A stretch of 64,000 nucleotides of DNA from positions 62,001-126,000 of the IMG/VR virus record IMGVR_UViG_3300025161_000004; one strand, given 5' to 3'. This document shows, one piece after another, positions 1 through 64,000 of this stretch. The notes below the pieces were generated by a model that was given only the letters and a program-made list of their open reading frames with translations, made no database searches and had not been told where the DNA came from. The position numbers and the translations under genes were made by a program. The first letter of the stretch is position 1, and the number at the start of each line of letters is the position of its first letter.

Positions 1-1
1 T

Positions 2-328
2 GTAGTACCAGTTGTTGATGCTGTGACTGATCGAGTTATGTCAAGACCATCTATTGATGGATTATTTGATTGTCTATACTTAACTGAGTACGAATTATTT
101 AATGTATATTTTTTTAACTCGAATAATCTACTTGTACATAAACCAGTTACTTCATACGTTATATTATCAATAGTAACTCCCGATAAACCAGTATATGTAT
201 TAAAAAATCCCCAATCTATGTTATTTGAAGTTAGAAGTATATTCATCGTATACGCAGAGTACGCAGGTGTACCTGTAGTGCCAGATGTTACTAATTTGAA
301 TGTTTTTTTTATTAACTCCATTATCCAT
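2..328 (-). CDS. Partial gene (runs off left edge), Thr/Gly/Ser-rich probable virion protein, MDNGVNKKTFKLVTSGTTG...
   Basis: ATG at 328-326 overlaps the stop of the upstream baseplate gene (TAATG). I read the frame open to the window edge. It is not in the ORF track, which shows only the + strand shadow 23..331. Confidence 0.75.
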
Positions 329-2178
329 TAAACTCTTAAATCAGTTCTTTTTCTTAAGTATACTTTTATGTCTCTTTCAGGATATTTAATTTCAAACATT
401 GAATCTGGTGTACTATAAATTGTATTATTAATCAATTTAATTTCTCCAGTAGTTTCATTTGCAAACTCCTGTTCAATAGGATTTAATGAATATCCATTTC
501 CAACTTTATTATAAATTTTCATTGAAATTATATTTATAACACCATCTATATCATTAATTGAATTTTGTAATGGTGCTAAAAAAATGTCCTCATTCATTTT
601 TTTATTTTTAATATTGAAATAATTAGTGATGGTACTAATAATATTATTTGCTATTTGACTATCATTTCTTTCTTCAACATAAACATCAATATCGATAGCT
701 ATATTGAATATTCTACCATCCCTTACCTCAATATAATCATTGACCATTCTATATTCACTTAACCACTCAGTAATATTATTTTTTAAAAGTGTATTGCTAG
801 TATTTGTTAATTTACCATTAGAGTCTATACCTAATATAACAATTACTACTTTATTATTTTCTTTAAATGCATTTGATCTAAATGGTGAACCATAACGCCC
901 TGGCATTCTGTTCACCATAGTTAGGTAATCATTTATTGTTACGGCTCTATATTGGCTTGAGTAGTTATATGATATAAGATTTCTTATTTCTTCTATGGAT
1001 AATCCATCATTACCTCCAATAGCTGGAATTGGGTTTGTCACCCTTAAACTTCTTTGTACACTATTATTTAAATCTTGACGAGCACCATTAACGCTCATTC
1101 TGAACTGACCCATTTGTGTAAGAACGTTACTACCTAAATTAGAATCACTCCCACCACCAACACGATATCTAACATATAACGTCCCTCTTTTTAGTTTCTC
1201 GCCTAATGAAGTGTTTTCTAAAAAATTCTGTAAGAATATATCATTACTAATACCAACTTTTGCAAAACCCTCTTTTAAAAGATCGAAATCAGAATTACCA
1301 CTACCAAATGTTAGTACACACAACCCATTTGCAGTATATTCCTTAATAAATTTTCTAGTCACATCAACCCATTTGCCGGCTTTAATTCCTGTACTTCCTG
1401 TAGTTGCATTTGTATTACCAGCATCCACATCCTCTAAAAATATTCTTTGTTGTGCTAAATAATCTACTTCATAATAACGAATATCTCGATTATAGAATAA
1501 TTCATCAGGTGGATTTGAACCAGCATTTTGATTTTGAACCAAAATAACACTATCTATGGATATGACATTATTATCTGGTAATGTTAATTCATAAAATGGC
1601 ACAATTTCTTGATCTGTAATAACCTTACGATAAATCTTAGTACTACCATTAATTACTATTTCTCTTTTAGTTATAAGATACGATGTGATAATACCATTCG
1701 AATCGAGAACAGGTATCTGACTTCTATTTGGATACCCTAAATTACTTACTGGTGAGGCAAAATCAATCACATCTTCTGTCTCAAAAACTTTTCCTCCACC
1801 AACTACTTGTGATTGTGGAAATAATACTGGATAATATGACGCATCTGGTTTATCACCCTTAACTGGTATCTGTACCGTAAAGTCAACTACTGTCACTGAT
1901 GGTCTTTTATTGGGTATATTAAATCCTAAGTTTTTAGCGATATTTAGGATTGATGCTCTTTGCTGTGCGTATTGTAATTGAGTTTCCTGAAACGCTCTAT
2001 CTGTATTAACCGATAAATTATTTGCTACACCAGCATTTAGGTCTATCAACATAGAACCTATATTAGAATCAGTGAAATCACTAAATACTTCTGGATAATA
2101 TTCTCGTATTAATGAAATAAGTTCATCTTTTATCTCAGTAAAGGTTTTTTTGTTATATGGTATTGTTTTATTCGCCAT
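328..2178 (-). CDS. Baseplate wedge subunit, T4 gp6-like
   Basis: N-terminal 'FTEIKDELISLIREYYPE..SDF..S.IG.MLIDL.A' helix pattern, 'AKNLGF', 'YRVGGG..SN', 'GG.D..SIEEIR' and 'RAVT..DY' motifs; adjacent to a gp25-like gene. Confidence 0.85.
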   Translation of the reverse strand: MANKTIPYNKKTFTEIKDELISLIREYYPEVFSDFTDSNIGSMLIDLNAGVANNLSVNTDRAFQETQLQYAQQRASILNIAKNLGFNIPNKRPSVTVVDFTVQIPVKGDKPDASYYPVLFPQSQVVGGGKVFETEDVIDFASPVSNLGYPNRSQIPVLDSNGIITSYLITKREIVINGSTKIYRKVITDQEIVPFYELTLPDNNVISIDSVILVQNQNAGSNPPDELFYNRDIRYYEVDYLAQQRIFLEDVDAGNTNATTGSTGIKAGKWVDVTRKFIKEYTANGLCVLTFGSGNSDFDLLKEGFAKVGISNDIFLQNFLENTSLGEKLKRGTLYVRYRVGGGSDSNLGSNVLTQMGQFRMSVNGARQDLNNSVQRSLRVTNPIPAIGGNDGLSIEEIRNLISYNYSSQYRAVTINDYLTMVNRMPGRYGSPFRSNAFKENNKVVIVILGIDSNGKLTNTSNTLLKNNITEWLSEYRMVNDYIEVRDGRIFNIAIDIDVYVEERNDSQIANNIISTITNYFNIKNKKMNEDIFLAPLQNSINDIDGVINIISMKIYNKVGNGYSLNPIEQEFANETTGEIKLINNTIYSTPDSMFEIKYPERDIKVYLRKRTDLRV

Positions 2179-2195
2179 TTTTTTTATCTGTTATT

Positions 2196-2594
2196 TTAGA
2201 ATGTTATTTCAACCACACCAGTTTCATTAAAAACACCTTCATCATACGAAAAACTAATCAATAATCTTATTTCATTCTCACTAATTGGATTATTATCTTC
2301 ATCTTTGGATGTATATATATCGATAGATGTTATTGTTAGTTGAGGAATAAATTCTTTGACAGTGTTTCTCAATTCTTCTTCTATATCACCAATTGTAATA
2401 TTATCGTTTGGTTCAAAGATGAATTTTTTTAGATTAGTCCCATAGTTAGGCATATAATATCTTTCGCCCTTTTCCGTCAATAATAGTAATAATAAATTTG
2501 AAGTTAGGACTGATTTCGTCACACTATTCATCTTGAATAGTCCATTCTTAACTTTATCATCTTCTATCGGAAATTTAATGTTGATTGATCTCAT
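2196..2594 (-). CDS. Baseplate wedge protein, gp25/GPW-like
   Basis: 'LLLLLTEKGERYYMPNYGTNL..FIFEP' signature. Likely start is MRSINIKFP at 2594, just downstream of a GTATTTAT motif, rather than 2636. Confidence 0.85.
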   Translation of the reverse strand: MRSINIKFPIEDDKVKNGLFKMNSVTKSVLTSNLLLLLLTEKGERYYMPNYGTNLKKFIFEPNDNITIGDIEEELRNTVKEFIPQLTITSIDIYTSKDEDNNPISENEIRLLISFSYDEGVFNETGVVEITF

Positions 2595-2621
2595 TGCCAA
2601 GTTTTTAATAAATACAATTAC

Positions 2622-2648
2622 AAAAAAAATCCGCAATATGCGGATTTT
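2622..2648 (-). terminator. Intrinsic terminator
   Basis: AAAATCCGCA-TAT-TGCGGATTTTTTTT hairpin with U tract downstream of 2673..3539. Confidence 0.75.
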
Positions 2649-2672
2649 AGATATCTATTTTACTATAAAATT

Positions 2673-3539
2673 TTATAGTTTTTCTACTATCTTACCACTA
2701 AACTTTAATACTTCATAATTACTATCATAATCAATTCTTTTCACATATTTATCAACTACAAAAAAATGTGTTTCACCCCATTCATCTTTAAACCATATCT
2801 GTCTAATATCACATATTTCTTTAAAAACTTCACTATTTTCATCATATTTATGTAAACCATATTTTTTATTGATAAAAAATTCATATAGTCTATGTATTGA
2901 TGATATTTGTTTGATATGTAAAAAATCAGTTAATTGTTCGATCTTATTAATCACTTCTCTGTCTCTAATCACATTAATTTTAAATTTTTTTTCTGCGGCT
3001 CTTTGAAAGTCATTTTTTAATTCATAATTATCATTCCTATAAATCAAATCTTTCATTGTAGAAAATCCATCAAGAGGTTTCGAATTATTAATCATGAATA
3101 AAACTGGATAATCATCATCTTTTACCCTTCTTTCTTCAACCTGAAGAGTAATAGCTTCTGCTATAGTCTTACCATAATACTTACTTTTAGGGTCATAAAA
3201 GCCATAATGTTCAAATCTTCTCCCCCACCTGTCCTTTTTACCATAAGACATACCATTTTTCTCTGCTACCATTTGTATTTGTTCCGCAGTAGCATGTTTC
3301 ATAAATTTTTCTGCCCTTTTTAGTATCTCATAATAATCTCTAACATATTTCTCATCTGTTTCACCAACCTCAAATTTTTTTAATAATTTACTTTCGTTTC
3401 TTTTCTTTAGTATTATTTTTTTATTTGAGTCTAATTCAAAATAATTAGTTTTAAATTCTTCTGCAACATTATTTAATGCTATTCCAATCTTTAAAAAAAT
3501 TGAATAGATTATGTTTTTTATCTGTTTAAAGATTTTCAT
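2673..3539 (-). CDS. Hypothetical protein (288 aa)
   Basis: Long ORF on the coding strand; no motif recognised. Confidence 0.75.
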   Translation of the reverse strand: MKIFKQIKNIIYSIFLKIGIALNNVAEEFKTNYFELDSNKKIILKKRNESKLLKKFEVGETDEKYVRDYYEILKRAEKFMKHATAEQIQMVAEKNGMSYGKKDRWGRRFEHYGFYDPKSKYYGKTIAEAITLQVEERRVKDDDYPVLFMINNSKPLDGFSTMKDLIYRNDNYELKNDFQRAAEKKFKINVIRDREVINKIEQLTDFLHIKQISSIHRLYEFFINKKYGLHKYDENSEVFKEICDIRQIWFKDEWGETHFFVVDKYVKRIDYDSNYEVLKFSGKIVEKL

Positions 3540-3576
3540 GTCTGTATGTTCTTTAATTTTAACTAATTATTTTTTA

Positions 3577-4974
3577 CTATACATCCAGTAATTGTTCTTT
3601 TTTAACAGAAATTGACTCATAAATTTCCGCTCTCTTATTTGTTACGTTTTTCAAATTATATTTCTCTTTAAAATCTTCATATAATTGATTACCTATTTGT
3701 TGGCGATATTCAGGATCAATAATTAATTTTTTTAAGGCTTTTGCCCAATCAGCATCAATATTCTTATTAATCATAGAATTTTTTGTATATGGTACTAATA
3801 AACAATTTCTACCATTAATACCATCCACATTATATGGTGGAATATCAGTACATACAATAGGAATTCTTCTTGTCCAGCACTCAACTTGTTTTAAATTTGA
3901 TTTCATTCTATTGAACATATTATCTGCAAGTGGTGCAATTGAAATATCCGTTTCATTTAGCACTTCAGCATAAACATTTGCTTTTTGTGTCCATCTTCTT
4001 GCGAAAACACCTTCATTGTGATATTTACCTCTCTCATAATTACGTAACCATTTTAGGTATTCCTTATCATTAATAATTCGATAATCATCGGTCAAAATTT
4101 TCTCATAACTAAGATATACCGATTCTTCGGATTTAATAGGTCTTTGATTAATAAAGAAAACTTTACCTCTATATTTATCTTTTATTGAGGTTGGGACTGG
4201 AATCATATCGATATTACCTCTTGATTTATTAATTGCCTTAATCATATCTGGAGTCCATAATCCTTTATTTTGTAGTTCTTTTCCAAATTCTTGATTAAAC
4301 ACAATATCGGTAGTAGTTCCCTCAGTATCCCAACCAGCAATAATAATTTTAAACTTACCTTTTGTATTAGGATCGCTATTTAAACGATTAATTACACCTT
4401 TTAACTGCTGAACATCATTTAGATGAGATGAACCTGCCATATATGTAATTCTAACCAAACCATTAGGATCTGGATATCTTTCATCTTTAAATTGCTTCAT
4501 CCATTCTGGATTTACTGAGTTGGGTAATACAAAAATATTATCTTTACCAGTTTGCTTTCTAATTTCGGCAGCAAATAACTCTGTAGTTGTAGTTACATAA
4601 TCCGCAATCTTAATATTATCTATAATATCGTTATAGACTTTCTTCTCCATAAATGTAATATACATTGGATGTGTCTTATCCAGCATCCAATAATCGTCAA
4701 TATCCATAACTAATACAACACCACTACTTTTAAGTTCATTAGCTAATCTAAGCATTTGTGGTACTGACGGAATCAAAAATCTATGATAATGAATAATATC
4801 GAAACCTTTTAAATAGTTGATTGTTTCTGGATCACTAAAATCTAGTGATGGATTAATTTCTACATCAAATTTATCTGAATGATCTCTTTCTAATTGTATT
4901 GCTGGAGTAAGTGTTCTATAGTAGTTAACCCCTGCACTGTCAAGGTTGTAGAATAGAATACGTTTTCTGCTCAT
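3577..4974 (-). CDS. GT-B fold glycosyltransferase (GT4-like)
   Basis: 'MDIDDYW', 'ADYVTTTT..FA', 'VLPNSV', 'DISIAPLADNMFNRMKSNLK..E' and 'DGINGRNCLLV' motifs. Confidence 0.8.
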   Translation of the reverse strand: MSRKRILFYNLDSAGVNYYRTLTPAIQLERDHSDKFDVEINPSLDFSDPETINYLKGFDIIHYHRFLIPSVPQMLRLANELKSSGVVLVMDIDDYWMLDKTHPMYITFMEKKVYNDIIDNIKIADYVTTTTELFAAEIRKQTGKDNIFVLPNSVNPEWMKQFKDERYPDPNGLVRITYMAGSSHLNDVQQLKGVINRLNSDPNTKGKFKIIIAGWDTEGTTTDIVFNQEFGKELQNKGLWTPDMIKAINKSRGNIDMIPVPTSIKDKYRGKVFFINQRPIKSEESVYLSYEKILTDDYRIINDKEYLKWLRNYERGKYHNEGVFARRWTQKANVYAEVLNETDISIAPLADNMFNRMKSNLKQVECWTRRIPIVCTDIPPYNVDGINGRNCLLVPYTKNSMINKNIDADWAKALKKLIIDPEYRQQIGNQLYEDFKEKYNLKNVTNKRAEIYESISVKKEQLLDV

Positions 4975-5064
4975 AATATTTATATTTTTTTATAATTTAT
5001 TATAAATACTATGATGCAGAACCAAAAGACACGAAAAAATAAAAAATATTTACGTCTTTAAATT

Positions 5065-5433
5065 TTATTCGAAATCTTCCGATTTCTCATCGTATTTTTT
5101 TATTTTTCTTTTTTCTTTTTTGGGTGGTTGAATATCTACCTGACTCTGCAAAGTTGGTGTTTCAGTCTTACTTACATTTGTCTGTTTTTGTTGCTGTTGA
5201 ATTTTTTCATATTCAATATCACTTATTTTTTTGACTGTGATAAGATTTTTTGCTTTTAAAATATGAACACCAAGAGGTAGATTATCAGCGTTAATAATCA
5301 TCTCTCTACCTGATGCTAATTTATAGAATTTCTTTTCAAATTGACTAAAATATTCAATATCTAGTGTTTGATTTAGATTTGGATGCCTCTTATCAAGTTT
5401 GTTTGTGATATTTTTAATTAAAAAATATGCCAT
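5065..5433 (-). CDS. Hypothetical protein (122 aa)
   Basis: ORF in a tightly packed run on the coding strand. Confidence 0.7.
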   Translation of the reverse strand: MAYFLIKNITNKLDKRHPNLNQTLDIEYFSQFEKKFYKLASGREMIINADNLPLGVHILKAKNLITVKKISDIEYEKIQQQQKQTNVSKTETPTLQSQVDIQPPKKEKRKIKKYDEKSEDFE

Positions 5434-5458
5434 ATTTCTGTTGTTAATTTAAATATTA

Positions 5459-6250
5459 TTAAAATACTTGAAGCATTATTGAACCATACTTAATTCCGTC
5501 ATAACCCATTTTTTTTGCTTTTTCTGATACAAGCATATTACATAGGTTTTCAAGTTTAGTTCCAACCTCAGTCGCAAGATCATTTAAATTTACATTAGGA
5601 AACCATATTTTAGCTAATCCAACGGTTGGTATTGTATCTTTGGTAAATGTGATATCCATTCTATCAGTATCAAGCAAATTGTCAAACTTAATTTCAAATA
5701 TCTTCATCCCTTTGTTGGGATTAAGTGAAAAAAAGTTCCCTACCTTTGAATTAGGTTTTGGCTCATCTTCTCTATACCCAATATAGATCTCACTATTTGT
5801 TTTTTTTTCGTTTTTAGGTATTTCACGGAATAATTGACTTAATATATCAGAATCTTGAACATCCTGAGATATTACTTCGTCAAGTGCTCTTTGTCTTTTA
5901 TAGTGAAAAATGTCAATTATCTTATTTAAAATTCTTGCAGCTTGATGCAGCGGTAAATCTATCTGTATAGCCCTTAATGGTTTATTTTTATTAATAAATG
6001 CTGCATATCTATGATGACCATCTAATATCTCATTATCTTTTGATAACCATATTGGTTGATTGATTTCACCACTTTTCATGATTGAAGATACTTTACATAA
6101 ATCAACTAAACCTTGCGTAGGCTTTAATTTATCAGGAGTAATCTTTAGTATTTTATAATTTACATTTTCATCGTCTAATTGATCTATAACATACAAAAAT
6201 GGTGCAGAAACCTGTGGTAAATATTTTGATCTATATCTCATTTCTATCAT
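5459..6250 (-). CDS. ParB/Sulfiredoxin-like N-terminal domain protein with a C-terminal 'GYDGI' (ART-like) region
   Basis: 'LKPTQ...PIWLSKDNEILDGHHRYAA' ParB/Srx motif; C-terminal 'GYRE..GNFFS...GYDGIKY'. Confidence 0.6.
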   Translation of the reverse strand: MIEMRYRSKYLPQVSAPFLYVIDQLDDENVNYKILKITPDKLKPTQGLVDLCKVSSIMKSGEINQPIWLSKDNEILDGHHRYAAFINKNKPLRAIQIDLPLHQAARILNKIIDIFHYKRQRALDEVISQDVQDSDILSQLFREIPKNEKKTNSEIYIGYREDEPKPNSKVGNFFSLNPNKGMKIFEIKFDNLLDTDRMDITFTKDTIPTVGLAKIWFPNVNLNDLATEVGTKLENLCNMLVSEKAKKMGYDGIKYGSIMLQVF

Positions 6251-6262
6251 TTCAAGATTTTT

Positions 6263-6829
6263 TTATAAATACTTTTTAATACTTTTTTTTATTAAAAACT
6301 CAATAGTTTGGTATCTTTCTACCAAATAAAATTGTCCGTTATTGACATGATAAATCTCTACCTTAATTGTGCTGTCAACTTCATGTTTTAATGATTTAAG
6401 TAATTCTATTTGATCGTTTTGATCGTCATAGATATTAATTTCTTCTAATGATGGAAATTTATCTAAAATATCTAATATCCTTTCTTTCTTATTTCTATTA
6501 TCATTTTTAAATGAATATTCATCAAAATATATTCCCATCGAATTAAGTAAATTCATTATAATTGGCTGAAATTTTGGTATCCTATTGGTTAATAAAACGG
6601 TGTAGGAATTAGGATTTGAATTTTCTCTTTCTAAAATATTTTTAATTTGCTCAAATGGTTTTATGTCAAAAACATTAGTATTTAAACTATCTAGTTGACC
6701 CCACCATCCTTTATGAGGATATTCTTTACCAGTTTTCTCTTTCCATAATAACCTACCAGTGTCTGGTGTAGGTACATCCATTAATGTACCGTCATGATCA
6801 ATAAAAACTAATTTAGTTATATTATTCAT
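6263..6829 (-). CDS. HAD-superfamily phosphatase (RNA-repair / polynucleotide 3'-phosphatase-like)
   Basis: Motif I 'FIDHDGTL', motif II 'LLTNR', Lys 'NKKERI', motif IV 'IYDD'; 'WW' motif typical of Swiss-army-knife RNA-repair HADs. Confidence 0.7.
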   Translation of the reverse strand: MNNITKLVFIDHDGTLMDVPTPDTGRLLWKEKTGKEYPHKGWWGQLDSLNTNVFDIKPFEQIKNILERENSNPNSYTVLLTNRIPKFQPIIMNLLNSMGIYFDEYSFKNDNRNKKERILDILDKFPSLEEINIYDDQNDQIELLKSLKHEVDSTIKVEIYHVNNGQFYLVERYQTIEFLIKKSIKKYL

Positions 6830-6833
6830 TTTA

Positions 6834-7214
6834 TTATGTGGTTATTTCTTTAACAGTCCCCTTTACCAAAAATATAATATCAAGAGGTTGCCAATTAGTA
6901 ATGTAATTACTCATAACTGGTTTTCCACCATTGTTAACGTCAACAGCAAGTGTTATGTGGGGAATTTTATTAACGCTAGGAAATCCTTCAACTCTAACTG
7001 CAATAACCTTTTCATCTATTCCTAGTGCAACAACTCTTAACATAACATCCATACCTAAGTATTTTCTATATTCCTCTTTAAGTTCACCCATGTTAATTGT
7101 CATATGGTGAGCATAGATTTTAAAATCTTTAGGTATAAATGTCTTAAATGTGTTAATTAATAAGTTATGTGAATCTTCATTAAGAACCACTGCACTATAT
7201 AATACCTTTTTCAT
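6834..7214 (-). CDS. 2H phosphoesterase (tRNA-ligase cyclic phosphodiesterase-like)
   Basis: Two HxT motifs, 'HHMTI' and 'PHITLA', followed by 'GGKPVMSN'. Confidence 0.75.
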   Translation of the reverse strand: MKKVLYSAVVLNEDSHNLLINTFKTFIPKDFKIYAHHMTINMGELKEEYRKYLGMDVMLRVVALGIDEKVIAVRVEGFPSVNKIPHITLAVDVNNGGKPVMSNYITNWQPLDIIFLVKGTVKEITT

Positions 7215-7216
7215 AA

Positions 7217-8314
7217 TTAACTTTTACTATATGAAATTATTCTAACACTAGTATTACCCATATTATCAATTGCAACTATCTTTATTTTTTGATGTGCAAT
7301 ATCTATAGAAATAGGTTCATTATACTCCACAAACTTGCCGTTATCGTTTAATTGTACTAATATTTTTTTTACACCAGACTTATTATCAATGGCTTCAATA
7401 TTAAGAATTCTTTTACTATTTAATTCGTTAATACTTTCATCGATTTTTATTTCAGGTGCTTTTATATCTAAATAAAATTCGTATACATTTGTTTCTTCCT
7501 GATTATTTATCCAATCAAGTGCATAATATTCTATTTTATGTTTACCATCTTTAAGACCTAACATTGTTATTGGTTTTTCATACGGTTTAAATCCGCCACC
7601 ATCAATACTATAATAGATTACACTAACACCGACATTATCATCAACACTACTAATAACTAATAAATCTTTAGATGATAGTATTGAGTCGCTATTATTTATT
7701 TTTGATACTGGTGCAGTATTATCGATACCAAATAATAAATTGTTTTTATCAGAAAAATATGAAATTTCGCTAATATCTTCGACATTTCCAACATTATCTA
7801 CAGAATAAAATTTGAGATTAATATCTTTTTTAGTATCAAATGATATTAAACCATCATATTTAACAAATTCAGACCCATCTATAGAGTAATAAGTTACTTT
7901 AACTCCAGAAAGGGCATCATATGATGTGAGTTTAGCTTTAACATCATCACTATAATATGTTTTACCTTTAAAAGTGTATTTTTCTTTAGATATAAAACTA
8001 ACCTTTGTAACAGGTGCTCTACTATCAGCATAAACTGTCCATAGCTGCTCTCTTAATGGTTGTACATACCTACCTAATGAATCCATCTCCCATTTAGTCC
8101 TTATATAATTAGCACCCTCAGTATCAAGATACATTGGTTTACTAAATTTATAATCTTCTTCTCCTGTGCTAATATGAATATATAGAGGTAGTGACTTATT
8201 CCATATAATACTATCACCTTTTTGATATATGGTTTTTTTTTCGGGTAATTGTGATTGACTAAACAACGGTAAAGCTATTACCGAGAATACAAATATCACT
8301 ATATAACGTTTCAT
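7217..8314 (-). CDS. Secreted/envelope protein with Ig-like (OmpL47-type) beta-sandwich repeats
   Basis: N-terminal signal peptide; repeated 'D..AP.(T/S)...D..SGV...YYSIDG..F..Y......YS.D..GN.E' units. Confidence 0.65.
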   Translation of the reverse strand: MKRYIVIFVFSVIALPLFSQSQLPEKKTIYQKGDSIIWNKSLPLYIHISTGEEDYKFSKPMYLDTEGANYIRTKWEMDSLGRYVQPLREQLWTVYADSRAPVTKVSFISKEKYTFKGKTYYSDDVKAKLTSYDALSGVKVTYYSIDGSEFVKYDGLISFDTKKDINLKFYSVDNVGNVEDISEISYFSDKNNLLFGIDNTAPVSKINNSDSILSSKDLLVISSVDDNVGVSVIYYSIDGGGFKPYEKPITMLGLKDGKHKIEYYALDWINNQEETNVYEFYLDIKAPEIKIDESINELNSKRILNIEAIDNKSGVKKILVQLNDNGKFVEYNEPISIDIAHQKIKIVAIDNMGNTSVRIISYSKS

Positions 8315-8976
8315 TAATTTTTCTCATTTTTAAATCTATCTTTTATTTGTTGTAGTTCTCTTTGCATTCTTGGGCTTAATGGTACACCATTATTTCTAAA
8401 TATCGTTGTAGAATCAAGAATAGGTTTACTTACAATTACTTCTCTTTCAGGTGTGATAAATACACGTAATATATGGGTTCGATCCAATCGAATAACATAA
8501 TTACCGGGTTCTAATTCTTCAAAAGTTTTTGTTTCAATTATCGGTTTTTCTGGAATTTTTAATTCTTCCTTATTCTTTACTTCGTTATCTTTGGCAAATC
8601 TTTTTATTTTTTCAAGCTCAGATTTGATGATATTAATTTCAGCAAGCAATTTTTTCTTTATTTCATCATCTTCTTTTTTTTTATACTCGTATGCCATTCT
8701 CTCCATTTCATTAGCTCTTTCATTTAGTGAATCTAAGCGAGATAATAATTTAGTTTTTTGTTTAATAATTTTATTAAGTATAGTATGTACATTATCCGTA
8801 TTTTTGTCAAAAGATATATTTAATTCTTCAGCTAATCTGATTATAGAATCTTCTCTTGTCATCGGTATCGATGATAATTGAATTGGTTTTTCTTCTTTTG
8901 GATTATATCCAGTACATCCAAGTAATATTAAATTACTTACGAAGAAGTATTTCAAGTACTTTATCAACTCTTTCAT
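8314..8976 (-). CDS. Predicted lipoprotein with coiled coil
   Basis: Lipobox 'LILLGC' after a basic/hydrophobic N-terminus; long heptad region. Confidence 0.6.
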   Translation of the reverse strand: MKELIKYLKYFFVSNLILLGCTGYNPKEEKPIQLSSIPMTREDSIIRLAEELNISFDKNTDNVHTILNKIIKQKTKLLSRLDSLNERANEMERMAYEYKKKEDDEIKKKLLAEINIIKSELEKIKRFAKDNEVKNKEELKIPEKPIIETKTFEELEPGNYVIRLDRTHILRVFITPEREVIVSKPILDSTTIFRNNGVPLSPRMQRELQQIKDRFKNEKN

Positions 8977-9250
8977 TTGTTTTTTCTATTTTAGAAGATA
9001 ATTCACTATTAGTCTTCTGTATATCATCTAATTGTTTCATTATTAATGCATCGTTACCTCTTGATTTTAATTGTTCCTCAAGATGTTCTATCTTTTTATC
9101 ATGCTCCTTTACCTTATAATCAGTTATCATATAATTTCCAACACCCATAGCAACAAAAAGTACAAAACCAATTATGGTTTTATAATGACTCAACTTAGTT
9201 GCTAAAATACCTTCAAAAGTATTATTCCCATTTTTTTCTGAATTTGCCAT
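8933..9250 (-). CDS. Small single-pass membrane protein with C-terminal coiled coil
   Basis: Hydrophobic stretch 'IIGFVLFVAMGVG' then heptads; overlaps the downstream lipoprotein gene by 44 nt. Confidence 0.6.
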   Translation of the reverse strand: MANSEKNGNNTFEGILATKLSHYKTIIGFVLFVAMGVGNYMITDYKVKEHDKKIEHLEEQLKSRGNDALIMKQLDDIQKTNSELSSKIEKTNERVDKVLEILLRK

Positions 9251-9284
9251 TTTATGTATTTTTTTACATACATAAATACAGTTC

Positions 9285-12284
9285 TTATGTTGTATTGATA
9301 ATATTTAATAAATCATTTTTATTATTTTTTACTTTATCAGAATATACTGAAATTAACATACTTTTTAATGCATCACCTAACTTTTTACCTGACATACCCA
9401 TGTTTAAAAGATCATTACCTGTAATAACTAAATCTTTATAACTTTTTGGATATTTACCAGTTTTTAATTCTTCTGTTGCCATTAATAATTTCTTAGGGAG
9501 AATTTTGCTGTTAAGTGACGCAGGATATATTGTGTACATATTATGAGCGACAATCCTATTTTTAATTGGATTATTTGTTACATTATTAAATCCTGTCTGT
9601 AATGCAAGGATTTCCTTATATGTTGATATATCACCCTTTAAAATATTTTTATAAAACTCTGCTGGATTTTCTTGAACTGGTGATGCTAATAGATAAATAT
9701 ATTCACCCATAGTTTTAACTTCATTCCATGCATTCAAATCCCAATGATCTTCAAAACCTTCAGGAGATTTTGCACCAAATATTTGTTCATATAATCCAGT
9801 TTCTCTTAATAGATCAGCACCATACAACACATCACCCTTTTTTACTATCTTATCAAGTTCAGTTAATATTCTTTCTGCTGGTATTTCTTTTATCCTATGA
9901 GCATTTTGTTTTATTAATTCCATTGTTTTTTCTTCGATCATAAATCCTTCAAATCTTGCTGCGAATTGTACTGCTCTAAGCATACGAAGCGGATCATCTG
10001 AAAATGCCTTTGGATTAACCACTCTAATGATTTTATTTTTTAAATCTTCTTGTCCACCATATGGATCAACAATATCACCAGAAGCACTTTTAGCGATTGC
10101 ATTAATAGTAAAATCTCTTCTCTCTAAATCTTTTTCTATTGGCAATGAATGATCTGAGGCTATTTCAAATCCTTTATGTCCACCCTTACCAGTCGCTCTT
10201 TCTGTTCTTGGAATTGCGATATCGATCTCTTCTGATGAACCTTCTGGTTTAAATTTTAGTATACCAAATGATTTACCAACAGCATTAACTCTACCGTATT
10301 TCGATAATAATTTTTCTAAATTTTCTAATGATATACCAGTAATTAATACATCAAGGTCTTTAGAATCTTTACCTAAAAACTCATCTCTAACTGCACCACC
10401 AACAGAATATAACTTACCACCAAGATTTTCAATTTCTTGCTTAAATGGTAAATCATTTATGTCATTAATACTTATTGCTTCATTTATATTATTGCTATTT
10501 GGGGCAACATAATGATCATAATACATTTCTAGTTGTCTTTCATTATAAAAGTAGCGCACATTCTCAGGCTTATAGTTTACCATTTCACGACCTTTAATTA
10601 TTACTCCGTCATAACCAAGTTTCATCATTTTTTCTGAAATAGAATTAACATCTCTACTATCAGGATATGTCTTACCTTTTGCTTTAGATATTGGAAATAC
10701 TATGTTATTTTGAAACCAAATTTCCCAATCATTTAATGTATTAAATACTTTAGGATTTTTTGGTTTGGCGTTCACTAACATAACAAGTTTACCATATTTT
10801 CTTGCCATACTTTTATTTGATGCTGGCACACTATATAATCCTCTACCAAGTATTGCCATTCCATTATTCTCACCGTTAACTGCATTATCTGAGATACCTC
10901 TATATGTTACGTTCTCTCTTTTCCATTTCTTATATTCTAAATCACTATTTTCTCTTATAGGTCTCAATTTTAAATTTGAAATATCTCCTTGATTACATGC
11001 ATCACTTGTACCATCTGATTTACCTGCTAATTTACAATTTCTTTTAACTTCTACAGACGTACTATTTGGCATATATGTCATTTTTCTTTCGAATACAGGT
11101 TCTGAATCTTTCAGATACATTCGCATTTCTCTAATAACATATTCTTTAATTTTAGAGTAGTATGATTTATATACATTATCATCTAAACCATAATCAATTA
11201 ATATTACGGCAGGTTTTCCATTCCTTATTGATATACCATACGACGATCTAGCAACTAAATCACCTACAGGCATATCAGCATCATCCATTAATTGTTTTAT
11301 AACTTTAGCAAATGAATTTGGAGACTTACTATTTTGAAATGCTTCGTATTCTTCAGGTGTTACTGCTTGTTTCCATTCTTGATTGTATTTTTCACTAGTT
11401 AAAAATACACCAAAAGTTCTAAAACTATAACCTTCAATTTCTTTAAATTTTTCTTCACTAATTTTTGAAGCATATTCGGATATTATCCAAATAAAATCAG
11501 GATCAAAATCAAACACTTGAGCCACTGCATCTGCATAGTATTTATCAGTACCAATTTCGGCTTCTAAAAAATTTTGACCTAAACCCTTACTATTTTTTGC
11601 TAATTTTATAACCTTTTTATTATCAATTTTGAAAACAATTCTACTACTACCTTCACCCAATAATTTCAACTTATTTTTTAAATAAAAAATTTTACCCTTG
11701 TATGTTTTTATTTTTTTTAAATCTTCAACACTAAATGGTTTATCCGCTATTTTATTTTCATTTTCAACAACACCATCAGTTGACATATATAAAGATGAAC
11801 CATTTTCATTAATACCTAAACTATTCAAATAATTTTTTAACATCATTAACTTTTCATAAAACATTGGTTCGTTATTAGATAATGCAATAGCTTTTTTTAT
11901 ATTATGTTTGATAATAGAATAATGCTTATATAAAACATCTTTACTAAATTCAGCATAGTCTGATATAGATTCAATAAATGAAACACTTTTTTTTATCTGA
12001 CTAAGATTAACACCCTTTATTAAATTTTCTGTTACTTTTAAAGGTTCGATTGCCCATAAATCATGATCATCGGATGGTGGTTCTATATTTCGAAGCTGAT
12101 CTTCTTTATTCATATCACGTAATTCGTCTGTCGGTGCTACACTATTGTAGTAGTCTGATGAATCTAATAAATTCTCCAACGACAGTTCAGTAGCTTCATT
12201 AATATCATTATTTTTTTCTAATTCGATTTCTATACCTTTCAATAGGATTTCTTTAGGGGTTTGTTTTGTGCTTTTTTGTAACAT
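9285..12284 (-). CDS. Multidomain protein: kinase-like domain, ART-like domain and C-terminal class II CCA-adding (tRNA nucleotidyltransferase) domain
   Basis: Kinase-like 'LGEGSSRIVF..VIKLA..N..E...GDL...LIDYG'; ART-like 'YRG...GRGLYS...GYDGVII'; nucleotidyltransferase 'VGGAVRD....KDLDV', 'DLERRDFTINA', 'DDPLRMLRAVQFAARF', 'ERI'. Confidence 0.85.
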   Translation of the reverse strand: MLQKSTKQTPKEILLKGIEIELEKNNDINEATELSLENLLDSSDYYNSVAPTDELRDMNKEDQLRNIEPPSDDHDLWAIEPLKVTENLIKGVNLSQIKKSVSFIESISDYAEFSKDVLYKHYSIIKHNIKKAIALSNNEPMFYEKLMMLKNYLNSLGINENGSSLYMSTDGVVENENKIADKPFSVEDLKKIKTYKGKIFYLKNKLKLLGEGSSRIVFKIDNKKVIKLAKNSKGLGQNFLEAEIGTDKYYADAVAQVFDFDPDFIWIISEYASKISEEKFKEIEGYSFRTFGVFLTSEKYNQEWKQAVTPEEYEAFQNSKSPNSFAKVIKQLMDDADMPVGDLVARSSYGISIRNGKPAVILIDYGLDDNVYKSYYSKIKEYVIREMRMYLKDSEPVFERKMTYMPNSTSVEVKRNCKLAGKSDGTSDACNQGDISNLKLRPIRENSDLEYKKWKRENVTYRGISDNAVNGENNGMAILGRGLYSVPASNKSMARKYGKLVMLVNAKPKNPKVFNTLNDWEIWFQNNIVFPISKAKGKTYPDSRDVNSISEKMMKLGYDGVIIKGREMVNYKPENVRYFYNERQLEMYYDHYVAPNSNNINEAISINDINDLPFKQEIENLGGKLYSVGGAVRDEFLGKDSKDLDVLITGISLENLEKLLSKYGRVNAVGKSFGILKFKPEGSSEEIDIAIPRTERATGKGGHKGFEIASDHSLPIEKDLERRDFTINAIAKSASGDIVDPYGGQEDLKNKIIRVVNPKAFSDDPLRMLRAVQFAARFEGFMIEEKTMELIKQNAHRIKEIPAERILTELDKIVKKGDVLYGADLLRETGLYEQIFGAKSPEGFEDHWDLNAWNEVKTMGEYIYLLASPVQENPAEFYKNILKGDISTYKEILALQTGFNNVTNNPIKNRIVAHNMYTIYPASLNSKILPKKLLMATEELKTGKYPKSYKDLVITGNDLLNMGMSGKKLGDALKSMLISVYSDKVKNNKNDLLNIINTT

Positions 12285-12300
12285 AATTTAATCTTTTTTT

Positions 12301-12334
12301 AAAAAAAAAGCTCACAGCATTAACCATGAGCTTT
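12301..12334 (-). terminator. Terminator-like hairpin
   Basis: AAAGCTCA-N12-TGAGCTTTTTTTTT. Confidence 0.55.
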
Positions 12335-12357
12335 AACTGCTATAGATAAATACTAAA

Positions 12358-13089
12358 TTAAGCACCTTTTCTTTTTTTTCTTTCTTGTAATTCTTTAATT
12401 GTTTTCAAAACACCCTCTCTAATCATACCATCAATATCCAATTCCAACAAAACTGCCTTCACTCGTTCTTTTGAATAAATTTCAATTATAGTATTTTTTA
12501 TTGCATTTTCAAGAATCACACCCACATTTTCATTTATATATTTGTTAAATATTCTATCAATCTCTTCATTAATATATTTCGTACTAATTTGACCGATTAT
12601 TGATTGTGAATTATCTGTGGTAGGTTGTTTTACTTGTTGTTTACCATAATATTGTTCAACTAAGTGACTAACATCCGATACACCATTTTGAAATTTTTTA
12701 ACAAGATCTTTGCTTTGCTGTTCCATTTTTCTAGACATTAATTCCTCTCTATCCACTTCAATCGATTCAGAAACATTTCTTGATTCGTATCCACGATTAA
12801 CAGATGTATCGTTAATTAATGAATATATATTTTCAGAGGAAAAATCTATTGTGTTTTTTTTCTTGATTCCAGTAGGTTTTTTTTCCTCTGCCAATTGTTC
12901 TACAATTTGCATTTTTTTAACCGCATTATTTGGTTTTCCTGTATTAAGTGATGTTATTAAATCTCTTAAAAACATATCACCACTTTTTGGAACTGTAATT
13001 TGTGTATCATTAGAATTGATGACTTGTGACTGACTTTTCCTTTTATCAATCTCTTCACGTATTTTTTTTATATCAAATCCTTTACTCAT
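12358..13089 (-). CDS. Hypothetical protein (243 aa)
   Basis: ORF preceded by a GTATTTATA motif at 13114-13123. Confidence 0.7.
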   Translation of the reverse strand: MSKGFDIKKIREEIDKRKSQSQVINSNDTQITVPKSGDMFLRDLITSLNTGKPNNAVKKMQIVEQLAEEKKPTGIKKKNTIDFSSENIYSLINDTSVNRGYESRNVSESIEVDREELMSRKMEQQSKDLVKKFQNGVSDVSHLVEQYYGKQQVKQPTTDNSQSIIGQISTKYINEEIDRIFNKYINENVGVILENAIKNTIIEIYSKERVKAVLLELDIDGMIREGVLKTIKELQERKKRKGA

Positions 13090-13145
13090 GAGTTATAAAA
13101 TTTTACTATTTTTTATAAATACTATAAAATATCTGAAAAGTCAGA

Positions 13146-13949
13146 TTATTGTTTTATTTTACTCCTAAACTTTTCTTTTTGTCTATTAAAAAAAGCTCTT
13201 ATTTCCGCATTGGTTTCTTTTTCGGTCTCCTTTTGAAATAATTCTTGTAAATTACCTAAATCCTCAAAATTACCATATTTAACTTTATTCTTTATTTCGT
13301 CGATAAAATAACTACCATCCTTTTTACCTACAAAGTAGTTTTTCGGACTTTTTTTATGGCTATGCTTTAAAATATTAAAGCGAGTAACTATAAAATCATG
13401 AAAATTAATTTCATCTTCTTGAGCACTATAAAATGACTTATATTTATTAATCTGTTTATTAGGTGCGGATTTATCAATTATAGTTGTATTCGGTTTCTCA
13501 ATTGAATCCATCCCCTCAATATTACTTTCCCTATCATTATTATCTACGGCAGCATAAATGGTTACCATTTGAGAATCATTTTCATTATAGTCAGGTCTAA
13601 TTTTACGAAATACTTTTGAGGTATTGATAATCGAAGTAATACCATCTAATCTGAATAATCTCCATCCCGGTTTCTCTGTTGGTTTACCTCTCAATCCTTC
13701 ATAAGAATCAGATACACCATGTTGTTGCCATGCTCTTAATACAGGATTTCCTGCAGTAGATACACCAACAGAAAAGGGTTCTATTGTTCTCCAGCCTCTA
13801 TGGATTGTTTTATCACCTGCATAGTAGATATACAGAATTTCTTTATCCTTAACAGCTTTAATAATAGGAGTCTTATCTATTGCCTCATTAATTGGAAATA
13901 GTCTAAACTTCTTTATATTATCAAAAAGGATTTTAAATTCATTATTCAT
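13146..13949 (-). CDS. WYL-domain protein
   Basis: 'IYY.G......GWRTIEPF..G.......LRAWQ......WRLFRLDGI' WYL signature; no HTH seen. Confidence 0.75.
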   Translation of the reverse strand: MNNEFKILFDNIKKFRLFPINEAIDKTPIIKAVKDKEILYIYYAGDKTIHRGWRTIEPFSVGVSTAGNPVLRAWQQHGVSDSYEGLRGKPTEKPGWRLFRLDGITSIINTSKVFRKIRPDYNENDSQMVTIYAAVDNNDRESNIEGMDSIEKPNTTIIDKSAPNKQINKYKSFYSAQEDEINFHDFIVTRFNILKHSHKKSPKNYFVGKKDGSYFIDEIKNKVKYGNFEDLGNLQELFQKETEKETNAEIRAFFNRQKEKFRSKIKQ

Positions 13950-14188
13950 TATGCAGATGCACTATCATATGGTTTATTGGGTGAAAATTTATTTTTCGCT
14001 AGTAATTTTTCCCTTACTTGTATATCTATTGCTGAACCAATACTTCCATTATTTTCACCCTTCCCCTTATTATCGCCATCAGATAATGCGTTAGGATGTG
14101 ATATACTATAATCATTATTTATCGAATACGTGTTTTTTGCAAGATTTTTATCTCTAAATTCCTTGCTTACCCTTTCAAGTCTACTCAT
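13949..14188 (-). CDS. Hypothetical protein (79 aa) with an internal repeat
   Basis: Likely start is MSRLERV at 14188, downstream of a GTATTTATA motif at 14221-14230; 'R.K.LAKN.(Y/F)S.N..Y' occurs twice. Confidence 0.7.
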   Translation of the reverse strand: MSRLERVSKEFRDKNLAKNTYSINNDYSISHPNALSDGDNKGKGENNGSIGSAIDIQVREKLLAKNKFSPNKPYDSASA

Positions 14189-14228
14189 CACTATATTTTT
14201 TTTATATAAAATTATTTTTTTATAAATA

Positions 14229-15107
14229 CTATACATTTAATTTTGTTAAGGCGTTGCTTACATAAAGCACTAAATTTGGCACAGTATCAATATATTCCAT
14301 TTCAGGAATACTATACCAACCATAAGCAGTATTCTCATTATTTAATTGAATATCATATAAATCACCATTATAAAATGCTGTAAAAACATGTAATTTTGAA
14401 TTAGGTAAATCAACCACAAACGATTTATTGAAATTATCTAATTCAAGTCCTGTTTCTTCCCAAACCTCTCTTTTTATTGCATCTTCTGGTTTTTCACCAT
14501 CTTCGACACCACCACCAACTAAAGCCCATTTATCTGGCATCCATTGGTCTTTTTCTGGTGATCTTTTAGCCAGCAAAACATTACCATCAGTATTATAAAT
14601 GACAGCAATAACATTATGCTTTATTCCCTTAGTTATTTCTCCAATAAATCCATCAACTTCCTCATTTATTCTATAATCTACAATATCAGCAATAAAATGA
14701 TTTTCAGATTTATAATCCTCGGTCATTTTTAAACTCAAATCCACAATACCTGATTGTGCACCTAAAGTATGGATACCAGTAGTTTTTTTTACATCAACTC
14801 CTTGTCTGTTTTTTGATGATAATTCAGTTCTTTTTCTCTCATTACTTAATGTTCTTTCAACCCATATTTTCATATCATCACCACCAGATAATTCATATTG
14901 TTCAGGTGTATTTTTTTTACTATTATAATGGTCGAAAAAATTCTTTAAACCCTTTAACATTTGATATGTACAATAACCATTTTTAACTAAGAATTTAGCT
15001 CTTTTAATCCCATCAGAATTATCATCTGCATTATAAATTAACACATTTAGCTTTTTAATGATTGAATGTGGTACTTTATATTTTTTATTGTAAAGTTGTG
15101 AGTTCAT
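14229..15107 (-). CDS. NUDIX hydrolase with an N-terminal domain of unknown function
   Basis: Nudix box 'GGGVEDGEKPEDAIKREVWEETGL'. Confidence 0.85.
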   Translation of the reverse strand: MNSQLYNKKYKVPHSIIKKLNVLIYNADDNSDGIKRAKFLVKNGYCTYQMLKGLKNFFDHYNSKKNTPEQYELSGGDDMKIWVERTLSNERKRTELSSKNRQGVDVKKTTGIHTLGAQSGIVDLSLKMTEDYKSENHFIADIVDYRINEEVDGFIGEITKGIKHNVIAVIYNTDGNVLLAKRSPEKDQWMPDKWALVGGGVEDGEKPEDAIKREVWEETGLELDNFNKSFVVDLPNSKLHVFTAFYNGDLYDIQLNNENTAYGWYSIPEMEYIDTVPNLVLYVSNALTKLNV

Positions 15108-15709
15108 TACTTCTTCTTATATTCGAGTAAATTCATTAATTTATCTAATTCGTTTTTAGGTAGTTTATTAAGTAATTCAGCCACCCTTTTCAATTTCAAA
15201 TCGTCTTGTTCCTTCTTTTTTATAACCGATTTGTCTTCAGTTTCCTTTGTAATAATATCTTCTTTAATTTGAATTTCATCAAGTTTTTTATTTTTTGAAT
15301 CGAAAGCACTTTCAATATGTGGTTTTATTACCCTCATAACCTCATACGCAAATTCAAAATCACTATCTTCTGGTTTCGATTCTTTAGAGTTAAATTTCTC
15401 TAAATCCATTTTAAGTTTTTCAGGTTTACCATTATAATATTTTAATAATTTACCATATTTCCTATATGCAATTTCTGCAATATCTTTAATTACTTGAGGC
15501 GTTTCATGATTAGAATCCTCATAATAATAAAATCCGAACCTACCTAAAAAATCATTTTTAAAATTCTGTGCATGCATACCAACATTTTGATCTGTTGTAC
15601 CATGAGCATCACTATCCATATTATTATCTACTTTAGGTATCGAATTATTACCAATAATATTACCGTCTTTATCTAAAATCTCTTCAATTTGCCTTTTCTT
15701 TATTTTCAT
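15107..15709 (-). CDS. Hypothetical protein (200 aa)
   Basis: ORF preceded by a GTATTTATA motif at 15727-15736. Confidence 0.7.
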   Translation of the reverse strand: MKIKKRQIEEILDKDGNIIGNNSIPKVDNNMDSDAHGTTDQNVGMHAQNFKNDFLGRFGFYYYEDSNHETPQVIKDIAEIAYRKYGKLLKYYNGKPEKLKMDLEKFNSKESKPEDSDFEFAYEVMRVIKPHIESAFDSKNKKLDEIQIKEDIITKETEDKSVIKKKEQDDLKLKRVAELLNKLPKNELDKLMNLLEYKKK

Positions 15710-15764
15710 AATTTTATTGACTTTTTTATAAATACTCCTCTATTATGAGATAGCCATATAAATA

Positions 15765-15792
15765 AAAAACTTTGGTATTACCCAAAGTTTTT
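15765..15792 (-). terminator. Intrinsic terminator after DNA polymerase
   Basis: AAAAACTTTGG-GTAATA-CCAAAGTTTTTT. Confidence 0.7.
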
Positions 15793-15817
15793 AAAAAAAT
15801 TAAAAAATATATATTTA

Positions 15818-18800
15818 TCAAGAAAAATCCTCAACATAGTCATCATATTCTATATCCTCAGATTCTAAATCACCCTCAAATGAGATACTCTTATTAATCT
15901 TATCCTTATTATTTGCTTTTTTGATTAATACTTCTTCCCTAATCCTTTCTTCTCTCATTTTTAACTCAATATCAGTTAATGGTACATTGAATTCTTCCAT
16001 CACTATTTCTATGTACTCGCCATTAAACTTACCCAAAGAGTATGACTCATAATTTTTTATTAATACAGCATCACCTTTATTTAGTTTATCATTCACACTT
16101 TTAACTGGAACATGCTTATTCATTTTTTTAGATAATAGCTCACTCACATATTTAATTGCGTTATCATAAAATGGTAGTACTAATACCTGATCTTCTGGAA
16201 TCTTAAATCCATCCCATATTTTAAATGGATTATAACCCGTTTTATTCCAAAATTTAATCTCTGATTTTTCAAGATACATTGATTCATCAAAATCATCATG
16301 ATCATAATTACGTAATTCTGATTGTTCTTTAGTAAAATAATTTCTTTTATCTGGTGATTTAACTATTAAATTATTTTTCACTTCTTCACTAAATCCCTCA
16401 AGTAATGTTTTAACACGCTTATTAAACGCACTGATATATCTTGCCACATTATATTCACCAGTCATTTCAGGATTCTCCTCTAATACTTTAGAACTGATTA
16501 ATCTTGAAGCCATATATGTTTCACCTGTCTTCTTATCTGTAATAATACAGCTATCACCGTGAGATTGCAGTTTACCAATATTAACAAGATAAATGATGCT
16601 ATCTAATTCTGGTTCAGGCTGTAAATATTCTCTCGACAACTCTAACACATATAAAGCTCTAAAATTTTCATTATTATTTATTTTCTCATTAAAGAGAATA
16701 ACTTCATTCTCTTCCATTTTATTCTCTATAAATCTACGAACCTCAATTAAATCATTATCATTAAAAGTGATTTTGCTGATGTCATCATATGGTGGTTCTG
16801 TTCGATATTTTTCTAAATAGATTTCTCTAAATTTCTGATTATGCATTTTATTTCTTTCCGCAATAATCAATTCCATATGAGCCTTCTTGGCTTTTAATCT
16901 ACCATTCTTATCTGTACCTCTATTCAAATATTCTTTGATAGTTTCCTTATATTTTTTCTTAGTAGCAATCTTCTTTAATGGAATTCTCTTGTAATAGATA
17001 TCTGTTAAATAATCATAGTAATACTCAATAAACTCAGCACCCTTGCCCTCAAGAATTAGTCTCAAACCTTTATCAACAAATTCTTCAATATATTCAGGCA
17101 TAACTTTAGATTTAATAGTATTACCTGTTAATTTAATCTTCTTTTTAGGTATCAAAACATTTCCATTATTAGAATCAGGTATCATGACAACTTCACCAGT
17201 TTTCTTATCTATCTCGGTATACATTAATGCATAGTTAATTCTTGAGATATTCAAGCACGATTCATACTTACCGTCATTATCAATACTCATGAAAGGTGAT
17301 TTCAATTCTTCAGTATTAAATTTATGAATTAATGCTGCAATACCTTTATTACCACCATAAATCCAAACCTCGTCAATTGGTTTAGGTTCGGGTATAGGAT
17401 TACCATTAATGTCAATTGTGGTCAAATCATCAAATGAGAAGTTAACACCATCAGTAACTGCGAGTAATGGTATACAACCATATTTTTTAAACCAACTAAT
17501 CATTCGTCTCAAATATAAACGACCAGTACATGTAATGCGAGCAGCACATACCGAATCAGACCAGTTAAATGCAACACCTGAACCCAACGCACCAAATAAT
17601 GAGTTATTAATAATTTTAATAGGTAGTTGTTTTACATCAAAAAGATTCATTTCCTCGTCAGTAAACTTTTCGCCAAATTTTAATTTATTATAAACCTTAT
17701 TATCTATTGTTTGAAGTAATTCGATTTCTTCTTCATTTAAGGTTTTATTTTTTGCTAACTTTTTATAAATATTTCGTGTTGTCGTCATGTACGTCAACAT
17801 TTTCTTAATTACGTTAGTTATATCAAAAATTGGAAATACGTCTTCGCTCAACTGTATCATAGGATACAATGACCCAAAATCTAATTTCACAACATTTTTA
17901 CTATAACCCCTTTTATAACAACGTACAAGACCACCAGAAAATTTTTCTTCGGATTTATCATGTTCAGGTATTGCCAAACCATTCTCATAACTCCATGCAG
18001 TCATAAGAATATTCCACACTGATGCATTACCCATTGTAGCCGTTCTTTGATATGTTGTCGGAACTATTTTGGCAAGCAAAAACGAACTTTGATTATATAA
18101 ATTATCTATTTGCTCAGTTTCCCACAAGTCATCAAGAAGATATCGTCTTACAATCTTTTTACCCGTAGTAAAAATATAATCACCAATAGTTTCCTTTTTA
18201 TTTCTTAACCAAGAAACAAATTCTTTTTCTGGTATTAAAATTTCATTCCTCAATCTTTTATAGTCGTCTTCACTAATATTTTTTTTCTTTAATTGTAGTA
18301 AATAAAGTTTTGCCGATAATTGCTGCCATTGATCAGGTATAACTTCATATACGTTATTTTTTGGATTAATAATATAAACCTTATTTTCTATCCACATCTT
18401 ACCGATCGTACCATCTGAACCGTTGATGTACATACGATCTGGTTTTGCAATCTTTTCAAATTTAGCGATATACTTAAGTTTGGTGCTCTTTATTTCACTA
18501 TTGACTGCTGCGGTTCTTTTAACCGCATGTAGAGTATCTATAATAGTATACCCCCATGCAACAGTTGCAGTATATCTTTCACCAGAATTTCCAATTTTTA
18601 CAGAAGCATTTTCTCTACGATAAATTTTTTTATCTGCCTTATAACATGTATGTAATTTATCTAAATTTAAACCTAATTCATTTGCTCTACCAATAATATA
18701 CTCCATGTCAAAACCCTCAATATTGTGTCCAACAATAACAGCAGGTTTTAACAATTGAATTGTGTTAAAAAAATCAATTATTAGTTTTGCCTCTTCCTCA

Positions 18801-19480
18801 TCATCATTTATTTTTTTTACTTCGAGAATTGCTTCAAAACCTCTATTATCTCTAATACCTATTTGAATAATTCTACCTGTTTTATATCGAAGCGTTGTTG
18901 TTTCAATATCAATTGTCATTCGGTGTAAATCACTGTAATTATCAATACCCTTAAATAAACGAACCGAATGATGTATTAAAAATTGCTCTTCTGGTTTTAG
19001 ACTAAAAAATATATCTTTATACTTTAAAGAATAACTACCATTATTAATCTTTTCATTTAGATTTAAACCACCATCAGCAAAAAACTTATATATAGCATTT
19101 AATGAAATTGTGCTGGTAACCATATATGAAAATCCTTCTTTTAATCTTCTATGATTCCCAGTCCTAAGTTTAATAATTTCAATACCATTTCTTATTTTAT
19201 TAATATTAAATAAGTCTTCATTACCACCATATAAATTTATGTTTAAGGCTTTTAAATCCTTAATATATATAAATGGTCTATACTCAATATACTCCAATTC
19301 TGGTTTTTTATTAGGTCTATGAAAAATACATGCCATCTTATTACTATCGGGATTTCCTTCGATATTAACAAGATAACGCATATCATGCTCAACACCATCA
19401 CTGGTAACTATTTTATCGTTTCTACCTTCAAGAAATTGTTGTATTTCTTTAATTACTTGAATTGTGTTTTTTTCCGACAT
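15818..19480 (-). CDS. Family B DNA polymerase (T4 gp43-like), 1220 aa
   Basis: ExoI 'DIETT', ExoII 'GHNIEGFD', ExoIII 'YLLDD'; motif A 'LDFGSLYP', motif B 'KIINNSLFG', atypical motif C 'AVTDG'. Confidence 0.9.
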   Translation of the reverse strand: MSEKNTIQVIKEIQQFLEGRNDKIVTSDGVEHDMRYLVNIEGNPDSNKMACIFHRPNKKPELEYIEYRPFIYIKDLKALNINLYGGNEDLFNINKIRNGIEIIKLRTGNHRRLKEGFSYMVTSTISLNAIYKFFADGGLNLNEKINNGSYSLKYKDIFFSLKPEEQFLIHHSVRLFKGIDNYSDLHRMTIDIETTTLRYKTGRIIQIGIRDNRGFEAILEVKKINDDEEEAKLIIDFFNTIQLLKPAVIVGHNIEGFDMEYIIGRANELGLNLDKLHTCYKADKKIYRRENASVKIGNSGERYTATVAWGYTIIDTLHAVKRTAAVNSEIKSTKLKYIAKFEKIAKPDRMYINGSDGTIGKMWIENKVYIINPKNNVYEVIPDQWQQLSAKLYLLQLKKKNISEDDYKRLRNEILIPEKEFVSWLRNKKETIGDYIFTTGKKIVRRYLLDDLWETEQIDNLYNQSSFLLAKIVPTTYQRTATMGNASVWNILMTAWSYENGLAIPEHDKSEEKFSGGLVRCYKRGYSKNVVKLDFGSLYPMIQLSEDVFPIFDITNVIKKMLTYMTTTRNIYKKLAKNKTLNEEEIELLQTIDNKVYNKLKFGEKFTDEEMNLFDVKQLPIKIINNSLFGALGSGVAFNWSDSVCAARITCTGRLYLRRMISWFKKYGCIPLLAVTDGVNFSFDDLTTIDINGNPIPEPKPIDEVWIYGGNKGIAALIHKFNTEELKSPFMSIDNDGKYESCLNISRINYALMYTEIDKKTGEVVMIPDSNNGNVLIPKKKIKLTGNTIKSKVMPEYIEEFVDKGLRLILEGKGAEFIEYYYDYLTDIYYKRIPLKKIATKKKYKETIKEYLNRGTDKNGRLKAKKAHMELIIAERNKMHNQKFREIYLEKYRTEPPYDDISKITFNDNDLIEVRRFIENKMEENEVILFNEKINNNENFRALYVLELSREYLQPEPELDSIIYLVNIGKLQSHGDSCIITDKKTGETYMASRLISSKVLEENPEMTGEYNVARYISAFNKRVKTLLEGFSEEVKNNLIVKSPDKRNYFTKEQSELRNYDHDDFDESMYLEKSEIKFWNKTGYNPFKIWDGFKIPEDQVLVLPFYDNAIKYVSELLSKKMNKHVPVKSVNDKLNKGDAVLIKNYESYSLGKFNGEYIEIVMEEFNVPLTDIELKMREERIREEVLIKKANNKDKINKSISFEGDLESEDIEYDDYVEDFS

Positions 19481-19486
19481 AAAAAT

Positions 19487-19840
19487 TTAATTACGTACGA
19501 TTGTTAATTTCTTATTTTTGGGATTGTAAATATAATCAATATTGTTATGTTTATATGTTAAACTATCTTTTAATTGATTAGGATATTTAGGATATACACC
19601 AATTAACCAAAGACTCGTTATTAAATTATTACCTCTTATTGTTAAACAATCACCACTTTTATCAAACTTAATGTCAACATTAAAAAGTAAATAATCATCA
19701 TCAGATGAAACTTTATCATATAGAAATTGATAACATTTTATTAATAATTGTTCTTGTACAGATGGTTTCTCCATATCAAGAAGTAAATATTCAACAAATA
19801 TATCACTCAAACTATTATAAACTTTTGGTTTATCGAACAT
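19487..19840 (-). CDS. Hypothetical protein (117 aa)
   Basis: Overlaps the helicase stop; lies between helicase and polymerase. Confidence 0.7.
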   Translation of the reverse strand: MFDKPKVYNSLSDIFVEYLLLDMEKPSVQEQLLIKCYQFLYDKVSSDDDYLLFNVDIKFDKSGDCLTIRGNNLITSLWLIGVYPKYPNQLKDSLTYKHNNIDYIYNPKNKKLTIVRN

Positions 19841-22667
19841 ATTTTTTCTTCAAACTTCCAATTAAATCATTTAAGATAGACTCGGACACCTTAGACTGAA
19901 AATCTACATTGTCAATTGCTTTCGATATTTCTTTCCTTTTATTTTCAATAAGCTCAAATACCTTTTCGTCAATAGTTCCCATTAATTGAGGTATATAAAT
20001 GGTAACATTATTTTTTTGACCTATTCGATGGCAATTATGAACAGTTGATAACCCAACAACAAAAGAATGATCATCTTCAACAGTAAGATCATATACTCTT
20101 TCATTACCACGTTTTAATCTAACGATTTCAATTTTTGCTATTGAAAATAATAAATTGCCATTATCGTTTATTATAAATTTATTTTTTGTTGTCATATCAT
20201 TTAAACCATATTCAAGAGACCAAGATGAGTATCTTTTATTTGAATTATTTTGTTTTATTCTTGGTATATTACCAATTAATGACTCTAATAAAATTATTTG
20301 ATATGACAAATATTTAGATATTCTGCTTACTTGTTGCGAACCCTTTCTTTTATACCCATTAGTACTATAAATACCATCTAATAATGATTTAATCAAATCA
20401 TGTTTTAAATTAAAAAGTAATTCGGGTATTTTTTTATTTTTTGCAGTTTCACCAAACAAAAATTCAAAAACATCTCTTAAATCTTTAGAAAATATTGTAT
20501 ATACCACATATTTTTTATCTGACTTAAAATATTTATCATATGTGCTATTCAAACCAAAACTATCACTAATATATTCAATACACCTTTTAACTTCTAAATC
20601 TTCATCAATACGACCACTTATACAAACAGAATTTTCATTCACCCAACCATCACCAATAAATCTACCCATAGCATACAATAATTTATTATCCAATTTAATA
20701 TTTCTGTTTACGAATTTTAAATCACATCCTATTTTTTCTTCTATATAATCAATATTAAACTCATTTAAAGTATTATTTCCTATGTTCAATTTTGATAATA
20801 CAATCATATGATCAAATATATTAATATTTGATGCCTCAACCCATTCGTATGATTTTTTTATTTTATCATATACATATAATTTGTGATCTTGAGTACAAGA
20901 CAATGGTAAATGATATCCTTTGTAGTATATTTTATATAATGCTTTTTTCTTTTCTAATTTAGATTTAACATCAAGCACTTTTTTCCAATTACCTTTATGC
21001 GTATAGACTAAATCACCTATTTTAATATTTTCAATTTTTTTATATCCGTCATTTTTGGTCAACACTAATTGACCACTTAATATACATCTATCACTAACCT
21101 GATCATACTCACCAACACTAAATGGGAGTGTAATTATAAAAATTTTATTTGATGCTGTCAATGTCAAACCATAACTACATGTTTGTATTGAACCTAAAAA
21201 TAATTTTAAATCACTATTAGGATCTTGAAATTTACTTACAATAGTATTTCTTTCTTCAACAGATTGATCACCTGTATGTACTGCCGATATTGTCGGAAAC
21301 AATTTATTAATCTCATATAGATTTTCTTTGAACATATCAATAACTACAATTTTTTCATCTTCCTCAACTAATCTCTCAAGTAATTCTGCTACCATTTTAA
21401 TTTTTTGTTTTGCAGTATATTGTCTCAATCTAATTAAAACAGTTAATGGATTTAATTGTGTTTGATGTATATTACCGAAGATTATCTCCTCAACCACACC
21501 CTTCTCTATCTCTTTATACTCATCCAATTGATTTTTATCCATCTCAATGAATATTTTTTGATATATCTTATCTGGTAAATCTAGTACTTCTTCTTTTCTT
21601 TTCCTATAGGTATAAGCAGATAGTTTATTATAGAGTTCATCTAATTTAGGCAAATTATTTGTTTCCCAAGTCATTAACTCTGTATTGAATACCATTCCAC
21701 AATAATACTCAAAAAAATGTTTTTTTGTAGCAAACTCTATTGGTGATATTTGATTTAATGTAGTATATAATTCGTAAATTCTATTCGGTGCTGGTGTACC
21801 AGATAAAAACACTTTATGTTCAACTTTCTTAAATAACTTCTTAAAATTTTTGTAAGTGTTTGATTTGCTATTTTTTAACTTATGTGATTCATCGCAAATA
21901 ACACATTTTGGTATAAAATCTAAACCTAAATTTTTTAACTTATTTTTAATATTATCACTATTGCTCTTGTTAAAAAATTCATAGTTAAAAATAATGTATT
22001 TAGATTCTTCAATACTATATTCATTATTTTTATTACCTATGATATATGCTTTTGAATCAGTAAATTTTTTTATTTCATTAAAATAATTAAACTTAAGACT
22101 ATTTGGTGTGATAACAAATACTTTATCAAAACCCTTCATCTCAACAAATGCAATACTCACTAATGTTTTTCCTAGTCCCATTTCAAATGAAATCAATGCA
22201 CTGCCAACATATTCAAGAAATAACGCAGCTACAATTTGATGATTAAATAAAGTAACTCCGTTCTTTAAATTTTTTAAGACCTTATCCGCATATTGTTGTG
22301 GATTTTGCTCGTATTCTTTTTTAAATTTTATAGCTAAATCATTTTTTTCAAGCTGATTTTTTAATTCAAGAATTTTCTTTTTGGCTTTTTCATCTTCTTT
22401 TCGGGTAAGATTAATAAATTCTTTTTTATTTTCTTCACCCATGAAATCAAAAAATATTATCTTAGAATTACGATATGCTAAAATAACACTAAATAATCCT
22501 GCGGGGCTAATTTCCCATGCCTTTTGGGATGGATTCCAAGATCTTTGCTTGATAGGCAAGCTCTTTATTTTTTCAACTAATTGCTTATTATAGGGAAATC
22601 TGACATAATATTTGTTTGTATTGGGTACTTTTTCACAAAGTACAATGAATCGGGTATCTGAAGTCAT
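19830..22667 (-). CDS. SNF2-family (SF2) helicase with N-terminal HARP-like domain and an intein
   Basis: 'FPYN..LVEKIK......WNP..KAW' HARP-like; 'EMGLGKT', 'DESH', 'LSGTP', 'GLTLT'; motif VI 'QVSDR^CHRIGQ' split by an intein. Confidence 0.9.
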   Translation of the reverse strand: MTSDTRFIVLCEKVPNTNKYYVRFPYNKQLVEKIKSLPIKQRSWNPSQKAWEISPAGLFSVILAYRNSKIIFFDFMGEENKKEFINLTRKEDEKAKKKILELKNQLEKNDLAIKFKKEYEQNPQQYADKVLKNLKNGVTLFNHQIVAALFLEYVGSALISFEMGLGKTLVSIAFVEMKGFDKVFVITPNSLKFNYFNEIKKFTDSKAYIIGNKNNEYSIEESKYIIFNYEFFNKSNSDNIKNKLKNLGLDFIPKCVICDESHKLKNSKSNTYKNFKKLFKKVEHKVFLSGTPAPNRIYELYTTLNQISPIEFATKKHFFEYYCGMVFNTELMTWETNNLPKLDELYNKLSAYTYRKRKEEVLDLPDKIYQKIFIEMDKNQLDEYKEIEKGVVEEIIFGNIHQTQLNPLTVLIRLRQYTAKQKIKMVAELLERLVEEDEKIVVIDMFKENLYEINKLFPTISAVHTGDQSVEERNTIVSKFQDPNSDLKLFLGSIQTCSYGLTLTASNKIFIITLPFSVGEYDQVSDRCILSGQLVLTKNDGYKKIENIKIGDLVYTHKGNWKKVLDVKSKLEKKKALYKIYYKGYHLPLSCTQDHKLYVYDKIKKSYEWVEASNINIFDHMIVLSKLNIGNNTLNEFNIDYIEEKIGCDLKFVNRNIKLDNKLLYAMGRFIGDGWVNENSVCISGRIDEDLEVKRCIEYISDSFGLNSTYDKYFKSDKKYVVYTIFSKDLRDVFEFLFGETAKNKKIPELLFNLKHDLIKSLLDGIYSTNGYKRKGSQQVSRISKYLSYQIILLESLIGNIPRIKQNNSNKRYSSWSLEYGLNDMTTKNKFIINDNGNLLFSIAKIEIVRLKRGNERVYDLTVEDDHSFVVGLSTVHNCHRIGQKNNVTIYIPQLMGTIDEKVFELIENKRKEISKAIDNVDFQSKVSESILNDLIGSLKKKYVR
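20034..21086 (-). mobile_element. Intein (351 aa) with LAGLIDADG homing-endonuclease domain
   Basis: Starts 'CILSGQLVLT'; block B 'CTQDHKL'; 'GRFIGDGW' and 'LDGIYSTNG' endonuclease blocks; ends 'VYDLTVEDDHSF.....VHN' followed by Cys+1. Removal restores helicase motif VI. Confidence 0.92.
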
Positions 22668-22687
22668 TTTAGGCTATGGCTATATTG

Positions 22688-22695
22688 CAAATATA
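22688..22695 (-). promoter_or_regulatory. Bacteroidota-type -7 promoter element (TATATTTG) for the helicase-polymerase unit
   Basis: Matches TAnnTTTG about 20 nt upstream of the helicase ATG. Confidence 0.55.
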
Positions 22696-22702
22696 GCTAA
22701 AT

Positions 22703-23107
22703 TTAAACTACAGTGGTAACTGTGATTGAATCTTGAATATAAATATCTATCATTTGATTAGTTGGGAATGCCATTTTTCCACAAAAATTCCCTAAAAAAT
22801 CAATTTGAAACTGACCTTTAAAATGTCCTTCTTTTCTGGTGTCTTTTGATGAAAAACGATAAGTTAATGTATATTTCACCTCATCTGGTTCTAATGCTCT
22901 ATTTTCGCTAATCTCTAAATTTGCCTCTGAATTGGCTATTTTATATATTCCTGTATCAGCATCCACCATAGAAAATGTAACAGCACAATTTTCTAGCATA
23001 TCTTCTGTAATATCATAATATTCCATGATTGCTTGTGTTAAAGGAAATTTTAACTTAGGTAATGTACTGTTCTTTTTTATGTAAAAAATTTGTCTACTTT
23101 GATGCAT
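22703..23107 (-). CDS. Hypothetical beta-rich protein (BppU N-terminal-like, probable virion)
   Basis: 'FYIKKNSTLP.L....VTFSM.D...Y.F...DT...G.F.GQF.I.F' pattern. Confidence 0.55.
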   Translation of the reverse strand: MHQSRQIFYIKKNSTLPKLKFPLTQAIMEYYDITEDMLENCAVTFSMVDADTGIYKIANSEANLEISENRALEPDEVKYTLTYRFSSKDTRKEGHFKGQFQIDFLGNFCGKMAFPTNQMIDIYIQDSITVTTVV

Positions 23108-23110
23108 ATC

Positions 23111-24043
23111 TTAAGTGTTAATATTGTTTTCATTATAATCTATATTGATATTATCATATAAATACATTCTTATTGTGAGACCACCAGTGTTCGGTATAAC
23201 ATTATCAAGCCAAGAATGATTTGTATCAGTCAACAAAATATTTTTCAAAACAGATTCTGCGCCCTCAATGTATTTGAATATTGCACTATTGTATTGTTCG
23301 AGGAATAATAACCCTAGATTTTCAGCCTCTATCTGTGTAACACCCAAAGTCATCATAATCAAACCAACAGTATTTGTTTTTAACGTCGATATGACATTTC
23401 TTCTTCTAACCTCACCAGCCTGAATAGCTTCCTCTACCGTATAATATTTAGTTGTTTTCTTCGTTTCACCTGATGTACCGTCAGTATAATACCAAGTTAT
23501 AGTCATTTCACGTCTACTTAACATTTTATTAGTACGGTAATATGTTCTATCTTCACTTACACATAACTTACTATACGTTTGATTTATTGGATTATATTCT
23601 CCATAATACTCAACCCTATATAATTCACCCTTTCTAAAAAATCTTTTCTTGTGTAAACCAATTATATCATAATCTATATTTAATGGTGCAATCTTAGCAT
23701 TTATTTGTCTTGAAAAATTTTCGTAATTAATATAATCATATATCCTATAATAATGATCTAACACATAATTTTGAACTACACTTAGTTCAGATTCATTCAA
23801 TTCCGTTAATGATTCGGGCAATAATTTACTTATTTCAAATCTAACAGTATTATAATTTAAAACATTCTCACCAAATAAACCCCAATTCAATATTGAACTA
23901 ATATCCACATATCCATTCGGGATTGTTTCACCAGAAAAAATCCACTTGAATGGATCATTACCAGATAATTCTGAATTATCCCATGATGTCTTTTCAACAC
24001 CAATTATTTGACCATTTAAAACATATGCTAATAATTTTCTCAT
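23111..24043 (-). CDS. Hypothetical protein (310 aa), probable virion/fibre-associated
   Basis: Coupled to the fibre-like gene cluster. Confidence 0.65.
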   Translation of the reverse strand: MRKLLAYVLNGQIIGVEKTSWDNSELSGNDPFKWIFSGETIPNGYVDISSILNWGLFGENVLNYNTVRFEISKLLPESLTELNESELSVVQNYVLDHYYRIYDYINYENFSRQINAKIAPLNIDYDIIGLHKKRFFRKGELYRVEYYGEYNPINQTYSKLCVSEDRTYYRTNKMLSRREMTITWYYTDGTSGETKKTTKYYTVEEAIQAGEVRRRNVISTLKTNTVGLIMMTLGVTQIEAENLGLLFLEQYNSAIFKYIEGAESVLKNILLTDTNHSWLDNVIPNTGGLTIRMYLYDNINIDYNENNINT

Positions 24044-24044
24044 A

Positions 24045-25166
24045 TTATCTTACTTGTTTTGCTCTTATTGAACCATATGTTATAAACGCAGTACCACCGC
24101 CAACTTGTCTAAATCTAATTTCAAAAGTATGTATACCAGATGTAAGTGTCAAATCTTTTGTTAATATAAAAGGCATTACATTTACAGATGCATTCGATTG
24201 AATTCTATTTTCTACACCTTGTAATACATTATCAATATAAAATCCTATAACAATACTTCTATTTGAAGTAATATTTCCACCTACAGCATTGAAATCAATA
24301 GACCATGTACCACCATCTAAAAAACCAGACCTACCACTAAGGTATACTACATCAGTAGTAGTCGTATTATTTTGAGTTGTTGATCTATCAATATAATAAT
24401 AAAATCCTGTACCACCAGTAATAGTATTTATACTTACATTCGAATTTTTTAAATTACCATTAGCATCAAATATTGCGATATTATTTGTAGCACCAAAAAC
24501 TTTATCAATTTTATTATTTGTAATACCAGTGACATAACCATTATCTACTAATGATCTCGCATTATAATTTGCAGATAGATTAGTAGAATATTGAATTGGA
24601 AAACCAGCAAAGGTTAGTCTACTTCCTGTTGCTGGTGAAGTTATTGTTGTCGCACCTGTTAATGTACCACCTAATCTAACATTTGTTCCATTTTTTGTTA
24701 AACCATTATTTGCAGACTGAAGTGCAGTACTACCTGTATAGGTATTAAATATCGTTTTACTTAAAAAGGTATTTGGAGCAGTACTACCTGTATAGGTATT
24801 AAATAAACCCTTATTTAATTTACCATTTATAGTTGATTCAGTTGTTGCGGTATAACCATTAAAAACTGATTCAGATATTCCACTAATATTTGTTGTTGCA
24901 GTATAACCTGTTAATTGACCATATGTAACATATGAATCTGGAGATTTATCAACAGTATCATTTAAATATGATCTTATTGTCTGATCGTCATTTAAAACTA
25001 TACTACCACTTTGTTCTCTATAAAAGTAAAGTGGTTGATTTTGAGGTATGAAAAAATTAATTTGAATTTCACCAGTATTAGGTGGTAAAGGTGCAAAAGA
25101 AGTTGTACTCCTATCAACTAATGTATTATTATAATCAGTTCTATAAAGATAATATTCCAATGCCAT
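24045..25166 (-). CDS. Fibre-like virion protein
   Basis: T/G/S-rich; 'F..YT.(T/S)T' repeats; 'ANNGLTK.G..V.LGGTLTG.T' module; N-terminus paralogous to 25192..27051. Confidence 0.65.
   Translation of the reverse strand: MALEYYLYRTDYNNTLVDRSTTSFAPLPPNTGEIQINFFIPQNQPLYFYREQSGSIVLNDDQTIRSYLNDTVDKSPDSYVTYGQLTGYTATTNISGISESVFNGYTATTESTINGKLNKGLFNTYTGSTAPNTFLSKTIFNTYTGSTALQSANNGLTKNGTNVRLGGTLTGATTITSPATGSRLTFAGFPIQYSTNLSANYNARSLVDNGYVTGITNNKIDKVFGATNNIAIFDANGNLKNSNVSINTITGGTGFYYYIDRSTTQNNTTTTDVVYLSGRSGFLDGGTWSIDFNAVGGNITSNRSIVIGFYIDNVLQGVENRIQSNASVNVMPFILTKDLTLTSGIHTFEIRFRQVGGGTAFITYGSIRAKQVR
24724..24805. repeat. 28-bp exact direct repeat with 54-bp period inside a fibre gene
   Basis: GCAGTACTACCTGTATAGGTATTAAATA at 24724-24751 and 24778-24805 (encodes FNTYTGSTA twice). 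Confidence 0.85.
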
Positions 25167-25191
25167 TTAATCACATTCATTTATTAACTCA

Positions 25192-27051
25192 TTATTGCAA
25201 TGTATTCTTCTTTTTAATCAATATTGTTGGGTTTGGTCTTGTGTTAGTAGTACCAGCAAGTCCAGCTCTAAATACTACTAAATCAAGTCTTGTTCCTGAT
25301 GTTAATGATACTACAACACTTGGTAATGCGAGATTGCCAACGCTATCTGCTCTCGATGTATTTTCTGCAGCAAATGTTCTATTTATTACGGTTGTATTAT
25401 TAATAACAATATTACTACCATATGATCTCACATTATTATTACCTGTATGTATTATTGGAATATTATATGTGATTTCATAATCACCAGTTTGGTTAACAAA
25501 TATCCCACTACCACCAGTCCAAGAAAATAGCGTGGATGATTTTAATTGACCATTCCAAACAATGGGTGTCGGTGTGATCGTATTAATATCAATTCCTGTT
25601 GTTCCTGTTCTAATTAAATAAATCTCATCTGATTTAGTTGTTGCAGTATAACCAGTAAATACATTGATACTAAGTTTTGTATTATCTAATCCAGAAGTTA
25701 TACCCGATATATATGCAATATCACTCTCAATATTATCTAAACGTGTATCAGTTGATGCTGTATATACATTAAAATCTAAATTATTAAGTTTTGTGTTAGT
25801 GATTCCAGAGATATATGTAATATCATCTTCTATACCTCCTAATCTAATTTCTGTTGTAGCGGTATATGAATTAAATAATAATTCGTCTACTTTTGAATTA
25901 AGTACTACACCTAAAGTACCACCAGTAACCTCAACATTTAATTGAGAACCATCCCAATCTAAATTATCGCCAGCTATTGCAGCACCATCAAGAGATATTA
26001 AATTACCAGATATATTAATACCAACACCAAATGTATATGAATTAGCTGCACTAAATTGAACCCAATTAATTGGGTCGATATTAATATTTACAATACCATC
26101 CCAATCTATAACCCAACCACTTGATCCATTGGTATTTCCCGTCTCAACAAATACAAATACACCACCAGATATCTCATTTGAAGGTATACCATCCATGTCT
26201 GCCGATCTATACCATACACCAGAAGATATAACTACATAGATACCGTTTTGTTGTGGTGATAGTTGATTTTTAACCAATACTCTATCTCCATTAACTAATG
26301 TTACACCATCGATTGATGTTGGTGCTGATGTAAACGCACCTGTCCCAGCAGTACCACCAGTTACAATATAAACTGCTCCAGTTAAATCCGAAACAGTTGC
26401 AACACGAACCGATTCTTTTGGATCAAGACCTGCCGAAATGGAATCGATATATGTTTTAGTTGCTGCACTATAAGCATTAAAATTACTTATCTTTAATCTT
26501 GCCGCAGTTTCACCAGATAAATAATTTATATTATCCTCAATAGCTGAAATTTTTATGTTTGTTGTTGCAGTATATGCTGTGAAAACTTCAATTGAGGTTG
26601 CACCACTAATTCCAGTTAATAAATCATTAATATCATAACCCGAATCAATTAATGTAGTACCACTCGCACCAAAAATTGGAACATTACCAGTTATAGCACC
26701 GAATACTTTATCTAATTTACCTGCGGTTTGCCCTGAAAGATAATCAATATCGTTATTTACGTTACTAAATTCTATTTGAGTTGTAGCAGTATAACCAGTG
26801 AATGTTTGATAATCTAATGGTGAATCAGGAGAAGGTGGATTAATGAAATTTAACCAATTATTAATGTTGGTTTCTGTATTTGGAATTACGTCACTTGGTA
26901 GTGATACTCTCCATAGATAGAGTGGTTGATTTACTGGAATGACAAAATCTGTAAATAATGCTGCTTCATTTCCTGTTGAATCATTAACAGCTGATTCTCT
27001 TACGATTGTATTACCATAATCAGTACGATATATTAGATATCTAAATGTCAT
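25192..27051 (-). CDS. Fibre/decoration-like virion protein
   Basis: 'F..YTATT...I.YLSG.T' heptad repeats; 'GLDPKESVRVAT...DRVLVKNQ....QNGIY' module typical of phage fibre proteins; C1q-like beta C-terminus. Confidence 0.7.
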   Translation of the reverse strand: MTFRYLIYRTDYGNTIVRESAVNDSTGNEAALFTDFVIPVNQPLYLWRVSLPSDVIPNTETNINNWLNFINPPSPDSPLDYQTFTGYTATTQIEFSNVNNDIDYLSGQTAGKLDKVFGAITGNVPIFGASGTTLIDSGYDINDLLTGISGATSIEVFTAYTATTNIKISAIEDNINYLSGETAARLKISNFNAYSAATKTYIDSISAGLDPKESVRVATVSDLTGAVYIVTGGTAGTGAFTSAPTSIDGVTLVNGDRVLVKNQLSPQQNGIYVVISSGVWYRSADMDGIPSNEISGGVFVFVETGNTNGSSGWVIDWDGIVNINIDPINWVQFSAANSYTFGVGINISGNLISLDGAAIAGDNLDWDGSQLNVEVTGGTLGVVLNSKVDELLFNSYTATTEIRLGGIEDDITYISGITNTKLNNLDFNVYTASTDTRLDNIESDIAYISGITSGLDNTKLSINVFTGYTATTKSDEIYLIRTGTTGIDINTITPTPIVWNGQLKSSTLFSWTGGSGIFVNQTGDYEITYNIPIIHTGNNNVRSYGSNIVINNTTVINRTFAAENTSRADSVGNLALPSVVVSLTSGTRLDLVVFRAGLAGTTNTRPNPTILIKKKNTLQ

Positions 27052-27077
27052 TACTACTCCTTTATTTTATATTTTAT

Positions 27078-28103
27078 TTATAATATCTTATTAATTTTAA
27101 TCCAACTTCCATTTTTAACAGTAGTAACACTACCTGCACTACCTATTCTAAATGCCACCAATTCAACATAGTCACCCGAATTTAAATTCACCTTATAAGG
27201 TGGCATCGTATTAGATCCTGAACCACTACTATTCTTCATAAATGATGAACTTGTGAGTTGTGTTATAAGTGTAGTACCGTTCTTTTTTATAACTGTACCA
27301 ATATTTTTATCACCACCACTACCAAATTCAAGATTTAATACATAACTTAGTTCAAATAATCCTGTTTCTGATATATAAATACGACTTCCACCAGTAAAAT
27401 TGAGTGATGTTCCACTATATTCTTGTGTTGTCCATGTTATTGGTGTATGTGGTATGGTATTTACTTCTGTACCACCAGAAATATCAATTAATTGTAGTGA
27501 ATTGGGTAAAACTACATTGATAGTATTACCTGTGGTTATTTGTATACCTTTACCTGCTGTTAGCTGATCTTGTTTACCTAAAATAAGTGAATATGTTTGA
27601 CCAGAATATGTATCAAAATCATTAATTGATACGTATGTATTAGGTGCTGTTGTACCAGTATAATCAGCAAATGCTGATATGTTAACTTTTGTATTTAAAT
27701 CTGTTAAATATGCAATTGTTCCTGATGAATCTTGTACTTTTAGTGTTCTAAAGACACCAGATGTTATACCAGAAGTTTGAATATTAATTCCCTTAGTATT
27801 ATCAACTCCATCAAAAATTTGAAAATTCGTAGAACTAAAAAAAGATGGTATATCACCCAATCTTCTCCATGTAATACCATTCGAATAGTATAATCCTGCT
27901 TCTTTTCTATTTAAAACATATGCTCCAGATGAATTACGAACTACATAAATATCACCATTATGTAAAATTGCTGGTGGTAAATGTGAATATAAATTAACTT
28001 CTTGATACGTAGAGCTACTTCCACCAGTATAACCAGTACCCGTAAAATCTTTATCGAATAAAAATACCTTTCCTGATATTAAATCTATAGTAAAAGTAGC
28101 CAT
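27078..28103 (-). CDS. Fibre-like virion protein with C1q-like C-terminus
   Basis: 'KQDQLTAG.GI' module; C-terminal region similar to that of 25192..27051. Confidence 0.6.
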   Translation of the reverse strand: MATFTIDLISGKVFLFDKDFTGTGYTGGSSSTYQEVNLYSHLPPAILHNGDIYVVRNSSGAYVLNRKEAGLYYSNGITWRRLGDIPSFFSSTNFQIFDGVDNTKGINIQTSGITSGVFRTLKVQDSSGTIAYLTDLNTKVNISAFADYTGTTAPNTYVSINDFDTYSGQTYSLILGKQDQLTAGKGIQITTGNTINVVLPNSLQLIDISGGTEVNTIPHTPITWTTQEYSGTSLNFTGGSRIYISETGLFELSYVLNLEFGSGGDKNIGTVIKKNGTTLITQLTSSSFMKNSSGSGSNTMPPYKVNLNSGDYVELVAFRIGSAGSVTTVKNGSWIKINKIL

Positions 28104-28171
28104 TTATCGTATTTATAGAGTTTCATATAAATACTCAAAATTTAAAGCAACACACTACTTTAATTAGATTC

Positions 28172-28501
28172 CTATAAATATGTTAATGTATATCTATCAT
28201 CCCATGCATATCTGAAAAACTGCTCTCCACCAGCAAATTTTTGTTCCCAAACACTACCAATCTGTTCAATTCTTTTAATTTTCCAAACAGGCTCACTTTC
28301 ACTTGAGCCATATTCTGCCCATCCCAAATAATACAAAGTTTCACTCACTACATCGATTCGGGTAGGTGAATCGTCTCTAATAAGATTAACTTCACGACCA
28401 TGAGCGTCAGTGCCTTCAGTATCAAACTTTATCGGATTAGTATTTGTACCTATGGGTCTGTATTTTGTACCACTATTTCTACCATCAGCTTTTTTTGCCA
28501 T
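28172..28501 (-). CDS. Hypothetical protein (109 aa), probable virion accessory
   Basis: 'YLGWA..GS....PVWKIKRI......F...WDDR..LTY' pattern; GTATTTATA motif upstream. Confidence 0.7.
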   Translation of the reverse strand: MAKKADGRNSGTKYRPIGTNTNPIKFDTEGTDAHGREVNLIRDDSPTRIDVVSETLYYLGWAEYGSSESEPVWKIKRIEQIGSVWEQKFAGGEQFFRYAWDDRYTLTYL

Positions 28502-28604
28502 ATGATAATACTTTATTATAAATACTTTTTTTTATTATAATAATAAAAAAAGAAATTCTTTAGAATTCCTTAATCAAAACCATATTTAGTATTTTTTATT
28601 ATAA

Positions 28605-28919
28605 TTAAAGTATCACATCAACATTACCAACACCAACATATTGTTCCAAAAATGCTTTAACATCATTATGAATGGTTAATGGTGTTAAAGCTGCATATTC
28701 TTCATCCGTTAACTGTTTTATGAAATTTTTAACAGGTATTTCAACGACATCAATGTCTGCTTTGTTTTGATTTAGTGCTTCAAGTGATCTATATATCAAA
28801 AAATCCACACTGTAATTCTTTCCTCTATGTGGAAATCTTGTACTGAAAATTACATACGATCCTGATTCTACTGTTCCTCCATCTGTTGTTGTTAGTGTCG
28901 TATTAATTCGTAATGCCAT
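28605..28919 (-). CDS. Hypothetical protein (104 aa), possible fibre chaperone/accessory
   Basis: Follows the adhesin-like gene; GTATTTATA motif upstream. Confidence 0.65.
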   Translation of the reverse strand: MALRINTTLTTTDGGTVESGSYVIFSTRFPHRGKNYSVDFLIYRSLEALNQNKADIDVVEIPVKNFIKQLTDEEYAALTPLTIHNDVKAFLEQYVGVGNVDVIL

Positions 28920-28952
28920 AATGTTATTTTTTTTATAAATACTTTAAAATTA

Positions 28953-30755
28953 TTAAGATACCCTTTGTACTTCTAATATAACATGCCAATTAATTGTTGT
29001 AGATGCAGCACCTGTAACTCTCACCCTAACATCATTACCTGACACATCAAAAGTGCTATCCCATGCAGAATTTGATTCTATATCTGAAATAACATCTTGT
29101 GTTGTACCTTGTTGTACTGCGCCACCACCTTCACGATAAAACAAACCTTGTTTAACATATAATGCACGATCTGCGCCACTAACTTCTCTTGCTTTTATTG
29201 TTGCCTTAATTGAATAAGTACTACCAGTTTGTAGTGTATATGCTAATAAAGTTGTGGTTGTGTTATTTGTTGTTTGTAAAGTACCCTTTATTAATTTCAA
29301 ATCGTCATTTGAATTCCAACCAAATTGTACACTATTTGTTGTATTATTATTACAATTATTTCCGATTGTAATAGCTCCTGTTGCAGTAGTACTAATATTA
29401 GTACCAATAGATATTCCATTAGAAGATGTCGCAACACTATTAGAGCCAATTATTATTGTTGTTGCACCAATATTAGCATTTACTGCACCACCACCAGCAT
29501 TTTTTCCTAATATTATACTTTCAGCACCAAAACTACCAGTAGTAACACCAGCATTAGTACCTAATGAAATTGCATTTGTTGATCTTGTTTTTGCTCCAAT
29601 ACCAATGGATATACCATCGCCTTCACTCGCAGAAGTACTACCAATAGACACACCACCATCAGAATTAGCGTTATTACCTATTGCTATTGAATTAGTACCA
29701 ATTGATTTTGACGATACTCCTATAGCAACTGAATTTTGACCAATATTTGAACTTCCCTGATTTGAAAGTGCACCAATTGAAATTGAATTTATACCAACAA
29801 CACCAGTGGTATTCCCTGCACTCCTACCGATTGAAATAGTATCTGCACTTATAGATTGTGCTGCACTACCAATAGCAATCGAATAAGTACCGATAGGTTT
29901 TGTACCTTGATTTGCATTATATCCGATAGAGATTGAATGATGTCTACCTGTTGCAGAACCAGATGTTTTACCTGCTCTATATCCTAAAGCAATCTGACCA
30001 CCATTCCATGCTCTGGCTTCTTGACCAATAGCAATATCAAAACCTCCGATGGCACTTGTACCGTGACCTATAAAATAAGCTGAAGGTAAAATTCTAAATA
30101 TTAGATTGTTTGATGAGCCAGTATAATATCCTCTAATATCTAGAGCAGATGACTCATTACCATTAGTCGCAGTTGAAAATCTCCAAAGCAGTTCAATCGC
30201 TGGTTTTTCAACTAAAGTTGAAGTTGGAGAAACAAATTTTATAATACCGACATTATTTACGTCTGGAGTACCGCCAGAATTTCTTTTAACGAATGTCGCT
30301 ATATTCCTCCCCGCACTTGCAGTACCAGTGTCTACAATAAAATTGAATGGTGAAACAGTATCATCTACTGTAATAGTATCACTCCTAAAATTTTGATTAC
30401 TTGTTGTAGTTACAGATAACGTACTTAATTTAGAACTTGCCGAACCAAAATTCAAGTAATAACCACCACCAGCAATTTCAGTATTACCAGTAAGTGTACC
30501 GCCCAATTTAACTCTTTTTCCTGTTTTTGTTAAGCCATTAGTTGCACCAGTAATTATAAGAGATGTTACATTTGATATAGAATCATCAACATATTGTTTA
30601 TGTACAATCTCTGTTGGTTCACTAATTGATATCGCTGATTGATAATTTAACGAACCACTATTTGCAATAATAGTGTCGCCAGATAAATTAAGTGTAGAGC
30701 CACTTACCTGCTTGAATTTTTGATTACTTAAATTTTGTTTTGTTGAGAATGCCAT
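28953..30755 (-). CDS. Fibre/adhesin with YadA-head-like (SIAIG) beta-roll repeats
   Basis: Many 14-residue-type '(S/A)I(A/S)IG..(A/S)' repeats; N-terminus paralogous to 33930..34931. Confidence 0.75.
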   Translation of the reverse strand: MAFSTKQNLSNQKFKQVSGSTLNLSGDTIIANSGSLNYQSAISISEPTEIVHKQYVDDSISNVTSLIITGATNGLTKTGKRVKLGGTLTGNTEIAGGGYYLNFGSASSKLSTLSVTTTSNQNFRSDTITVDDTVSPFNFIVDTGTASAGRNIATFVKRNSGGTPDVNNVGIIKFVSPTSTLVEKPAIELLWRFSTATNGNESSALDIRGYYTGSSNNLIFRILPSAYFIGHGTSAIGGFDIAIGQEARAWNGGQIALGYRAGKTSGSATGRHHSISIGYNANQGTKPIGTYSIAIGSAAQSISADTISIGRSAGNTTGVVGINSISIGALSNQGSSNIGQNSVAIGVSSKSIGTNSIAIGNNANSDGGVSIGSTSASEGDGISIGIGAKTRSTNAISLGTNAGVTTGSFGAESIILGKNAGGGAVNANIGATTIIIGSNSVATSSNGISIGTNISTTATGAITIGNNCNNNTTNSVQFGWNSNDDLKLIKGTLQTTNNTTTTLLAYTLQTGSTYSIKATIKAREVSGADRALYVKQGLFYREGGGAVQQGTTQDVISDIESNSAWDSTFDVSGNDVRVRVTGAASTTINWHVILEVQRVS

Positions 30756-30850
30756 GTGTTATATTTTTTTATAAAAAAATTTATTATGTAATTAATCTTA
30801 TTTATTATCACAAATAAATAGTTTTATTTTTTTTTAATATGTTAGTTAGA

Positions 30851-31873
30851 TTATGGAATATAATTTAAAAGTGCCCATTCATCTATTGTTTGATCATAAA
30901 CTATTTCAATACCACCTCTCTGTGTATTAATTATTGCAGTTGGAAAACCATCTATAGTATTTCCATTTCCATCTATAATTATATTATTAATATTTGCACT
31001 TCCCACATCTTTTATTTTGTATACTTGACCATCTACAGGAGATGCTGGTAACGTAATAGTTAATCCACTTGTTGAACTATCAACAAAAACCACAAAATTT
31101 GTATTTGTTAATGTAGTATTCGCACTAACAATTATTTTCTGATTATAAATATTTTGAGGTGAAGTATAACCTGTAACAAAACCAACATCGGGTATTGATC
31201 TTGCAGTATAGTTAGCAGAATAATCTGTTAAATATTGAATGCCAGCAAAATCAGAAAAATTATTTTCACCAATAACGATTTTAGATGCGCCGCTTAATTC
31301 AATAAATACATTTGATGGCTCAGAATCGTTGCTGCTTAATCTTAATTTTTGATAGTCAATATTAATTGTTGAATTGTCTCCTGATAAACCAGCAGAAATC
31401 ACTATTGAATTTTGAGTGGTGTGGTTGGTAGATATCTCAATAATAGCATCATCTTTACCATATAATCCGATTAAACCAGATGTGCCTGAAACAGCAACAA
31501 TAAATTCATTAAATTCACTAACATTAAAGTCGCCAAAATATAGTGAATTTCCAGCACCACCAATTGTAGTGTCACCAGTTAAAGTACCACCAAGTACAAT
31601 TGTATTACCAAGTTTTGTTAAACCATTAGATGCTAATGTTGTTGTTCCAGTTGATGTTTTTAGAATCAGATCTGTATTACTAACACCATCTCTATACCAA
31701 TACTCTTTATCATTAACTAATACCGTTAAACCTCTATGTCTCTCAGATATTGGGATAAGAGTATTAACTTGAGTAACACCACTGTATGGAGCATTAGTAT
31801 TTGGGTTCAGATACTTAGCTTCAGATGGTTTACCTGCATTTACTTTAATATTATCGTTTAATATAATAGCCAT
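30851..31873 (-). CDS. Fibre-like virion protein
   Basis: 'ASNGLTK.G..IVLGGTLTGDT', 'YSANYTARS'; C-terminal 'VDS.....TITLPASP.DG....IKD.......I.IDGNGNTIDG' fibre module. Confidence 0.7.
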   Translation of the reverse strand: MAIILNDNIKVNAGKPSEAKYLNPNTNAPYSGVTQVNTLIPISERHRGLTVLVNDKEYWYRDGVSNTDLILKTSTGTTTLASNGLTKLGNTIVLGGTLTGDTTIGGAGNSLYFGDFNVSEFNEFIVAVSGTSGLIGLYGKDDAIIEISTNHTTQNSIVISAGLSGDNSTINIDYQKLRLSSNDSEPSNVFIELSGASKIVIGENNFSDFAGIQYLTDYSANYTARSIPDVGFVTGYTSPQNIYNQKIIVSANTTLTNTNFVVFVDSSTSGLTITLPASPVDGQVYKIKDVGSANINNIIIDGNGNTIDGFPTAIINTQRGGIEIVYDQTIDEWALLNYIP

Positions 31874-31888
31874 TTCTTATCTTATATA

Positions 31889-33928
31889 TTAACTATTCCT
31901 TAATTCCATAGCACCAGTTGTTGCCGTTTGATAGTTGCTTATGTATACTTTATATTCAATTCCTGACCATAATACTGTTGTTACACTCACTAAATCAAAA
32001 TTAGGAAATAAATTACCTGAAGGAGTGACAGCACCACCAATTGATCCGTTATTTAATGCATTAACGTACCATACAGTTTTGCTTGTTGATGTAGATGGTA
32101 TTGCAAACCATAAATAATCATCTGATGTTGCTCCGAATGTTATTGTGATCGTACCCATTGATGATGCAACTACTTTAGTACCACCAGAAACTAATGCACT
32201 TGTTGCTGTTGGTCTATTATCACCTGGGGCAGCACCACCTGAAGCAACTTTACCATAAAAATATGGATATATACCAGTAATTGTTACAGATTGATTTCCT
32301 GTCGTACCAGATGGTAATGGTGTTAAATATGGATTACCAGAACTATCATATGGTTGAGTACCTGCATCATAAGTAACAGACGATTGCCAAGTATTTGAAC
32401 CTGATAATACGGTATAACCAGTTACAGTTTGTGTATCTGTTAATGATGTAGATAGTACTGATGATGGTAATCCAGTACCTATATAATTATATCTGTTCGG
32501 TAAACCACTTCTAAATGCATCTGGACTTGAATACTGTGGTGACTTACTACCTCTATTAAATGTTGCAATAAATGATATGTTTATAGTACTACCAACTTCA
32601 AATATTGTACCTGATGGCGATGTTTTACTAAAAGTATTCGATGGATTAGTGAGTGTAGGGAATAATGTAGGTACAAGCAAGTCTTGAATTATCTGACTTA
32701 AAGTTTTACCAGTCAATACATAACCAGCATTTATACCACCTAAACTTATTGATGCTGGCGATATACCTTCGTATATGGTGCTTGCTGTTAAGCCAGTTGC
32801 TGTTACTTCAAATTCAATATTATCACCATTATCTGTAATAGTAATTCCATTACCAGCAACTAATGATTTAAAATATCCAGTATTCGAACTAACCCCTGAA
32901 AGTACATTAACACCAGTACCAACGTTTTGTAAATTTTGAATTCCACTAAAAGGTATGGAAAATGGTGACCATAAAATAGGATCAACATTAATAGTTACAA
33001 CACTTGGAGATGTTACCATCCAAGCAGTATTTCCTAATGTATTACCGCTTAAAACAGATACAAACGAACCAGTATTGATTTCACCAGCAGCATCAAAATC
33101 AGTTGCTCTTGTAAATAATTGAGTGCCTGAATTATAAGTATATATACCGTTTTGTGATGGTGTTGTTTGATTTTTAATTAAAACTCTCCAACCGTTCAAA
33201 ACAGGAATTCCATCTAAAATTCCTGATGTAAATGGAGATGTTAAATTTATATTACCATCAGTATCAGTAGTTGAAACATTAACAGGAGTTTTAGGTATTA
33301 ACCCTGCGGCTAAACTATCCACATACTCTTTATCGACAAGAGATCTATTTGAATACGTTGAATGATAATTTCCACCATATTCAATACCTCTTTTTATAAT
33401 ACTATTGTCTCTTACAAAAAAGTCTGAAGTACCACCCGTTATTGTAATATCAATACTTCCTTTAGCAGTATATCCACTTAATTCTACTGCAATTCTATTA
33501 AGTGTGAGTTGTGTTGAACTTATACCACGACCAGCAGTTAATTGATCTTGTTTACCTGTTGTGATTCCAGATATGTATGTAATATCAGAATGAATATCAT
33601 TAATTACTGATTCTGTTGAAGCACTAAATGTTTGTAAATCTACTATATCTCCCTCAATATTCTGAAGTCTTGTTTCAGTAGCTGCAGTGTATGCTGTAAA
33701 TAATGTAGTATCAAATTGTTTAGGCACTAAATCGCTATTAGTGACACCATTCTTATACCAATATTCAACTCCTAAAATATTTACTGTTAAACCAGTATGT
33801 CTAATCGTTATTGGTATTTCGCTATTAACCTGTGCAACAGAATCATATGGTACACCATTCCTTAGATATTTACTATCTGCTGGAAGTGGGTTTATAACTT
33901 TAAGACCGAAAGGTAATTCTAAACTCAT
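31889..33928 (-). CDS. Fibre/decoration-like virion protein (679 aa)
   Basis: Shares modules with 30851..31873, 25192..27051, 27078..28103 and 33930..34931. Confidence 0.7.
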   Translation of the reverse strand: MSLELPFGLKVINPLPADSKYLRNGVPYDSVAQVNSEIPITIRHTGLTVNILGVEYWYKNGVTNSDLVPKQFDTTLFTAYTAATETRLQNIEGDIVDLQTFSASTESVINDIHSDITYISGITTGKQDQLTAGRGISSTQLTLNRIAVELSGYTAKGSIDITITGGTSDFFVRDNSIIKRGIEYGGNYHSTYSNRSLVDKEYVDSLAAGLIPKTPVNVSTTDTDGNINLTSPFTSGILDGIPVLNGWRVLIKNQTTPSQNGIYTYNSGTQLFTRATDFDAAGEINTGSFVSVLSGNTLGNTAWMVTSPSVVTINVDPILWSPFSIPFSGIQNLQNVGTGVNVLSGVSSNTGYFKSLVAGNGITITDNGDNIEFEVTATGLTASTIYEGISPASISLGGINAGYVLTGKTLSQIIQDLLVPTLFPTLTNPSNTFSKTSPSGTIFEVGSTINISFIATFNRGSKSPQYSSPDAFRSGLPNRYNYIGTGLPSSVLSTSLTDTQTVTGYTVLSGSNTWQSSVTYDAGTQPYDSSGNPYLTPLPSGTTGNQSVTITGIYPYFYGKVASGGAAPGDNRPTATSALVSGGTKVVASSMGTITITFGATSDDYLWFAIPSTSTSKTVWYVNALNNGSIGGAVTPSGNLFPNFDLVSVTTVLWSGIEYKVYISNYQTATTGAMELRNS

Positions 33929-33929
33929 A

Positions 33930-34931
33930 TTACGCTGTTGTTATTTGATGTTTGTGATTTGAACTATATGGTGTACCAACGTTCATTTCATAAATGTTAT
34001 AGTTCCATATGGTTGGTCCTGATCCTCCATTATCTAATACTGGTGTCGATGATGAAACTAAAACATAGTTAGCAGTTATATTTGCATTAAGTGCATCTAA
34101 ATCTATTACTGATGTGATGACACGCCCAGGTGGTAGTGCAACAACAAACTTAGTTAACACATTACCAGTATTTAGTATAAATGTATTTATATCAGCAGTT
34201 TGATATGCATTCAACGGTAATGCTCTAACTGCTGCACTGGTAGTTGGTGTTGTTGATGCTGGGCCATAGAATCTTAAATATCTTGCGGTAACAGTATAAT
34301 TAGATGAAATAAATGTACCTGATTGTGTATTTGTCCCTTCTGCTCTCCATACTTGTGTCGAACCATTTGTCGCTAATTCTCTATTATTAATAGTTACCAA
34401 TTCAGAGCCATCATTAGCTAAACCAGTTGCAAGTGTTGTACCAGATGATACATCTCTAATTACAATACTGTTTGCTAAAACATTTCCTGAATTTGAAGTT
34501 GCCCAAGTGAATGTTCTTGAGCCAGACAACACAGTACCAACTTCTACTGGTGTTGTTTGTGACGATGAAAATGAAGTAAATGCTGGTGCTTGATATACTA
34601 CAAGCATATCCCTTAATATAACATCCAATGGTTTACCTGCTAAAACATATCCATTACTTATACCTCCAACAGGACTCGATAATGATGCTGGAGAATCTAA
34701 CATATAGACACCTGTACCACCACTACCTGTCTGATCTATTAATCTTATTTTACCATCTATATCAACACCTAAAACCTGATTGTATGTACCACCAGTAGCT
34801 ATAATTTCTCTACCATGTAAAATAAACGTACCACCACTAACAATCTCTGTTGTTCCAGAAAGCGTTAAGGTGCTACCACTTACTTGTTTAAATTGTCTAT
34901 TATCGAGTTCTGGACGTGTAAAGAAAGCCAT
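33930..34931 (-). CDS. Virion structural protein (fibre-associated)
   Basis: 'FKQVSGSTL.LSG.T' N-terminus shared with 28953..30755; Ig-like C-terminal part. Confidence 0.65.
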   Translation of the reverse strand: MAFFTRPELDNRQFKQVSGSTLTLSGTTEIVSGGTFILHGREIIATGGTYNQVLGVDIDGKIRLIDQTGSGGTGVYMLDSPASLSSPVGGISNGYVLAGKPLDVILRDMLVVYQAPAFTSFSSSQTTPVEVGTVLSGSRTFTWATSNSGNVLANSIVIRDVSSGTTLATGLANDGSELVTINNRELATNGSTQVWRAEGTNTQSGTFISSNYTVTARYLRFYGPASTTPTTSAAVRALPLNAYQTADINTFILNTGNVLTKFVVALPPGRVITSVIDLDALNANITANYVLVSSSTPVLDNGGSGPTIWNYNIYEMNVGTPYSSNHKHQITTA

Positions 34932-35126
34932 TCTATATTAATACATTTAAAATATGTTCATATTATTCAATATATAATTACACACTTTTTTATTCCTCAT
35001 AAAATTTTATCTAACTTGCTGACCGTCTATATAGTTACACAATTAAAAGTATACACTAATCCCTGTATAACTATTATTCGTTACATATAAATACCCAATT
35101 ATTAAAATAAAAAACTAATAAAAAAT

Positions 35127-35154
35127 AAAAAAGCAGAGAAATAATCTCTGCTTT
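35127..35154 (-). terminator. Intrinsic terminator
   Basis: AAAGCAGAGA-TTAT-TTCTCTGCTTTTTT. Confidence 0.75.
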
Positions 35155-35194
35155 AAAAATGTTTTTTTATATTAAATCTTAATTCAACTATAAA

Positions 35195-36218
35195 TTATTC
35201 TAATAGATTAAAACCGATTTTTCCATTAAATTCTTTGTGTCCGTTATAATTGTTGTAATTATAGAGTTCTGCTAAAGTATGCTCTTTATTTACTCTTATA
35301 TCAGAACCAATTCTTTCAAGAACTTTATTACACATGTCAATCGATAATCTTCCAAAATTAACTTCAGCTAACAATCTTCCTTTTCTAAACAAAGCCGTAT
35401 CAATATTTTCTTTGACATTGATAGTTGCTAAAATCTTTATCTTAAAAAGATCACCCATAATACCATCACAAACGTTTAACAGTGTAGAGATTATATTATT
35501 TGATCGCATTTTTCTATCTATAAATAGATTTTCACTATCCTCAAATATAAGAATATTGTCTTTCAAATTTTGAATTACAAAACTCATATTTCTCGGCTCA
35601 AATAAATATTGAACCATGTCTTGTGTTACGTAAACAAAATCTTTTTTAACACTCTTCACTAAATGCTTTATAAGATAGGATTTTCCAGTACCTGGGTCAC
35701 CCATAAAAATAATTAATCCGCTTTTATCCATTGATAATATTTCTTGTAATTCATTAATGGTGAAGTTAATATTATAACTATCTTCATGTAATTCAAACTT
35801 AGGTAATGTAAATGGTATCTTGTTGATATTATAATTATCTGCAACAAGAAAATATACATTATCTTTTTTTTTCTAGACTTTTCTCGAAATCAATTAACAA
35901 AGCATTAATTTTTTCTGAATTTTTAAACTTACTACAGTAAAAATGTGATATTTTAAAAGTAATCAAAATATATGATTTATATGTTTTGTGAACTAAATGT
36001 ATCTCATTACTAAAATCTAATAAAATAGAATAACCTGCATTAAGTAATTTTTGTAATAAATCAGGGTTTATCAAGTTTTCATTATTATTTTTAAATATTT
36101 TATGGAATAATGTATTATTACTATCAATATTCATCACATCAAAAATATAACGGTAGTATAAAAAACTATTATATACCCCAATATATTTAGAATCTAATTG
36201 TTTATTTGTTCGAGTCAT
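35195..36218 (-). CDS. AAA+ ATPase apparently split by a frameshift at an A9 tract (joined product about 340 aa)
   Basis: Walker A 'GDPGTGKS', Walker B 'LIFED', 'LLNVCDG', 'ATIN', 'DTALFRKGR'. The ATPase frame is open for 44 codons upstream of 35731, back to the A9 tract at 35864-35872. Deleting one A fuses it to ORF 35859..36218. Confidence 0.7.
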
Positions 36219-37197
36219 AATGTTTGTTTATTATTTTAAAACTTCCTTTACTATATTGTACTACTACACCTTCAAACGGTTTACCATATAATTCTTTTAG
36301 GTCTTCAGAATATTTTTTTATTAAATCTGGCGTTAAAATCACGTTTTCTTCAACTAATTTCACCGTAGGTAAATCCATTTCCTTTGCAACATTAAGAAAA
36401 TAAAATTGATCGCCTTTACGTGCATATCTACGTTCATCAATCAAATAAACAGAAAACATTGCCCAACCATTACTCAATTTTGAGTGTGGATTAATCTTTA
36501 TTGATTGAATACCAATACCATATGATTCACCACGAATTGAAAGAGAGATTCTATACTTTTCACTAAACTCGGTAAGTTTCCTTTCAATATCATATCTTGA
36601 GACATTATTAGTATAGTTATTTGAAATTTCTAGCTTTAATTCATGTTTCCTACCCAAAACACCAAATGTTTTTTCGACGAAATGACGGTAAAATGAATTA
36701 CTTTGACCATCAATTTTTAAAAAAATATCAACCAATTCACCATATGGTAATTCTGAATTATCTAAATTTTCCCACCTTTCTTCATCAGTTACAGGAATAC
36801 CATATGGTAATTCTCCTTTTATTGAGATATCGGTTGGTGTGGGTGGTTCATAATGACTAATCCAAAGTAGTTCTGATACATCCTCACCAACATGGTAATC
36901 TTTAATTGTTTCGGAAATTTCCTTGGGTAATGCTGTGAATGGTATAATAATACCTTCACTCCAAATATCACGAAGTTTAACCGCCTTCACTCTTTTTTGA
37001 GAATATTTTTTATATTCTTGTGCCCACTCAGAATCTGGAAATACACTATCGGGTCGAACATAAATAACTTTATCACCAACCTTAAACTGATCTCTTTTTG
37101 TGATACATTTATACCCCAATACTGTACAAATATCTAAACGATCGGCGTTCGGATGATTGATAACTTCTTTTACTACTTCAATTGTTGCATCTCTCAT
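36202..37197 (-). CDS. ATP-dependent RNA ligase, DRB0094/Rnl5-like, with N-terminal OB (tRNA-binding-like) domain
   Basis: N-terminal 'HPNADRLD...V.G......F.VGD.V.Y..PDS'; motif I 'KIDG', III 'RGE.YG.GIQ', IV 'EGVV', V 'FKII'. Confidence 0.85.
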   Translation of the reverse strand: MRDATIEVVKEVINHPNADRLDICTVLGYKCITKRDQFKVGDKVIYVRPDSVFPDSEWAQEYKKYSQKRVKAVKLRDIWSEGIIIPFTALPKEISETIKDYHVGEDVSELLWISHYEPPTPTDISIKGELPYGIPVTDEERWENLDNSELPYGELVDIFLKIDGQSNSFYRHFVEKTFGVLGRKHELKLEISNNYTNNVSRYDIERKLTEFSEKYRISLSIRGESYGIGIQSIKINPHSKLSNGWAMFSVYLIDERRYARKGDQFYFLNVAKEMDLPTVKLVEENVILTPDLIKKYSEDLKELYGKPFEGVVVQYSKGSFKIINKHYDSNK

Positions 37198-37254
37198 GAA
37201 TTCAGGATTTTGTTATCAAAATTTTTTTTCTCGAAATTTCTATCCCTTATCTTA

Positions 37255-37262
37255 CAAATATA
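37255..37262 (-). promoter_or_regulatory. Bacteroidota-type -7 element (TATATTTG) upstream of the RNA ligase
   Basis: TAnnTTTG match 58 nt upstream of the ATG. Confidence 0.5.
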
Positions 37263-37315
37263 ACAAAAAATAATGTTTAAGACAGCTATTACATTGTAAA
37301 TTTTCTTTTTTCAAT

Positions 37316-37438
37316 TTATTTATTTTTGATTGATTTTTTGGTTTTAGATTTTTTTAACTCTCTTTTTTTTAGCTTTTTATGTTCTGAATTGTTTTTATTA
37401 ATCTTTTCCTGATTAATACCGTCAAGCCAAATATTCAT
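37316..37438 (-). CDS. Possible small Lys-rich protein (40 aa, MNIWLDGINQEK...)
   Basis: ATG-to-TAA ORF read by hand in the 500-bp gap; below the ORF-track cutoff. Confidence 0.3.
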   Translation of the reverse strand: MNIWLDGINQEKINKNNSEHKKLKKRELKKSKTKKSIKNK

Positions 37439-37641
37439 AAATTATGATTTGATTTTAACTTATCTTTTTATGGATTAAAAATAACAATAAATAATTTAAT
37501 TTTTATGAAAAAAAAATATTATTTATCTTTTTTACATATAAAAAACTACTTTTAAATCTATTCTCTCCAATGATTAAAAATATTTTTGAAATTGAGAATA
37601 ATATATTCAGGATAGTTATGATTAAAACTTCCATTTTTGAT

Positions 37642-37675
37642 AAAAAAAGGGGTATTCGTTCACATAAATACCCCT
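37642..37675 (-). terminator. Intrinsic terminator ending the TROVE-like/ARPP-like operon
   Basis: AGGGGTATT-loop-AATACCCCTTTTTTT. Confidence 0.75.
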
Positions 37676-37698
37676 ATAAAAATAAAATAAGTTAATTT

Positions 37699-38802
37699 TT
37701 AGATACTAAAATTACTTTGTTTGCGTGATTTAGCCCTTAACTCGGTAACCCTACGTAATGATTCTGGATTAAATCTTTCTCTTTTAACAATACTTACCAT
37801 GTGGTGATAATTCTCTTCAGAGATAACTTGACCAACATAACCAGTGTGTTTTAATATATAACTTTTTGGTAAAGAAGCAGTTGCATCACTTGGATTACCT
37901 GTAGTATCCAAAGTAGATTCAAATGTAAGATCAAGTAATTCTTTTACTTTATCTTCAACAGACTTGGTAATATTTTTCTTGGTTTTATTCAAAGCAGTTT
38001 CTATCTTGCTAAGAACATCACCTCTATTTACTTTAGAATATTCTTCAGTAAAATACTTCTTACCACTTTTCTTATTCAACTCACTGATAATAGCAAGTGA
38101 CCCATAGCAATCACGTATAAGTCTTTCCCATACTTGTTCAGCATAGGTAAATGAAGGAAACTTATCAATCGCAACTATTTCACCATCGATCAATACAATT
38201 GTACCAATCAAGTTCTTTGGTCTTTCAAAGTGTGCAATAAACTGTTCGAGTTTCTTGTCGTACTTATTAAAATACTTATCAAGATAATATCCAGTATTGG
38301 TATTGGTATCTCTACCTAATTTTTCAATAGCAGGATATATGTTTGCATGACCAACAGTATAACCTACTTTATCAAACAACATTTCTCTCATTGAGAGAGG
38401 TATCAAACGCATTTCGTTGCCGTTTGTATCTCTGATGTAACCTGTTTGTGAACCCTGTACACAACCAGCATCATCATATCTTACAGTAGATGATTTTGGC
38501 AAGTATGCTGACTTCACCATACCGTGATTTTGTGCTGATTGTTTAGTCATTATCGCCAATTGAGTTGGCATAATAACTTCCTTGTTTGATTCATTCTTAA
38601 ATATTAAGTTACCATAACCACTATTAGATGCTTTAACATCTTTAAATGGATTAGCAAATCTTTCATCCAAAGAAAATTCCTTGTCTGTAGTTAAACAAAC
38701 CAATTGCATATTCATTATTGATTGAACAACTATGTTTCCAGACGCATCCTTTACTGGTCTGCAACCTTTCAATAATTCGACAAATTCTTTCTGTGCATTC
38801 AT
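37699..38802 (-). CDS. ARPP/DUF6569-like protein
   Basis: 'YG.L.F.N......P......K..AQNH...', 'GCVQ.SQ.G' and 'G.IVLIDGEIVAID.FPS..Y...W..L' pattern, recognised from memory as ARPP-type; 11 nt downstream of the TROVE-like gene. Confidence 0.5.
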   Translation of the reverse strand: MNAQKEFVELLKGCRPVKDASGNIVVQSIMNMQLVCLTTDKEFSLDERFANPFKDVKASNSGYGNLIFKNESNKEVIMPTQLAIMTKQSAQNHGMVKSAYLPKSSTVRYDDAGCVQGSQTGYIRDTNGNEMRLIPLSMREMLFDKVGYTVGHANIYPAIEKLGRDTNTNTGYYLDKYFNKYDKKLEQFIAHFERPKNLIGTIVLIDGEIVAIDKFPSFTYAEQVWERLIRDCYGSLAIISELNKKSGKKYFTEEYSKVNRGDVLSKIETALNKTKKNITKSVEDKVKELLDLTFESTLDTTGNPSDATASLPKSYILKHTGYVGQVISEENYHHMVSIVKRERFNPESLRRVTELRAKSRKQSNFSI

Positions 38803-38813
38803 ATTCTTAATCT

Positions 38814-40451
38814 TTAGGCTTTGACATAATTTTTTCTTATTCTTGAAACATTGTTTGCTTCAATCAATTTTACTTGATTTAACAACCACTGTTTAGTATC
38901 AACTTCAAGCATCTTAGCACTCATTTGAGTAGCAATTGATGCTGGGTTGCTCACTGCAAGTAATGCAACATTCGTGTTTGCAATTGGTCTCACATTTGCA
39001 TTCATTTCAGCACCAACGATTGGTGAAATCTGGAATATAGGTAATGATCTCTGTGTTTCATTGATATATGTTTCAATTACTTCACCTGCCAAACCTTCAT
39101 ACTGATTTTCATAACCATCAGTGATTATAAAAATTGCATCATATTTATTTTGTTCACTTTCGTTTTTCAACAGAGAAACAAATGCTGTAGCAATATCAGT
39201 TGCCTCACCTTCAGTATTTACCACAACTTGAGTTTTAGATGATTTTTCCAAAACTTTTACAGTGAAATCAGCAATTGCTCTTGGAGTATTCTTTGATTCC
39301 ACTTTATTACCGAACATTGAGTTTGATCTATCAACAATAATTCCAATATTGTTGTACGCAAAACCAGTGATCTTATTAGATTCTGCAAGTTTATCAATTG
39401 CATTAATCAATTTAGCATCAAAACCATTTTCATAGCCAGTTTTATACAATGCCATGAAATCAGTCGCAGCTTCTAAATTAACTTCCTTAACTACACCAAG
39501 TTTTTCATTTTTCTTGGTCTGTCTTACTTGCTGATTTACAGAAGTAACTTCATTGTTTTTTCTAATCAATGCAAGTGTTGATTTTCTCAACAATTTAGTT
39601 GACCACATACCAGCATATTGTGGGTGTTTCTTATTTGAAACTAAACCAACCAATACTTCTTCAGGTACTTTAGTTACTGAAGTAATATCTTGTGTTGCAA
39701 CATAAAATTCGCTGATAATTGGAAATTCACTTTTTGAATAAAATGATTTATCACCCTTACCAAAGATGAATAAAAAAATCTTGTATAATTTTTCACTATT
39801 AAGAATTGGAGAATACTTTTTAAGAAAAGTATTACTGATTTTTACCTCCTTTTCATTTGAATAAACTCCACCACTTCTAATATACTTTTCAGCAATAGAA
39901 AGAAGAATAGATGTTTTCTTTTCACCATAGACGTGTTTTAAAATATTTCTAATCTTTTTTCTATATTTAACAGAATAAAACTCTAAATTGGGATTACCCA
40001 AAATGTAACCAAGTACTATTTTTCTTGCTCTTTCGTTATTAATTTTATTCTTGCGTAATAAAATAAACAAACGAAGCACATAAGAAATACCTAAATTTTT
40101 ATCTAGATTATACAATGCACCAAGAAGTGCTTTATCTGAAATACCATTATCAATCCAATCAATAGGATTAACAATATAACATGCACCACCATTAGCTGTA
40201 TTTTTAAATTCATTCAATATAGCTTCCTGAATAAATTTACCTGTAACACCATTTTGATTTGCAAGTATCAATGGTAATTCTTTTGATGTTGAATATAATG
40301 ATGATATAGCATTTTTTATTGCAACATCTTGCTCCTCTTTAGAATGATAATATGTAGCTCCACCTCTCGCACCACTTGCAATAGAAATACCATCAATTAA
40401 TGATTTTTTTATTACTGATAATTGTTTTGCGGTTAATACTAATTGTTCCAT
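38814..40451 (-). CDS. TROVE/Ro60-like protein with C-terminal vWA (MIDAS) domain
   Basis: About 360-aa basic helical N-terminal region starting 'GGATYY'; then MIDAS 'IIVDRSNSM', 'ATDIA', 'IITDGYEN'. About 545 aa, as for Ro60. Likely ATG is at 40451. The vWA call is firm; the TROVE call is inferred. Confidence 0.6.
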   Translation of the reverse strand: MEQLVLTAKQLSVIKKSLIDGISIASGARGGATYYHSKEEQDVAIKNAISSLYSTSKELPLILANQNGVTGKFIQEAILNEFKNTANGGACYIVNPIDWIDNGISDKALLGALYNLDKNLGISYVLRLFILLRKNKINNERARKIVLGYILGNPNLEFYSVKYRKKIRNILKHVYGEKKTSILLSIAEKYIRSGGVYSNEKEVKISNTFLKKYSPILNSEKLYKIFLFIFGKGDKSFYSKSEFPIISEFYVATQDITSVTKVPEEVLVGLVSNKKHPQYAGMWSTKLLRKSTLALIRKNNEVTSVNQQVRQTKKNEKLGVVKEVNLEAATDFMALYKTGYENGFDAKLINAIDKLAESNKITGFAYNNIGIIVDRSNSMFGNKVESKNTPRAIADFTVKVLEKSSKTQVVVNTEGEATDIATAFVSLLKNESEQNKYDAIFIITDGYENQYEGLAGEVIETYINETQRSLPIFQISPIVGAEMNANVRPIANTNVALLAVSNPASIATQMSAKMLEVDTKQWLLNQVKLIEANNVSRIRKNYVKA

Positions 40452-40515
40452 AAACAAATTTTATATTTAAAAACTAATCTATGTCTTTATTTTCCGTATT
40501 TTCTTATTGATACCT

Positions 40516-40546
40516 CAAAGGTAAGTAATTATATTTTTCCGTCAAA
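40516..40546 (-). promoter_or_regulatory. Bacteroidota sigma70-type promoter of the TROVE-like gene
   Basis: -33 TTTG (40546-40543), 19-nt spacer, -7 TACCTTTG (40523-40516). Confidence 0.7.
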
Positions 40547-40553
40547 ATAAAAT

Positions 40554-40584
40554 AAAAAAAAGTGATGAATTTTTTACTCATCAC
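40554..40584 (-). terminator. Intrinsic terminator closing the ncRNA cluster
   Basis: GTGATGAG-TAAAAAA-TTCATCAC-TTTTTTTT. Confidence 0.75.
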
Positions 40585-40660
40585 CTCTTCAAAAATCTTG
40601 AATAATTTTATTAGGTTATATTTTGACTTACTTATACAGTAAGTATCTAAATTTCTTATT

Positions 40661-40751
40661 TAAAGGAATATTTCTTTTGTATTTTTTTGGTCGTAAAAGT
40701 GAAATTTTACAATTTAACTATTTTACTGAAAATACAAATAGTTTTCCTTTA
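40661..40751 (-). ncRNA. Structured small RNA unit A (Y-RNA-like, about 91 nt)
   Basis: Ends pair (TAAAGGAA/TTCCTTTA); internal loop; second helix TTTGTATTTT/AAAATACAAA; contains GGAAAACT-N11-CAGTAA; inner hairpin GTAAAA/TTTTAC. Confidence 0.6.
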
Positions 40752-40868
40752 ATGTCTTCAAATTAAAACCACCTATTTTAATTTTTTAATAGGAATATAC
40801 AAGTTCGATTTTTTTAATTGGTTATAACTTAAAATTTGAATCAAAAATCGTAACTTCATTATATATAG

Positions 40869-40941
40869 TAGCGAGAGCAGGATTCGAACCTGCGATCTTG
40901 TGGTTATGAGCCACACTAGTTAACCGCTTCTCTATCTCGCA
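40869..40941 (-). tRNA. tRNA-Met (CAT), initiator-like, no encoded CCA
   Basis: Cloverleaf: acceptor TGCGAGA/TCTCGCT with 1:72 mismatch, anticodon arm TGTGG-CTCATAA-CCACA, T arm GCAGG-TTCGAAT-CCTGC; 3' end ACTA; weak D stem. Confidence 0.85.
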
Positions 40942-40945
40942 ATAT

Positions 40946-41072
40946 GATTTAGGGAAAAATTTGTCAGTTATTTTTTTTGACAGATAAACACTAACACTAC
41001 TTATTAGTAAATTATCACTCTATAATAATTTAATTAAATTACTGTAATAACTTCAAGTTTTCCCATTAAATC
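40946..41072 (-). ncRNA. Structured small RNA unit B (Y-RNA-like, about 113-127 nt)
   Basis: Ends pair (GATTTA/TAAATC, GGGAAAA/TTTTCCC); upper helix AGTTATT/AATAACT; contains GGAAAACT-N11-CAGTAA. Confidence 0.6.
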
Positions 41073-41104
41073 TTTAAATAACAACCATCTGCTGTTATTT
41101 TATG

Positions 41105-41240
41105 TGGGGGAGGCAGGATTCGAACCTGCTATACTTACTATTGGATTAGTAATATGACCCAATTACTGTAAATATAATCAGTTCTCCAAAAAAGGAGTAG
41201 TTTAAATTATATTTGAAAGTATTCGTTTTACTACTCCCCC
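41105..41240 (-). ncRNA. 136-nt tRNA-like RNA (unit C) whose anticodon arm is replaced by the permuted repeat motif
   Basis: Acceptor GGGGGAG/CTCCCCC-A; D-like arm AGTA/TACT; perfect T arm GCAGG-TTCGAAT-CCTGC; central arm AAATATAAT..CTCC-T6-GGAG-AACTG-ATTATATTT then ACAGTAA; extra hairpin TTACTA/TAGTAA. Confidence 0.75.
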
Positions 41241-41250
41241 ATTTGTTTCA

Positions 41251-41281
41251 CAAAAATAAACTGTAAAATTTATCTTGTCAA
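41251..41281 (-). promoter_or_regulatory. Bacteroidota-type promoter of the ncRNA cluster
   Basis: TTG at 41281-41279, 20-nt spacer, -7 TATTTTTG at 41258-41251, about 10 nt upstream of the tRNA-like 5' end. Confidence 0.65.
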
Positions 41282-41366
41282 GTATTCCAATAAAAAATTT
41301 TACATTTTTTATTCGTATTATATAAATAGTCTTTTTAATAAAAAAAACAGTTTTTTATGTCAAATT

Positions 41367-42953
41367 TTAATCAGAATTTAGTTTTTTTATACTTTCATCC
41401 CTTAATTTCTGTAATTTTTCTTGGAATTTATCATCTAGACTATCAAGATTTATTTCATCTTGTAATTCAAGGGCTTTGGTGACATTTTTTAATACATCAT
41501 CTTTATCCTCATTATCTACCTTATTATTTTTACTATCAAGTTTCTTCATTTTCTCATTAAGATACTCTGGTTCATTCTTCTTAAATTCATCAGCACTACT
41601 CTTTGTTTTAAGCATATTACCAGTACCTTCGATTTCAAGTGTGTTATTATTAAAAATGCAATCTTTAAATATATAACCATCTTTAGCAAAACGTGCTTTC
41701 AATATCTGAAGGTTTGCTAAATTGTGGAATTTCTGTTCTTGTGTTCTGGCTATGGACATTAAGAAATGTGATTTTTGTGCTCTTTTAATATTTCCACTCA
41801 TATGATTTATATAAACTAACTCACTTTCAATACCAGAGCGATTAGTTTGAATTGCTGTCCAGCATGGAACATTAAACTCTGCTGCCATTGATTCGAATGC
41901 TTTGATAACCGCTAATTCATCTGCATTAGTATCACCACCCCTTTTATGTGAATCAACACAATCAATATAATCAAGAATTATAATATCGAACTTATAGCCA
42001 TATTTTTTTTGAAATCTAATTATATAATCCTTAATCATTGGTAAGGTAGTATTTTCTTGGGAGAATCTTTTTATAATTAGTTTATTATTGTATTCTTTTT
42101 GAATCTCCTCATGTTTTTTATTTACTGCTTTAGCTACTTCTTCAGTCCTATCATCAATCTCAGATAATGGAATTTTAGACCATATAGCATAATGCTTTCT
42201 TCTGATTTGGTCTGGCGTATCTTCAAATATGATCTGAAGAACATTTTTACCACTATCAAATGCATGATTTGCGAATTTAGTTAAAATTGTTGTTTTACCT
42301 GCACCAGTTGGTGCTAAGATAACACCTATCTCGCCACGACCAAGACCTCCGCCTGTAGCTTCATCGAGTATAACTATTCCAGTTGGAATAGGTTCTCTAA
42401 ATTCCTTACGTAATGATGATTCAATATCAGTAAACACTTCAATTGCATCATCATCTTCAACACCTATATCAGAAATTTTTCTGATTCTTTCTTCTATTTC
42501 ATAAACATTCTTATCAAGTTTATTCCGTACCAACTTTTCAATAATTTCATTGGCAAGTTTCTTGTATTCCTGTTGCTTAATAAAATGCCATGTTTGTTTT
42601 TGAACAGTATCGCCATCAAACATTAAAACTCCATTAATACATGCTTCTTGCCAGTATATTATTGGCTTTAATACACCAGTTAATTGTTCATAGTCAATTT
42701 CATTATCTAATTGAAATTCTTTTATTGCATGATTAATACTTTTATTTTGAAGATTAGGTACTTTCTTGTATTTGTCATAATATTCTTTAATAACAATAAA
42801 AAATCTTTTGTAATTATGATCATCAAAATAACCAACTTCAAGATATGGTAATATTTTTTCGCAAAAACTACTTTCAGTGACTAACTGCCATAGTAGTTTG
42901 AGTTGAAAATCCGTACCTAAATATGTTGCAATACTATCTTTGTTTTCAGACAT
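41367..42953 (-). CDS. DnaB-like replicative helicase (T4 gp41-like)
   Basis: 'IPTG...LD..TGGGL.RGE...ILAPTGAGKT', 'ILDYID', 'WTAIQTNR', 'LKARF'. Confidence 0.9.
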   Translation of the reverse strand: MSENKDSIATYLGTDFQLKLLWQLVTESSFCEKILPYLEVGYFDDHNYKRFFIVIKEYYDKYKKVPNLQNKSINHAIKEFQLDNEIDYEQLTGVLKPIIYWQEACINGVLMFDGDTVQKQTWHFIKQQEYKKLANEIIEKLVRNKLDKNVYEIEERIRKISDIGVEDDDAIEVFTDIESSLRKEFREPIPTGIVILDEATGGGLGRGEIGVILAPTGAGKTTILTKFANHAFDSGKNVLQIIFEDTPDQIRRKHYAIWSKIPLSEIDDRTEEVAKAVNKKHEEIQKEYNNKLIIKRFSQENTTLPMIKDYIIRFQKKYGYKFDIIILDYIDCVDSHKRGGDTNADELAVIKAFESMAAEFNVPCWTAIQTNRSGIESELVYINHMSGNIKRAQKSHFLMSIARTQEQKFHNLANLQILKARFAKDGYIFKDCIFNNNTLEIEGTGNMLKTKSSADEFKKNEPEYLNEKMKKLDSKNNKVDNEDKDDVLKNVTKALELQDEINLDSLDDKFQEKLQKLRDESIKKLNSD

Positions 42954-42967
42954 GCAATACTAAATTT

Positions 42968-43660
42968 TTAATTACCTAAAGATATCTCTTCTTCTTGCTG
43001 ATCAGTAAAATATTTTTTACGAATTTGAATCCTCATACTCTTAACAAATTCTTCATCATTAATATTTTTTAAATAAATCTCTCTCTGCTCACGACCTAAT
43101 TCTCTAACATTATTAATATGTGGAAATCCATAACAATTAATAATATCAAAATCATCCCAGATATTATTAATGTCACTAGTTTTAATATTTTGCTTAATGT
43201 CTTCAACAATTTCATTAACTGTAGATACAATATCGTTACTAAATCTTACTGACGGATTATAATTGTCCACATAAAATAATCTTTCAACAATTAGATTATT
43301 GTTTATGTATAGACAAAATTTACACTCAACACCCTTAATTGTTCTACCATTAATAGTTCGTGTCGTCGACTGTGGTTTTGTCAATTTATTAATTTCTACG
43401 TTATAAAATGATGTCAAATCTTCATAATACTTTAATAAATCATATTCTTTATCAGCGTATGTAACTTTATACTCAGGATTTTTTTTTGATAAAAGTTTTT
43501 GAAGTCTTTGTATTATAGAAGGTATTAATTCACGAATATTAACTGAATATCTCGACATTTGACTATATACATCCGCAGGAAATATTCTTTCAACAAGAAC
43601 ATTTGATTCTTGATAAAGTGAAAACTTAAAAAAGTTTTCATGATTTTTTTGTTCTAACAT
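42968..43660 (-). CDS. Hypothetical protein (230 aa) with internal duplication
   Basis: 'KF.LY...N..VER.F..D.Y....R(Y/F)S' occurs twice; TAnnTTTG promoter upstream. Confidence 0.75.
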   Translation of the reverse strand: MLEQKNHENFFKFSLYQESNVLVERIFPADVYSQMSRYSVNIRELIPSIIQRLQKLLSKKNPEYKVTYADKEYDLLKYYEDLTSFYNVEINKLTKPQSTTRTINGRTIKGVECKFCLYINNNLIVERLFYVDNYNPSVRFSNDIVSTVNEIVEDIKQNIKTSDINNIWDDFDIINCYGFPHINNVRELGREQREIYLKNINDEEFVKSMRIQIRKKYFTDQQEEEISLGN

Positions 43661-43684
43661 AATTAAATAATTTTTAGTTTTTTA

Positions 43685-43714
43685 CAAAAATAAACTATAT
43701 AAAAAAAAAGTCAA
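43685..43714 (-). promoter_or_regulatory. Bacteroidota-type promoter
   Basis: TTG at 43714-43712, 19-nt spacer, TATTTTTG at 43692-43685. Confidence 0.6.
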
Positions 43715-43728
43715 TAGAAAAATCTAAA

Positions 43729-44778
43729 TTATCCTTCGAGATATTTCTTTAATAATTCTTTCTCTTTCATGATTACAGGATAAAATGGTTCAACATAACT
43801 AACAAACGTACTACCCCATGAATTTAAAAATTCATCCTCCATCATCATTTTATATAAATTTTCACTACCTCTTTTATTACCATGACCATCATCTTCAGCC
43901 AAAGGCATATTTAATTGTTCTAATTCGTCTAGTGCTCGTTCATTTAATAATGGCTCTTTTAAATTCATTAACTTATGATTTATAATCAATCTATCTACAC
44001 CATTAATTAAATTTTCAAGTACTTTAAGTGGTTTTTTTTTATCAGATTTTCTTTCCTCAAGAATTTGCTTCGCTTTAATACATATTTCCCTAACAGTCAT
44101 TTTTTTTAATTTTAAATCAGGGAAATATTTTAATAATGTAGTTTCTTTTAAACCCTCAATCCCCTTAATATTATCTGAAACATCGCCACAAATTATTTTT
44201 ATGGTTAATACATTTGAATAATGATATGGAAAATTAAAAAAGAAATTTTTCTTATTTATTGGTTCTGATTTATTTTCAAACAAAATTGTCACGCCAAGAT
44301 CAATTAATTGTGCAAAGTCTCTATCGTTTGTGAAAATATATATATCTTCTTTCTCATAATTTCGAAGACAATAGGCAGCAATTAAATCATCAGCTTCTAT
44401 TTCTGGAACTTCTATTTGTCTCAAATATAGTTCTTCGGCATATGCTTGTATTCGCTTTCTTTGTTTAAGAATCGATTCTTCTTTTTCACTTTCTATTCTA
44501 ATTTGTTCATCTGTCATTTCAATTTTTTTATGCCATGCTTTATCTTTTCGATTAGACTTATATGCAGGATCAATAATATGTCTTTTTATTCCACCATTTT
44601 CACCATCCCACATAAGAATAACCTTATTGAAAGCATGCTCTTTAATAAGTTTACGAACAGTGGTGAGAAAAGAATACAATCCGCCGATGTGTTCTTTTCG
44701 ATTGTATTCTTTCGCACCATGAAATGATCTTTTTAGTAGATATGAAGAATCAACTAATAAAGTTTTTATCAATTTCAT
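43729..44778 (-). CDS. 5'-3' exonuclease / flap endonuclease (T4 RNase H, PolA N-terminal-like)
   Basis: 'LLVDSS', 'WDG', 'YKSNR', 'EADDLIA', 'TNDRDFAQL', 'GDVSDNIKGI.G'. Confidence 0.9.
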   Translation of the reverse strand: MKLIKTLLVDSSYLLKRSFHGAKEYNRKEHIGGLYSFLTTVRKLIKEHAFNKVILMWDGENGGIKRHIIDPAYKSNRKDKAWHKKIEMTDEQIRIESEKEESILKQRKRIQAYAEELYLRQIEVPEIEADDLIAAYCLRNYEKEDIYIFTNDRDFAQLIDLGVTILFENKSEPINKKNFFFNFPYHYSNVLTIKIICGDVSDNIKGIEGLKETTLLKYFPDLKLKKMTVREICIKAKQILEERKSDKKKPLKVLENLINGVDRLIINHKLMNLKEPLLNERALDELEQLNMPLAEDDGHGNKRGSENLYKMMMEDEFLNSWGSTFVSYVEPFYPVIMKEKELLKKYLEG

Positions 44779-44793
44779 TAAACCACATTAATA

Positions 44794-45906
44794 TTACATA
44801 TCGTTCATCATTGCGTTGAACTCTTCAACATTCATATCTTCATTGTCTACATTGTATTTAGTAACTATCTCTTCTGGTTTAACATCAATACCTAAAGAAT
44901 CTCTAAAGTATTTAATATGTTCTTTCTTATAATTTTCTTTATCCTCTGAACTAACACCAATAAATCCATGTGGAGTAGATATTAATTTACCCTCGAATGC
45001 AATACCACCTAAGTCACCATCAATCTGATTTTTAACAATTGAAATTTTAGTTTCAATACCATAAAAAATTTCTCTGTTCTTGGATGTTGCAATAATCTTT
45101 TTAGTACCGTGAGTTAATACTCCACCATGATGATAGATTAGTCTTGCTCCGTATGCAAGTGCCTCACCACCCTTATGTCTTACTACTGGTTGACCACCAC
45201 TCATACTGTCTAACCATATTTTTTGTACTGCTATAAGCGTATTAGTATATGGTTTGTTTGATTTACGTGAAGATGGTATTCTATTATTAATTAGTGATTT
45301 AAATGCTCTTTCAAATGCGTTCGCATTCCACATGTTATTATCTGTCCCACCATTCTCTTTCGCATTAACTGTTTTAACACAATCTAATGTACCAATAGAA
45401 TCAATTACAAACAACAAATCGTATGGTAAGTCACCATTATCTTGAAGATCAATAAAATGATGTATACATTCTGACATATCTTCAATAGTAGCTTCACGTG
45501 CCTTACTATCTCTTTTCTTACCAAAATTTTCCAAGAGATAATCATTATCTATTTCAATAAAAAAATCATTATTCCAATCAAAACCCATCATTTCTAATCT
45601 CTTTCTACCCATATTATTTTCGGTATCAATTAATATAGGTAAAATACCCATTTTCTGAGCACTAACTGCAGCTTCACATACAGATGTCGACTTACCTGTA
45701 TTAGTAAACCCCCTTGAAAGAGAAACATATCCTTTTGGAAACCCAGGTAAACCAGTTGCCTCTTGAAATGCTTTGGAACATCTAATCCACTCTAATGGTT
45801 TTTCTGGAATATCTTCACTATTTATTTTCTTTTTAAAATCTGAAAGAGAAAACGTTTTCTTTAATGTTGGTTTTCTCGAATTAGTATTTTTTGGTGTTTC
45901 TATCAT
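44794..45906 (-). CDS. uvsX: RecA/UvsX-like recombinase
   Basis: Walker A 'GFTNTGKS', 'IDTEN', Walker B 'VIDSIG', 'KGGEAL', 'VKNQ'. Confidence 0.85.
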   Translation of the reverse strand: MIETPKNTNSRKPTLKKTFSLSDFKKKINSEDIPEKPLEWIRCSKAFQEATGLPGFPKGYVSLSRGFTNTGKSTSVCEAAVSAQKMGILPILIDTENNMGRKRLEMMGFDWNNDFFIEIDNDYLLENFGKKRDSKAREATIEDMSECIHHFIDLQDNGDLPYDLLFVIDSIGTLDCVKTVNAKENGGTDNNMWNANAFERAFKSLINNRIPSSRKSNKPYTNTLIAVQKIWLDSMSGGQPVVRHKGGEALAYGARLIYHHGGVLTHGTKKIIATSKNREIFYGIETKISIVKNQIDGDLGGIAFEGKLISTPHGFIGVSSEDKENYKKEHIKYFRDSLGIDVKPEEIVTKYNVDNEDMNVEEFNAMMNDM

Positions 45907-45935
45907 TTACCTTAATCTATTTATTTGTTGTTATT

Positions 45936-45973
45936 AAAAAAATAGGATTGAGAGATAGCTATCTCTCAATCCA
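45936..45973 (-). terminator. Intrinsic terminator after SSB
   Basis: GGATTGAGAGATAGCTATCTCTCAATCC perfect palindrome followed by TATTTTTT. Confidence 0.75.
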
Positions 45974-45987
45974 TTGAACTTTAATAA

Positions 45988-47115
45988 TTAAAATGGTAAA
46001 TCATCTAAATCATCTATTGTTGTTGGAGCTTTTCCAGTAATCACATCCATTGCGTCATCCTTAAATGTACCAACATCACCTGCACTAATTTGCTCAATAC
46101 TACGATATGTTTGAGTACTATATGATTCATCTTCGTATACTTCTCCACTCTGGAAATTTTCATCCCTTGTATTAGCTGCGGCTTCAAGTTCTGGGTGGTT
46201 AGGGAAAACCCATCTCTTATTCTGTGGATCACTATCATCCCAATAAGGTGCATTACCTTCTGCAGCTAATTCCAGATATTGGAGAGTTGTAATTTTAGGT
46301 GCTGACTTGGGTTTGAACACATCTCTCCAAGTAGTCTTATCATTCAACCACGCAGATGCTGTTACTGGGTCTTCGCATAACACTGATGCTGGACGAGCCA
46401 TTACTGATGATACATCTCTATATTTTTGTCCAGTTGGAGTATGATTGTCGACTACATTAATGACTATATCAATTCCTTTCTGAGGATCAGTGAAATTTTG
46501 TCCTGTTTGTTCAACATAGTCTGATAATACTGGGATTAGCTTATCATAAACACCCTGTCTTTTTTTGTTGGCTTTAAATCTCCAAAATTTAACACCATCT
46601 TTAGTAGCACCTCTATCAATACCTCTTACAATATAATATTTATCTGCAGACCACTTCATTGCTTCTTTGTAAAGTGCATCATTTTTTTCTTTAATTTTTA
46701 ATTCTGCAGAAGTTAACTCCTCTTTCTTTTTCTTAAGAATTGATTTATCTTGTTGATTCAAATAGAAATCAGCTTTTTCACAAAGAGGACATCTTGGTCT
46801 AACCATAACAGTTCTACCTTGTGAATCTTTCACTACATTACCAGCATCATCCCTTTTTGGTTCGGGTTGATCATTGTGACGTGGACAATACGCTTTAATA
46901 TATTTTCCATTTACCTTTAATGTGTGAAAATATGCTGTTTCAATGTACTCATCACCAATAGGTGGTAGAATTCTAAAGACTTCTTTATCTTTTCTTGGTA
47001 TGAAATACTTAGCAAGTATTTCTTCTTTATTCGGCTTTGATTTACCTTGATTTTTGTGATCCTCAAACATTTTAGTTAGTCTCGGATCAAGCATCGCTGA
47101 TTTTGTTACTTCCAT
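45988..47115 (-). CDS. Single-stranded DNA-binding protein, T4 gp32-like
   Basis: 'FRILPP', putative Zn ligands 'FH..YCPRH...CPLC', 'FTDP.KG.D', acidic C-terminus 'DDLDDLPF'; sits next to UvsX and RNase H. Confidence 0.8.
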   Translation of the reverse strand: MEVTKSAMLDPRLTKMFEDHKNQGKSKPNKEEILAKYFIPRKDKEVFRILPPIGDEYIETAYFHTLKVNGKYIKAYCPRHNDQPEPKRDDAGNVVKDSQGRTVMVRPRCPLCEKADFYLNQQDKSILKKKKEELTSAELKIKEKNDALYKEAMKWSADKYYIVRGIDRGATKDGVKFWRFKANKKRQGVYDKLIPVLSDYVEQTGQNFTDPQKGIDIVINVVDNHTPTGQKYRDVSSVMARPASVLCEDPVTASAWLNDKTTWRDVFKPKSAPKITTLQYLELAAEGNAPYWDDSDPQNKRWVFPNHPELEAAANTRDENFQSGEVYEDESYSTQTYRSIEQISAGDVGTFKDDAMDVITGKAPTTIDDLDDLPF

Positions 47116-47127
47116 ACACAGTTTAGT

Positions 47128-47197
47128 TTAAATTTACACAATTATTATTAATTAAAAAAATACAAAATAAAATACCCTCACAGTTAAATTTACACAA
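47128..47197. repeat. 14-bp direct repeat in the SSB leader
   Basis: TTAAATTTACACAA at 47128-47141 and 47184-47197. Confidence 0.7.
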
Positions 47198-47242
47198 CAC
47201 ACTATAATATATCCTTATCGCACATTTCTTTTAATAAATACA

Positions 47243-48655
47243 TTACTTATTAAAAAGACCATTATTTACAATGGTAAACCTTAAAGGAGATTTCACTGAA
47301 TATTCCGCACCATTATTCACTCTCAATTCGAGATAATAATCTTGTGGAATCAACCATGAAGTATCAATATCAAACTCATATCCTTTTAAAGTTCTATCCA
47401 CTTTAGTAAATGGTATAATGTCAATCTGGTATTTATCACTTTGTGTCGTATATATTCTATACTCAAGTTCTAATGGGAAAAAATCATTTTGTGAGTAAAG
47501 TTTTTTTATATTTATTCTAACTTTTCTCTTTTCACCGCTTTTAAGCAATTCATTTGATTTTATTCCCGAATAACTAAAGTAAAAATCGTCAAAATTTAGT
47601 CTGTTGTCAAGTGAGAATCCAAAATAATTTTCTGGCTTGATTAAATAAAATTCTTGCTCAATAGTCTTTGCCTTACCATTTTGATTTATAAGCCATTTAT
47701 CTGTAAACAATACAGAATCGACGTATGTGTCTGAATCTAAAGCAAATGATATTTTATATATACCCTTTTTTACCTTAGTTATACCAGATTCTGGTATTGA
47801 CAGAATTTCGTTATTATGATGGTCATAAATTGTCACTGCTGATACTATAACATCTTCATATTTACCACCTACAGTTGAATATAAATATAATTCATTCTGC
47901 TTATCTAAAAAAAAATAATTTCTATCATCCTGAATAGTATCATTCAATATTGTTTCTACAAATGGTTCATAAAATGTGTTTGTATATTTAGTATGAAATG
48001 CAACTGCTTGTCTATTTATTGTTTCTAAATTTTCTAATTCATCAATAAATTTAATACCTAACCCAAAAGTAGTTCCTGTGAAACCAGTACCAATATTTAA
48101 TAAGTGATTTACATAATCGGTAATATCTATTTCAATATTCTCATCGCCTTTTATAAAAACTTGTGAACCAATTATAGTTGATCCAGTACTTCCTGTAGAA
48201 TATGCACCTTCAGTACTCCATGTTTGATTTGTTTTTCTATAATACCAATTTACAGGATGCCTAGATAATAATCGATTCGTAATGTACACGTTATCGTCAT
48301 ATACAAAATCATATCCACTACCTTCATCCCAATCTTCATCGATATTAAATAATTCAAGAACAAATGAACTTGCCCTATCAGTGTTTCCATCATATGATTT
48401 CCTACCTAATAAATCAGGTCTGTAAGCAATTGTGTTTGTCAATTTAAGAACATGTTTACTGATAGAATTTACTGATATCTCACCAGAATCAATACGATTT
48501 TTTAAATCAGTGATATCGATTGAGAATATAAATCGACTCACCTGTTTATTTAATGTACCATATGATATTTCTGTAACGGGATTTTGAGAATTGTTTATTT
48601 CACTGTATTTAATCAGTGAAGCATTCTTTGCAAAATATGACCTAAAACGACTCAT
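47243..48655 (-). CDS. Hypothetical protein (470 aa), probable virion structural
   Basis: Beta-rich; 'WDEG.G.D' and 'W...G' motifs; GTATTTATA motif upstream. Confidence 0.65.
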   Translation of the reverse strand: MSRFRSYFAKNASLIKYSEINNSQNPVTEISYGTLNKQVSRFIFSIDITDLKNRIDSGEISVNSISKHVLKLTNTIAYRPDLLGRKSYDGNTDRASSFVLELFNIDEDWDEGSGYDFVYDDNVYITNRLLSRHPVNWYYRKTNQTWSTEGAYSTGSTGSTIIGSQVFIKGDENIEIDITDYVNHLLNIGTGFTGTTFGLGIKFIDELENLETINRQAVAFHTKYTNTFYEPFVETILNDTIQDDRNYFFLDKQNELYLYSTVGGKYEDVIVSAVTIYDHHNNEILSIPESGITKVKKGIYKISFALDSDTYVDSVLFTDKWLINQNGKAKTIEQEFYLIKPENYFGFSLDNRLNFDDFYFSYSGIKSNELLKSGEKRKVRINIKKLYSQNDFFPLELEYRIYTTQSDKYQIDIIPFTKVDRTLKGYEFDIDTSWLIPQDYYLELRVNNGAEYSVKSPLRFTIVNNGLFNK

Positions 48656-48690
48656 CGTAATTTTTCTATAAATACTTACCCCATAAAAAC

Positions 48691-48714
48691 AAAAAGGGTC
48701 GAATTCGACCCTTT
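48691..48714 (-). terminator. Intrinsic terminator
   Basis: AAAGGGTCGAATTCGACCCTTTTT. Confidence 0.75.
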
Positions 48715-48734
48715 AATGCTATAAGGATTTCGGG

Positions 48735-50141
48735 TTATAAATATTTTTTTAGCTCTTCTTTAGCTTTTTCCCAATCATCCATAACTTTATAAATTTTATC
48801 TACACTACCGTCAGGAAATATTTTAACGATCAAAATTTTCTCATTATCACTTCCTATTGGATGATATGTTGTTCTTAATGCTATTCTTTTATCTTCATGA
48901 CCTGCAGGTATCCAGTTTCCTTTTTGGTCATAATTTAATGTTAATGGCTTAAAATCATCCATTTCAAATAATGGTTCATTATGTAATAATTCTGAATCAA
49001 TTCTTAGTGGATTTGCAGGATAATCTAATCCACCATCATATTTTGAAACATTTGTATCTTCAGTATCAACAGAATTATCCAAATATGCTCTATCAAAGTC
49101 AACAACAGAATCTACATTTTCCTTAAATAAGCCATCTTTTTTTTCCAAAGAATTTACTGAATCATTTGATGATACATTAACCCCTCTGTTTTTTAAATCT
49201 TTAACAAGTGATTTTTTATAATTTTCATTATCCTTGGTATAATCACCATCTATACTTGATGTTGTATCGTTAGTTTCTTTTAACATGCCGTGTTTCAATA
49301 GCAATTTTCTTGCCTCTTCTTTAGACATTCCACCCATAATAGTAGCCATAGCATCACTCATTTTCATAGTTTTCTTAGCTACCATTAATTGATTATATAG
49401 TGCAGGATTTGATGATTTTATTTTTTCTAATTTACTATTCGCTTCATTCATTGATTCACCAATTATATTACCATAATCATCTACAAGCGATACATTTCCA
49501 TGATCAGAAATAAACCAAGTATTAGGATAGAAGTTATTTCTTTTTTTCCATTCTCTCACAGCAGCAAATGCTTTGTCATCCTCATCAAACTTACCAATAA
49601 ATTTACCACCACATGACACCGACAATTCCCATCCATTAGAACTGATTATACAATCATCTTCCTCTGGTTTTGTTGGTAATGAATTATTACTATAGTCATC
49701 AATTTCGTCTATTGAATTATCCATTTCTTTATCTGCTACAATATTCCCTGATTTTTCATCCTTCCAATTCAAATATTTTTCATTACCTTTTACACCCCAA
49801 GTATTTGGTGATTCAAGACCATTTACTAAATAACCATCATCACCAAATTTTTTTGTAAACTTTTTAACCCAATTATCGAAATCCATTTCGGTTGAAATCT
49901 GGGTATATTCCATTGGATTATCTGGTGATGGAAAATATTCTTTGTTTAAAGATACCTTGTATGTTTTACCATCACTAGATGTTTGTAATATGAATTCAAT
50001 ACCAATCTTTTCTGGTGTAATATCTTTAATCGAAACAATCCTGCCTTTAGGTATACCTGATTCATTAAGAGTAACTTTATTTACTCTTGACATCATTTCA
50101 AATAATCTTTGTTTTGAGCCTGACTTATTATATATTTTCAT
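48735..50141 (-). CDS. Hypothetical multi-segment protein, candidate head-internal polyprotein
   Basis: 'KQRLFEMM.RVN..LNE' N-terminus and recurring hydrophobic-x-E linkers between short domains. Confidence 0.65.
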   Translation of the reverse strand: MKIYNKSGSKQRLFEMMSRVNKVTLNESGIPKGRIVSIKDITPEKIGIEFILQTSSDGKTYKVSLNKEYFPSPDNPMEYTQISTEMDFDNWVKKFTKKFGDDGYLVNGLESPNTWGVKGNEKYLNWKDEKSGNIVADKEMDNSIDEIDDYSNNSLPTKPEEDDCIISSNGWELSVSCGGKFIGKFDEDDKAFAAVREWKKRNNFYPNTWFISDHGNVSLVDDYGNIIGESMNEANSKLEKIKSSNPALYNQLMVAKKTMKMSDAMATIMGGMSKEEARKLLLKHGMLKETNDTTSSIDGDYTKDNENYKKSLVKDLKNRGVNVSSNDSVNSLEKKDGLFKENVDSVVDFDRAYLDNSVDTEDTNVSKYDGGLDYPANPLRIDSELLHNEPLFEMDDFKPLTLNYDQKGNWIPAGHEDKRIALRTTYHPIGSDNEKILIVKIFPDGSVDKIYKVMDDWEKAKEELKKYL

Positions 50142-50185
50142 TATTTACTGAGTTTTACTTTTCACTAGATTATTTATAGTATTAT

Positions 50186-50953
50186 TTATTCTATATGTGA
50201 GGTGGATTCTGTTATTGAATTAGACTTTTTTTCTGTACCTTCATAATAAAGAAAACTATCTCTAATCTCTTTGTCACTTAATTTTGGTAAGTTGTCAAAA
50301 TCTGCTATATATGTACCATCATCAAGTTTTATAATACCCTTTTCATTGTATTGATCTCTTCTCGCTTCAAACCAATTACCTTTCCACAGATCATTTAGAT
50401 TATAATAAAATGGATGTGAATCTTGTTTTCTCGACATTAATTTTTCTTGGTTGGTAGGTTCTCTTACTTCTTCAACTTCCTTATTTAGTTGTTGATATTT
50501 ATAATCTAAATTCTTGAATAAAGAATCAAGCTCTTTTACTTTTTCATTTAATTTTTTTATAATATCTAGCTGTAAAGCTAATAAATCAGTTTGTTTTTTA
50601 TCAATGTCGGTTGAATCAGATGGGATTAATGATTCTGATGACACCGATTGTGTGTCTACTGTTAGTGAATCACCAGTATTAATTGTATCCGTTGTATCTA
50701 ATGGTGTTTCAGTAGTACCTGTAGGAGTATTTTCAATATTAGACTCACTATCTTCACTTACAATCGAATCAAAAATATTCGTATTATTAGGTGTTTGAGG
50801 CTGTACACCACTATATATTGACTTTGAAAGAACGTCATTATCAACACTATTTAATTCATCAGATAAAATAGCTTTATAACTCGCCTCTTTAAGCGGATAT
50901 TTAGAGATATATCTGATCCTATCAATATGTTCCTGTAGGGTCTTACGACTCAT
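50186..50953 (-). CDS. Hypothetical acidic coiled-coil protein
   Basis: Likely start MSRKTLQE at 50953; low-complexity acidic middle; coiled coil; 'PT..EKL..R..DSHPF'. Confidence 0.7.
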   Translation of the reverse strand: MSRKTLQEHIDRIRYISKYPLKEASYKAILSDELNSVDNDVLSKSIYSGVQPQTPNNTNIFDSIVSEDSESNIENTPTGTTETPLDTTDTINTGDSLTVDTQSVSSESLIPSDSTDIDKKQTDLLALQLDIIKKLNEKVKELDSLFKNLDYKYQQLNKEVEEVREPTNQEKLMSRKQDSHPFYYNLNDLWKGNWFEARRDQYNEKGIIKLDDGTYIADFDNLPKLSDKEIRDSFLYYEGTEKKSNSITESTSHIE

Positions 50954-50964
50954 AATTATATAAA

Positions 50965-51144
50965 TCAATATTGCTCTCTTAATAATTGTTTTCCGTCTTC
51001 TGTAATAAATATTTTATCAATTCTTTCGATTAAACCCTCACGTTCTTTTATAATAACCTCTTTGTTATTTACCTTAGTCTTTTTAGGCTTTTTTTGGGAA
51101 TTATCACCCAAAAACTGATCTAATATGTTTTCTTTATTTTCCAT
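50965..51144 (-). CDS. Small hypothetical protein (59 aa, MENKENILDQFLG...EGLIERIDKIFITEDGKQLLREQY)
   Basis: Read by hand; fills the gap exactly; GTATTTATA motif at 51160-51169 just upstream; absent from the ORF track. Confidence 0.75.
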   Translation of the reverse strand: MENKENILDQFLGDNSQKKPKKTKVNNKEVIIKEREGLIERIDKIFITEDGKQLLREQY

Positions 51145-51175
51145 AGTAGTATATTTTTTTATAAATACTTAGTAT

Positions 51176-51823
51176 TTACTCATTTGATAAAAAAACAGGC
51201 ATGTATCGCTTTAAATTGTCAAAATTAGGTAATTTTTTATAGTAAAATTGATACTTCGAACCATCGACATCGTCAATATATTGGAATGATCTGTTTTGTA
51301 ATTCTGTTTTTATTTTTTCGATATCAAAATCAAAGTAATCATATATTCTTAAATCTATTCCCATAATTTTATTATCACAAAGAACATATGCCATATCATT
51401 TTTATAAATATAACTATAAACCCTTTTTAATGTTAATAAATCTCTAACATCAGTTTTTGGAAGCATGTTGATTAATTCCTCCACAGATTCAATGGCAAAA
51501 AATACTGGGTCTATATTAATATATGTGTATTTACTATTAAAATAAAATTTAGGTACTTGCTGTACAAATTCATCCACTTTACTAATGTGTCCATGCTTAT
51601 CTTCATTAAATGCGTATGCCCAATATAATGTGTTTGAAATTATTTTATTATCAAGAATGGATACATCATCAACGACCTTCTTTACTAATTTCCATCCAAC
51701 GATAAGAGTTGGTAATTTGAAACTCATATCAATATTGTCAATACCCTTAATATATTCGATATACTCAAGAGGTTCGTGATTAACTAATTCATCTGTATAA
51801 TATATTCTTGCTAATTTAATCAT
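51176..51823 (-). CDS. Hypothetical protein (215 aa)
   Basis: 'LPTLIVGW' motif; no function recognised. Confidence 0.7.
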   Translation of the reverse strand: MIKLARIYYTDELVNHEPLEYIEYIKGIDNIDMSFKLPTLIVGWKLVKKVVDDVSILDNKIISNTLYWAYAFNEDKHGHISKVDEFVQQVPKFYFNSKYTYINIDPVFFAIESVEELINMLPKTDVRDLLTLKRVYSYIYKNDMAYVLCDNKIMGIDLRIYDYFDFDIEKIKTELQNRSFQYIDDVDGSKYQFYYKKLPNFDNLKRYMPVFLSNE

Positions 51824-52076
51824 TTAAATCCGAATTTATATGTTTAAACAAATAATCAACACTCCTCTCAACTTCATTATATAATTCATTATGCTCTTTC
51901 TCGAACTTTCTATATATTCTATCATTTTCTAAATCTTCAATCGAATCTTTTTTTATATGTGTGTACATATAATAATTATAGGTTACATATCTCGCAATAT
52001 CATAAATTAATCGTTTATCACCACTAACCAACTTATTAATTGCATCTTGTAGTTCAGTAGGTGATTTAATAATCAT
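51816..52076 (-). CDS. Hypothetical protein (86 aa)
   Basis: Overlaps the next start by 8 nt. Confidence 0.6.
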   Translation of the reverse strand: MIIKSPTELQDAINKLVSGDKRLIYDIARYVTYNYYMYTHIKKDSIEDLENDRIYRKFEKEHNELYNEVERSVDYLFKHINSDLND

Positions 52077-52131
52077 AAATTATTAAAATAATAATTTATC
52101 TTATTCGAATTTAATTTCATTTTTTTTAAAC

Positions 52132-53160
52132 TCAATCAATATATCTATTATAAAACAATCCCATAATCCTTTCCGCAGATTTACCGTCTCCATATGGTGA
52201 TTCTTGATTAACTACATAATCATTTATGTGTTCTTCAAAAACTAATTGAAGCAGACTTGGTTCTTTAACTAAGAAAGATGTATATCCAAGTGCTTCTGGT
52301 CTTTCTGTAGTTTTCCTACATACTAAGCACTTCTTGTTTAAGAAAGAACATTCTTCCTGAATCCCACCGCTATCAGTAATAACTAATTTACATTTAATTA
52401 ATAAATTAAGTAAATTTTCATGACTTAATGGTTCAACGACTTCAATTTTTTTTAATAAATACTTGTATTTTTGTACATTAGGATTAGGGTGAATAGGCAT
52501 TATAAACCTATAATAAGGATATTTTTCAGCTAAATTATTTAGTTCAGTAAACCATTGATCCATAATATCATGATTTTCACGTCTATGCATCGTGATTAAT
52601 ATAATATCGTCATATTCACATTTTTCTTTATACCCCAATAAACTATCTAATGCAGTATTACCAACAATATATGCATTTTTGGTTATATTTTCGCTTCTTA
52701 AATTATTTAATGATTCTAATGTCGGGCATAAGTGGATATCGGCAATCTCAGATATTAATCTTCTATTAACTTCCTCAGGAAAGGGATTTTCTTTATCATA
52801 TGTTCTTAATCCAGCTTCAAGATGAATAACTTTTACTTTATTATAAAATGCAGATAAAGCAGCAGCAACTGCCGATGTTGTATCACCTTGAACTAATACA
52901 TGTGTAAATGATTTATCATTTCTTAAAATATTTGATATACCATCCATAACAGATATATACACATTCGTCAATCTGTCATCGATAATAATATCTTTTATTT
53001 GTAAAAAATAATTAGCTAAAATTTTTTCATTTTTTAAAATTTCATGTTGACCTGTTGCGACAATTTTAAATTGAATTCTATTTTGTTTAGATAGAATATC
53101 TACTAACGATTTAATCTTAATCCATTCTGGTCTTGTCCCAAATACAATCAATAATTTCAT
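52132..53160 (-). CDS. wecB: UDP-N-acetylglucosamine 2-epimerase (non-hydrolysing)
   Basis: 'GTRPE.IK', 'TGQH', 'VQGDT', 'HLEAGLRT....PFPEE.NR', 'HRREN', 'TDSGGIQEE', 'TERPE', 'PYGDG'. Confidence 0.95.
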   Translation of the reverse strand: MKLLIVFGTRPEWIKIKSLVDILSKQNRIQFKIVATGQHEILKNEKILANYFLQIKDIIIDDRLTNVYISVMDGISNILRNDKSFTHVLVQGDTTSAVAAALSAFYNKVKVIHLEAGLRTYDKENPFPEEVNRRLISEIADIHLCPTLESLNNLRSENITKNAYIVGNTALDSLLGYKEKCEYDDIILITMHRRENHDIMDQWFTELNNLAEKYPYYRFIMPIHPNPNVQKYKYLLKKIEVVEPLSHENLLNLLIKCKLVITDSGGIQEECSFLNKKCLVCRKTTERPEALGYTSFLVKEPSLLQLVFEEHINDYVVNQESPYGDGKSAERIMGLFYNRYID

Positions 53161-53948
53161 ATCATATCACTAATTATTTCAGGTAAATCCCCATCAAATT
53201 TAATTGCTTTAGACCAAGCAGATGGGTTTACTAAATGTAAATTTACACTATCTTCATTCCATTTTAACCAAACATTATTATACCATTTTTCTTTATTAAA
53301 ATCATTAGTATGACCCCAAGTATTGATTTTTTGCAGTAATTCTTCGTTAGATAACACATATGACCCATGATAACAAATTGCTACTTCATTTGGAATTAAA
53401 ATACTGTTAATCGAATCAACACCATTATTCTTAAAAGGTCTTCTCTTTGATTGGAATCTAACACCGTTCTTTAAGTTAATACAAAATTCAGGATAACCTG
53501 TTATTTTATTGCCCGAAGAATCGAGCAAAATATAATTAAATGATTTCCAAAAACAATACCAACCAATCTTATAAAGGTCAAAATTAGGATGTTTTCTTAT
53601 AAAGTTTTTTATTTTTATCCATGATTCATTAAAATAAAATTCATCCGCATCATGAATTATTAAATAATCAATACCATCTGATAATGCTAAATCAACACAA
53701 GCATTTCTTTGATCTTCTTCTCTTGCCCAAACACCTTCAATAATTTTTATTTTATCAATGAACGCTGAATCCTTGATTTGTTTCAAATCAAAAGAATTTT
53801 TATATATCTTCTTAGCATTTGGATTATAATCCCAAGGTTTATCACTATATGCAACATAAATTATATCTACATGCGGATATGCATTTTCAATGTTTCGCAT
53901 AATCCATTTATCTTGACCAAACAATAATACATGTGTAGCTATTTTCAT
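53157..53948 (-). CDS. GT-A fold glycosyltransferase-like
   Basis: 'QRN...DYLIIHDADEF' DxD motif; 'H.SYV......KI..WGH'. Confidence 0.7.
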   Translation of the reverse strand: MKIATHVLLFGQDKWIMRNIENAYPHVDIIYVAYSDKPWDYNPNAKKIYKNSFDLKQIKDSAFIDKIKIIEGVWAREEDQRNACVDLALSDGIDYLIIHDADEFYFNESWIKIKNFIRKHPNFDLYKIGWYCFWKSFNYILLDSSGNKITGYPEFCINLKNGVRFQSKRRPFKNNGVDSINSILIPNEVAICYHGSYVLSNEELLQKINTWGHTNDFNKEKWYNNVWLKWNEDSVNLHLVNPSAWSKAIKFDGDLPEIISDMI

Positions 53949-54772
53949 AAATTACTATTATATGGTATCATTAATTTTCTATCAATTCCATAAGTAATAT
54001 TTTTATTTATCTCATTCATAACATTATGTTCACATATATATTCAGAAAATAAATTTTCAAATTCAACTAATTTGTCTATATGTACACATACATGATCTGA
54101 TGGATAATAATAATCAAGATAAAAAATATAATAATTCATTTTTCTTAAAAATGTCGCTAAATCAAAACAACTATTACCAGTTTTTCTCATCTGATTTTCC
54201 TCAAATTCAATGATTATTACTGGCTTATCTCTCTCTATTGTTCTTAATCCACCCATTAAAACATTTATTTCATATCCCTGAACATCAATCTTGATTAAAT
54301 CAATTTTCGGTAATTCATATGAATCTAACGGTCTTGAACGTATCCCGTCAATAGAGTTACTATCAACTATAGTAGGTGTAAAATTACCCATATTACATAT
54401 TTCTGATGATTTAATATATGGTAGTTTCACTTTACCATTCACATCTGAACACGCCTCATTATATATTATTACATTTTCAATTTTATTATGTTTTATATTA
54501 TTACTTAATAAAGTAAAATTCTGTATCTGCGGTTCAAAAGAATATATATAACCTTTATTCTTAACTATTTCAGAAAAAAATAATGTATGATACCCAAAAT
54601 TCGCACCAATATCAACAATATTATTTATATCATATTTTTCACTATATTTCTTTACAAATTCTAATATATGTGCTTCCCATTTTTTATTTTGCCCAATTGA
54701 ATTACTTGCCATAACATCATTCTCATAATATTCAATATAAAATTTTTGATGTTTTACTATTTTAGTTTTCAT
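53945..54772 (-). CDS. FkbM-family methyltransferase
   Basis: 'DIGANFGYHT', 'FEP', 'IKIDVQGYE..VL.G', 'PVIIIE'. Confidence 0.9.
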   Translation of the reverse strand: MKTKIVKHQKFYIEYYENDVMASNSIGQNKKWEAHILEFVKKYSEKYDINNIVDIGANFGYHTLFFSEIVKNKGYIYSFEPQIQNFTLLSNNIKHNKIENVIIYNEACSDVNGKVKLPYIKSSEICNMGNFTPTIVDSNSIDGIRSRPLDSYELPKIDLIKIDVQGYEINVLMGGLRTIERDKPVIIIEFEENQMRKTGNSCFDLATFLRKMNYYIFYLDYYYPSDHVCVHIDKLVEFENLFSEYICEHNVMNEINKNITYGIDRKLMIPYNSNL

Positions 54773-55725
54773 TAACTTAAAAAAATTTGTTTGAATTTAT
54801 TCATTACCTTTTCTGGTGTATAATTATGATAACAATTCCAAGAAATCTTTTTCTGTAAAAATTCTGGATTTATCAATAAATTTAATAATTCACTCTGACT
54901 ATTATAGTATATTCCATTATTACCGAGAATATCAAAATGTGCTTTATCGATAGCATTTCTACATGTTAATATTGGTTTATTTCTAGTTGAGAACTCACCA
55001 ATAGCCAATCCAAATGATTCACCCTTATGTCTTGCATGTATCATTGCATCACATGTATTTATGAATTTAACTTTCGTATATAAATCAGCAGTACCGTCTA
55101 AATATATGATATTTTTATATTTAGAATCACTAAATCTTTGAGTGTTCATAAATAAAAAATACAAATCAGGTTTTTTTATTGCTGCTTGTTTCACTGCTTC
55201 TTTAGCATAGGCAATATCAAACGTTTCATAGCCACCATATCTACCATAAACAATAGCATTATCTGGTATATTAAGTTCTTGACGCATATTATCATTATGT
55301 TCTGGTAAGTCTATCATATGTGGTACAAATGGATGACGATAACCATATAACCTACTCAACCATTCAGAAACATATGCATATACATTTCCGTGTGGTTCTT
55401 CATATTGGAAAACAGCATGTACTACTGTTTTATGTTTTTTTGAAATAACATCATCAATATAACCTGCCTTAAGAGTGTAAAATACGTCAGCCCGATAAGC
55501 ATCTAAGATTTCTTCTATTTGTTTTACATTATCATAAAAAATAACATCAAATCTATTTTTAAATTTTTCAATAGCTTTTTCATTAGAATATCTCCAAATA
55601 CTGGGATTCTTAGTTAGAATTATACTTTTATTGCCAAGTAATACTTCATTATGATGTGCATAATCATACATGGCAACCTCAGTACCTCTTAATGATAGTT
55701 GATTAGTGTGAAATACAATATTCAT
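54772..55725 (-). CDS. GT-B fold glycosyltransferase
   Basis: 'RGTEVAMYDYA', 'GRYGG', 'CDAMIHAR..GESFGLAIGE'. Confidence 0.8.
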   Translation of the reverse strand: MNIVFHTNQLSLRGTEVAMYDYAHHNEVLLGNKSIILTKNPSIWRYSNEKAIEKFKNRFDVIFYDNVKQIEEILDAYRADVFYTLKAGYIDDVISKKHKTVVHAVFQYEEPHGNVYAYVSEWLSRLYGYRHPFVPHMIDLPEHNDNMRQELNIPDNAIVYGRYGGYETFDIAYAKEAVKQAAIKKPDLYFLFMNTQRFSDSKYKNIIYLDGTADLYTKVKFINTCDAMIHARHKGESFGLAIGEFSTRNKPILTCRNAIDKAHFDILGNNGIYYNSQSELLNLLINPEFLQKKISWNCYHNYTPEKVMNKFKQIFLS

Positions 55726-56366
55726 TATTTTAATATTTTACATAAAATAAAATCACCACCATTATTCCATTTATCTTCTCTGATATGTTGTTCATATACT
55801 ATTTCGGTATTACATAACATTTTTAAATGTTCATAAAACGGATAATGAGATGCATCATCAATTAAAACAAAAGTACCATCTTTGAATCTATTAAAACAAT
55901 GAAGAAAAGCTAAACTTCTACCGTTACCATGAGGGCCATCCACAATAACTAAATCTATTGTTTCAGGTAACATACTTTCATTAATCTTATAGAATGTATT
56001 TTTTTGTCTTGTATGTGACGGAGTTAATTTATCTCTCATTTTAGATTCATCATATTTTTTATTAATAAACATACTTTCAAACGTATTATCGTCAGTATCA
56101 ACCAACGATATGATACTAAGAAGTAAGTTCTCATCGTGTCCTTTATATGCATATTCTATTGAATCATCAAAAGAGTAAATTTTAAAACGAGATGAATGTA
56201 TGGTATTAAAATCAATTAAAAACTCTGTCGATATTCCAGATCCAAACTCAACGATATTTAATTCTCTATCATTATTTTTTGATAAAAAATCATATAGTAA
56301 TTCAAATTCTTTTCTGGATAAACCCCAACCATCATTCTTATATTTTTCTAAATTCACCATATACAA
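55725..56366 (-). CDS. Class I SAM-dependent methyltransferase-like
   Basis: 'VEFGSGIST', 'DLVIVDGP..GR', 'LIDD'. Confidence 0.75.
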   Translation of the reverse strand: MYMVNLEKYKNDGWGLSRKEFELLYDFLSKNNDRELNIVEFGSGISTEFLIDFNTIHSSRFKIYSFDDSIEYAYKGHDENLLLSIISLVDTDDNTFESMFINKKYDESKMRDKLTPSHTRQKNTFYKINESMLPETIDLVIVDGPHGNGRSLAFLHCFNRFKDGTFVLIDDASHYPFYEHLKMLCNTEIVYEQHIREDKWNNGGDFILCKILK

Positions 56367-57076
56367 GTTTTATTTAATGTTTCTGCACCTTTAAGATAGT
56401 TTCTGGTCAATTTTAATCCTAACATTTTATCAAGTGTTGATCCAATATCAATATATGTATTTTTCTTATTAAATTTCCAAAACTCATATGTTATTATATT
56501 TGCAAGAGGACCTGCGGCAATTAAATATATGTAGTTATTCATATTATATTCACTAATATCCATCATCAATTTTTGGATTAACTGGCTACTGTTAACCCAT
56601 GCATCTATCCCTATTGGATAGAATTGTTCAACGTTAAATGGTAAATTTTCAGGTTTACTTTTATTATTTGCTATCAAAATTATTTTTTTCTCTTTTAATA
56701 CAGGAATTAATTCTGAAAGAAAATATTTATAATTCGAATTAACAAATATATTAGCCCAAGTTAAATTTTCTTCTGGTTGACCAGATAATTTTTTCATATA
56801 TTCAAATTTTTCTTTACCAACACAACATCGACACGCAATACCTATATAATAATTATCATCTACATACTTATATGAGTTTAACAAAATTTCACGCATCTTA
56901 ACATGTATTTGGCTTTTTGGGTCATACATAAATTCACCATCACCTTTATGTCTAATATCAATAAATTTATTCTCAAGAATCATTAATTCACCATCACCCC
57001 ATCTTGACAATGCAAAATGTTCATTATTTTTTAGTTTATTTAAAAAATGATCAAAATCGCCCTTAAACGTTTTCAT
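56354..57076 (-). CDS. GT-D fold (DUF1792-like) glycosyltransferase-like protein
   Basis: 'SRWGDGE', 'AAGPLA', 'IDIGS' motifs; likely start MKTFK at 57076. Confidence 0.55.
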   Translation of the reverse strand: MKTFKGDFDHFLNKLKNNEHFALSRWGDGELMILENKFIDIRHKGDGEFMYDPKSQIHVKMREILLNSYKYVDDNYYIGIACRCCVGKEKFEYMKKLSGQPEENLTWANIFVNSNYKYFLSELIPVLKEKKIILIANNKSKPENLPFNVEQFYPIGIDAWVNSSQLIQKLMMDISEYNMNNYIYLIAAGPLANIITYEFWKFNKKNTYIDIGSTLDKMLGLKLTRNYLKGAETLNKTCIW

Positions 57077-57077
57077 A

Positions 57078-57707
57078 TTATTTAACAAATTTCGATATTA
57101 TAAATCCACAATTACTTACGCTATCTTTTAATGGGGTTCTTTCAATAAATTTTGTTACTTTAGCATCTGCCCATGATCTAGCAATTTCACATTGGGGTGG
57201 TTTTACTGTGAAGTAATCATGACTCCATATAATAAAATCATTTTGTGCATTTTTCTCCATTAATTCAAGTTCTGTTTTCACATGATGATATTCATGATTA
57301 CCATCTTGAATAATGAAGTCAAAATCAAACGATTTACTTAAAAAATTCAATGAATTATCAATTACTCTCTTAAAATTTTTACTATGTAATTTATCATATT
57401 CTAATCGTTCCATTATATCAAGTAATGTCACTTCACCATAACCATTCATATCCACAGCTTGTAGTACATGATTAGTTGTACCTCTACCAAGGTAATTACC
57501 GATTTCAAGTATATGTCTAGGTTTAAGATATCGAATTATCACATATATAAATTTCCCTTCACTTTCCCATGCAGAACCACTCGGTTCTTCAGGATATCCA
57601 CTATACTTTGATTCATCATAATATTTAACAAAATCATCCAATGATATTCCAAATAGCTTATTAGTGGCATCAAAATAAGATTTAATAAAGTCTTGTTTTT
57701 TATCCAT
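57078..57707 (-). CDS. Class I SAM-dependent methyltransferase-like (Methyltransf_24-type)
   Basis: 'ILEIG...G', 'DFIIQDGNHEY..V..E', 'HD'; likely start MDKKQ at 57707. Confidence 0.7.
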   Translation of the reverse strand: MDKKQDFIKSYFDATNKLFGISLDDFVKYYDESKYSGYPEEPSGSAWESEGKFIYVIIRYLKPRHILEIGNYLGRGTTNHVLQAVDMNGYGEVTLLDIMERLEYDKLHSKNFKRVIDNSLNFLSKSFDFDFIIQDGNHEYHHVKTELELMEKNAQNDFIIWSHDYFTVKPPQCEIARSWADAKVTKFIERTPLKDSVSNCGFIISKFVK

Positions 57708-57723
57708 AATTTTATTATTTATT

Positions 57724-58386
57724 TTAATCAACCCATCCTCTATTACCAGCATTTTTATGAGTATATCCCATTAATTCTGATAATGTTATATTATAATTAT
57801 AATCAGTATGTATATATTTTTTTTCTAATACATTTAATTTTTTATCATTTATAACACTATATAAAAATACTTCTGGTGATATTGAATTTCTAATATCTCT
57901 ATGAATATTATTTTCATCATTAAAAAGTTTTAAATTACCAAAAACCTCTTCAGCACCATTTTTAGAAATAAAAAACACTTCCATCAAATAATAATTATCA
58001 CCGTATAATGTTGTTGGTAATGGCTTACGACATATAGCATCATATTTTTTGTTAATAATTAAATTTATATTGTCATAAAATACTTTTTTTGCATTTTCAG
58101 TGTTAACTAAAGAGACATCATCATGAGAAAAAATAATAACATCTGGATTATATTTTATTGATGCTTGCATTGTAGTGATACAGCCATTAACGCAGCCTAT
58201 TTTATGTGATATTCCTTCAAACTTTATATATTCAATATTACTAAACTGTTTTAACGTTTCTTTTGGGTTCTGATTATTATATCCGATAATAGAATATGAA
58301 TCAGGAAATAATTCTTTTTCTATTTTCACCGTATTGTAGAGTGTATTAAATCTATTATAAACATTATGTGCGAATACTATTCTCAT
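57724..58386 (-). CDS. GT-A-like glycosyltransferase
   Basis: 'HNVYNR' N-terminus, 'IIFSHDD'; cluster context. Confidence 0.5.
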   Translation of the reverse strand: MRIVFAHNVYNRFNTLYNTVKIEKELFPDSYSIIGYNNQNPKETLKQFSNIEYIKFEGISHKIGCVNGCITTMQASIKYNPDVIIFSHDDVSLVNTENAKKVFYDNINLIINKKYDAICRKPLPTTLYGDNYYLMEVFFISKNGAEEVFGNLKLFNDENNIHRDIRNSISPEVFLYSVINDKKLNVLEKKYIHTDYNYNITLSELMGYTHKNAGNRGWVD

Positions 58387-58387
58387 G

Positions 58388-59113
58388 TTAATTATTAACT
58401 ATTTTCCAACCTCTTTTAATACATTCAATTACAATTGAATCTCTTAATGGGATATGAGATTTCATCAACCATGATGCATTTTTATCACTACCAACAGTTC
58501 GACCATACTCAGGAACACAACTCCAAATATTTCTGTTATTTTCTGGATGAGGAGGAACATATGTGTTTATATTAGCATATTTTTGTAATAAATATGAAAA
58601 CATGATATCTTCTCCATTATCCCACGATACTGGTTGTTCATACCATAAATATTTTGCCCATTCCTGCTTAAAAAACCAACAATGACCGACTAAATCTACT
58701 CTTTCAATGTTATTACTATGTATACCATTCCAACCAAATTTTACATGTCCACTATATGATTTACTACTATTAAGTAATACACCACTTGCACCGTATAATC
58801 CTTCATTCTTTTCAATACACTCCACACAATTTTTAAACCAATCTTTATATGGTAGAATATCATCATCAAATATTGCAACATATTTTGTTTTACATAACAA
58901 TGAAATTGTAAATCTTCCATAAAATTTGGTATTCCAATTACATTGATAAGTTTTTATTTTTTTATCTGTTGGAAGTTGTTGTGGAACATCACCATTATTA
59001 TACCATACATGAATATTTTCACTCAAAACGGGTATTGATTGATTTTTTATTGCTTGAATCTGTTGCTCAAGTTTATCTGGTCTTTTATATACATTTAAAA
59101 TTACGCTAATCAT
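58388..59113 (-). CDS. GT2-like glycosyltransferase
   Basis: 'ISVILNVYKRP', 'IFDDD', 'GEDI'. Confidence 0.75.
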   Translation of the reverse strand: MISVILNVYKRPDKLEQQIQAIKNQSIPVLSENIHVWYNNGDVPQQLPTDKKIKTYQCNWNTKFYGRFTISLLCKTKYVAIFDDDILPYKDWFKNCVECIEKNEGLYGASGVLLNSSKSYSGHVKFGWNGIHSNNIERVDLVGHCWFFKQEWAKYLWYEQPVSWDNGEDIMFSYLLQKYANINTYVPPHPENNRNIWSCVPEYGRTVGSDKNASWLMKSHIPLRDSIVIECIKRGWKIVNN

Positions 59114-59114
59114 A

Positions 59115-60164
59115 TTAATCGAAAGTTATATCACTTAAATCTCTATCCGTATCATATTTATTCTCACCATCAATAAATTTTTTTGTGTAAGATTTTTTTG
59201 TTTTTCTTGCAATCTCATTAAGTTTTGAATCAAAATTACCATCGTGCCAAACCAATGAATTAGGCATTCTATATACTTTCACACCAAAGGTTTTAATATG
59301 TTGAACTATTGTATCCCAAAAAAACGTACTGGTATATGTTGCAATTTTTTTTATTCCTATATCAACATAGTGATCAAAAAATTTTAAAAATCTATTATCG
59401 AATAATGTTCCACCATCAATAGCAATTGATTGACCATCATACCACCAATCAGGTTGAGGTTTGTCCTTTAAATACCCATATATGTGATAACTAAATACCA
59501 TATATGAATTATCCATTTCTTTCACTCTGAAAAACTCATCCATTAAAATATTCAAAAAATTATCACATAAAATAAAATCATCATCAATCTGTAAAAACCC
59601 ATGACACTTATACTGTTTACCAACACTCCAAAGTTTATTTACTGTTTTCCAATAATTTTTTTTTCCACCATTAATATCATTTTTTAAATAAATAATATCT
59701 GGAAATTCGATTTGTAAATTATCATATCTAATATCATTAGAGCCGTCATTAATTAAACAAAATTTAAACGTATACTTAGTTTTTTGAGTAAAAAGTTGTT
59801 TTAATATTCTTCTAATTTTATTATATCTATTGTATGATGCAACACAAATTACTACATCGTAATCTACATCTTTTTCTTTTACGTAATATCCATAATCTCT
59901 TAACGTTACAGGTACATCAGATACAATGTTTACTTTTGCCGTATTTTGTTTATTAGAAGCTAAATTTCCAATTCTCTGACTTAATCTAGGATGTGTATTT
60001 TGTCTTATTTTATCTTCAATTTTAACTGATTTTGGTGGTTCATTTCTCATCTTTTTTTCAAAATAATTATCGACATGTGTTTTGCCTATAATGATTTTCT
60101 TTTTATCATTAGTTAATTCGATCTTACGTTTTATCACCCTCTTAATATCCAGTTTTTTTGCCAT
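59115..60164 (-). CDS. GT2-like glycosyltransferase with basic N-terminal extension
   Basis: 'SYNR', 'INDGS', 'QIDDD', 'SLVWH'. Confidence 0.75.
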   Translation of the reverse strand: MAKKLDIKRVIKRKIELTNDKKKIIIGKTHVDNYFEKKMRNEPPKSVKIEDKIRQNTHPRLSQRIGNLASNKQNTAKVNIVSDVPVTLRDYGYYVKEKDVDYDVVICVASYNRYNKIRRILKQLFTQKTKYTFKFCLINDGSNDIRYDNLQIEFPDIIYLKNDINGGKKNYWKTVNKLWSVGKQYKCHGFLQIDDDFILCDNFLNILMDEFFRVKEMDNSYMVFSYHIYGYLKDKPQPDWWYDGQSIAIDGGTLFDNRFLKFFDHYVDIGIKKIATYTSTFFWDTIVQHIKTFGVKVYRMPNSLVWHDGNFDSKLNEIARKTKKSYTKKFIDGENKYDTDRDLSDITFD

Positions 60165-60805
60165 TATAATCCTAAATTATGTTTTCTAATTATAGTAAGA
60201 ATAGCATCCTTCTCACTATTTGTGTTTGAGGTGATTCCTTCATCTAAATAGTAAGCAAAAAAGAATACATCAGGTAAAAAAATACCCTCAATACCATTTC
60301 TTAACATAGTTAAAAAAATGTCCCAATCCTGAAGGCGTTTTAGATTTTCATCAAACATTGGAAATACATCTCGTCTAATCAATGACATCGTAGAAATATA
60401 GTTTCCTTGCTTTAATCGATTACCATTAAATGGCATTGAGGGTATGCAAAAATTACCTTTCATCGGATGAGTATCTGGATGTAACACAATCCCATAATAT
60501 CCACAATAAGCATAACCCTTATCTTGATTATTTTTTAATTTATTCAACATTAAAGACAACATATTTTTAGGCATAACAATATCATCATCACAAAAAAATA
60601 CAAATGGTTGTGTGGATTTTTTAAATCCATCATTTCTTTTTTTTGGTGCACTACCTTCATTATCATTTATAATAATTTCTTTAGGGTTATTTGCTTCTAT
60701 CATAGGTAATACAAATTCATCAAAAAATTTTCTTCTTTTAGGTGATAGTGGAACTATTACTGAAATAGGTAATCCATCTTCTACTTTATCAATGAAAATA
60801 GCCAT
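60164..60805 (-). CDS. GT2-family glycosyltransferase
   Basis: 'ISVIVP', 'RNDG', 'FCDDD', 'FDENLKRLQDWD'. Confidence 0.8.
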   Translation of the reverse strand: MAIFIDKVEDGLPISVIVPLSPKRRKFFDEFVLPMIEANNPKEIIINDNEGSAPKKRNDGFKKSTQPFVFFCDDDIVMPKNMLSLMLNKLKNNQDKGYAYCGYYGIVLHPDTHPMKGNFCIPSMPFNGNRLKQGNYISTMSLIRRDVFPMFDENLKRLQDWDIFLTMLRNGIEGIFLPDVFFFAYYLDEGITSNTNSEKDAILTIIRKHNLGL

Positions 60806-61216
60806 CTATAATTCTATGTTAATATTTACACAATTATTATTTTCTATCAAATAAATAATATCATCAGGTATCGTATTATTTTCTATAATAAAATAATTTG
60901 GCACTATCCTTATTACTAAACTCTGATAATATTTATCAGACAAATTATTTGTAACAAAATCAATTAACTTAGGACTAACCAACACATTTACATCATATCG
61001 TATTACTTCACCATCAATACTTTTAATTGATAGTCCTTGTTCTTTTAATGTTATACTTGATAATTCATTTAATGCATTTATTATTGTAGATAAAAATAAA
61101 TAATCATTATCATCATCTTCTATAAAATTATTAAAAAATATACTACTAAACTTCTGTTTACATTTTAAAGTTTTATGGAGAACAAAATCATCAATATCAA
61201 TCTTTTCTTCTATCAT
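60806..61216 (-). CDS. Hypothetical protein (136 aa)
   Basis: ORF abutting the GT2 gene. Confidence 0.6.
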   Translation of the reverse strand: MIEEKIDIDDFVLHKTLKCKQKFSSIFFNNFIEDDDNDYLFLSTIINALNELSSITLKEQGLSIKSIDGEVIRYDVNVLVSPKLIDFVTNNLSDKYYQSLVIRIVPNYFIIENNTIPDDIIYLIENNNCVNINIEL

Positions 61217-61440
61217 TACAATATCTTATTACAAAATTTCATATTTACCTTACTCTTATTTCTAAATTTAAATTTTAAGTAATATATTTTTTTCTATTAA
61301 TAAAAAAATATTATTATTTCAGTTACTACCAATTTCATTATCGACGATTAAAAATTATATATGTTAAACATCAATAATTCCAATAATTAGTCCCACTTTC
61401 CATTTTAATTTAATAATATTTAAAATAATATATTTATCAT

Positions 61441-62157
61441 TTATATTTTTACAGGTAATTCATCAGCATATTGTGTTACAAATTGTTGTCTATTTTGTTC
61501 CCACTGTTGATTGGTTATGCCAATAGAATGGTGCGTTATTCTTATATCAGTAATAACACCAATATTACACCCATCAAGATAATTAGGAAAACAAAATGAT
61601 AAATCATAAAAATGAAATCCTCTATAGGTTTCATCAAATGGGTGTTCAATATCTTCAGGGTCTACTGCCATGAATAACCCATCGATTACAACTACTGGTT
61701 TTACTCCAAAATGTGGATTACTGTATTTACTTTCCCACTTACGAACACCATTATCATGATTTACTATTCCAATCATTTTAGAAAAATTCATATTTTTACC
61801 TGTTGCATCTAACCACCAACAACCATGAGAATTTAACTCGGTTGTACCTGCAACACCAATAATTTGGTAATTATTGTTTCGTCTATTAAAATGGTTTAAT
61901 AAAATTTTACCCCAATCTTTAGTATCAAACTCAATATCATTATGGCAGAACACAAAAACAGCATCTTTCTTATCTAATTCATTTAGGGCTTTGTTATAAA
62001 CTTCAGTTAATGAATATTGGTTATAGTTTTCATATGGGTGAATACTGAATTCAAAACTATTAGATATACCAATGGTTTTATATATGTGATCATTGAACTT
62101 ATTATTAAATGCTTGTCCAAGATGAGAGCTATAAATCACACGGATTATGGATTTCAT
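61441..62157 (-). CDS. Glycosyltransferase-like (GT-A) protein
   Basis: 'YN.A....VFCHNDI', 'IIGVAG', 'IDGLFMA', 'FHFYDL', 'H.S.G'. Confidence 0.75.
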   Translation of the reverse strand: MKSIIRVIYSSHLGQAFNNKFNDHIYKTIGISNSFEFSIHPYENYNQYSLTEVYNKALNELDKKDAVFVFCHNDIEFDTKDWGKILLNHFNRRNNNYQIIGVAGTTELNSHGCWWLDATGKNMNFSKMIGIVNHDNGVRKWESKYSNPHFGVKPVVVIDGLFMAVDPEDIEHPFDETYRGFHFYDLSFCFPNYLDGCNIGVITDIRITHHSIGITNQQWEQNRQQFVTQYADELPVKI

Positions 62158-62199
62158 ACAAAAATCAAAAATAATAGAAAATTTGATTCTTGTAAAGTG

Positions 62200-62514
62200 T
62201 TATTGATTTCTTATTTTTTGTAGACCGCTCTCATATACTGATTTAACTCTTTCCAATGGAAAGGGAATACGTATTAAAGTACCATCAGGGATATCAAATT
62301 CAGATAAATATTCAGGATTCGCAAATAGTATAAAAAAATCATAAAATGGATCATTATAATATTTTTGTGATAATTTATCCATTCTACTTCTACCTTCATT
62401 CCAAATTTCATATTTATCTGTACTGGCTATTGGTATCTTTACAAATGGTAATTGATCTATATCACCATTTTCATTAATGAAAATCTCGTATCTATTATAT
62501 GTATTTCTTATCAT
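62200..62514 (-). CDS. Baseplate gp53 / LysM-like tail protein
   Basis: 'RMDKLSQKYYNDP....IL.ANP......IPDG..IRIP'. Confidence 0.75.
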   Translation of the reverse strand: MIRNTYNRYEIFINENGDIDQLPFVKIPIASTDKYEIWNEGRSRMDKLSQKYYNDPFYDFFILFANPEYLSEFDIPDGTLIRIPFPLERVKSVYESGLQKIRNQ

Positions 62515-62526
62515 AAATTAATTTAT

Positions 62527-63999
62527 TTAAAAACTAATATTTTTAGGATCATCAGTTCCATACTGTAAATCCTCATATTTTTTAGGTAATGCGTAAACAC
62601 CTTTATCATAATATGTAGAATTTGCATAATAGTTAAATCCTATAGCATTTTGAAGTGCATCGATAGGTCCTCTTAATGACTGACCACCTATTACCTTCAT
62701 AGACATTGAAATATCACAAATCATATACTGCATTCCCATTCCCTCAGGATTCGTATCCCAAGGTGCATCACTATAGTTAAAATTAATACTTTCTATAATT
62801 ACTTTAGTATGAAAAAAGTCACCAATACGTAATATACATACTGGTTGACGACCAAATACAGAATTCTTACTACTTAATTGTTCACCATTAGAACTTATCA
62901 TTCTCATGGCTGCGCCTTGGCGTACACATTGCTGTAAAAATGTTAATCTTTTATGAAAATCTTCTGGTGTTTGAGAATAAAAAACTGGTACAAATTTATT
63001 TTCACGTATATAATTAAACCCCCTAACTTTACCATCTTCAATTGTAAATGGATTAAATATACAATTTGATGGGTAGTTTTGTTCTGCTTTTATTCTAGAT
63101 ATTTCCTTATCCAAAGAATCTTTTGCTTCGATTAAATTATCAATTTCTTCTTGATTTATATTCGTTTGATTTTCGATAGTTTGTTGTTCTGTAACACCTT
63201 TGTTTCTAAATATAATTCTCACATATCTCGATTTTTTTGATTCAGGAAGATTTATACTGTCAGCAGATCTTGTACTTTCAGGTGCTAAAATACTACTATT
63301 AGGTACAATCGTAACAGTAGCACCTAGTTCTTCCATAGTTTTACCATTATTAGCTTCTTTGAATTTTTGTTCAAAGAAATTTTTTACAGCAATAGCTCTT
63401 CTTTCACTTAACTCTTTGTTATAATCAAATTCTTTTGATCTATCAATATACAACTTTGATGCATTACCTTCAAATATAATTTCAAGTGAAGCAATAGTAT
63501 CATCATCCTTTATGGATTGAATTCTATTATTAATTAATTCAACAAAATTACTATTCAAATTATCATTATTAGTGGCATATATATTTGTTGATTGATTACC
63601 TGTCTCATAATTAGCATCAATAATATCATTTTGTATTGTGGTATTTAGATTTGCATCTATTTTAGGTATGTCATTTGGGAAAAATATATTTATATCACTA
63701 TAATTAAAATCCTTATAATTTCTAATTACAGTTTTTTCTCTTAAAGTTTCAATTTGTTTAACTATATCATCTCTCTTTTTTACTTTATCTGATAAATTAT
63801 ATGTTTCTTTAGGTGTAGCTTCACCACCAAAAGCAAAAAAATCTGCAAATTCTTTATTTGTTGTAAATCCTTTTATTTGGGGTGGATAATCTATAATTAA
63901 CTTAAATGATAGAGTTGCAGATCTTTCAGAAAAACCATAAGTATACATTGGTTCATTTCTACCAATGAAATTTACTTGTTCCCACTTAGCAGTTGCTTG
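62527..63999 (-). CDS. Partial (starts beyond right edge) baseplate/tube-initiator-like protein with an inserted OmpA-like domain
   Basis: Frame is open upstream of 63948 ('W.QVNFIGRNEPMYTY...ER'); OmpA-like 'G.AS......N.ELSERRA.AV....R.V'; C-terminal 'P.CILRIGDFFHTK.II.S....Y...PWD.NPEG.G'. Confidence 0.7.
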   Translation of the reverse strand, partial: QATAKWEQVNFIGRNEPMYTYGFSERSATLSFKLIIDYPPQIKGFTTNKEFADFFAFGGEATPKETYNLSDKVKKRDDIVKQIETLREKTVIRNYKDFNYSDINIFFPNDIPKIDANLNTTIQNDIIDANYETGNQSTNIYATNNDNLNSNFVELINNRIQSIKDDDTIASLEIIFEGNASKLYIDRSKEFDYNKELSERRAIAVKNFFEQKFKEANNGKTMEELGATVTIVPNSSILAPESTRSADSINLPESKKSRYVRIIFRNKGVTEQQTIENQTNINQEEIDNLIEAKDSLDKEISRIKAEQNYPSNCIFNPFTIEDGKVRGFNYIRENKFVPVFYSQTPEDFHKRLTFLQQCVRQGAAMRMISSNGEQLSSKNSVFGRQPVCILRIGDFFHTKVIIESINFNYSDAPWDTNPEGMGMQYMICDISMSMKVIGGQSLRGPIDALQNAIGFNYYANSTYYDKGVYALPKKYEDLQYGTDDPKNISF

Positions 64000-64000
64000 T

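What the first reader, a model, noticed from the sequence alone, without database searches (positions are those of the whole stretch)
37699..38802. ARPP/DUF6569-like protein as dedicated partner of the Ro-like protein
It lies 11 nt after the TROVE/vWA gene and shares its promoter and terminator, so it is likely a functional partner. It has conserved-looking polar motifs (QNH, GCVQ.SQ, HFERP). The family assignment is from memory and I do not know its biochemistry. It may be the enzymatic effector recruited by the RNP, the role PNPase has in the Deinococcus Rsr-Y RNA complex (inference).
Basis: inference. Interest (0 to 1): 0.6.

Follow-up and report, generated by a model that had tools for sequence, protein, structure and literature searches.

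The report
Phage Ro-like protein's obligate ARPP partner
In an uncultured jumbo phage, an ARPP-family protein of unknown chemistry is encoded directly after a very divergent Ro60-like RNA-binding protein and is predicted to dock on that protein's metal-binding (vWA/MIDAS) face. This gives a first testable candidate ligand for a site on Ro proteins whose role is still unclear.

Summary
The ORF at 37699..38802 (-) encodes 367 aa, lies 11 nt after the upstream gene, and is under strong purifying selection. It belongs to Pfam ARPP-1 (53.7 bits against a cut-off of 27).

The upstream 545-aa protein matches no TROVE sequence model. By fold and language-model features it is a Ro60-like helical ring plus a vWA domain with a complete MIDAS.

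The pairing is obligate as far as sampled:
- 72 of 72 ARPP-recruited phage loci and 68 of 68 informative Ro-recruited loci carry both genes.
- All 10 distant ARPP lineages and all 9 distant Ro-like lineages carry both (partner identity down to 18-24%).
- One contig carries an in-frame fusion.

A controlled complex prediction supports binding (0.66 against 0.01). It places the family-invariant Phe-Glu of "HFERP" against the MIDAS loops. The invariant Gln/His/Cys cluster was not among the confident contacts.

tRNA or tRNA-like genes lie next to the module in most lineages. RNA ligase or PNKP genes are near it in some.

The best reading is that ARPP is the dedicated protein subunit, and probably the catalytic one, of a phage Ro-like RNP that works on tRNA-like RNA. 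The partnership is well supported; the chemistry is unknown. I found no description of this pairing in the searchable literature.

The parts
37699..38802 (-). ARPP-family gene (367 aa), the finding itself
   Evidence: The ORF is shown. It matches Pfam ARPP-1 at 53.7 bits against a cut-off of 27. Its model matches ESM Atlas ARPP-1/ARPP-2 clusters at TM 0.71 over 317 residues. dN/dS is about 0.07.
38524..38532 (-). Codons of Q91-N92-H93, part of the putative active-site cluster
   Evidence: These residues are invariant in clade alignment A2. Across 142 family representatives Q91 is kept in 139 and H93 in 134. They are not among the confidently predicted interface residues.
38446..38472 (-). Codons of D111-A-G-C114-V-Q116-G-S-Q119. 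C114 is the family's invariant cysteine.
   Evidence: C114 is kept in 142 of 142 representatives, position 116 is Q or E in all 142, and Q119 is kept in 132. The authors who defined ARPP describe an absolutely conserved Cys and Gln (PMC9503650).
38218..38232 (-). Codons of H191-F192-E193-R194-P195, the predicted docking motif on the partner's MIDAS face
   Evidence: F192 and E193 are kept in 142 of 142 representatives. Residues 189-195 are among the confident interface residues, together with partner residues 378-380, 417-420 and 447.
38814..40451 (-). Divergent Ro60-like gene (545 aa from the ATG): a helical TROVE-like ring plus a C-terminal vWA domain. This is the partner of ARPP.
39318..39332 (-). 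Codons of the MIDAS motif D376-x-S378-x-S380 (numbered from the TTG start; subtract 2 for the ATG start)
   Evidence: The motif is invariant in A1 and in 10 diverse partners, A7. Residues 378-380 are in the predicted interface.
39105..39119 (-). Codons of D447-G-Y-E-N451, the signature of this vWA subfamily (D447 is the last MIDAS Asp)
   Evidence: The motif is invariant in all 10 diverse partners. It served as the search pattern that recovered 108 relatives. Residues 447, 449 and 451-456 are in the predicted interface.
37648..37675 (-). Intrinsic-terminator-like hairpin plus T run, closing the two-gene unit
   Evidence: It is also visible in the sequence.
40556..40590 (-). Terminator-like hairpin upstream of the Ro-like gene, separating it from the tRNA genes
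40868..40941 (-). Lone tRNA-Met(CAT), 411 nt upstream of the Ro-like gene. Candidate RNA component or substrate of the module.
   Evidence: It is called by ARAGORN and by Rfam at 58.6 bits. It is the only one of 36 tRNAs in the 247-kb record that lies outside the clusters at 187-231 kb, and a second tRNA-Met(CAT) sits in those clusters. A tRNA-Met(CAT) lies upstream of the Ro-like gene in most related loci.
41105..41240 (-). Expanded tRNA-like RNA (136 nt) with acceptor stem, T arm, an anticodon-like stem-loop and a long inserted hairpin. Candidate Y-RNA-like partner.
   Evidence: It scores 34 bits on the Rfam tRNA model with a 79-nt insertion. Its folding z-score is -4.45. Five homologues support a consensus structure in which 10 of 31 pairs show compensatory changes.
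36202..37197 (-). RNA ligase gene, next downstream. It gives an RNA-repair context but is present only in the closest relatives.
   Evidence: It matches PHROG RNA ligase at 3e-37 and Pfam PHA02142 OB plus RNA_ligase. Its cluster c13 is the gene next to ARPP only in the window and L007; it also occurs further downstream in L006 and L002.

Best explanation
The gene encodes the dedicated protein subunit of a phage-encoded, highly divergent Ro60-like particle.

Shown:
- It is a member of the ARPP family.
- It is co-oriented with a Ro-like (helical ring plus vWA) gene, 11 nt downstream, inside one terminator-bounded unit.
- The two genes are inherited together in every lineage sampled, across partner identities down to about 18-25%.

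Predicted, with controls:
- The two proteins bind.
- ARPP sits on the MIDAS face of the vWA domain.
- The contact includes its family-invariant Phe192-Glu193 and Gln27.

Inferred:
- Glu193 completes the MIDAS metal coordination, as acidic ligand residues do in other vWA/MIDAS complexes.
- The second invariant patch (Gln91, His93, Cys114, Gln/Glu116, Gln119, Arg139), on the inserted beta-barrel, is a thiol-based active site.
- The Ro-like ring captures tRNA-like RNA: either the odd tRNA-like RNAs encoded next to it, or damaged tRNAs.
- The ring presents an RNA end or ribose moiety to ARPP, as part of phage RNA quality control or repair that counters host tRNA-targeting defences. This would work alongside the RNA ligase next door and the PNKP encoded elsewhere in the genome.
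For: Family membership: Pfam ARPP-1 at 53.7 bits against a cut-off of 27; Atlas fold match at TM 0.71.

Partner identity: the PDB fold matches are Ro60/Rsr/TROVE over both domains; Atlas features and structure agree; the MIDAS motif is intact and invariant.

Linkage:
- 72 of 72 ARPP-recruited loci and 68 of 68 informative Ro-recruited loci.
- The flanks vary and carry homing endonucleases, one of which sits between the two genes in 9 loci.
- The partner was confirmed by hhalign for the nine ARPP representatives looked up, at E 4e-105 to 8e-16.
- The tenth distant lineage, LR756500.1, was confirmed by tblastn (E 1e-26 for the partner, 3e-34 for ARPP) and adjacent ORFs.
- 9 of 9 distant partner lineages.
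- One in-frame fusion of 884 aa.
- In a bacterial-looking context the partner is reduced to its vWA-containing half, so the vWA is the conserved core of the pairing.

Binding: ipSAE 0.67/0.66/0.63 against a best control of 0.01. The mark was reached by 58 of 80 solved complexes and 2 of 110 mismatched pairs. The runs agree in at least 77% of contacts, and partner pLDDT is at least 86. The interface is the MIDAS loops 378-380, 417-420 and 447-456 against ARPP 17-30, 186-195 and 246-278.

Enzyme-like invariants are shown.

RNA context:
- A lone tRNA-Met and an expanded tRNA-like RNA lie just upstream.
- tRNA or odd tRNA genes lie next to the pair in most distant loci.
- RNA ligase lies downstream, PNKP lies beside the pair in L081, and PNKP is present in the window's own genome.

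Published background:
- Y RNAs with tRNA-like domains are encoded next to Ro60 in bacteria and phages (PMC4201824).
- The role of the Ro60 MIDAS is described as unclear (PMC12135203).
- ARPP was proposed to act on ribose moieties through its conserved Cys (PMC9503650).
Against: - There is no experimental datum of any kind. No RNA-seq run holds the locus.
- The partner's Ro identity rests on fold and embedding similarity only. No sequence model links it to TROVE, TM-scores to solved Ro60 are only about 0.42, and helical repeats can give middling Z by chance (note).
- The ARPP AF2 model is mediocre (pLDDT 65.6, and below 50 over 115-130 and 156-188). No solved fold or chemistry is known for it.
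- The Glu193-MIDAS contact is inferred from interface residue lists. No metal was modelled. F192 and E193 are invariant throughout the sampled family, so they could equally be catalytic or structural.
- Most linkage counts come from one phage clade, where synteny is partly inherited. The fusion is a single contig in a singleton cluster and could be a lost stop codon or an assembly error.
- RNA ligase and PNKP adjacency is sporadic, and jumbo phages carry many tRNAs anyway.
- The complex calibration holds only roughly, because my own alignments were used.
Confidence: 0.6

Rival explanations
1. ARPP binds the vWA MIDAS but is not an enzyme. It would be a regulatory or adaptor subunit, a lid on the MIDAS or an RNA- or ring-contacting accessory that tunes what the Ro-like ring binds.
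For: The only modelled property is binding at the MIDAS face. No solved enzyme resembles it. Three of the ten residues invariant in the diverse alignment (Q27, F192, E193) lie in the predicted interface. A conserved basic C-terminal tail (aa 340-365, low pLDDT) could be an RNA- or ring-binding arm.
Against: A second invariant polar cluster (Q91, H93, C114, Q/E116, Q119, R139) is not among the confident contacts. An invariant Cys with His and Gln is hard to explain for a purely structural subunit. The authors who defined ARPP also read these residues as catalytic (PMC9503650).
Confidence: 0.17
2. The pair is a conflict module unrelated to RNA repair. This could be a phage-borne defence, superinfection-exclusion or anti-defence system in which the vWA protein acts as a sensor or chaperone and ARPP is the effector acting on a sugar-containing target such as ADP-ribose derivatives, nucleotides or DNA ends.
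For: ARPP was defined in ARG-centred predicted immune systems, which often also carry a vWA 'chaperone', and in pairs with HIRAN or WYL domains (PMC9503650). The pair sits in a variable region rich in mobile endonucleases. One member lies in a bacterial-looking context, and its partner lacks the N-terminal half of the ring. The vWA region gives a weak hit to a PADLOC defence candidate (E 2e-4).
Against: The phage partners keep the full Ro60-like ring. tRNA or tRNA-like genes flank the pair in most lineages, and RNA ligase or PNKP genes are adjacent in some. No ARG, rhodanese-phosphatase, HIRAN or WYL gene was seen in any locus table examined. ARPP has no PADLOC hit.
Confidence: 0.18
3. The two genes are merely syntenic neighbours in one phage lineage and do not interact physically or functionally.
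For: Most loci come from one clade with shared gene order. Neighbouring genes alone are weak evidence, as the complex-prediction tool description itself warns.
Against: Linkage holds across lineages whose partners share only 18-32% identity and whose other neighbours differ completely. It survives homing-endonuclease insertions on both sides and between the genes. There is one fused ORF. The controlled complex prediction passes by a wide margin.
Confidence: 0.05

Closest known systems
[quoted passage not shown]
   Same: It matches the Pfam model above its cut-off. It has the same predicted fold as Atlas ARPP clusters (TM 0.71). It keeps the family's invariant Cys and Gln. Its biochemistry is likewise unknown.
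   Different: It has none of the published contexts (ARG systems, HIRAN, WYL, aminosugar deacetylase). Here the constant neighbour is a Ro60-like TROVE/vWA protein in phages. The window protein matches ARPP-1 only modestly and does not reach ARPP-2 at E<=1. The published ARG systems often contain a vWA 'chaperone', which may reflect the same ARPP-vWA contact, but this was not tested.
Ro60/Rsr - Y RNA - PNPase particle (RYPER) of Deinococcus and Salmonella, and the Thermus phage phiLo Ro60-Yrl-PNPase complex (PMC4201824, PMC12135203)
   Same: It has a ring-shaped helical-repeat protein with a C-terminal vWA/MIDAS domain. tRNA-like non-coding RNA genes lie directly upstream. An accessory protein gives the particle its activity. 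It occurs in phages.
   Different: In RYPER the effector (host PNPase) is tethered through the Y RNA and is not encoded next to rsr. Here the accessory protein is encoded in the same operon, is specific to this divergent Ro-like family, and is predicted to bind directly to the vWA MIDAS. The Ro-like protein is undetectable by TROVE sequence models. The tRNA-like RNA has its ends in the acceptor stem and an inserted hairpin, whereas YrlA (from my own knowledge) has its ends in the Ro-binding stem. No canonical Y RNA or YrlA Rfam hit was found.
vWA/MIDAS-ligand complexes in which an acidic ligand residue completes metal coordination (integrin I domains; Rea1/MDN1 MIDAS with Ytm1/Rsa4 UBL domains). 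Established knowledge; these structures appear as vWA-only matches.
   Same: The predicted interface is centred on the three MIDAS loops. The ligand segment that contacts them carries an invariant Glu.
   Different: No metal was modelled, and the Glu-metal contact is inferred rather than seen. The ligand is a putative enzyme rather than an adhesion or assembly factor.

Membership tests
ARPP-1 (Pfam PF20208) | Match to the family HMM above the curated gathering score | tested here: met
   53.7 bits against a cut-off of 27, E 2.5e-14, residues 27-282 on profile positions 8-271 of 297. The same result came from the six-frame genome search.
ARPP-1 (Pfam PF20208) | Absolutely conserved cysteine and glutamine among a group of invariant polar residues (PMC9503650) | tested here: met
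   C114 is kept in 142 of 142 representatives, Q91 in 139, Q119 in 132 and H93 in 134. The same residues are invariant in the clade.
ARPP-1 (Pfam PF20208) | Predicted fold: a beta-meander core with an inserted beta-barrel carrying the conserved residues | tested here: met
   The AF2 model is beta-rich, with strands 56-135 carrying Q91, H93 and C114. TM is 0.71 and 0.64 to ESM Atlas clusters that are 100% ARPP-1. Model quality is moderate (pLDDT 65.6).
ARPP-1 (Pfam PF20208) | Published genomic contexts (ARG plus rhodanese-phosphatase systems; HIRAN; WYL; deacetylase). This is a context rather than a criterion for the domain. | tested here: not met
   None of these families appears among the neighbours in the window or in any locus table examined.
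Ro60 / TROVE (Pfam PF05731), for the partner | Match to the TROVE sequence model | tested here: not met
   There is no hit at E<=1 for the protein, no hit in the whole phage record while the Deinococcus and Bacteroides controls ring, and the A1 profile finds no PDB Ro60 sequence.
Ro60 / TROVE (Pfam PF05731), for the partner | Architecture: helical-repeat ring followed by a vWA domain, superposable on solved Ro60 | tested here: met
Ro60 / TROVE (Pfam PF05731), for the partner | Complete MIDAS motif in the vWA domain | tested here: met
   D376-x-S378-x-S380 and D447 are invariant in A1 and in 10 diverse partners. T420 is nearly invariant in A1.
Ro60 / TROVE (Pfam PF05731), for the partner | Y RNA or tRNA-like non-coding RNA encoded next to the gene and bound by the protein | tested here: inconclusive
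   An expanded tRNA-like RNA and a lone tRNA-Met lie upstream. Similar elements lie next to most distant pairs. There is no Rfam Y RNA or YrlA hit. Binding cannot be tested here.
RYPER-type effector recruitment (Rsr-Y RNA-PNPase) | The effector nuclease is tethered to Ro through the Y RNA | not testable with these tools
   The only model available predicts a direct protein-protein contact. No RNA was modelled.
MIDAS-ligand complex | An acidic ligand residue completes coordination of the MIDAS metal | tested here: inconclusive
   The interface lists contain MIDAS residues 378-380, 417-420 and 447, and ARPP 189-195 with the invariant E193. No metal was modelled, no E193-MIDAS pair is among the listed lowest-error pairs, and only one complex job was allowed.

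The most novel reading that the evidence does not exclude
The locus is a three-part phage machine not described before. Its parts would be an expanded tRNA-like RNA (plus a dedicated lone tRNA-Met), a TROVE-model-invisible Ro60-like ring, and ARPP. ARPP's invariant Glu193 would be the first natural ligand identified for a Ro-family MIDAS site. ARPP itself would be a new thiol enzyme that processes RNA ends or ribose adducts on tRNA-like substrates threaded by the ring, serving as a counter-defence against host tRNA-targeting nucleases or RNA modifiers.
Probability: 0.3. Interest if true: 0.85.

Novelty: new variant of a known kind. Interest (0 to 1): 0.72.

Why it matters
Ro60 proteins are studied from bacteria to humans, yet the job of their vWA/MIDAS site is still described as unclear (PMC12135203). 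The ARPP family has no known chemistry at all (PMC9503650).

This locus links the two. A whole family of phage Ro-like proteins, invisible to the TROVE sequence model, always comes with an ARPP protein, and that protein is predicted to plug into the MIDAS. That turns two open questions into simple experiments: what a Ro vWA domain binds, and what ARPP does. The experiments are co-purification, point mutants, RNA pull-down and activity assays on an environmental phage's proteins.

It also widens the catalogue of RNA-centred phage-host conflict systems. It suggests that the vWA proteins seen in the published ARPP-containing systems may be direct ARPP partners as well.

Tried and rejected
- Sequence-only identification of the partner failed. 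Pfam, NCBIfam and PHROGs gave nothing useful. PDB sequence searches with the single protein and with profiles found nothing. The Pfam TROVE model found nothing in the genome.
- From memory I considered a His...Cys...Arg order like sortases, or a G-C-[IV] motif like L,D-transpeptidases. No search supported either, so I drop it as untested.
- PADLOC gave no defence-system assignment for ARPP.
- GenBank phages hold no cultured phage with the pair. The only record is the uncultured 462-kb LR756500.1.
- Nucleotide search of the locus against phages found only the tRNA.
- Single-protein search for related loci with three distant partners found nothing. The alignment-based scan worked.
- No RNA-seq run holds the locus, so read laying was not used, and co-transcription and RNA ends are unverified.
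- The fusion protein is a singleton from one contig. I count it as adjacency with possible fusion, not as proof.
- The search for homologous proteins sees only proteins of 0.55-1.75 times the query length. The fusion and the truncated partner were found through the length-free representative search instead.
- No alternative genetic code was used.
Full report
**Setting.** The window is bases 62001-126000 of a 246,768-bp IMG/VR virus record estimated at 79% complete. GC is about 28% and every gene lies on the minus strand. Neighbours are phage genes. Upstream lie a DnaB-type helicase, a 5'-3' exonuclease and a RecA-like protein. Downstream lie an RNA ligase, an AAA ATPase and head-decoration-like proteins. 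The organism is an uncultured jumbo phage. DNA of the locus occurs in sediment, hot-spring and soil metagenomes, and no RNA run holds it.

**The observation.**
- The ORF 37699..38802 (-) encodes 367 aa. It starts 11 nt after the stop of the upstream 545-aa ORF, 38814..40451.
Their key residues are invariant in 31 homologues at 62-91% identity. They are QNH (91-93), DAGCVQGSQ (111-119) and HFERP (191-195).
- dN/dS against the closest relatives is about 0.07 for this gene and 0.08-0.11 for the upstream gene.
- A strong terminator-like hairpin follows the gene (37675..37648). Another precedes the upstream gene (40590..40556). None convincing lies between them.
- The two genes therefore look like one transcription unit, although the promoter is only a weak consensus match.

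**What the protein is.**
- Pfam places it in ARPP-1 (PF20208) at 53.7 bits against a cut-off of 27.
- ARPP was defined computationally in 2022 as a protein of unknown function, with an absolutely conserved Cys and Gln. It was found in ADP-ribosylglycohydrolase-centred systems and in pairs with HIRAN, WYL or a deacetylase. The authors proposed that it acts on ribose moieties, perhaps through a covalent Cys adduct (PMC9503650).
- My AF2 model is moderate (pLDDT 65.6). It superposes on ESM Atlas ARPP clusters at TM 0.71 over 317 residues. It has no solved relative by sequence or fold.
- A profile search of 1.84 billion cluster representatives found only 303 relatives.
- In 142 of those, Q91, C114, G121, P135, F192, E193, G200 and Y233 are essentially invariant. 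H93, Q/E116, Q119, R139 and R230 are nearly so.

**What the neighbour is.**
- No sequence model recognises it.
- Its AF2 model (pLDDT 76, pTM 0.70) has an all-helical N-terminal part of about 360 residues followed by an alpha/beta domain.
- Eleven of the 12 Foldseek PDB matches at E<=0.001 are Ro60, Rsr or TROVE chains aligned over the full length. All listed rows down to E 2.1e-3 belong to that family, including the Thermus phage phiLo Ro60.
- In the ESM Atlas, 21 of the 30 nearest named clusters by language-model features are TROVE/vWA_Ro60 clusters. Atlas structure gives TM 0.56/0.66 to a viral TROVE cluster.
- The MIDAS motif is complete and invariant: D376-x-S378-x-S380, T420, D447.
- I therefore call it Ro60-like by architecture and fold. 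It fails the sequence-model test for TROVE membership.

**Linkage within the phage clade.**
- All 72 IMG/VR loci recruited with the ARPP alignment have the Ro-like gene directly upstream on the same strand.
- Of 80 loci recruited with the Ro-like alignment, 68 have ARPP. The other 12 are all cut by a contig end inside the Ro-like gene.
- The surroundings vary. HNH/NUMOD4, GIY-YIG and NUMOD homing endonucleases and AntA-like genes are inserted upstream and downstream. In 9 loci an HNH/NUMOD4 endonuclease sits between the two genes.
- RNA ligase follows directly only in the window and L007.

**Linkage outside the clade.**
- I looked up nine graded ARPP representatives (404 down to 107 bits) and found one GenBank huge phage by tblastn. 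All ten have a homologue of the Ro-like protein next to ARPP.
- hhalign against the partner alignment gives E 4e-105 to 8e-16 for the nine. For the GenBank phage, tblastn and adjacent ORFs show the same.
- In one contig the two are a single 884-aa ORF. This is a singleton cluster, so a lost stop codon or an assembly error cannot be excluded.
- In one bacterial-looking context the partner is only the C-terminal half, including the vWA domain.
- Ten diverse partners share only vWA residues as invariants: DxSxS-G, DGYEN, G455, P479, E484 and R490.
- A scan of IMG/VR with the DGYEN-containing pattern recovered 108 relatives. The nine new distant loci (24-52% identity) all carry an ARPP ORF directly downstream.
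- The pairing thus holds in both directions at every depth I could sample, and its conserved core is the vWA domain.

**Predicted contact.**
- The controlled complex prediction gives ipSAE 0.67/0.66/0.63 against a best control of 0.01.
- The mark was reached by 58 of 80 solved complexes and 2 of 110 mismatched pairs. The runs agree in at least 77% of contacts, and partner pLDDT is at least 86.
- The tool's verdict is that the model supports binding but does not show it. The calibration holds only roughly, because my own alignments were used.
- The confident interface on the Ro-like protein is made of the MIDAS loops and the following helices: 378-380, 383-384, 417-431 and 447-468.
- On ARPP it comprises 17-30 (with the invariant Q27), 186-195 (with the invariant F192-E193 of HFERP) and 246-278.
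- The other invariant cluster (Q91, H93, C114, Q116, Q119, R139) is not among the confident contacts.
- I infer two functional patches: a docking patch whose Glu may complete the MIDAS metal coordination, and a separate putative thiol active site. No metal was modelled, so the Glu-metal contact is inference.

**RNA context.**
- Upstream of the Ro-like gene lie a tRNA-Met(CAT) at 40868..40941 and a 136-nt tRNA-like element at 41105..41240.
- The phage record has 36 tRNA genes. The other 35 sit in clusters 85-129 kb away, including a second tRNA-Met(CAT), so this one is a lone extra copy.
- The tRNA-like element is conserved in five relatives. Its consensus has an acceptor stem, a long inserted hairpin, an anticodon-like stem-loop whose 'anticodon' differs between relatives, and a T arm. 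Ten of 31 pairs show compensatory changes.
- In most clade loci a tRNA with a highly variable anticodon is followed about 40 nt later by a conserved tRNA-Met(CAT), upstream of the Ro-like gene.
- Distant pairs also have tRNA or odd tRNA genes beside them:
  - tRNA-like RNAs with 24-63-nt insertions in L081 and L082.
  - tRNAs with 6-nt anticodon loops in L082, L175 and L179 that are alike in sequence.
  - A tRNA-Pro between the two genes in L164.
- This parallels the known placement of tRNA-like Y RNAs next to Ro60 genes in bacteria and phages (PMC4201824). No Rfam Y RNA model matches, and binding is untested.
- RNA-repair genes are near the pair in some lineages: RNA ligase in the window, a T4-type PNKP two genes downstream in L081, and CYTH-domain genes in L002 and L161. 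The window's own genome encodes a PNKP elsewhere.

**Comparison with what is known.**
- The closest systems are the ARPP family itself and the Ro60-Y RNA particles, including RYPER and the phage phiLo Ro60.
- In RYPER and phiLo the particle's partner is host PNPase (PMC12135203, PMC4201824). In Deinococcus the Y RNA tethers Ro60 to PNPase (abstract of PMC4201824).
- The present module differs in four ways:
  1. Its Ro-like protein is far outside the TROVE sequence family.
  2. It has a dedicated, co-encoded protein partner.
  3. That partner is an ARPP protein, in a context not listed by the authors who defined ARPP.
  4. The predicted tether is the vWA MIDAS, whose role in Ro60 is described as unclear (PMC12135203).
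- A jumbo-phage survey mentions ROT/TROVE proteins in a few jumbo phages but no ARPP partner (PMC7824862). I found nothing else on ARPP-1 in the searchable library. That library lacks most subscription journals.

**Verdict.**
- The enzymatic role is plausible but unproven. The mode of recruitment is predicted to differ from the PNPase precedent.
- I rate the module a new variant of a known kind, a Ro-type RNP with a novel obligate protein subunit.
- My confidence is about 0.8 for the physical partnership and about 0.4 for an RNA-directed catalytic role. I give 0.6 for the combined statement.
- No step had to be referred.

Noticed in passing
window 41105..41240 (-): This is a 136-nt tRNA-like RNA with a perfect 7-bp acceptor stem, a T arm, an anticodon-like stem-loop and a long inserted hairpin. 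It is conserved in L006, L065, L034, L059 and L021 with compensatory changes (10 of 31 pairs). The 'anticodon' differs between relatives. It is a candidate Y-RNA-like partner of the Ro-like protein.
   Followed up: partly
window 40868..40941 (-); genome C1:102868-102941: This is a lone tRNA-Met(CAT) 411 nt upstream of the Ro-like gene. The other 35 tRNAs of the record lie in clusters at 187-231 kb, including a second tRNA-Met(CAT). A tRNA-Met(CAT) sits upstream of the Ro-like gene in most related loci.
   Followed up: partly
related loci, e.g. L008 3275..3348, L019 2738..2811, L062 2759..2830, L047 3686..3758: In the clade, the tRNA about 40 nt upstream of the conserved tRNA-Met has a different anticodon in almost every lineage. 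Examples are Glu, Leu, Tyr, Asp, Arg, Asn, Lys, Ser, Cys(aca), Ile(tat), Ala and Thr, as well as tca and tta, which would read stop codons. Whether these are decoding tRNAs, suppressors, decoys for anticodon nucleases or Ro ligands is open.
   Followed up: no
L082 3263..3338; L175 3567..3640; L179 3616..3690: tRNA-like genes with a 6-nt anticodon loop (ARAGORN reports a 2-nt anticodon, 'tc') lie a few hundred nt or less upstream of three distant Ro-like genes. They are 78% alike and share an invariant UUCAA in the loop. The Deinococcus Y RNA Yrn1 is also described as having a 6-nt 'anticodon loop' (PMC4201824).
   Followed up: partly
L082 3099..3231; L081 177..272: These are further tRNA-like elements with large insertions in the variable region (about 63 nt and 24 nt). 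They lie immediately upstream of distant Ro-like genes.
   Followed up: no
L042 5438..6004 (also L026, L027, L043, L044, L046, L063, L064, L077): An HNH/NUMOD4 homing endonuclease gene is inserted between the Ro-like and ARPP genes in 9 loci. GIY-YIG, NUMOD and AntA-like genes are inserted on the flanks in many others. The junction between the replication and structural modules is a hotspot for mobile genes.
   Followed up: yes
window 36202..37197, 35859..36218, 35195..35731 (-); genome C1:212666-213073: An RNA ligase (PHA02142 OB plus RNA_ligase domains), a 119-aa protein of unknown function and a 178-aa AAA ATPase follow the module, but only in the closest relatives. A T4-type polynucleotide kinase-phosphatase is encoded elsewhere in the genome.
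   Followed up: partly
window 41161..41174 and 41036..41050 (-): A short repeated word (TTACAGTAATT) occurs in the intergenic region. One copy lies inside the tRNA-like element's inserted hairpin. The related word TTTTCAGTAA is conserved at the same place in relatives and recurs in L021. It may be a phage promoter or processing signal.
   Followed up: no
window 37198..37698: This 500-nt AT-rich stretch between the ARPP terminator and the RNA ligase gene has no ORF of 80 aa or more and no Rfam match.
   Followed up: no
genome C1:230500-230572 and C1:225808-225878 (outside the window): The phage's main tRNA clusters include a tRNA with anticodon CTA, which would read the amber codon (ARAGORN calls it tRNA-Pyl), and one tRNA with an abnormal anticodon loop. 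The window reads cleanly under code 11, so I used no other code.
   Followed up: no

What the first reader, a model, noticed from the sequence alone, without database searches (positions are those of the whole stretch)
40661..41187. Three copies of GGARAACT-N11-CAGTAA with exact spacing and compensating partner strands
Minus-strand copies are GGAAAACT-ATTTGTATTTT-CAGTAA (40747-40723), GGAAAACT-TGAAGTTATTA-CAGTAA (41063-41039) and GGAGAACT-GATTATATTTA-CAGTAA (41187-41163). The N11 spacers differ, but each has its own complementary strand nearby (AAAATACAAA, AATAACT, AAATATAAT). GGAA/GGAG is matched by TTCC/CTCC, a compensatory change. Each copy gives the same architecture: short G-C helix, asymmetric loop around AACT, A-U helix, then single-stranded CAGUAA. 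Structure conserved over sequence suggests a protein-binding RNA module, analogous to the bulged Ro-binding stem of Y RNAs (inference).
Basis: seen in the sequence. Interest (0 to 1): 0.85.

Follow-up and report, generated by a model that had tools for sequence, protein, structure and literature searches.

The report
Ro60 handle on phage tRNA-like RNAs
The three repeats are the conserved strand of a small RNA helix that tags a row of tRNA-like RNAs encoded directly beside a huge phage's own, very divergent Ro60 RNA-binding protein, so they are most likely that protein's docking sites: a new and unusually elaborate form of the Ro60/Y-RNA partnership.

Summary
There are exactly three copies of GGARAACT-N11-CAGTAA, against none in shuffles, and each has its own complementary partner strand. 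All three lie in one about 725-nt non-coding transcription unit on the minus strand. Copy 3 sits inside a tRNA-like gene. Copies 1 and 2 are 5' leaders that pair with 3' trailers around decayed tRNA bodies.

In 111 related loci from huge phages the motif recurs 420 times, always on the gene strand, as R4-AACU-N4-GU-K-UUU-W-CAGUAA. The helix shows strong covariation. It is attached to tRNA bodies in three topologies: at the acceptor end, at the variable region of circularly permuted tRNAs, and inside the D-loop. It also occurs on short non-tRNA bodies.

The gene immediately downstream encodes 547 aa and has no Pfam hit. It folds as Ro60 (TROVE ring plus vWA), and its 13 best PDB matches are all Ro60. 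Motif arrays and this gene co-occur almost perfectly, even in a phage whose Ro-like protein is only 27% identical.

Best reading (0.62): a phage Y-RNA-like family whose shared handle docks Ro60. The main rival is a cut-and-rejoin or processing signal for interrupted tRNAs. I rate it a new variant of a known kind. Binding has not been tested.

The parts
41253..41281 (-). Sigma-70-like promoter (TTGACA-17-TATTTT) 12 nt upstream of the first unit. It is the likely start of the array transcript.
   Evidence: The site is conserved in L002 and L027. It is a consensus match only.
41105..41240 (-). Unit A (I-type). A tRNA-like RNA with a 7-bp GC-rich acceptor stem and a canonical T arm. A module hairpin of about 79 nt replaces the normal D-loop/anticodon region. 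It contains motif copy 3.
   Evidence: Rfam tRNA hit of 34 bits (gathering score 29) with a 79-nt insert. Fold z-score -4.3. In the alignment of 36 orthologues, 16 of 30 pairs show compensatory changes.
41163..41187 (-). Motif copy 3: the 3' arm of the Unit A module hairpin (P1 GGAG, AACU, P2 AUUAUAUUU, CAGUAA).
41194..41214 (-). Partner strand of copy 3: P2' AAAUAUAAU at 41206-41214 and P1' CUACUCC at 41194-41200. The loop U6 is at 41188-41193. The same CUACUCC is also complementary to the tRNA's own 5' end (GGAGUAGU).
41076..41101 (-). Stable hairpin between units A and B, with a 10-bp stem. Its role is unknown.
   Evidence: It is conserved in L002 and L027.
40949..41066 (-). Unit B (T-type, decayed body). 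The leader carries motif copy 2 (41039-41063, plus G at 41064). It pairs with the trailer: P2' AAUAACU at 40966-40972 and P1' UUUUCCC at 40952-40958. In L002, L003 and L027 the same unit encloses a 76-nt tRNA.
   Evidence: (z-score -5.0).
40868..40941 (-). Ordinary tRNA-Met(CAU) embedded in the array, without a handle.
   Evidence: ARAGORN. Rfam 58.6 bits.
40661..40750 (-). Unit C (T-type, body deleted). The leader carries motif copy 1 (40723-40747). The trailer has P2' AAAAUACAAA at 40676-40685 and P1' UAUUCC at 40665-40670. Only an acceptor-like stem (GUAAAA/UUUUAC) followed by GACCA remains of the tRNA that L002 and L027 have at this position.
40600..40658 (-). Unit D: a decayed fourth unit (S-type). 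Its leader reads UAAGAAAU...CUGUAU where relatives have GAAGAACU...CAGUAU.
   Evidence: Alignment with L002, L003 and L027.
40556..40590 (-). Intrinsic-terminator-like hairpin plus U-run that closes the array.
   Evidence: 1 found against 0.0 expected.
38814..40457 (-). Divergent Ro60/Rsr homologue of 547 aa, with an N-terminal helical-repeat ring and a C-terminal vWA domain carrying an invariant DxSxS MIDAS motif. It is the proposed protein partner of the handle.
   Evidence: No Pfam or PHROG hit. Atlas neighbours are TROVE/vWA_Ro60 clusters, TM 0.56-0.66. AF2 model with pLDDT 76. The top 13 Foldseek PDB hits are all Ro60/Rsr/TROVE, E 1e-5 to 8e-4. Invariant D374, S376 and S378.
37699..38802 (-). 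ARPP-1 domain protein directly after the Ro60-like gene. The same gene pair occurs in LR756500.1.
36202..37197 (-). ATP-dependent RNA ligase (OB fold plus RNA_ligase domain) 1.6 kb further downstream. It gives the locus an RNA-repair context.

Best explanation
The three copies are the sequence-conserved 5' strand of an irregular RNA helix, here called the handle.

Anatomy of the handle:
- P1 is a purine-rich strand paired to a pyrimidine-rich strand.
- A5 often lies in a purine-purine mismatch, and A6 pairs with U.
- C7 is never opposite G, and U8 pairs with A.
- A small internal loop follows, then P2 containing the conserved GU-K-UUU, and then the CAGUAA box.

The handle is the only element shared by a family of 4-7 small RNAs. 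They are encoded as one array immediately upstream of a divergent phage Ro60 gene and in the same orientation.

I propose (inferred) that the handle is the docking site for that Ro60. Each unit would then be a Y-RNA analogue with a Ro60-binding stem plus a variable second domain. In this clade the second domain is usually a tRNA or tRNA mimic, joined to the handle at one of three places:
- at its acceptor end (window copies 1 and 2);
- at its variable region, in circularly permuted tRNAs of relatives;
- within its D-loop (window copy 3).

By analogy with Ro60/Y-RNA particles, the tRNA-like domain would tether Ro60 to tRNA-handling factors. Alternatively it would present tRNA-like substrates or decoys to the phage's RNA-repair enzymes (ligase, CCA-adding enzyme, phosphoesterases). 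This step is speculative.

Shown: the motif, the helix, the topologies, the Ro60 fold of the neighbouring gene, and the genomic linkage.
Inferred: physical binding and the downstream function.
For: 1. Motif. There are 3 exact copies and 0 in shuffles. In 111 loci (893 kb) there are 420 PWM hits, all on the gene strand.

2. Helix.
- RNAalifold recovers P1 and P2 independently in three unit types.
- In the I-type hairpins 95.4% of cells pair, against 41-54% for slid controls. 59 cells carry double-sided changes, and 0 of 500 shuffles reach these values.
- P1 positions 1-4 switch between G-C and A-U across unit types together with their partners. C7 faces C, A or U, and U8 faces A.

3. Conservation sits on the 5' strand. 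The opposing loop strand differs between types: ACGAAU, UAAAC, AAAA, CUCAN. Ro60 is reported to contact mainly the 5' strand of Y RNA (PMC4201824).

4. The neighbouring 547-aa ORF is a Ro60 homologue by structure and has an invariant MIDAS motif.

5. Linkage.
- 79 of 80 Ro-anchored loci carry arrays. All 359 motifs lie 207-3193 nt upstream on the same strand.
- Ten helicase-anchored relatives with the Ro-like gene have arrays, and nine without it have none.
- In a motif-first scan, 53 of 74 assessable loci have the Ro-like gene downstream. The remaining 21 are isolated matches in coding-like sequence.
- LR756500.1 has a Ro-like protein only 27% identical, yet it still has three motif units upstream.

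6. Precedent. YrlA Y RNAs lie within 4 kb of rsr on the same strand. They carry a 5' Ro motif and a tRNA-like domain ordered T arm, closed acceptor, D arm. This is the order found in the P-type units here. Phage phiLo has two Y-like RNAs upstream of its Ro60.

7. In the window the tRNA bodies of copies 1 and 2 have decayed while the 25-nt motif is intact. Copy 2 matches L002 at 24 of 25 positions. This points to selection on the handle itself.

8. The bodies do not look like ordinary decoders. U33 is present in only 72-78%, and the anticodon triplet takes 10-11 different values among orthologues.
Against: - No binding or expression data exist. I found no clear RNA run. The one 255-nt contig in run X7 is of unknown library type.
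- The motif does not match the published Ro-binding consensus, GNCGAAN0-1G or CGAA in bacteria and phages and GGUCCGA in animals.
- No Rfam family other than tRNA matches.
- The Ro-like protein is very divergent: about 13% identity to solved Ro60s and TM 0.3-0.46.
- Many relatives' units are good tRNAs, up to 58 bits. 23 of 32 P-type units keep N-CCA after the acceptor 3' strand. This would also fit RNAs that are matured into working tRNAs.
- Genomic linkage cannot say which protein of the locus binds the handle.
Confidence: 0.62

Rival explanations
1. The handle is a cut-and-rejoin (splicing) signal. An endonuclease would cut both strands of the helix and the phage RNA ligase would seal the products. 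This would remove the D-loop insert (copy 3 type) and join the two halves of the permuted tRNAs. It would be a phage counterpart of archaeal and algal bulge-helix-bulge processing, possibly carried out on the Ro60 particle.
For: - The same helix sits exactly where a tRNA is interrupted (I-type) or where a permuted tRNA's ends lie (P-type). This range of positions mirrors BHB-dependent disrupted tRNA genes (PMC3978253).
- N-CCA is kept in 23 of 32 P-type units.
- The window encodes an RNA ligase, a HAD 'Swiss army knife' phosphatase, a weak CPDase-like protein and a CCA-adding enzyme.
Against: - The geometry is not 3-nt bulge, 4-bp helix, 3-nt bulge.
- On the 5' side of I-type inserts, 12-20 unstructured A-rich nt separate the D-stem from the helix, and no conserved element marks the site.
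- The distance from CAGUAA to the body varies: 0-6 nt and more.
- No splicing-endonuclease domain appears among about 50 window ORFs scanned.
- The handle also flanks normal-order tRNAs, short non-tRNA bodies and decayed bodies, where rejoining serves no evident purpose.
- Some P-type acceptors are closed by only 6 nt.
- The insert-less allele in L027 is an imprecise genomic deletion, not a clean exon junction.
- Anticodon loops are often non-canonical.
Confidence: 0.12
2. The handle is an ordinary leader-trailer processing stem. A host double-strand RNase, or RNase P/Z acting on the bodies, would use it to release each unit from the polycistronic array transcript. Ro60 would play no specific part.
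For: - One promoter-like site and one terminator bracket the array, so the units must be separated after transcription.
- Leader-trailer pairing around stable RNAs is the classical RNase III arrangement (established knowledge of rRNA operons and phage T7 transcripts).
Against: - Double-strand RNases do not need about 17 nearly invariant nucleotides on one strand.
- The I-type version is an internal hairpin inside a tRNA, not a flank.
- The tRNA-Met in the same array has no handle.
- The tight phyletic coupling to the Ro-like gene is left unexplained.
Confidence: 0.1
3. The handle docks a different protein of the conserved locus, for example the ARPP-1 protein that always follows the Ro-like gene, the RNA ligase, or the 999-aa CCA-adding fusion, rather than Ro60 itself.
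For: - The Ro-like/ARPP-1 gene pair is conserved even in LR756500.1.
- The ligase and other RNA-repair genes lie nearby.
- Linkage analysis cannot separate co-inherited neighbours.
Against: - ARPP has no known RNA-binding role. It is predicted to act on sugar moieties (PMC9503650).
- Ro60 is the only protein of the locus whose family is known to use partner RNAs encoded next to it.
Confidence: 0.08
4. The motif acts at the DNA level (a promoter or operator for each small gene), or it is the core of an unrecognised self-cleaving ribozyme.
For: - The bipartite spacing is fixed and the orientation is strict.
- tRNA-linked ribozymes are known in phages (own knowledge, not tested here).
Against: - Partner strands 50-130 nt away covary with the motif, which requires a transcript.
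- One copy type lies inside a tRNA.
- The motif is absent from the other 63 kb of the window.
- The strand opposite the conserved bases is not conserved between unit types, unlike a catalytic core.
- No ribozyme family matches, even at E up to 10.
Confidence: 0.05

Closest known systems
Bacterial and phage YrlA-type Y RNAs with Rsr/Ro60 (Chen et al. 2014, PMC4201824)
   Same: - They are encoded within a few kb of the Ro60 gene on the same strand.
- A stem carries a conserved motif on the 5' strand.
- The second domain mimics tRNA. The order T arm, closed acceptor stem-loop, D arm is the same as in the P-type units of relatives.
- There are several RNAs per locus.
   Different: - The motif here is R4-AACU...GU-K-UUU-W-CAGUAA, not GNCGAAN0-1G.
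- No YrlA-like Rfam hit was obtained.
- The handle sits at the variable-arm, acceptor or D-loop position, not at the anticodon-stem position.
- The bodies keep a complete anticodon-like arm and often N-CCA.
- Arrays hold 4-7 units.
- The Ro60 is too divergent for the Pfam TROVE model.
Thermus phage phiLo Ro60 with Yrl1/Yrl2 (PMC12135203)
   Same: A phage-encoded Ro60 has its partner RNAs directly upstream of the gene. Binding and RYPER-like complexes were shown there.
   Different: The phiLo RNAs were found through a CGAA motif in a stem-bulge-stem. There are two RNAs, and they are not described as tRNA-like in the passages I read. Here the motif, copy number and tRNA topologies all differ, and nothing has been tested biochemically.
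Metazoan Y RNAs (bulged conserved helix GGUCCGA bound by Ro60)
   Same: The architecture is an irregular helix in which an unpaired or mismatched C lies between two paired segments. It is read mainly on the 5' strand and attached to a variable effector domain.
   Different: There is no sequence similarity. Animal Y RNAs have no tRNA-like domain. They are single Pol III genes, not an array.
Circularly permuted and intron-containing tRNA genes processed through bulge-helix-bulge motifs (Cyanidioschyzon, some archaea; PMC3978253)
   Same: The gene order is 3' half, linker, 5' half, with leader and trailer that pair. Inserts occur at non-canonical tRNA positions. One shared helix marks every discontinuity.
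   Different: The helix is not a BHB, no splicing endonuclease was found, and the junction positions are not fixed. The same helix also flanks intact, non-tRNA and decayed bodies. I found no report of such genes in bacteria or phages.

Membership tests
Y RNA (Ro60-associated ncRNA) | Encoded close to a Ro60/Rsr gene, on the same strand | tested here: met
   The array ends 99 nt upstream of the Ro60-like ORF. All 359 motif instances in 79 of 80 loci lie 207-3193 nt upstream on the same strand.
Y RNA (Ro60-associated ncRNA) | A stem formed by distant 5' and 3' segments that carries a conserved protein-binding motif, chiefly on the 5' strand | tested here: met
   Leader-trailer helix with covariation. 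Conservation is on the 5' strand. In copy 3 the stem is a closed hairpin, a permuted form.
Y RNA (Ro60-associated ncRNA) | Physical association with Ro60 | not testable with these tools
   This needs EMSA or immunoprecipitation. Only genomic linkage is available.
YrlA subfamily | GNCGAAN0-1G (CGAA) motif near the 5' end | tested here: not met
   The family consensus is RRRRAACU-N4-GU-K-UUU-W-CAGUAA. There is no CGAA in the three window leaders.
YrlA subfamily | tRNA-like domain with T arm, closed acceptor-like stem-loop and D arm, with the Ro stem continuing the anticodon stem | tested here: inconclusive
   The P-type units of relatives have T arm, closed acceptor and D arm in that order. They also have a separate anticodon-like arm, and the handle sits at the variable position. 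In the window, unit A keeps the acceptor and T arm, and units B and C are decayed.
YrlA subfamily | Match to a curated covariance model | tested here: not met
   Only tRNA, with weak tmRNA-like hits, was found at E up to 5-10. I could not confirm that Rfam 15 holds a YrlA model, so this is weak evidence.
Ro60/Rsr protein (for the neighbouring ORF) | TROVE helical-repeat ring followed by a vWA domain with a MIDAS motif | tested here: met
   The AF2 model has helices over residues 8-358 and an alpha/beta domain over 368-532. The top 13 PDB matches are all Ro60/Rsr/TROVE. D374-x-S376-x-S378 is invariant. The Pfam TROVE model itself does not hit.
BHB-dependent tRNA intron / permuted tRNA | Bulge(3)-helix(4)-bulge(3) at both cut sites | tested here: not met
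   The helix is P1 (4-7 bp), A5 mismatch, A6-U, C7 mismatch, U8-A, a small loop, then P2 (7-10 bp). There is no second, symmetric bulge.
BHB-dependent tRNA intron / permuted tRNA | Splicing endonuclease (EndA/Sen family) encoded or available | tested here: not met
   No such Pfam domain appears among the about 50 window ORFs scanned. The rest of the 247-kb genome and the host were not examined.
BHB-dependent tRNA intron / permuted tRNA | Spliced or circular RNA junctions | not testable with these tools
   No RNA run holding the locus was identified, and the read-laying output showed no joints.
tRNA (for unit A, which contains copy 3) | Cloverleaf with a 7-bp acceptor, T arm, D arm, and a 5-bp/7-nt anticodon arm | tested here: inconclusive
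   The Rfam tRNA score is 34 bits, above the gathering score of 29, but only with a 79-nt insert. ARAGORN does not call it. The acceptor and T arm are canonical. The anticodon region is replaced by a 5-bp stem with an 8-nt loop.
Known self-cleaving ribozymes | Match to a ribozyme covariance model | tested here: not met
   No match at E up to 10 in the window region or at E up to 5 in seven relatives.

The most novel reading that the evidence does not exclude
The handle marks the sites where a phage-encoded RNP cuts and reseals RNA. The RNP would be Ro60-like protein plus the neighbouring Rnl-type ligase and end-healing enzymes. Huge phages would then assemble working tRNAs from circularly permuted and D-loop-interrupted genes. 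This would be a protein-dependent tRNA splicing and permutation system in the bacterial world, evolved independently of the archaeal/eukaryal BHB endonuclease. It would also give Ro60 a direct role in RNA joining.
Probability: 0.12. Interest if true: 0.9.

Novelty: new variant of a known kind. Interest (0 to 1): 0.68.

Why it matters
Ro60 and its Y RNAs are conserved from bacteria to humans, yet what the RNA's second domain does is still unclear. Only a few bacterial and phage examples have been studied.

This clade of uncultured huge phages (200-460 kb) offers a natural series. One docking helix is fused to tRNA bodies in three different topologies, to mini-bodies and to decaying bodies. The anticodon loops are hypervariable, and a full RNA-repair gene set lies alongside.

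Four consequences follow:
- It gives a new, testable recognition motif for a Ro60 lineage that profile searches miss.
- It shows circularly permuted tRNA-shaped genes in phages. I found no report of these.
- It suggests that Ro60 particles in phages are tied to the conflict over tRNA cleavage and repair.
- The motif can serve as a simple marker for annotating such loci in metagenomes.

Tried and rejected
- **Known RNA families.** Rfam at gathering and at permissive thresholds gave only tRNA, plus weak permuted-tmRNA-like hits on the P-type units.
- **Close relatives among deposited phages.** blastn found only tRNA-Met matches. tblastn of the Ro-like protein found one uncultured 462-kb phage.
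- **BHB reading.** I tried to fit bulge-helix-bulge by hand on several units. It fits some copies (3-nt AAC bulge, 3-bp helix, 5-nt bulge) but not the family-wide pairing statistics.
- **Duplex energies.** Leader versus flank energies were too noisy in this AT-rich DNA: real -11.9 against shuffled -10.2 kcal/mol. I replaced them with anchored pairing and alignment-based covariation.
- **Expression evidence.** Two run searches and one read-laying run gave no usable RNA evidence.
- **Sequence-only search of the Ro-like protein.** Neither the single sequence nor a 24-sequence profile hit anything among PDB chains. Only structure comparison worked.
- **BFVD fold search.** The hits were unnamed and added nothing.
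- **Promoter reading.** Rejected, because the motif is absent from the rest of the window and covaries with distant partner strands.
- **Literature.** Searches for permuted tRNAs or BHB introns in phages found nothing relevant.
Full report
**1. The observation.** The pattern GGARAACT-N11-CAGTAA occurs exactly three times in the 64-kb window, at the stated minus-strand positions. None of 100 dinucleotide-preserving shuffles contains it. For copies 1 and 2 the partners lie downstream, so leader and trailer enclose a body. For copy 3 they lie upstream, so the module is a closed hairpin with a U6 loop. A fourth, decayed copy follows at 40634-40658.

**2. Local context.**
- The window is part of a 247-kb IMG/VR contig. 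It is 28% G+C, and all its genes are on the minus strand.
- The three copies lie in a 900-nt gap between a DnaB-like helicase gene and a 547-aa ORF.
- The gap has one promoter-like site (41281-41253) and one terminator-like hairpin (40590-40556).
- In between, in order: a tRNA-like gene with a 79-nt insert that contains copy 3 (Rfam tRNA, 34 bits); a hairpin; the unit with copy 2; a normal tRNA-Met; the unit with copy 1; and the decayed fourth unit.

**3. What the copies belong to.** Relatives were fetched through the helicase (31 loci) and through the 547-aa protein (80 loci).
- In L002, L003 and L027, ARAGORN calls tRNAs that begin at the AGTAA of the motif, and the sequence after each tRNA pairs with the leader. 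Copies 1 and 2 are therefore leaders of leader-tRNA-trailer units.
- In the window itself these tRNA bodies are scrambled (copy 2) or largely deleted (copy 1), while the 25-nt motif is intact.
- A position-weight scan of all 111 loci (893 kb) finds 420 instances, all on the gene strand, 255 of them unique. The consensus is R1-R4, A5 A6 C7 U8, four variable bases, G13 U14, K, U16-U18, W, C20 A21 G22 U23 A24 A25.
- Among 263 unique units I distinguish five types:
  - T-type: normal tRNA between leader and trailer (51 units).
  - P-type: circularly permuted tRNA-like body (55 units).
  - I-type: module hairpin inside the D-loop region of a tRNA (49 units).
  - S1 and S2: two short non-tRNA types (41 and 39 units).
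  - The remaining 28 units were left unclassified.

**4. The helix is real.**
- RNAalifold on 42 I-type hairpins predicts P1 and P2, and 8 of 14 pairs show double-sided changes.
- With the A6-U and U8-A pairs added, 95.4% of cells pair, against 41-54% when partners are slid by 1-3 columns. 59 cells carry compensatory changes, and no shuffle of 500 reaches the observed values.
- S1 units show the same helix, with G-C to A-U covariation in P2.
- P-type units fold into leader-trailer helix, T arm, closed acceptor stem, D stem and anticodon-like stem. 22 of 35 pairs are supported by compensatory changes.
- Full I-type units fold into acceptor, module hairpin, anticodon and T arms, with 16 of 30 pairs supported.
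- Across types, P1 positions 1-4 change between G-C and A-U together with their partners. A5 is often in a purine-purine mismatch. A6 pairs with U. C7 is almost never opposite G. U8 mostly pairs with A. The opposing loop strand is type-specific.
- The module is thus an irregular helix whose sequence conservation lies on one strand.

**5. The neighbouring gene.**
- The 547-aa ORF that starts 99 nt after the terminator has no Pfam, PHROG or PDB-sequence match.
- Its nearest ESM-Atlas clusters by features and by structure include TROVE/vWA_Ro60 families, with TM 0.56-0.66 over 380 residues.
- An AlphaFold2 model built from 24 homologues (pLDDT 76) shows a helical-repeat region followed by an alpha/beta domain.
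- Its 13 best Foldseek matches in the PDB are all Ro60, Rsr or TROVE structures, aligned over the full length (E 1e-5 to 8e-4). They include the Ro60 of Thermus phage phiLo.
- The family keeps an invariant D-x-S-x-S motif.
- The next gene encodes an ARPP-1 domain protein, and an RNA ligase follows 1.6 kb on.
- Elsewhere the window encodes a HAD 'Swiss army knife' phosphatase, a weak CPDase-like protein and a 999-aa CCA-adding fusion.

**6. Linkage between motif and Ro60-like gene.**
- In 79 of 80 Ro-anchored loci the array is present. The exception has under 1 kb of upstream sequence.
- All 359 motif instances lie 207-3193 nt upstream on the same strand. None lies in the gene or in the 4 kb after it.
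- Among helicase-anchored relatives, the ten with the Ro-like gene have arrays. The nine with at least about 3 kb downstream but no Ro-like gene have none.
- A motif-first scan of IMG/VR returned 116 further loci. Of the 74 with enough downstream sequence, 53 have the Ro-like gene. The other 21 are single matches in coding-looking sequence with no array.
- In LR756500.1, a 462-kb uncultured phage, the Ro-like protein is only 27% identical and is again followed by ARPP-1. Three motif units lie within 3 kb upstream.

**7. Interpretation.**
- Published work places bacterial and phage Y RNAs within about 4 kb of the Ro60 gene on the same strand. They have a short conserved motif near the 5' end and a tRNA-like domain, and Ro60 contacts mainly the 5' strand (PMC4201824).
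- Phage phiLo has two Y-like RNAs upstream of its Ro60 that bind it (PMC12135203).
- A comparative survey noted TROVE proteins with a tRNA-like partner in some jumbo phages (PMC7824862).
- The array here fits that pattern, so the handle is most simply the docking site for the phage Ro60.
- Three things differ from the known cases: the motif itself, the number of units, and the attachment of the handle at three different points of a tRNA.
- The bodies do not look like ordinary decoders. U33 is present in only 72-78%, and the anticodon triplet takes 10-11 different values among orthologues.
- In the window, two bodies have decayed while their handles are intact.

**8. The main rival** is that the handle marks sites of cutting and rejoining.
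- For it: the handle sits at every discontinuity. N-CCA is kept in 23 of 32 P-type units. A ligase and end-healing enzymes are encoded nearby.
- Against it: the helix is not a bulge-helix-bulge. The 5' side of I-type inserts has no conserved element. Distances to the body vary. No splicing endonuclease domain was found. The handle also flanks intact, non-tRNA and decayed bodies.
- The two readings are not exclusive, because a Ro60 particle could be the platform for processing.
- I give lower weight to a plain processing stem, a different protein partner, a DNA element or a ribozyme.

**9. Limits.** Nothing here shows binding or expression. The only possibly RNA-derived datum is one 255-nt contig, depth 45, in a small run of unknown type. 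It covers 40947-41201 only and shows no joints. I could not verify that Rfam holds a YrlA model. The rest of the 247-kb genome was not examined.

Noticed in passing
Loci L037, L039, L041 and others (alignment A4); for example L004:6277-6423: Circularly permuted tRNA-shaped genes occur in huge phages. Their order is T arm, acceptor 3' strand, N-CCA, a 3-6 nt linker, acceptor 5' strand, D arm, anticodon-like arm. All five helices are supported by covariation. I found no report of permuted tRNA genes in phages or bacteria.
   Followed up: partly
window 41194-41200 against 41230-41237; alignment A5: In I-type units the partner strand of the handle also carries a 6-8 nt Watson-Crick complement to the tRNA's own 5' end (GGAGUAGU/ACUACUCC in the window). 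It is present in 28 of 36 orthologues, with a mean length of 6.3 nt against 3.95 in shuffles. This suggests two mutually exclusive folds, that is, a possible switch.
   Followed up: partly
Alignments A4, A5, A7 (relatives): The anticodon loops of the tRNA-like bodies are hypervariable among orthologues, while the stems are conserved. U33 is missing in 22-28%. Triplets include UCA and UUA (suppressor-like), and A34-starting triplets. This could reflect decoy or conflict-driven evolution.
   Followed up: partly
window 37699-38802 (-); L112:6197-7234: An ARPP-1 domain protein directly follows the Ro60-like gene, both here and in the distant phage LR756500.1. A Ro60-ARPP gene pair is not among the ARPP contexts listed in PMC9503650.
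   Followed up: partly
window 36202-37197, 6263-6829, 6834-7214, 9285-12284 (all -): The window carries an RNA-repair toolkit: an Rnl-type RNA ligase with an OB domain, a HAD 'Swiss army knife' phosphatase, a small protein with a borderline fungal tRNA-ligase CPDase match (22 bits against a cut-off of 23), and a 999-aa protein with a C-terminal CCA-adding enzyme and an uncharacterised N-terminal half.
   Followed up: no
window 40947-41201: Run X7 (15 Mb, library type unknown) holds a single 255-nt contig at depth 45. It covers only the stretch from the middle of the copy-3 hairpin to the end of the copy-2 trailer and nothing else of the 1-kb region. It might be a stable RNA species or an assembly artefact.
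   Followed up: no
L027:5066-5137 compared with L002:5741-5876: One close relative lacks the 68-nt module insert in the first tRNA-like gene. The junction is an imprecise deletion that reuses a duplicated UAAACAC segment. It is not a clean intron loss.
   Followed up: partly
L023:~7400-8450: In one relative the I-type unit is split by an insertion of about 1 kb that looks protein-coding, lying between the tRNA 5' part and the module hairpin.
   Followed up: no
window 19830-22667 (-): The SNF2-family helicase gene appears to carry an intein (Intein_splicing domain over residues 569-878; PHROG similarity to an intein-bearing reductase).
   Followed up: no
window 52132-62157 (-): There is a long run of glycosyltransferase, methyltransferase and UDP-GlcNAc 2-epimerase genes, an unusually large sugar-modification cluster for a phage.
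   Followed up: no
L009, L012, L018, L022, L029 (tRNA-Met calls of 84-90 nt): Several relatives have tRNA-Met genes that ARAGORN reports as 84-90 nt long. They may carry an insertion or a long extra arm. I did not inspect them.
   Followed up: no

What the first reader, a model, noticed from the sequence alone, without database searches (positions are those of the whole stretch)
41105..41240. tRNA-shaped RNA whose anticodon arm is swapped for a circularly permuted copy of the motif
This RNA has a perfect 7-bp acceptor stem (GGGGGAG/CTCCCCC plus discriminator A), a short D-like arm and a canonical T arm, but it is 136 nt and has no anticodon loop. In the anticodon position is the repeat helix with its strands in reverse order: partner strand first, capped by a U6 loop where units A and B have free ends. 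This is the topological inverse of YrlA, where the Ro-binding stem forms the termini and the acceptor-like stem is looped. It could be processed by RNase P and receive CCA (the 3' end is ACA; a CCA-adding domain is encoded at 9285..12284). That would make it a tRNA mimic tethered to the Ro-like protein (inference). Its 17-nt T arm (41113-41129) is identical to that of the neighbouring tRNA-Met (40877-40893), hinting at local duplication or conversion.
Basis: partly seen in the sequence, partly recalled or inferred. Interest (0 to 1): 0.88.

Follow-up and report, generated by a model that had tools for sequence, protein, structure and literature searches.

The report
Phage tRNA carrying a Ro-type handle
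A huge uncultivated phage encodes a 136-base tRNA-shaped RNA with a conserved extra hairpin, belonging to a family found beside a Ro60-like protein gene, so it is probably a hybrid of a tRNA and a Y RNA, though no binding to that protein has been tested.

Summary
Window 41240→41105 (− strand) is a 136-nt RNA with a perfect 7-bp acceptor stem and a canonical T arm. It scores 34 bits on Rfam tRNA (threshold 29), and ARAGORN does not call it.

It is neither chance nor a lone pseudogene. At least 75 distinct homologues (131-145 nt) in huge-phage contigs keep both tRNA ends and the central insert. None occurs in 185,579 cellular genomes. Nineteen base pairs covary.

One point needs correcting. In the family the ~65-nt insert sits in the D loop, closed by a covarying D stem. 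Nearly all of the 52 aligned homologues keep an anticodon arm, UGA in 27. The window copy is about 4 nt shorter there and has no 7-nt anticodon loop.

The insert is a closed copy of a stem-loop-stem "handle" with invariant AGAAC…UUUNCAGUA. Open copies flank ordinary tRNAs here, and in relatives they flank permuted, YrlA-like tRNAs.

The array always lies just upstream, on the same strand, of a 545-aa protein whose model matches only Ro60 structures and carries a MIDAS motif.

Best reading: a tRNA-Y RNA chimera that partners the phage Ro60 homologue. Ro binding, end processing and CCA addition are inferred, not shown. A second covarying helix that competes with the acceptor stem is unexplained.

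The parts
41253..41281 (-). Sigma-70-like promoter (TTGACA, 17 nt, TATTTT), ending 12 nt upstream of the RNA's 5' end
   Evidence: The −35 box and its spacing are conserved in L002, L003 and L027 (alignment A1).
41105..41240 (-). The 136-nt tRNA-shaped RNA with a handle insert (nt 1 = 41240, nt 136 = 41105)
   Evidence: Rfam tRNA 34 bits. Fold z −4.3. 52 to 75 distinct homologues with covariation.
41234..41240 (-). 5' acceptor strand GGGGGAG (nts 1-7)
   Evidence: Pairs with 41106-41112. Six of the seven pairs show double-sided changes across the family. The homologues were selected for 7 of 7 pairing, so the 100% pairing is partly built in.
41228..41231 (-). D-stem 5' strand GUAA (nts 10-13)
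   Evidence: Pairs with UUAC at 41149-41152. Family D-stem types are GC/GC, UGC/GCA, GAU/AUC, GUG/CAC and GCA/UGC.
41205..41214 (-). Handle helix P2, partner strand (nts 27-36)
   Evidence: Pairs with 41170-41179. RNAalifold predicts this helix on its own. It is 95% paired in the family, with U·G wobbles that are valid only on this RNA strand.
41194..41201 (-). ACUACUCC (nts 40-47), complementary to nts 4-11. This is the competing 'decoy' helix and overlaps the 5' strand of P1.
   Evidence: Its complementarity follows acceptor changes in relatives.
41184..41197 (-). Handle tip P1: CUCC-UUUUUU-GGAG hairpin (nts 44-57)
   Evidence: Base-pair probability about 1.0. 99% paired in the family, with two covarying pairs.
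41163..41185 (-). Conserved handle motif AGAACU-N5-U-N2-UU-N-CAGUAA (nts 56-78), including the 3' strand of P2
   Evidence: three copies in the window, none expected. A56 G57 A58 A59 C60 and C73 A74 G75 U76 A77 are invariant in 52 sequences.
41149..41162 (-). Remainder of the D loop, with GGG at the G18/G19 position, plus the D-stem 3' strand UUAC (nts 79-92)
   Evidence: GG is nearly invariant in the family.
41130..41148 (-). Degenerate anticodon and variable region (nts 93-111). It can form only a 6- or 8-nt loop hairpin, and that hairpin borrows the D-stem strand.
   Evidence: The window is about 4 nt shorter here than L002. The window row does not form three of the four family anticodon-stem pairs counted.
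41113..41129 (-). T arm GCAGG-UUCGAAU-CCUGC (nts 112-128)
   Evidence: 100% paired in the family, with three covarying pairs. Identical to 40877-40893.
41104..41112 (-). 3' acceptor strand CUCCCCC, discriminator A (41105), then C (41104)
   Evidence: The base after the discriminator is C in 52 of 52 homologues.
41078..41098 (-). Conserved hairpin AUAACAGC-AGAUG-GUUGUUAU between the RNA and unit 2
   Evidence: Nearly invariant in L002, L003 and L027.
40945..41070 (-). Unit 2: an open handle (motif strand 41039-41061, partner strand roughly 40950-40973). Relatives hold a tRNA inside it; here the content is unrecognisable.
40868..40941 (-). tRNA-Met (CAU), the only intact tRNA in the array
40661..40752 (-). 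Unit 3: an open handle (motif strand 40723-40745) around an acceptor minihelix that ends in ACCA
   Evidence: Relatives carry a tRNA with anticodon CGA here.
40556..40590 (-). Intrinsic terminator closing the roughly 690-nt non-coding transcription unit
38814..40457 (-). Ro60-like protein gene (TROVE-type helical ring plus vWA domain with MIDAS motif), 545 aa from the ATG
37699..38802 (-). ARPP-1 domain protein, always next to the Ro60-like gene
36202..37197 (-). RNA ligase (PHA02142 OB fold plus RNA_ligase domain)
9285..12284 (-). 999-aa protein with a C-terminal CCA-adding (tRNA nucleotidyltransferase) domain

Best explanation
The 136-nt RNA is one member of a conserved family of phage RNAs that fuse a tRNA body to a Y-RNA-like 'handle'.

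Shown:
- It has a tRNA acceptor stem, T arm and D stem.
- A roughly 65-nt stem, internal loop, stem hairpin is inserted in the 5' part of the D loop.
- The same handle, with open ends, flanks ordinary tRNAs in the window. In relatives it also flanks permuted tRNAs that have the YrlA strand order.
- The whole array sits directly upstream, on the same strand, of a divergent Ro60 homologue.

Inferred:
- The RNA is transcribed from its own promoter as the first module of a roughly 690-nt non-coding transcript.
- RNase P trims the 5' end, and the 3' end is trimmed to the conserved C and completed to CCA. The phage encodes a CCA-adding domain.
- The RNA folds into an L-shaped tRNA core with the handle protruding.
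- The handle, with its invariant AGAAC in the internal loop and UUUNCAGUA at its base, is the binding site for the Ro60-like ring.
- The RNA would then tether a tRNA-shaped module to Ro60, as Y RNAs tether effectors. The likely setting is the contest between phage and host over tRNA cleavage and repair.

In most relatives the module displays a real anticodon arm. The window copy has lost a canonical one, and resembles YrlA in that respect.
For: - Rfam tRNA hit above threshold.
- 61 matching stretches in viral contigs, 61 in metagenome contigs and none in cellular genomes. These give 75 distinct sequences.
- RNAalifold predicts the acceptor stem, P2, P1, the anticodon stem and the T arm without guidance. 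19 of its 30 pairs show compensatory change.
- Pair counting: 96.7% of cells paired, covariation score 0.376 against 0.162 in shuffles, exceeded by 0 of 500 shuffles. Sliding the partners drops pairing to about 50%.
- Five D-stem pair types close the insert.
- The motif occurs three times in the window with none expected.
- Ro60 fold of the neighbour: ESM Atlas TROVE clusters at score 0.94 and TM 0.56/0.66, invariant DxSxS and TD, and Foldseek's top 13 PDB hits all Ro60, Rsr or phage Ro60 at E 1e-6 to 7e-4.
- Every handle-bearing locus with more than about 2 kb of flank beyond the motifs has the order helicase, array, Ro60-like gene, and ARPP-1 follows wherever the locus extends past the Ro60-like gene.
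- Helicase loci without handles also lack the Ro60-like gene, and this joint absence sits at three or more separate places on the helicase tree.
- Published Y RNA criteria fit. They lie within 4 kb of Ro60 on the same strand, contain a tRNA-like domain, and have a stem with a GAA-containing bulge (PMC4201824, PMC12135203).
Against: - There are no RNA data, so ends, CCA, abundance and Ro binding are all untested.
- Pfam TROVE and sequence-profile searches of the PDB miss the protein. Foldseek TM-scores are modest at 0.28-0.45.
- The handle motif AGAACU is not the published YrlA motif GNCGAAN0-1G.
- Rfam YrlA scores only 14.9 bits in a relative and nothing in the window.
- The array and the Ro gene are adjacent, so a single insertion or deletion could move both. 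Their co-occurrence therefore does not prove interaction.
- The window copy lacks an anticodon loop and its two neighbouring cargo tRNAs have decayed, so this particular copy may be losing function.
- A covarying helix that competes with the acceptor stem does not fit a simple static tRNA fold.
Confidence: 0.55

Rival explanations
1. It is a working decoder tRNA with an extra arm. Family members would be genuine translating tRNAs, mostly with anticodon UGA. The D-loop hairpin would be a tolerated or required extra arm, for example a surrogate for the long variable arm of Ser, Tyr and Leu tRNAs. The window copy would be a broken member.
For: - All nucleotides of the tRNA core are present in the consensus: U8, A14, A15 with U48, G18 G19, U54 U55 C56 and A58.
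- The anticodon arm has a covarying stem and a 7-nt loop in nearly all of the 52 aligned sequences. Anticodons are UGA in 27, CGA in 1, GUA in 7 and UAA in 1. These belong to amino acids whose bacterial tRNAs have long variable arms, which is my own knowledge.
- C follows the discriminator in 52 of 52.
Against: - The window copy has no 7-nt anticodon loop.
- In the GUA group position 33 is C, G or A, never U.
- A 65-nt helix close to the tRNA elbow is likely to clash on the ribosome. This is inference.
- The same handle also occurs with no tRNA inside it and around permuted tRNAs. That points to a function of the handle itself.
Confidence: 0.15
2. It is a tRNA gene with an intron. The handle would be cut out of the D loop by an endonuclease and the halves joined, perhaps by the phage RNA ligase at 36202-37197, to give a tRNA of about 72 nt.
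For: - Removing the insert from the consensus would leave a normal-length cloverleaf.
- An insert-less version exists as DNA in one relative, L027:6066-6137.
- An RNA ligase gene lies nearby.
- The permuted units would also need cutting and joining to become one-piece tRNAs.
Against: - No group I or II intron or known ribozyme was found in the window region at E up to 10.
- I saw no bulge-helix-bulge motif.
- Handles without cargo, and handles lying outside tRNAs, are not introns.
- The insert-less L027 copy looks like a deletion between two AAACAC repeats that also removed the GG of the D loop.
- No joined form appears in the available runs, although none of them is shown to be RNA.
- In the window copy, excision would still not give an anticodon loop.
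Confidence: 0.08
3. The window copy is a decaying relic. The family is functional, but this phage is losing its tRNA cargo and the 136-nt gene here no longer does anything.
For: - About 4 nt are missing and the sequence has diverged exactly in the anticodon and variable region.
- The position-15/48 tertiary pair of the consensus (A15 with U48) is not kept.
- The cargo of units 2 and 3 has decayed.
- The thermodynamic ensemble is split, with P2 at probability 0.47 and the T arm at 0.65.
Against: - Compared with L002, both the T stem (G-C against A-U) and the D stem (A-U against G-C) differ by fully compensatory changes.
- The acceptor stem, P1 and the handle motif are intact, and the promoter is conserved.
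- YrlA-type mimics work without an anticodon loop (PMC4201824).
Confidence: 0.15
4. It is a domain of one large structured RNA. The whole roughly 690-nt array would act as a single ornate RNA, related in role to GOLLD. The tRNA-like module would never be released.
For: - GOLLD (RF02032) occupies the same slot in relatives and lies 15 nt upstream of a close homologue of this element in L087 and L078.
- The literature notes tRNAs linked to GOLLD (10.1101/2024.12.08.627333).
- The spacers fold well, with z −5.0 and −3.4.
Against: - There is no GOLLD or ROOL hit in the window, even at E up to 10.
- The modules have tRNA-type ends, with CCA or C encoded at their 3' ends. That argues for processing into separate RNAs.
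Confidence: 0.12
5. It is a DNA-level repeat. The handle would be an inverted-repeat DNA element, such as a recombination or mobility site for tRNA cassettes, that happened to insert into a tRNA gene.
For: - The core UUUACAGUAAA is nearly palindromic.
- The cargo between handle strands differs between close relatives.
Against: - Many handle pairs are G·U wobbles, which pair only in RNA of this strand. An example is columns 35 and 77, U·G in 38 of 52 sequences.
- All copies lie on the transcribed strand.
- The helices that enclose the insert are kept by compensatory changes.
Confidence: 0.04

Closest known systems
YrlA, the bacterial and phage Y RNA with a tRNA-like domain (Rfam RF02553; Chen et al. 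2014, PMC4201824)
   Same: It is encoded next to a Ro60 homologue on the same strand. It combines a stem that has a conserved purine-rich motif on its 5' strand with tRNA-like T, D and acceptor elements. The window copy also lacks a true anticodon loop.
   Different: The topology is inverted. Here the tRNA ends are free and the stem is closed by a loop. The stem is inserted in the D loop rather than taking the place of the anticodon stem. Most family members keep a real anticodon arm. The motif is AGAACU, not GNCGAAN0-1G. The Rfam YrlA model does not match.
[quoted passage not shown]
   Same: The processed form has open, CCA-ended acceptor termini and is held together by the Ro-binding stem. 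The 136-nt RNA would be a one-chain equivalent of that. The permuted units in relatives encode N-CCA at the start of the acceptor loop.
   Different: That RNA consists of two pieces after cleavage. Processing of the phage RNAs has not been tested.
Thermus phage phiLo Ro60 with Yrl1 and Yrl2 (PMC12135203; PDB 9L5Y, 9KOP)
   Same: A phage Ro60 homologue with Y-like RNAs encoded upstream of its gene, each a stem, bulge, stem with a GAA-type motif. The phage protein is among the structural matches to the window's protein.
   Different: The protein is only 12-14% identical. In my keyword reading of the paper, the phiLo RNAs were not described as tRNA-shaped.
GOLLD RNA and its linked tRNAs (RF02032; 10.1101/2024.12.08.627333)
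   Same: It belongs to the same kind of genomic neighbourhood, a phage tRNA island. In relatives GOLLD lies 15 nt upstream of a homologue of this RNA.
   Different: There is no GOLLD in the window. The handle motif is not part of the Rfam GOLLD match.
Phage T4 species 1 RNA (rnaC, 139 nt)
   Same: A stable RNA of about 140 nt in a phage tRNA cluster, with a T arm and an acceptor-like stem and no assigned function in the T4 record.
   Different: It gives only a weak tRNA-Sec hit (17.5 bits, E 0.7). It has no handle motif and no Ro60 gene nearby. The resemblance is one of kind only.
Intron-containing, split and permuted tRNA genes of archaea and algae (from my own knowledge and PMC4090602)
   Same: They have insertions at non-canonical positions such as the D loop. 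Permuted gene order, with the 3' half before the 5' half, is seen in the relatives' units.
   Different: Those depend on a bulge-helix-bulge motif and a splicing endonuclease. Neither is evident here, and no spliced form has been seen.

Membership tests
tRNA (Rfam RF00005) | Score at or above the curated threshold | tested here: met
   34.0 bits against 29, but only with a 79-nt insertion.
tRNA (Rfam RF00005) | 7-bp acceptor stem with discriminator, and a T arm with a UUCRANY loop | tested here: met
.
tRNA (Rfam RF00005) | 5-bp anticodon stem with a 7-nt loop | tested here: not met
   The window copy can form only a 6- or 8-nt loop, and only by borrowing the D-stem strand. Nearly all of the 52 aligned homologues meet this feature.
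tRNA (Rfam RF00005) | Compact D arm with G18 G19, and a length of about 70-95 nt | tested here: not met
   The RNA is 136 nt. The D stem encloses an insert of about 65 nt. GG is present. ARAGORN makes no call.
tRNA (Rfam RF00005) | Aminoacylation and use in translation | not testable with these tools
Y RNA / YrlA | Encoded within about 4 kb of a Ro60 (TROVE) gene on the same strand | tested here: met
   The RNA ends 648 nt upstream of the Ro60-like gene on the same strand. The synteny holds in every handle-bearing locus with more than about 2 kb of flank beyond the motifs.
Y RNA / YrlA | Conserved 5'-strand motif GNCGAAN0-1G (CGAA) in a bulged stem | tested here: not met
   The handle has an invariant AGAAC(U) at the junction of stem and internal loop. 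It is similar but not the same motif.
Y RNA / YrlA | Strand order stem, T arm, closed acceptor stem-loop, D arm, stem | tested here: not met
   This RNA has the inverse order. Eighteen distinct units in relatives have the YrlA order.
Y RNA / YrlA | Match to the Rfam YrlA model | tested here: not met
   No hit in the window at E up to 10. 14.9 bits against a threshold of 69 in L037.
Y RNA / YrlA | Bound by the Ro60 protein | not testable with these tools
   Needs immunoprecipitation or a gel-shift assay.
Ro60 / TROVE protein (for the 545-aa neighbour) | Helical-repeat ring followed by a vWA domain with a MIDAS motif | tested here: met
   The AF2 model (pLDDT 76) has helices over residues 8-358 and an alpha/beta domain over 368-532. 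D374, S376, S378, T444 and D445 are invariant. The top 13 Foldseek hits are all Ro60.
Ro60 / TROVE protein (for the 545-aa neighbour) | Match to Pfam TROVE (PF05731), or sequence similarity to solved Ro60 structures | tested here: not met
   No Pfam, PHROG or PDB-sequence hit. The similarity shows only at the level of fold and language-model features.
Self-splicing intron or known ribozyme in a tRNA | Match to group I or II intron or small-ribozyme models, or a spliced form in reads | tested here: not met
   No such Rfam hit in the region at E up to 10. No joints in the runs laid on it, although none is a proven RNA run.
GOLLD RNA (RF02032) | Match to the Rfam model | tested here: not met
   None in the window. 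Present beside homologues in L087 and L078, and in L009.

The most novel reading that the evidence does not exclude
Huge phages carry a modular system in which genuine tRNA bodies are wired to a Ro60 ring through one shared RNA handle. The bodies would be one-piece with the handle in the D loop, or permuted and split with the handle at the variable-loop position, or ordinary tRNAs flanked by it. The competing 'decoy' helix lies inside the presumed Ro-binding loop, so Ro binding would switch the RNA between a closed state and the tRNA fold. The system would display, protect or repair anticodon arms during host attack on tRNAs, and in some phages it would be physically coupled to GOLLD. That would be the first functional link between Ro60/Y RNA biology, GOLLD, and permuted or split tRNAs in a bacterial virus.
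Probability: 0.2. Interest if true: 0.92.

Novelty: new variant of a known kind. Interest (0 to 1): 0.78.

Why it matters
- **Y RNA function.** How Y RNAs use their tRNA-like parts is still open. This family offers natural variants in which the same presumed Ro-binding stem is attached to a tRNA at three different positions. One form has free, tRNA-type ends and usually a real anticodon arm. That makes direct tests possible: does Ro60 ride on a chargeable tRNA, and does the tRNA part recruit tRNA enzymes?
- **Ro60 detection.** The work uncovers a large clade of Ro60 homologues that domain searches miss.
- **GOLLD.** In some phages GOLLD sits in the same transcription neighbourhood as Ro60 and Y-like RNAs. 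That gives a concrete lead for GOLLD's unknown function.
- **Annotation.** At least 75 sequences are missed or half-called by tRNA finders. The permuted units are not recognisable as tRNAs at all.

Tried and rejected
- **GenBank phages.** Megablast found nothing. Sensitive blastn matched only the tRNA-Met part. tblastn with the 545-aa protein found one distant uncultured phage.
- **First pattern scan.** AAGATTTAATGGGAAAACT returned three chance matches inside coding sequence in unrelated contigs.
- **Sequence searches on the 545-aa protein.** Pfam, PHROGs, phmmer and profile searches against PDB sequences were all empty. Only the language-model and structure searches showed the Ro60 relationship. 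I found no TROVE or vWA domain in the 20 window ORFs scanned against Pfam.
- **Hammerhead idea.** CUGAUGA occurs in some copies of the handle but is not conserved. No ribozyme or intron model matches.
- **RNA evidence.** No run is shown to be RNA. Laying four runs gave no joints. One 255-nt contig (X7, 40947-41201) has ends I cannot interpret.
- **Competing helix in fixed alignment columns.** Not significant, because the partner sits in different columns in different lineages. A per-sequence search was needed.
It is not conserved, so I replaced it with the long-range D stem.
- **Gene conversion of the T arm.** The identity is confirmed, but the same T stem is also seen in other family members, so nothing can be concluded.
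- **The ~1-kb insertion splitting the element in L023.** No informative ORF or domain.
- **DNA-level repeat.** Rejected because of the strand-specific G·U pairs.
Full report
**1. What is at the coordinates**

The window is part of a 246.8-kb viral contig (IMGVR_UViG_3300025161_000004). It has 28% G+C, and every ORF of 100 aa or more outside a larger one lies on the − strand. The gene set is typical of a phage: a DnaB-like helicase, a 5'-3' exonuclease, a RecA-like protein, an RNA ligase, and a 999-aa protein with a CCA-adding domain.

The finding lies on the − strand, 41240→41105, in a 910-nt gap without ORFs. That gap separates the helicase gene (41367-42953) from a 545-aa ORF (38814-40457).

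- Rfam's tRNA model matches the full 136 nt at 34.0 bits (threshold 29). It handles 79 nt as an insertion. ARAGORN calls only the neighbouring tRNA-Met.
- The acceptor stem is perfect (GGGGGAG/CUCCCCC, discriminator A). The T arm is canonical.
- The sequence folds much better than shuffles, −39.6 kcal/mol with z −4.3.
- A sigma-70-like promoter (TTGACA, 17 nt, TATTTT) ends 12 nt upstream. An intrinsic terminator follows at 40590-40556.
- The RNA therefore opens a non-coding unit of about 690 nt that also holds tRNA-Met (40941-40868).

These include the U6-capped CCUC/GGAG hairpin, the missing CCA, the CCA-adding domain, and the 17-nt identity of the two T arms.

**2. The repeat motif**

The pattern ARAACT-N5-T-NN-TT-N-CAGTAA occurs three times in the window. 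All three are on the − strand, between 40723 and 41185. No matches occurred in any of 100 shuffles.

- In units 2 and 3 this strand lies 5' and a partner strand lies 3'. Together they form a stem, internal loop, stem that encloses a cargo.
- In the 136-nt RNA the partner strand (nts 27-36) comes first. Then comes a short hairpin with the U6 loop, then the motif strand (nts 56-78).

I call this structure the handle. It has a distal stem P1, an internal loop containing AGAAC, a proximal stem P2, and a tail NCAGUAA.

**3. Relatives**

Loci fetched with the helicase and with the 545-aa protein show that the element is conserved with its insert in the closest relatives, L002 and L003. One relative, L027, has the same gene without the insert. 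That copy looks like a deletion between two AAACAC repeats.

A pattern joining the motif to a T loop gave the following:

- 61 stretches in IMG/VR
- 61 stretches in metagenome contigs
- none in one genome from each of 185,579 bacterial and archaeal species

From these I extracted 75 distinct elements of 131-145 nt with a 7/7 acceptor stem.

RNAalifold, run on 52 of them without any guidance, predicts the acceptor stem, P2, P1, an anticodon stem and the T arm. Of its 30 pairs, 19 show compensatory changes.

Counting pairs for my own structure gave these results:

- 96.7% of cells are paired.
- 18 pairs show double-sided changes.
- The covariation score is 0.376 against 0.162 in shuffles, exceeded by 0 of 500 shuffles.
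- Pairing drops to about 50% when the partners are slid by one to three columns.

The 100% pairing of the acceptor stem is partly a result of my selection rule. The other helices were not selected that way.

Many handle pairs are G·U wobbles. These are valid only in RNA of this strand, so the handle is not a DNA-level repeat.

**4. Where the insert sits**

In the family consensus the order is as follows:

1. Acceptor 5' strand, then U8 A9.
2. A 2-4-nt D-stem strand.
3. An A-rich linker, the handle, and NCAGUAA.
4. A-GG-UAAA, then the other D-stem strand.
5. One nucleotide, then a 5-bp anticodon stem with a 7-nt loop.
6. A 5-nt variable loop, the T arm, and the acceptor 3' strand.

The D stem that closes the insert covaries: GC/GC, UGC/GCA, GAU/AUC, GUG/CAC, GCA/UGC, and GUAA/UUAC in the window. 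The nucleotides that build the tRNA core are all in place: U8, A14, A15 with U48, G18 G19, U54 U55 C56 and A58.

The handle is therefore an insertion in the 5' part of the D loop. It does not replace the anticodon arm.

Anticodon loops are UGA in 27 of 52, GUA in 7, and a scatter of others.

The window copy is the exception. It is about 4 nt shorter and diverged between the D-stem strand and the variable loop. It can form either the D stem or a hairpin with a 6- or 8-nt loop, but not both. Its ensemble is split, with the acceptor stem and P1 at probability about 1.0, the T arm at 0.65 and P2 at 0.47.

Against its closest relative, the T stem and the D stem differ by fully compensatory changes. 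These helices were therefore under selection at least until recently.

**5. The other unit types**

The same handle recurs three to six times per locus in related phages. It occurs in four settings:

- around ordinary tRNAs
- around nothing
- inside the D loop, which is the 136-nt class
- around permuted tRNAs

The permuted units have the order motif strand, T arm, 3' acceptor strand, N-CCA, loop, 5' acceptor strand, D arm, anticodon arm, partner strand. I found 18 distinct examples, and their acceptor strands covary. That is the strand order published for YrlA (PMC4201824). [quoted passage not shown]

In the 136-nt class the base after the discriminator is C in 52 of 52, and CCA is complete in 6. 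This argues for a tRNA-type 3' end.

In the window itself the cargo of unit 2 is unrecognisable. The cargo of unit 3 is reduced to an acceptor minihelix ending in ACCA.

**6. The neighbouring protein**

The 545-aa ORF gave no Pfam, PHROG or PDB-sequence match. The top 120 of its 371 homologues come from metagenomic contigs of up to about 350 kb, and the only names any source gives them are 'hypothetical protein'.

- The ESM Atlas places it next to TROVE/Ro60 clusters, at feature score 0.94 and TM 0.56/0.66 over 380 residues.
- An alignment of 26 homologues has an invariant DxSxS and a T-D pair, which is a MIDAS motif.
- An AlphaFold model (pLDDT 76) shows a helical repeat region followed by an alpha/beta domain.
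- Foldseek against the PDB returns Ro60, Rsr and the Thermus phage Ro60 as all 13 matches with E ≤ 0.001. Probability is 1.00 and the alignments span the full length. TM-scores are only 0.28-0.45.

I accept it as a divergent Ro60 homologue.

The order helicase, RNA array, Ro60-like gene holds in every handle-bearing locus with more than about 2 kb of flank beyond the motifs, and ARPP-1 follows wherever the locus extends past the Ro60-like gene. Helicase loci without handles also lack the Ro60-like gene. On a helicase tree these loci fall in at least three separate places. Because the array and the gene are adjacent, this shows a shared module. It does not show a physical interaction.

**7. How it most likely works**

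The steps that are shown are these:

- a conserved tRNA-derived RNA with a structured D-loop insert
- the insert is the same motif that scaffolds the neighbouring units
- a Ro60-like gene lies directly downstream

The steps that are inferred are these:

- processing by RNase P
- trimming to C74 and completion of CCA
- an L-shaped fold with the handle protruding
- binding of the handle by the Ro60-like ring
- a role as a tether or decoy in the contest over tRNA cleavage and repair

The last point follows published proposals for Ro60 with a tRNA-like partner in jumbo phages (PMC7824862) and for Y RNAs in general (PMC4201824, PMC12135203). I put 0.55 on this reading.

The rivals, each with its refuting result, are listed in their own section. 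They are a decoding tRNA with an extra arm, an intron, a decaying copy, a domain of one large RNA, and a DNA-level repeat.

**8. An unexplained feature**

Nucleotides 4-10 of the 5' end are complementary to a 7-mer inside the insert. This complementarity follows changes in the acceptor stem:

- GAGAUAG/CUAUCUC, in 37 of 45 sequences with that 5' end
- GAAGUAG/CUACUUC
- GGAGUAG/CUACUCC, the window type (partner at 41201-41194)
- GAGUUAG/CUAACUC
- GGAAUAG/CUAUUCC

The helix excludes the acceptor stem. Minimum-energy folding prefers the acceptor stem in 46 of 52 sequences. Forcing the alternative in the window copy costs about 6 kcal/mol.

It may be a folding intermediate or a switch. The decoy strand lies in the loop that I propose as the protein site. 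I could not test this.

**9. Comparison with what is known, and novelty**

- The RNA passes the Rfam tRNA threshold but fails the anticodon-arm, D-arm compactness and length features.
- It meets the genomic criterion for a Y RNA but fails the YrlA motif, strand order and Rfam model.
- It therefore works like a Y RNA/tRNA mimic without being a member of YrlA.
- GOLLD (RF02032) lies 15 nt upstream of a close homologue in L087 and L078, and fills the same slot in L009.
- None of the ten papers listed by a search for GOLLD with Ro60, TROVE or Y RNA contains the word GOLLD.
- T4 species 1 RNA is a loose precedent of kind only.

I rate it a new variant of a known kind. It is a tRNA-Y RNA chimera with inverted topology, in a family of at least 75 sequences that tRNA finders miss or only half-call.

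Noticed in passing
window 38814-40457 (− strand): A 545-aa protein with no Pfam, PHROG or PDB-sequence hit is a divergent Ro60 (TROVE plus vWA/MIDAS) homologue by fold. A search returned 371 homologues; the listed ones come from metagenomic contigs of up to about 350 kb, and the only names given are 'hypothetical protein'.
   Followed up: yes
L087:10715-11283 and L078:4246-4820; also L009:7278-7695: GOLLD RNA (RF02032) lies 15 nt upstream of a close homologue of the 136-nt RNA, between the helicase and the Ro60-like gene. In L009 GOLLD fills the slot without handles or a Ro60-like gene. None of the ten papers listed by the library search contains GOLLD together with Ro60 or Y RNA.
   Followed up: partly
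L004:7276-7425, L037:4523-4660, L019:6058-6210 and 15 further distinct units: Permuted tRNA units with the order handle strand, T arm, 3' acceptor strand, N-CCA, loop, 5' acceptor strand, D arm, anticodon arm, handle strand. The acceptor strands covary. This is the YrlA strand order, but with a full anticodon arm.
   Followed up: partly
window 41194-41201 against 41230-41237 (− strand nts 40-47 and 4-11); homologues in alignment A3: A second helix that excludes the acceptor stem and covaries with it across the family, in at least five Watson-Crick variants. Its function is unknown.
   Followed up: partly
window 40688-40727 (− strand), inside unit 3 (40661-40752): The cargo is reduced to an acceptor-stem minihelix (AGUAAAA…UUUUACG) followed by ACCA. 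Relatives carry a 77-nt tRNA with anticodon CGA at this place.
   Followed up: no
window 40945-41070 (− strand), unit 2; L002:6924-6999 against L027:6196-6271: The cargo tRNA of relatives is unrecognisable in the window. Between two close relatives the same tRNA body carries different anticodon arms, CAA and GUA.
   Followed up: no
L002:6924-6999 and 7251-7327; L027:6522-6599: Handle-flanked tRNAs with Ser, Leu or Tyr anticodons have 5-nt variable loops. They also have an A1·A72 mismatch and an encoded CCA. They therefore lack the long variable arm that bacterial tRNAs for these amino acids normally have.
   Followed up: no
L023 about 8447-9440; the same split in L057 and L072: A member of the 136-nt class is split by an insertion of about 1 kb inside the decoy strand. 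The ORFs within it have no informative domain.
   Followed up: partly
L009:7801-7888, L012:7003-7092, L018:7114-7202, L022:7060-7143, L029:4522-4611: tRNA-Met genes of 84-90 nt in related phages, unusually long for tRNA-Met.
   Followed up: no
window 41078-41098 (− strand): An 8-bp hairpin (AUAACAGC-AGAUG-GUUGUUAU) directly after the 136-nt RNA is almost invariant among the close relatives.
   Followed up: no
window 40947-41201: Run X7, of unknown kind, holds a 255-nt contig at depth 45 that covers nt 40 of the RNA through unit 2, with two differences from the window. The reason for its ends is unclear.
   Followed up: no
window 9285-12284 (− strand): The CCA-adding domain occupies only residues of about 620-995 of a 999-aa protein. 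Residues 203-385 match a PHROG of unknown function (phrog_4301); the rest of the N-terminal part has no family match.
   Followed up: no
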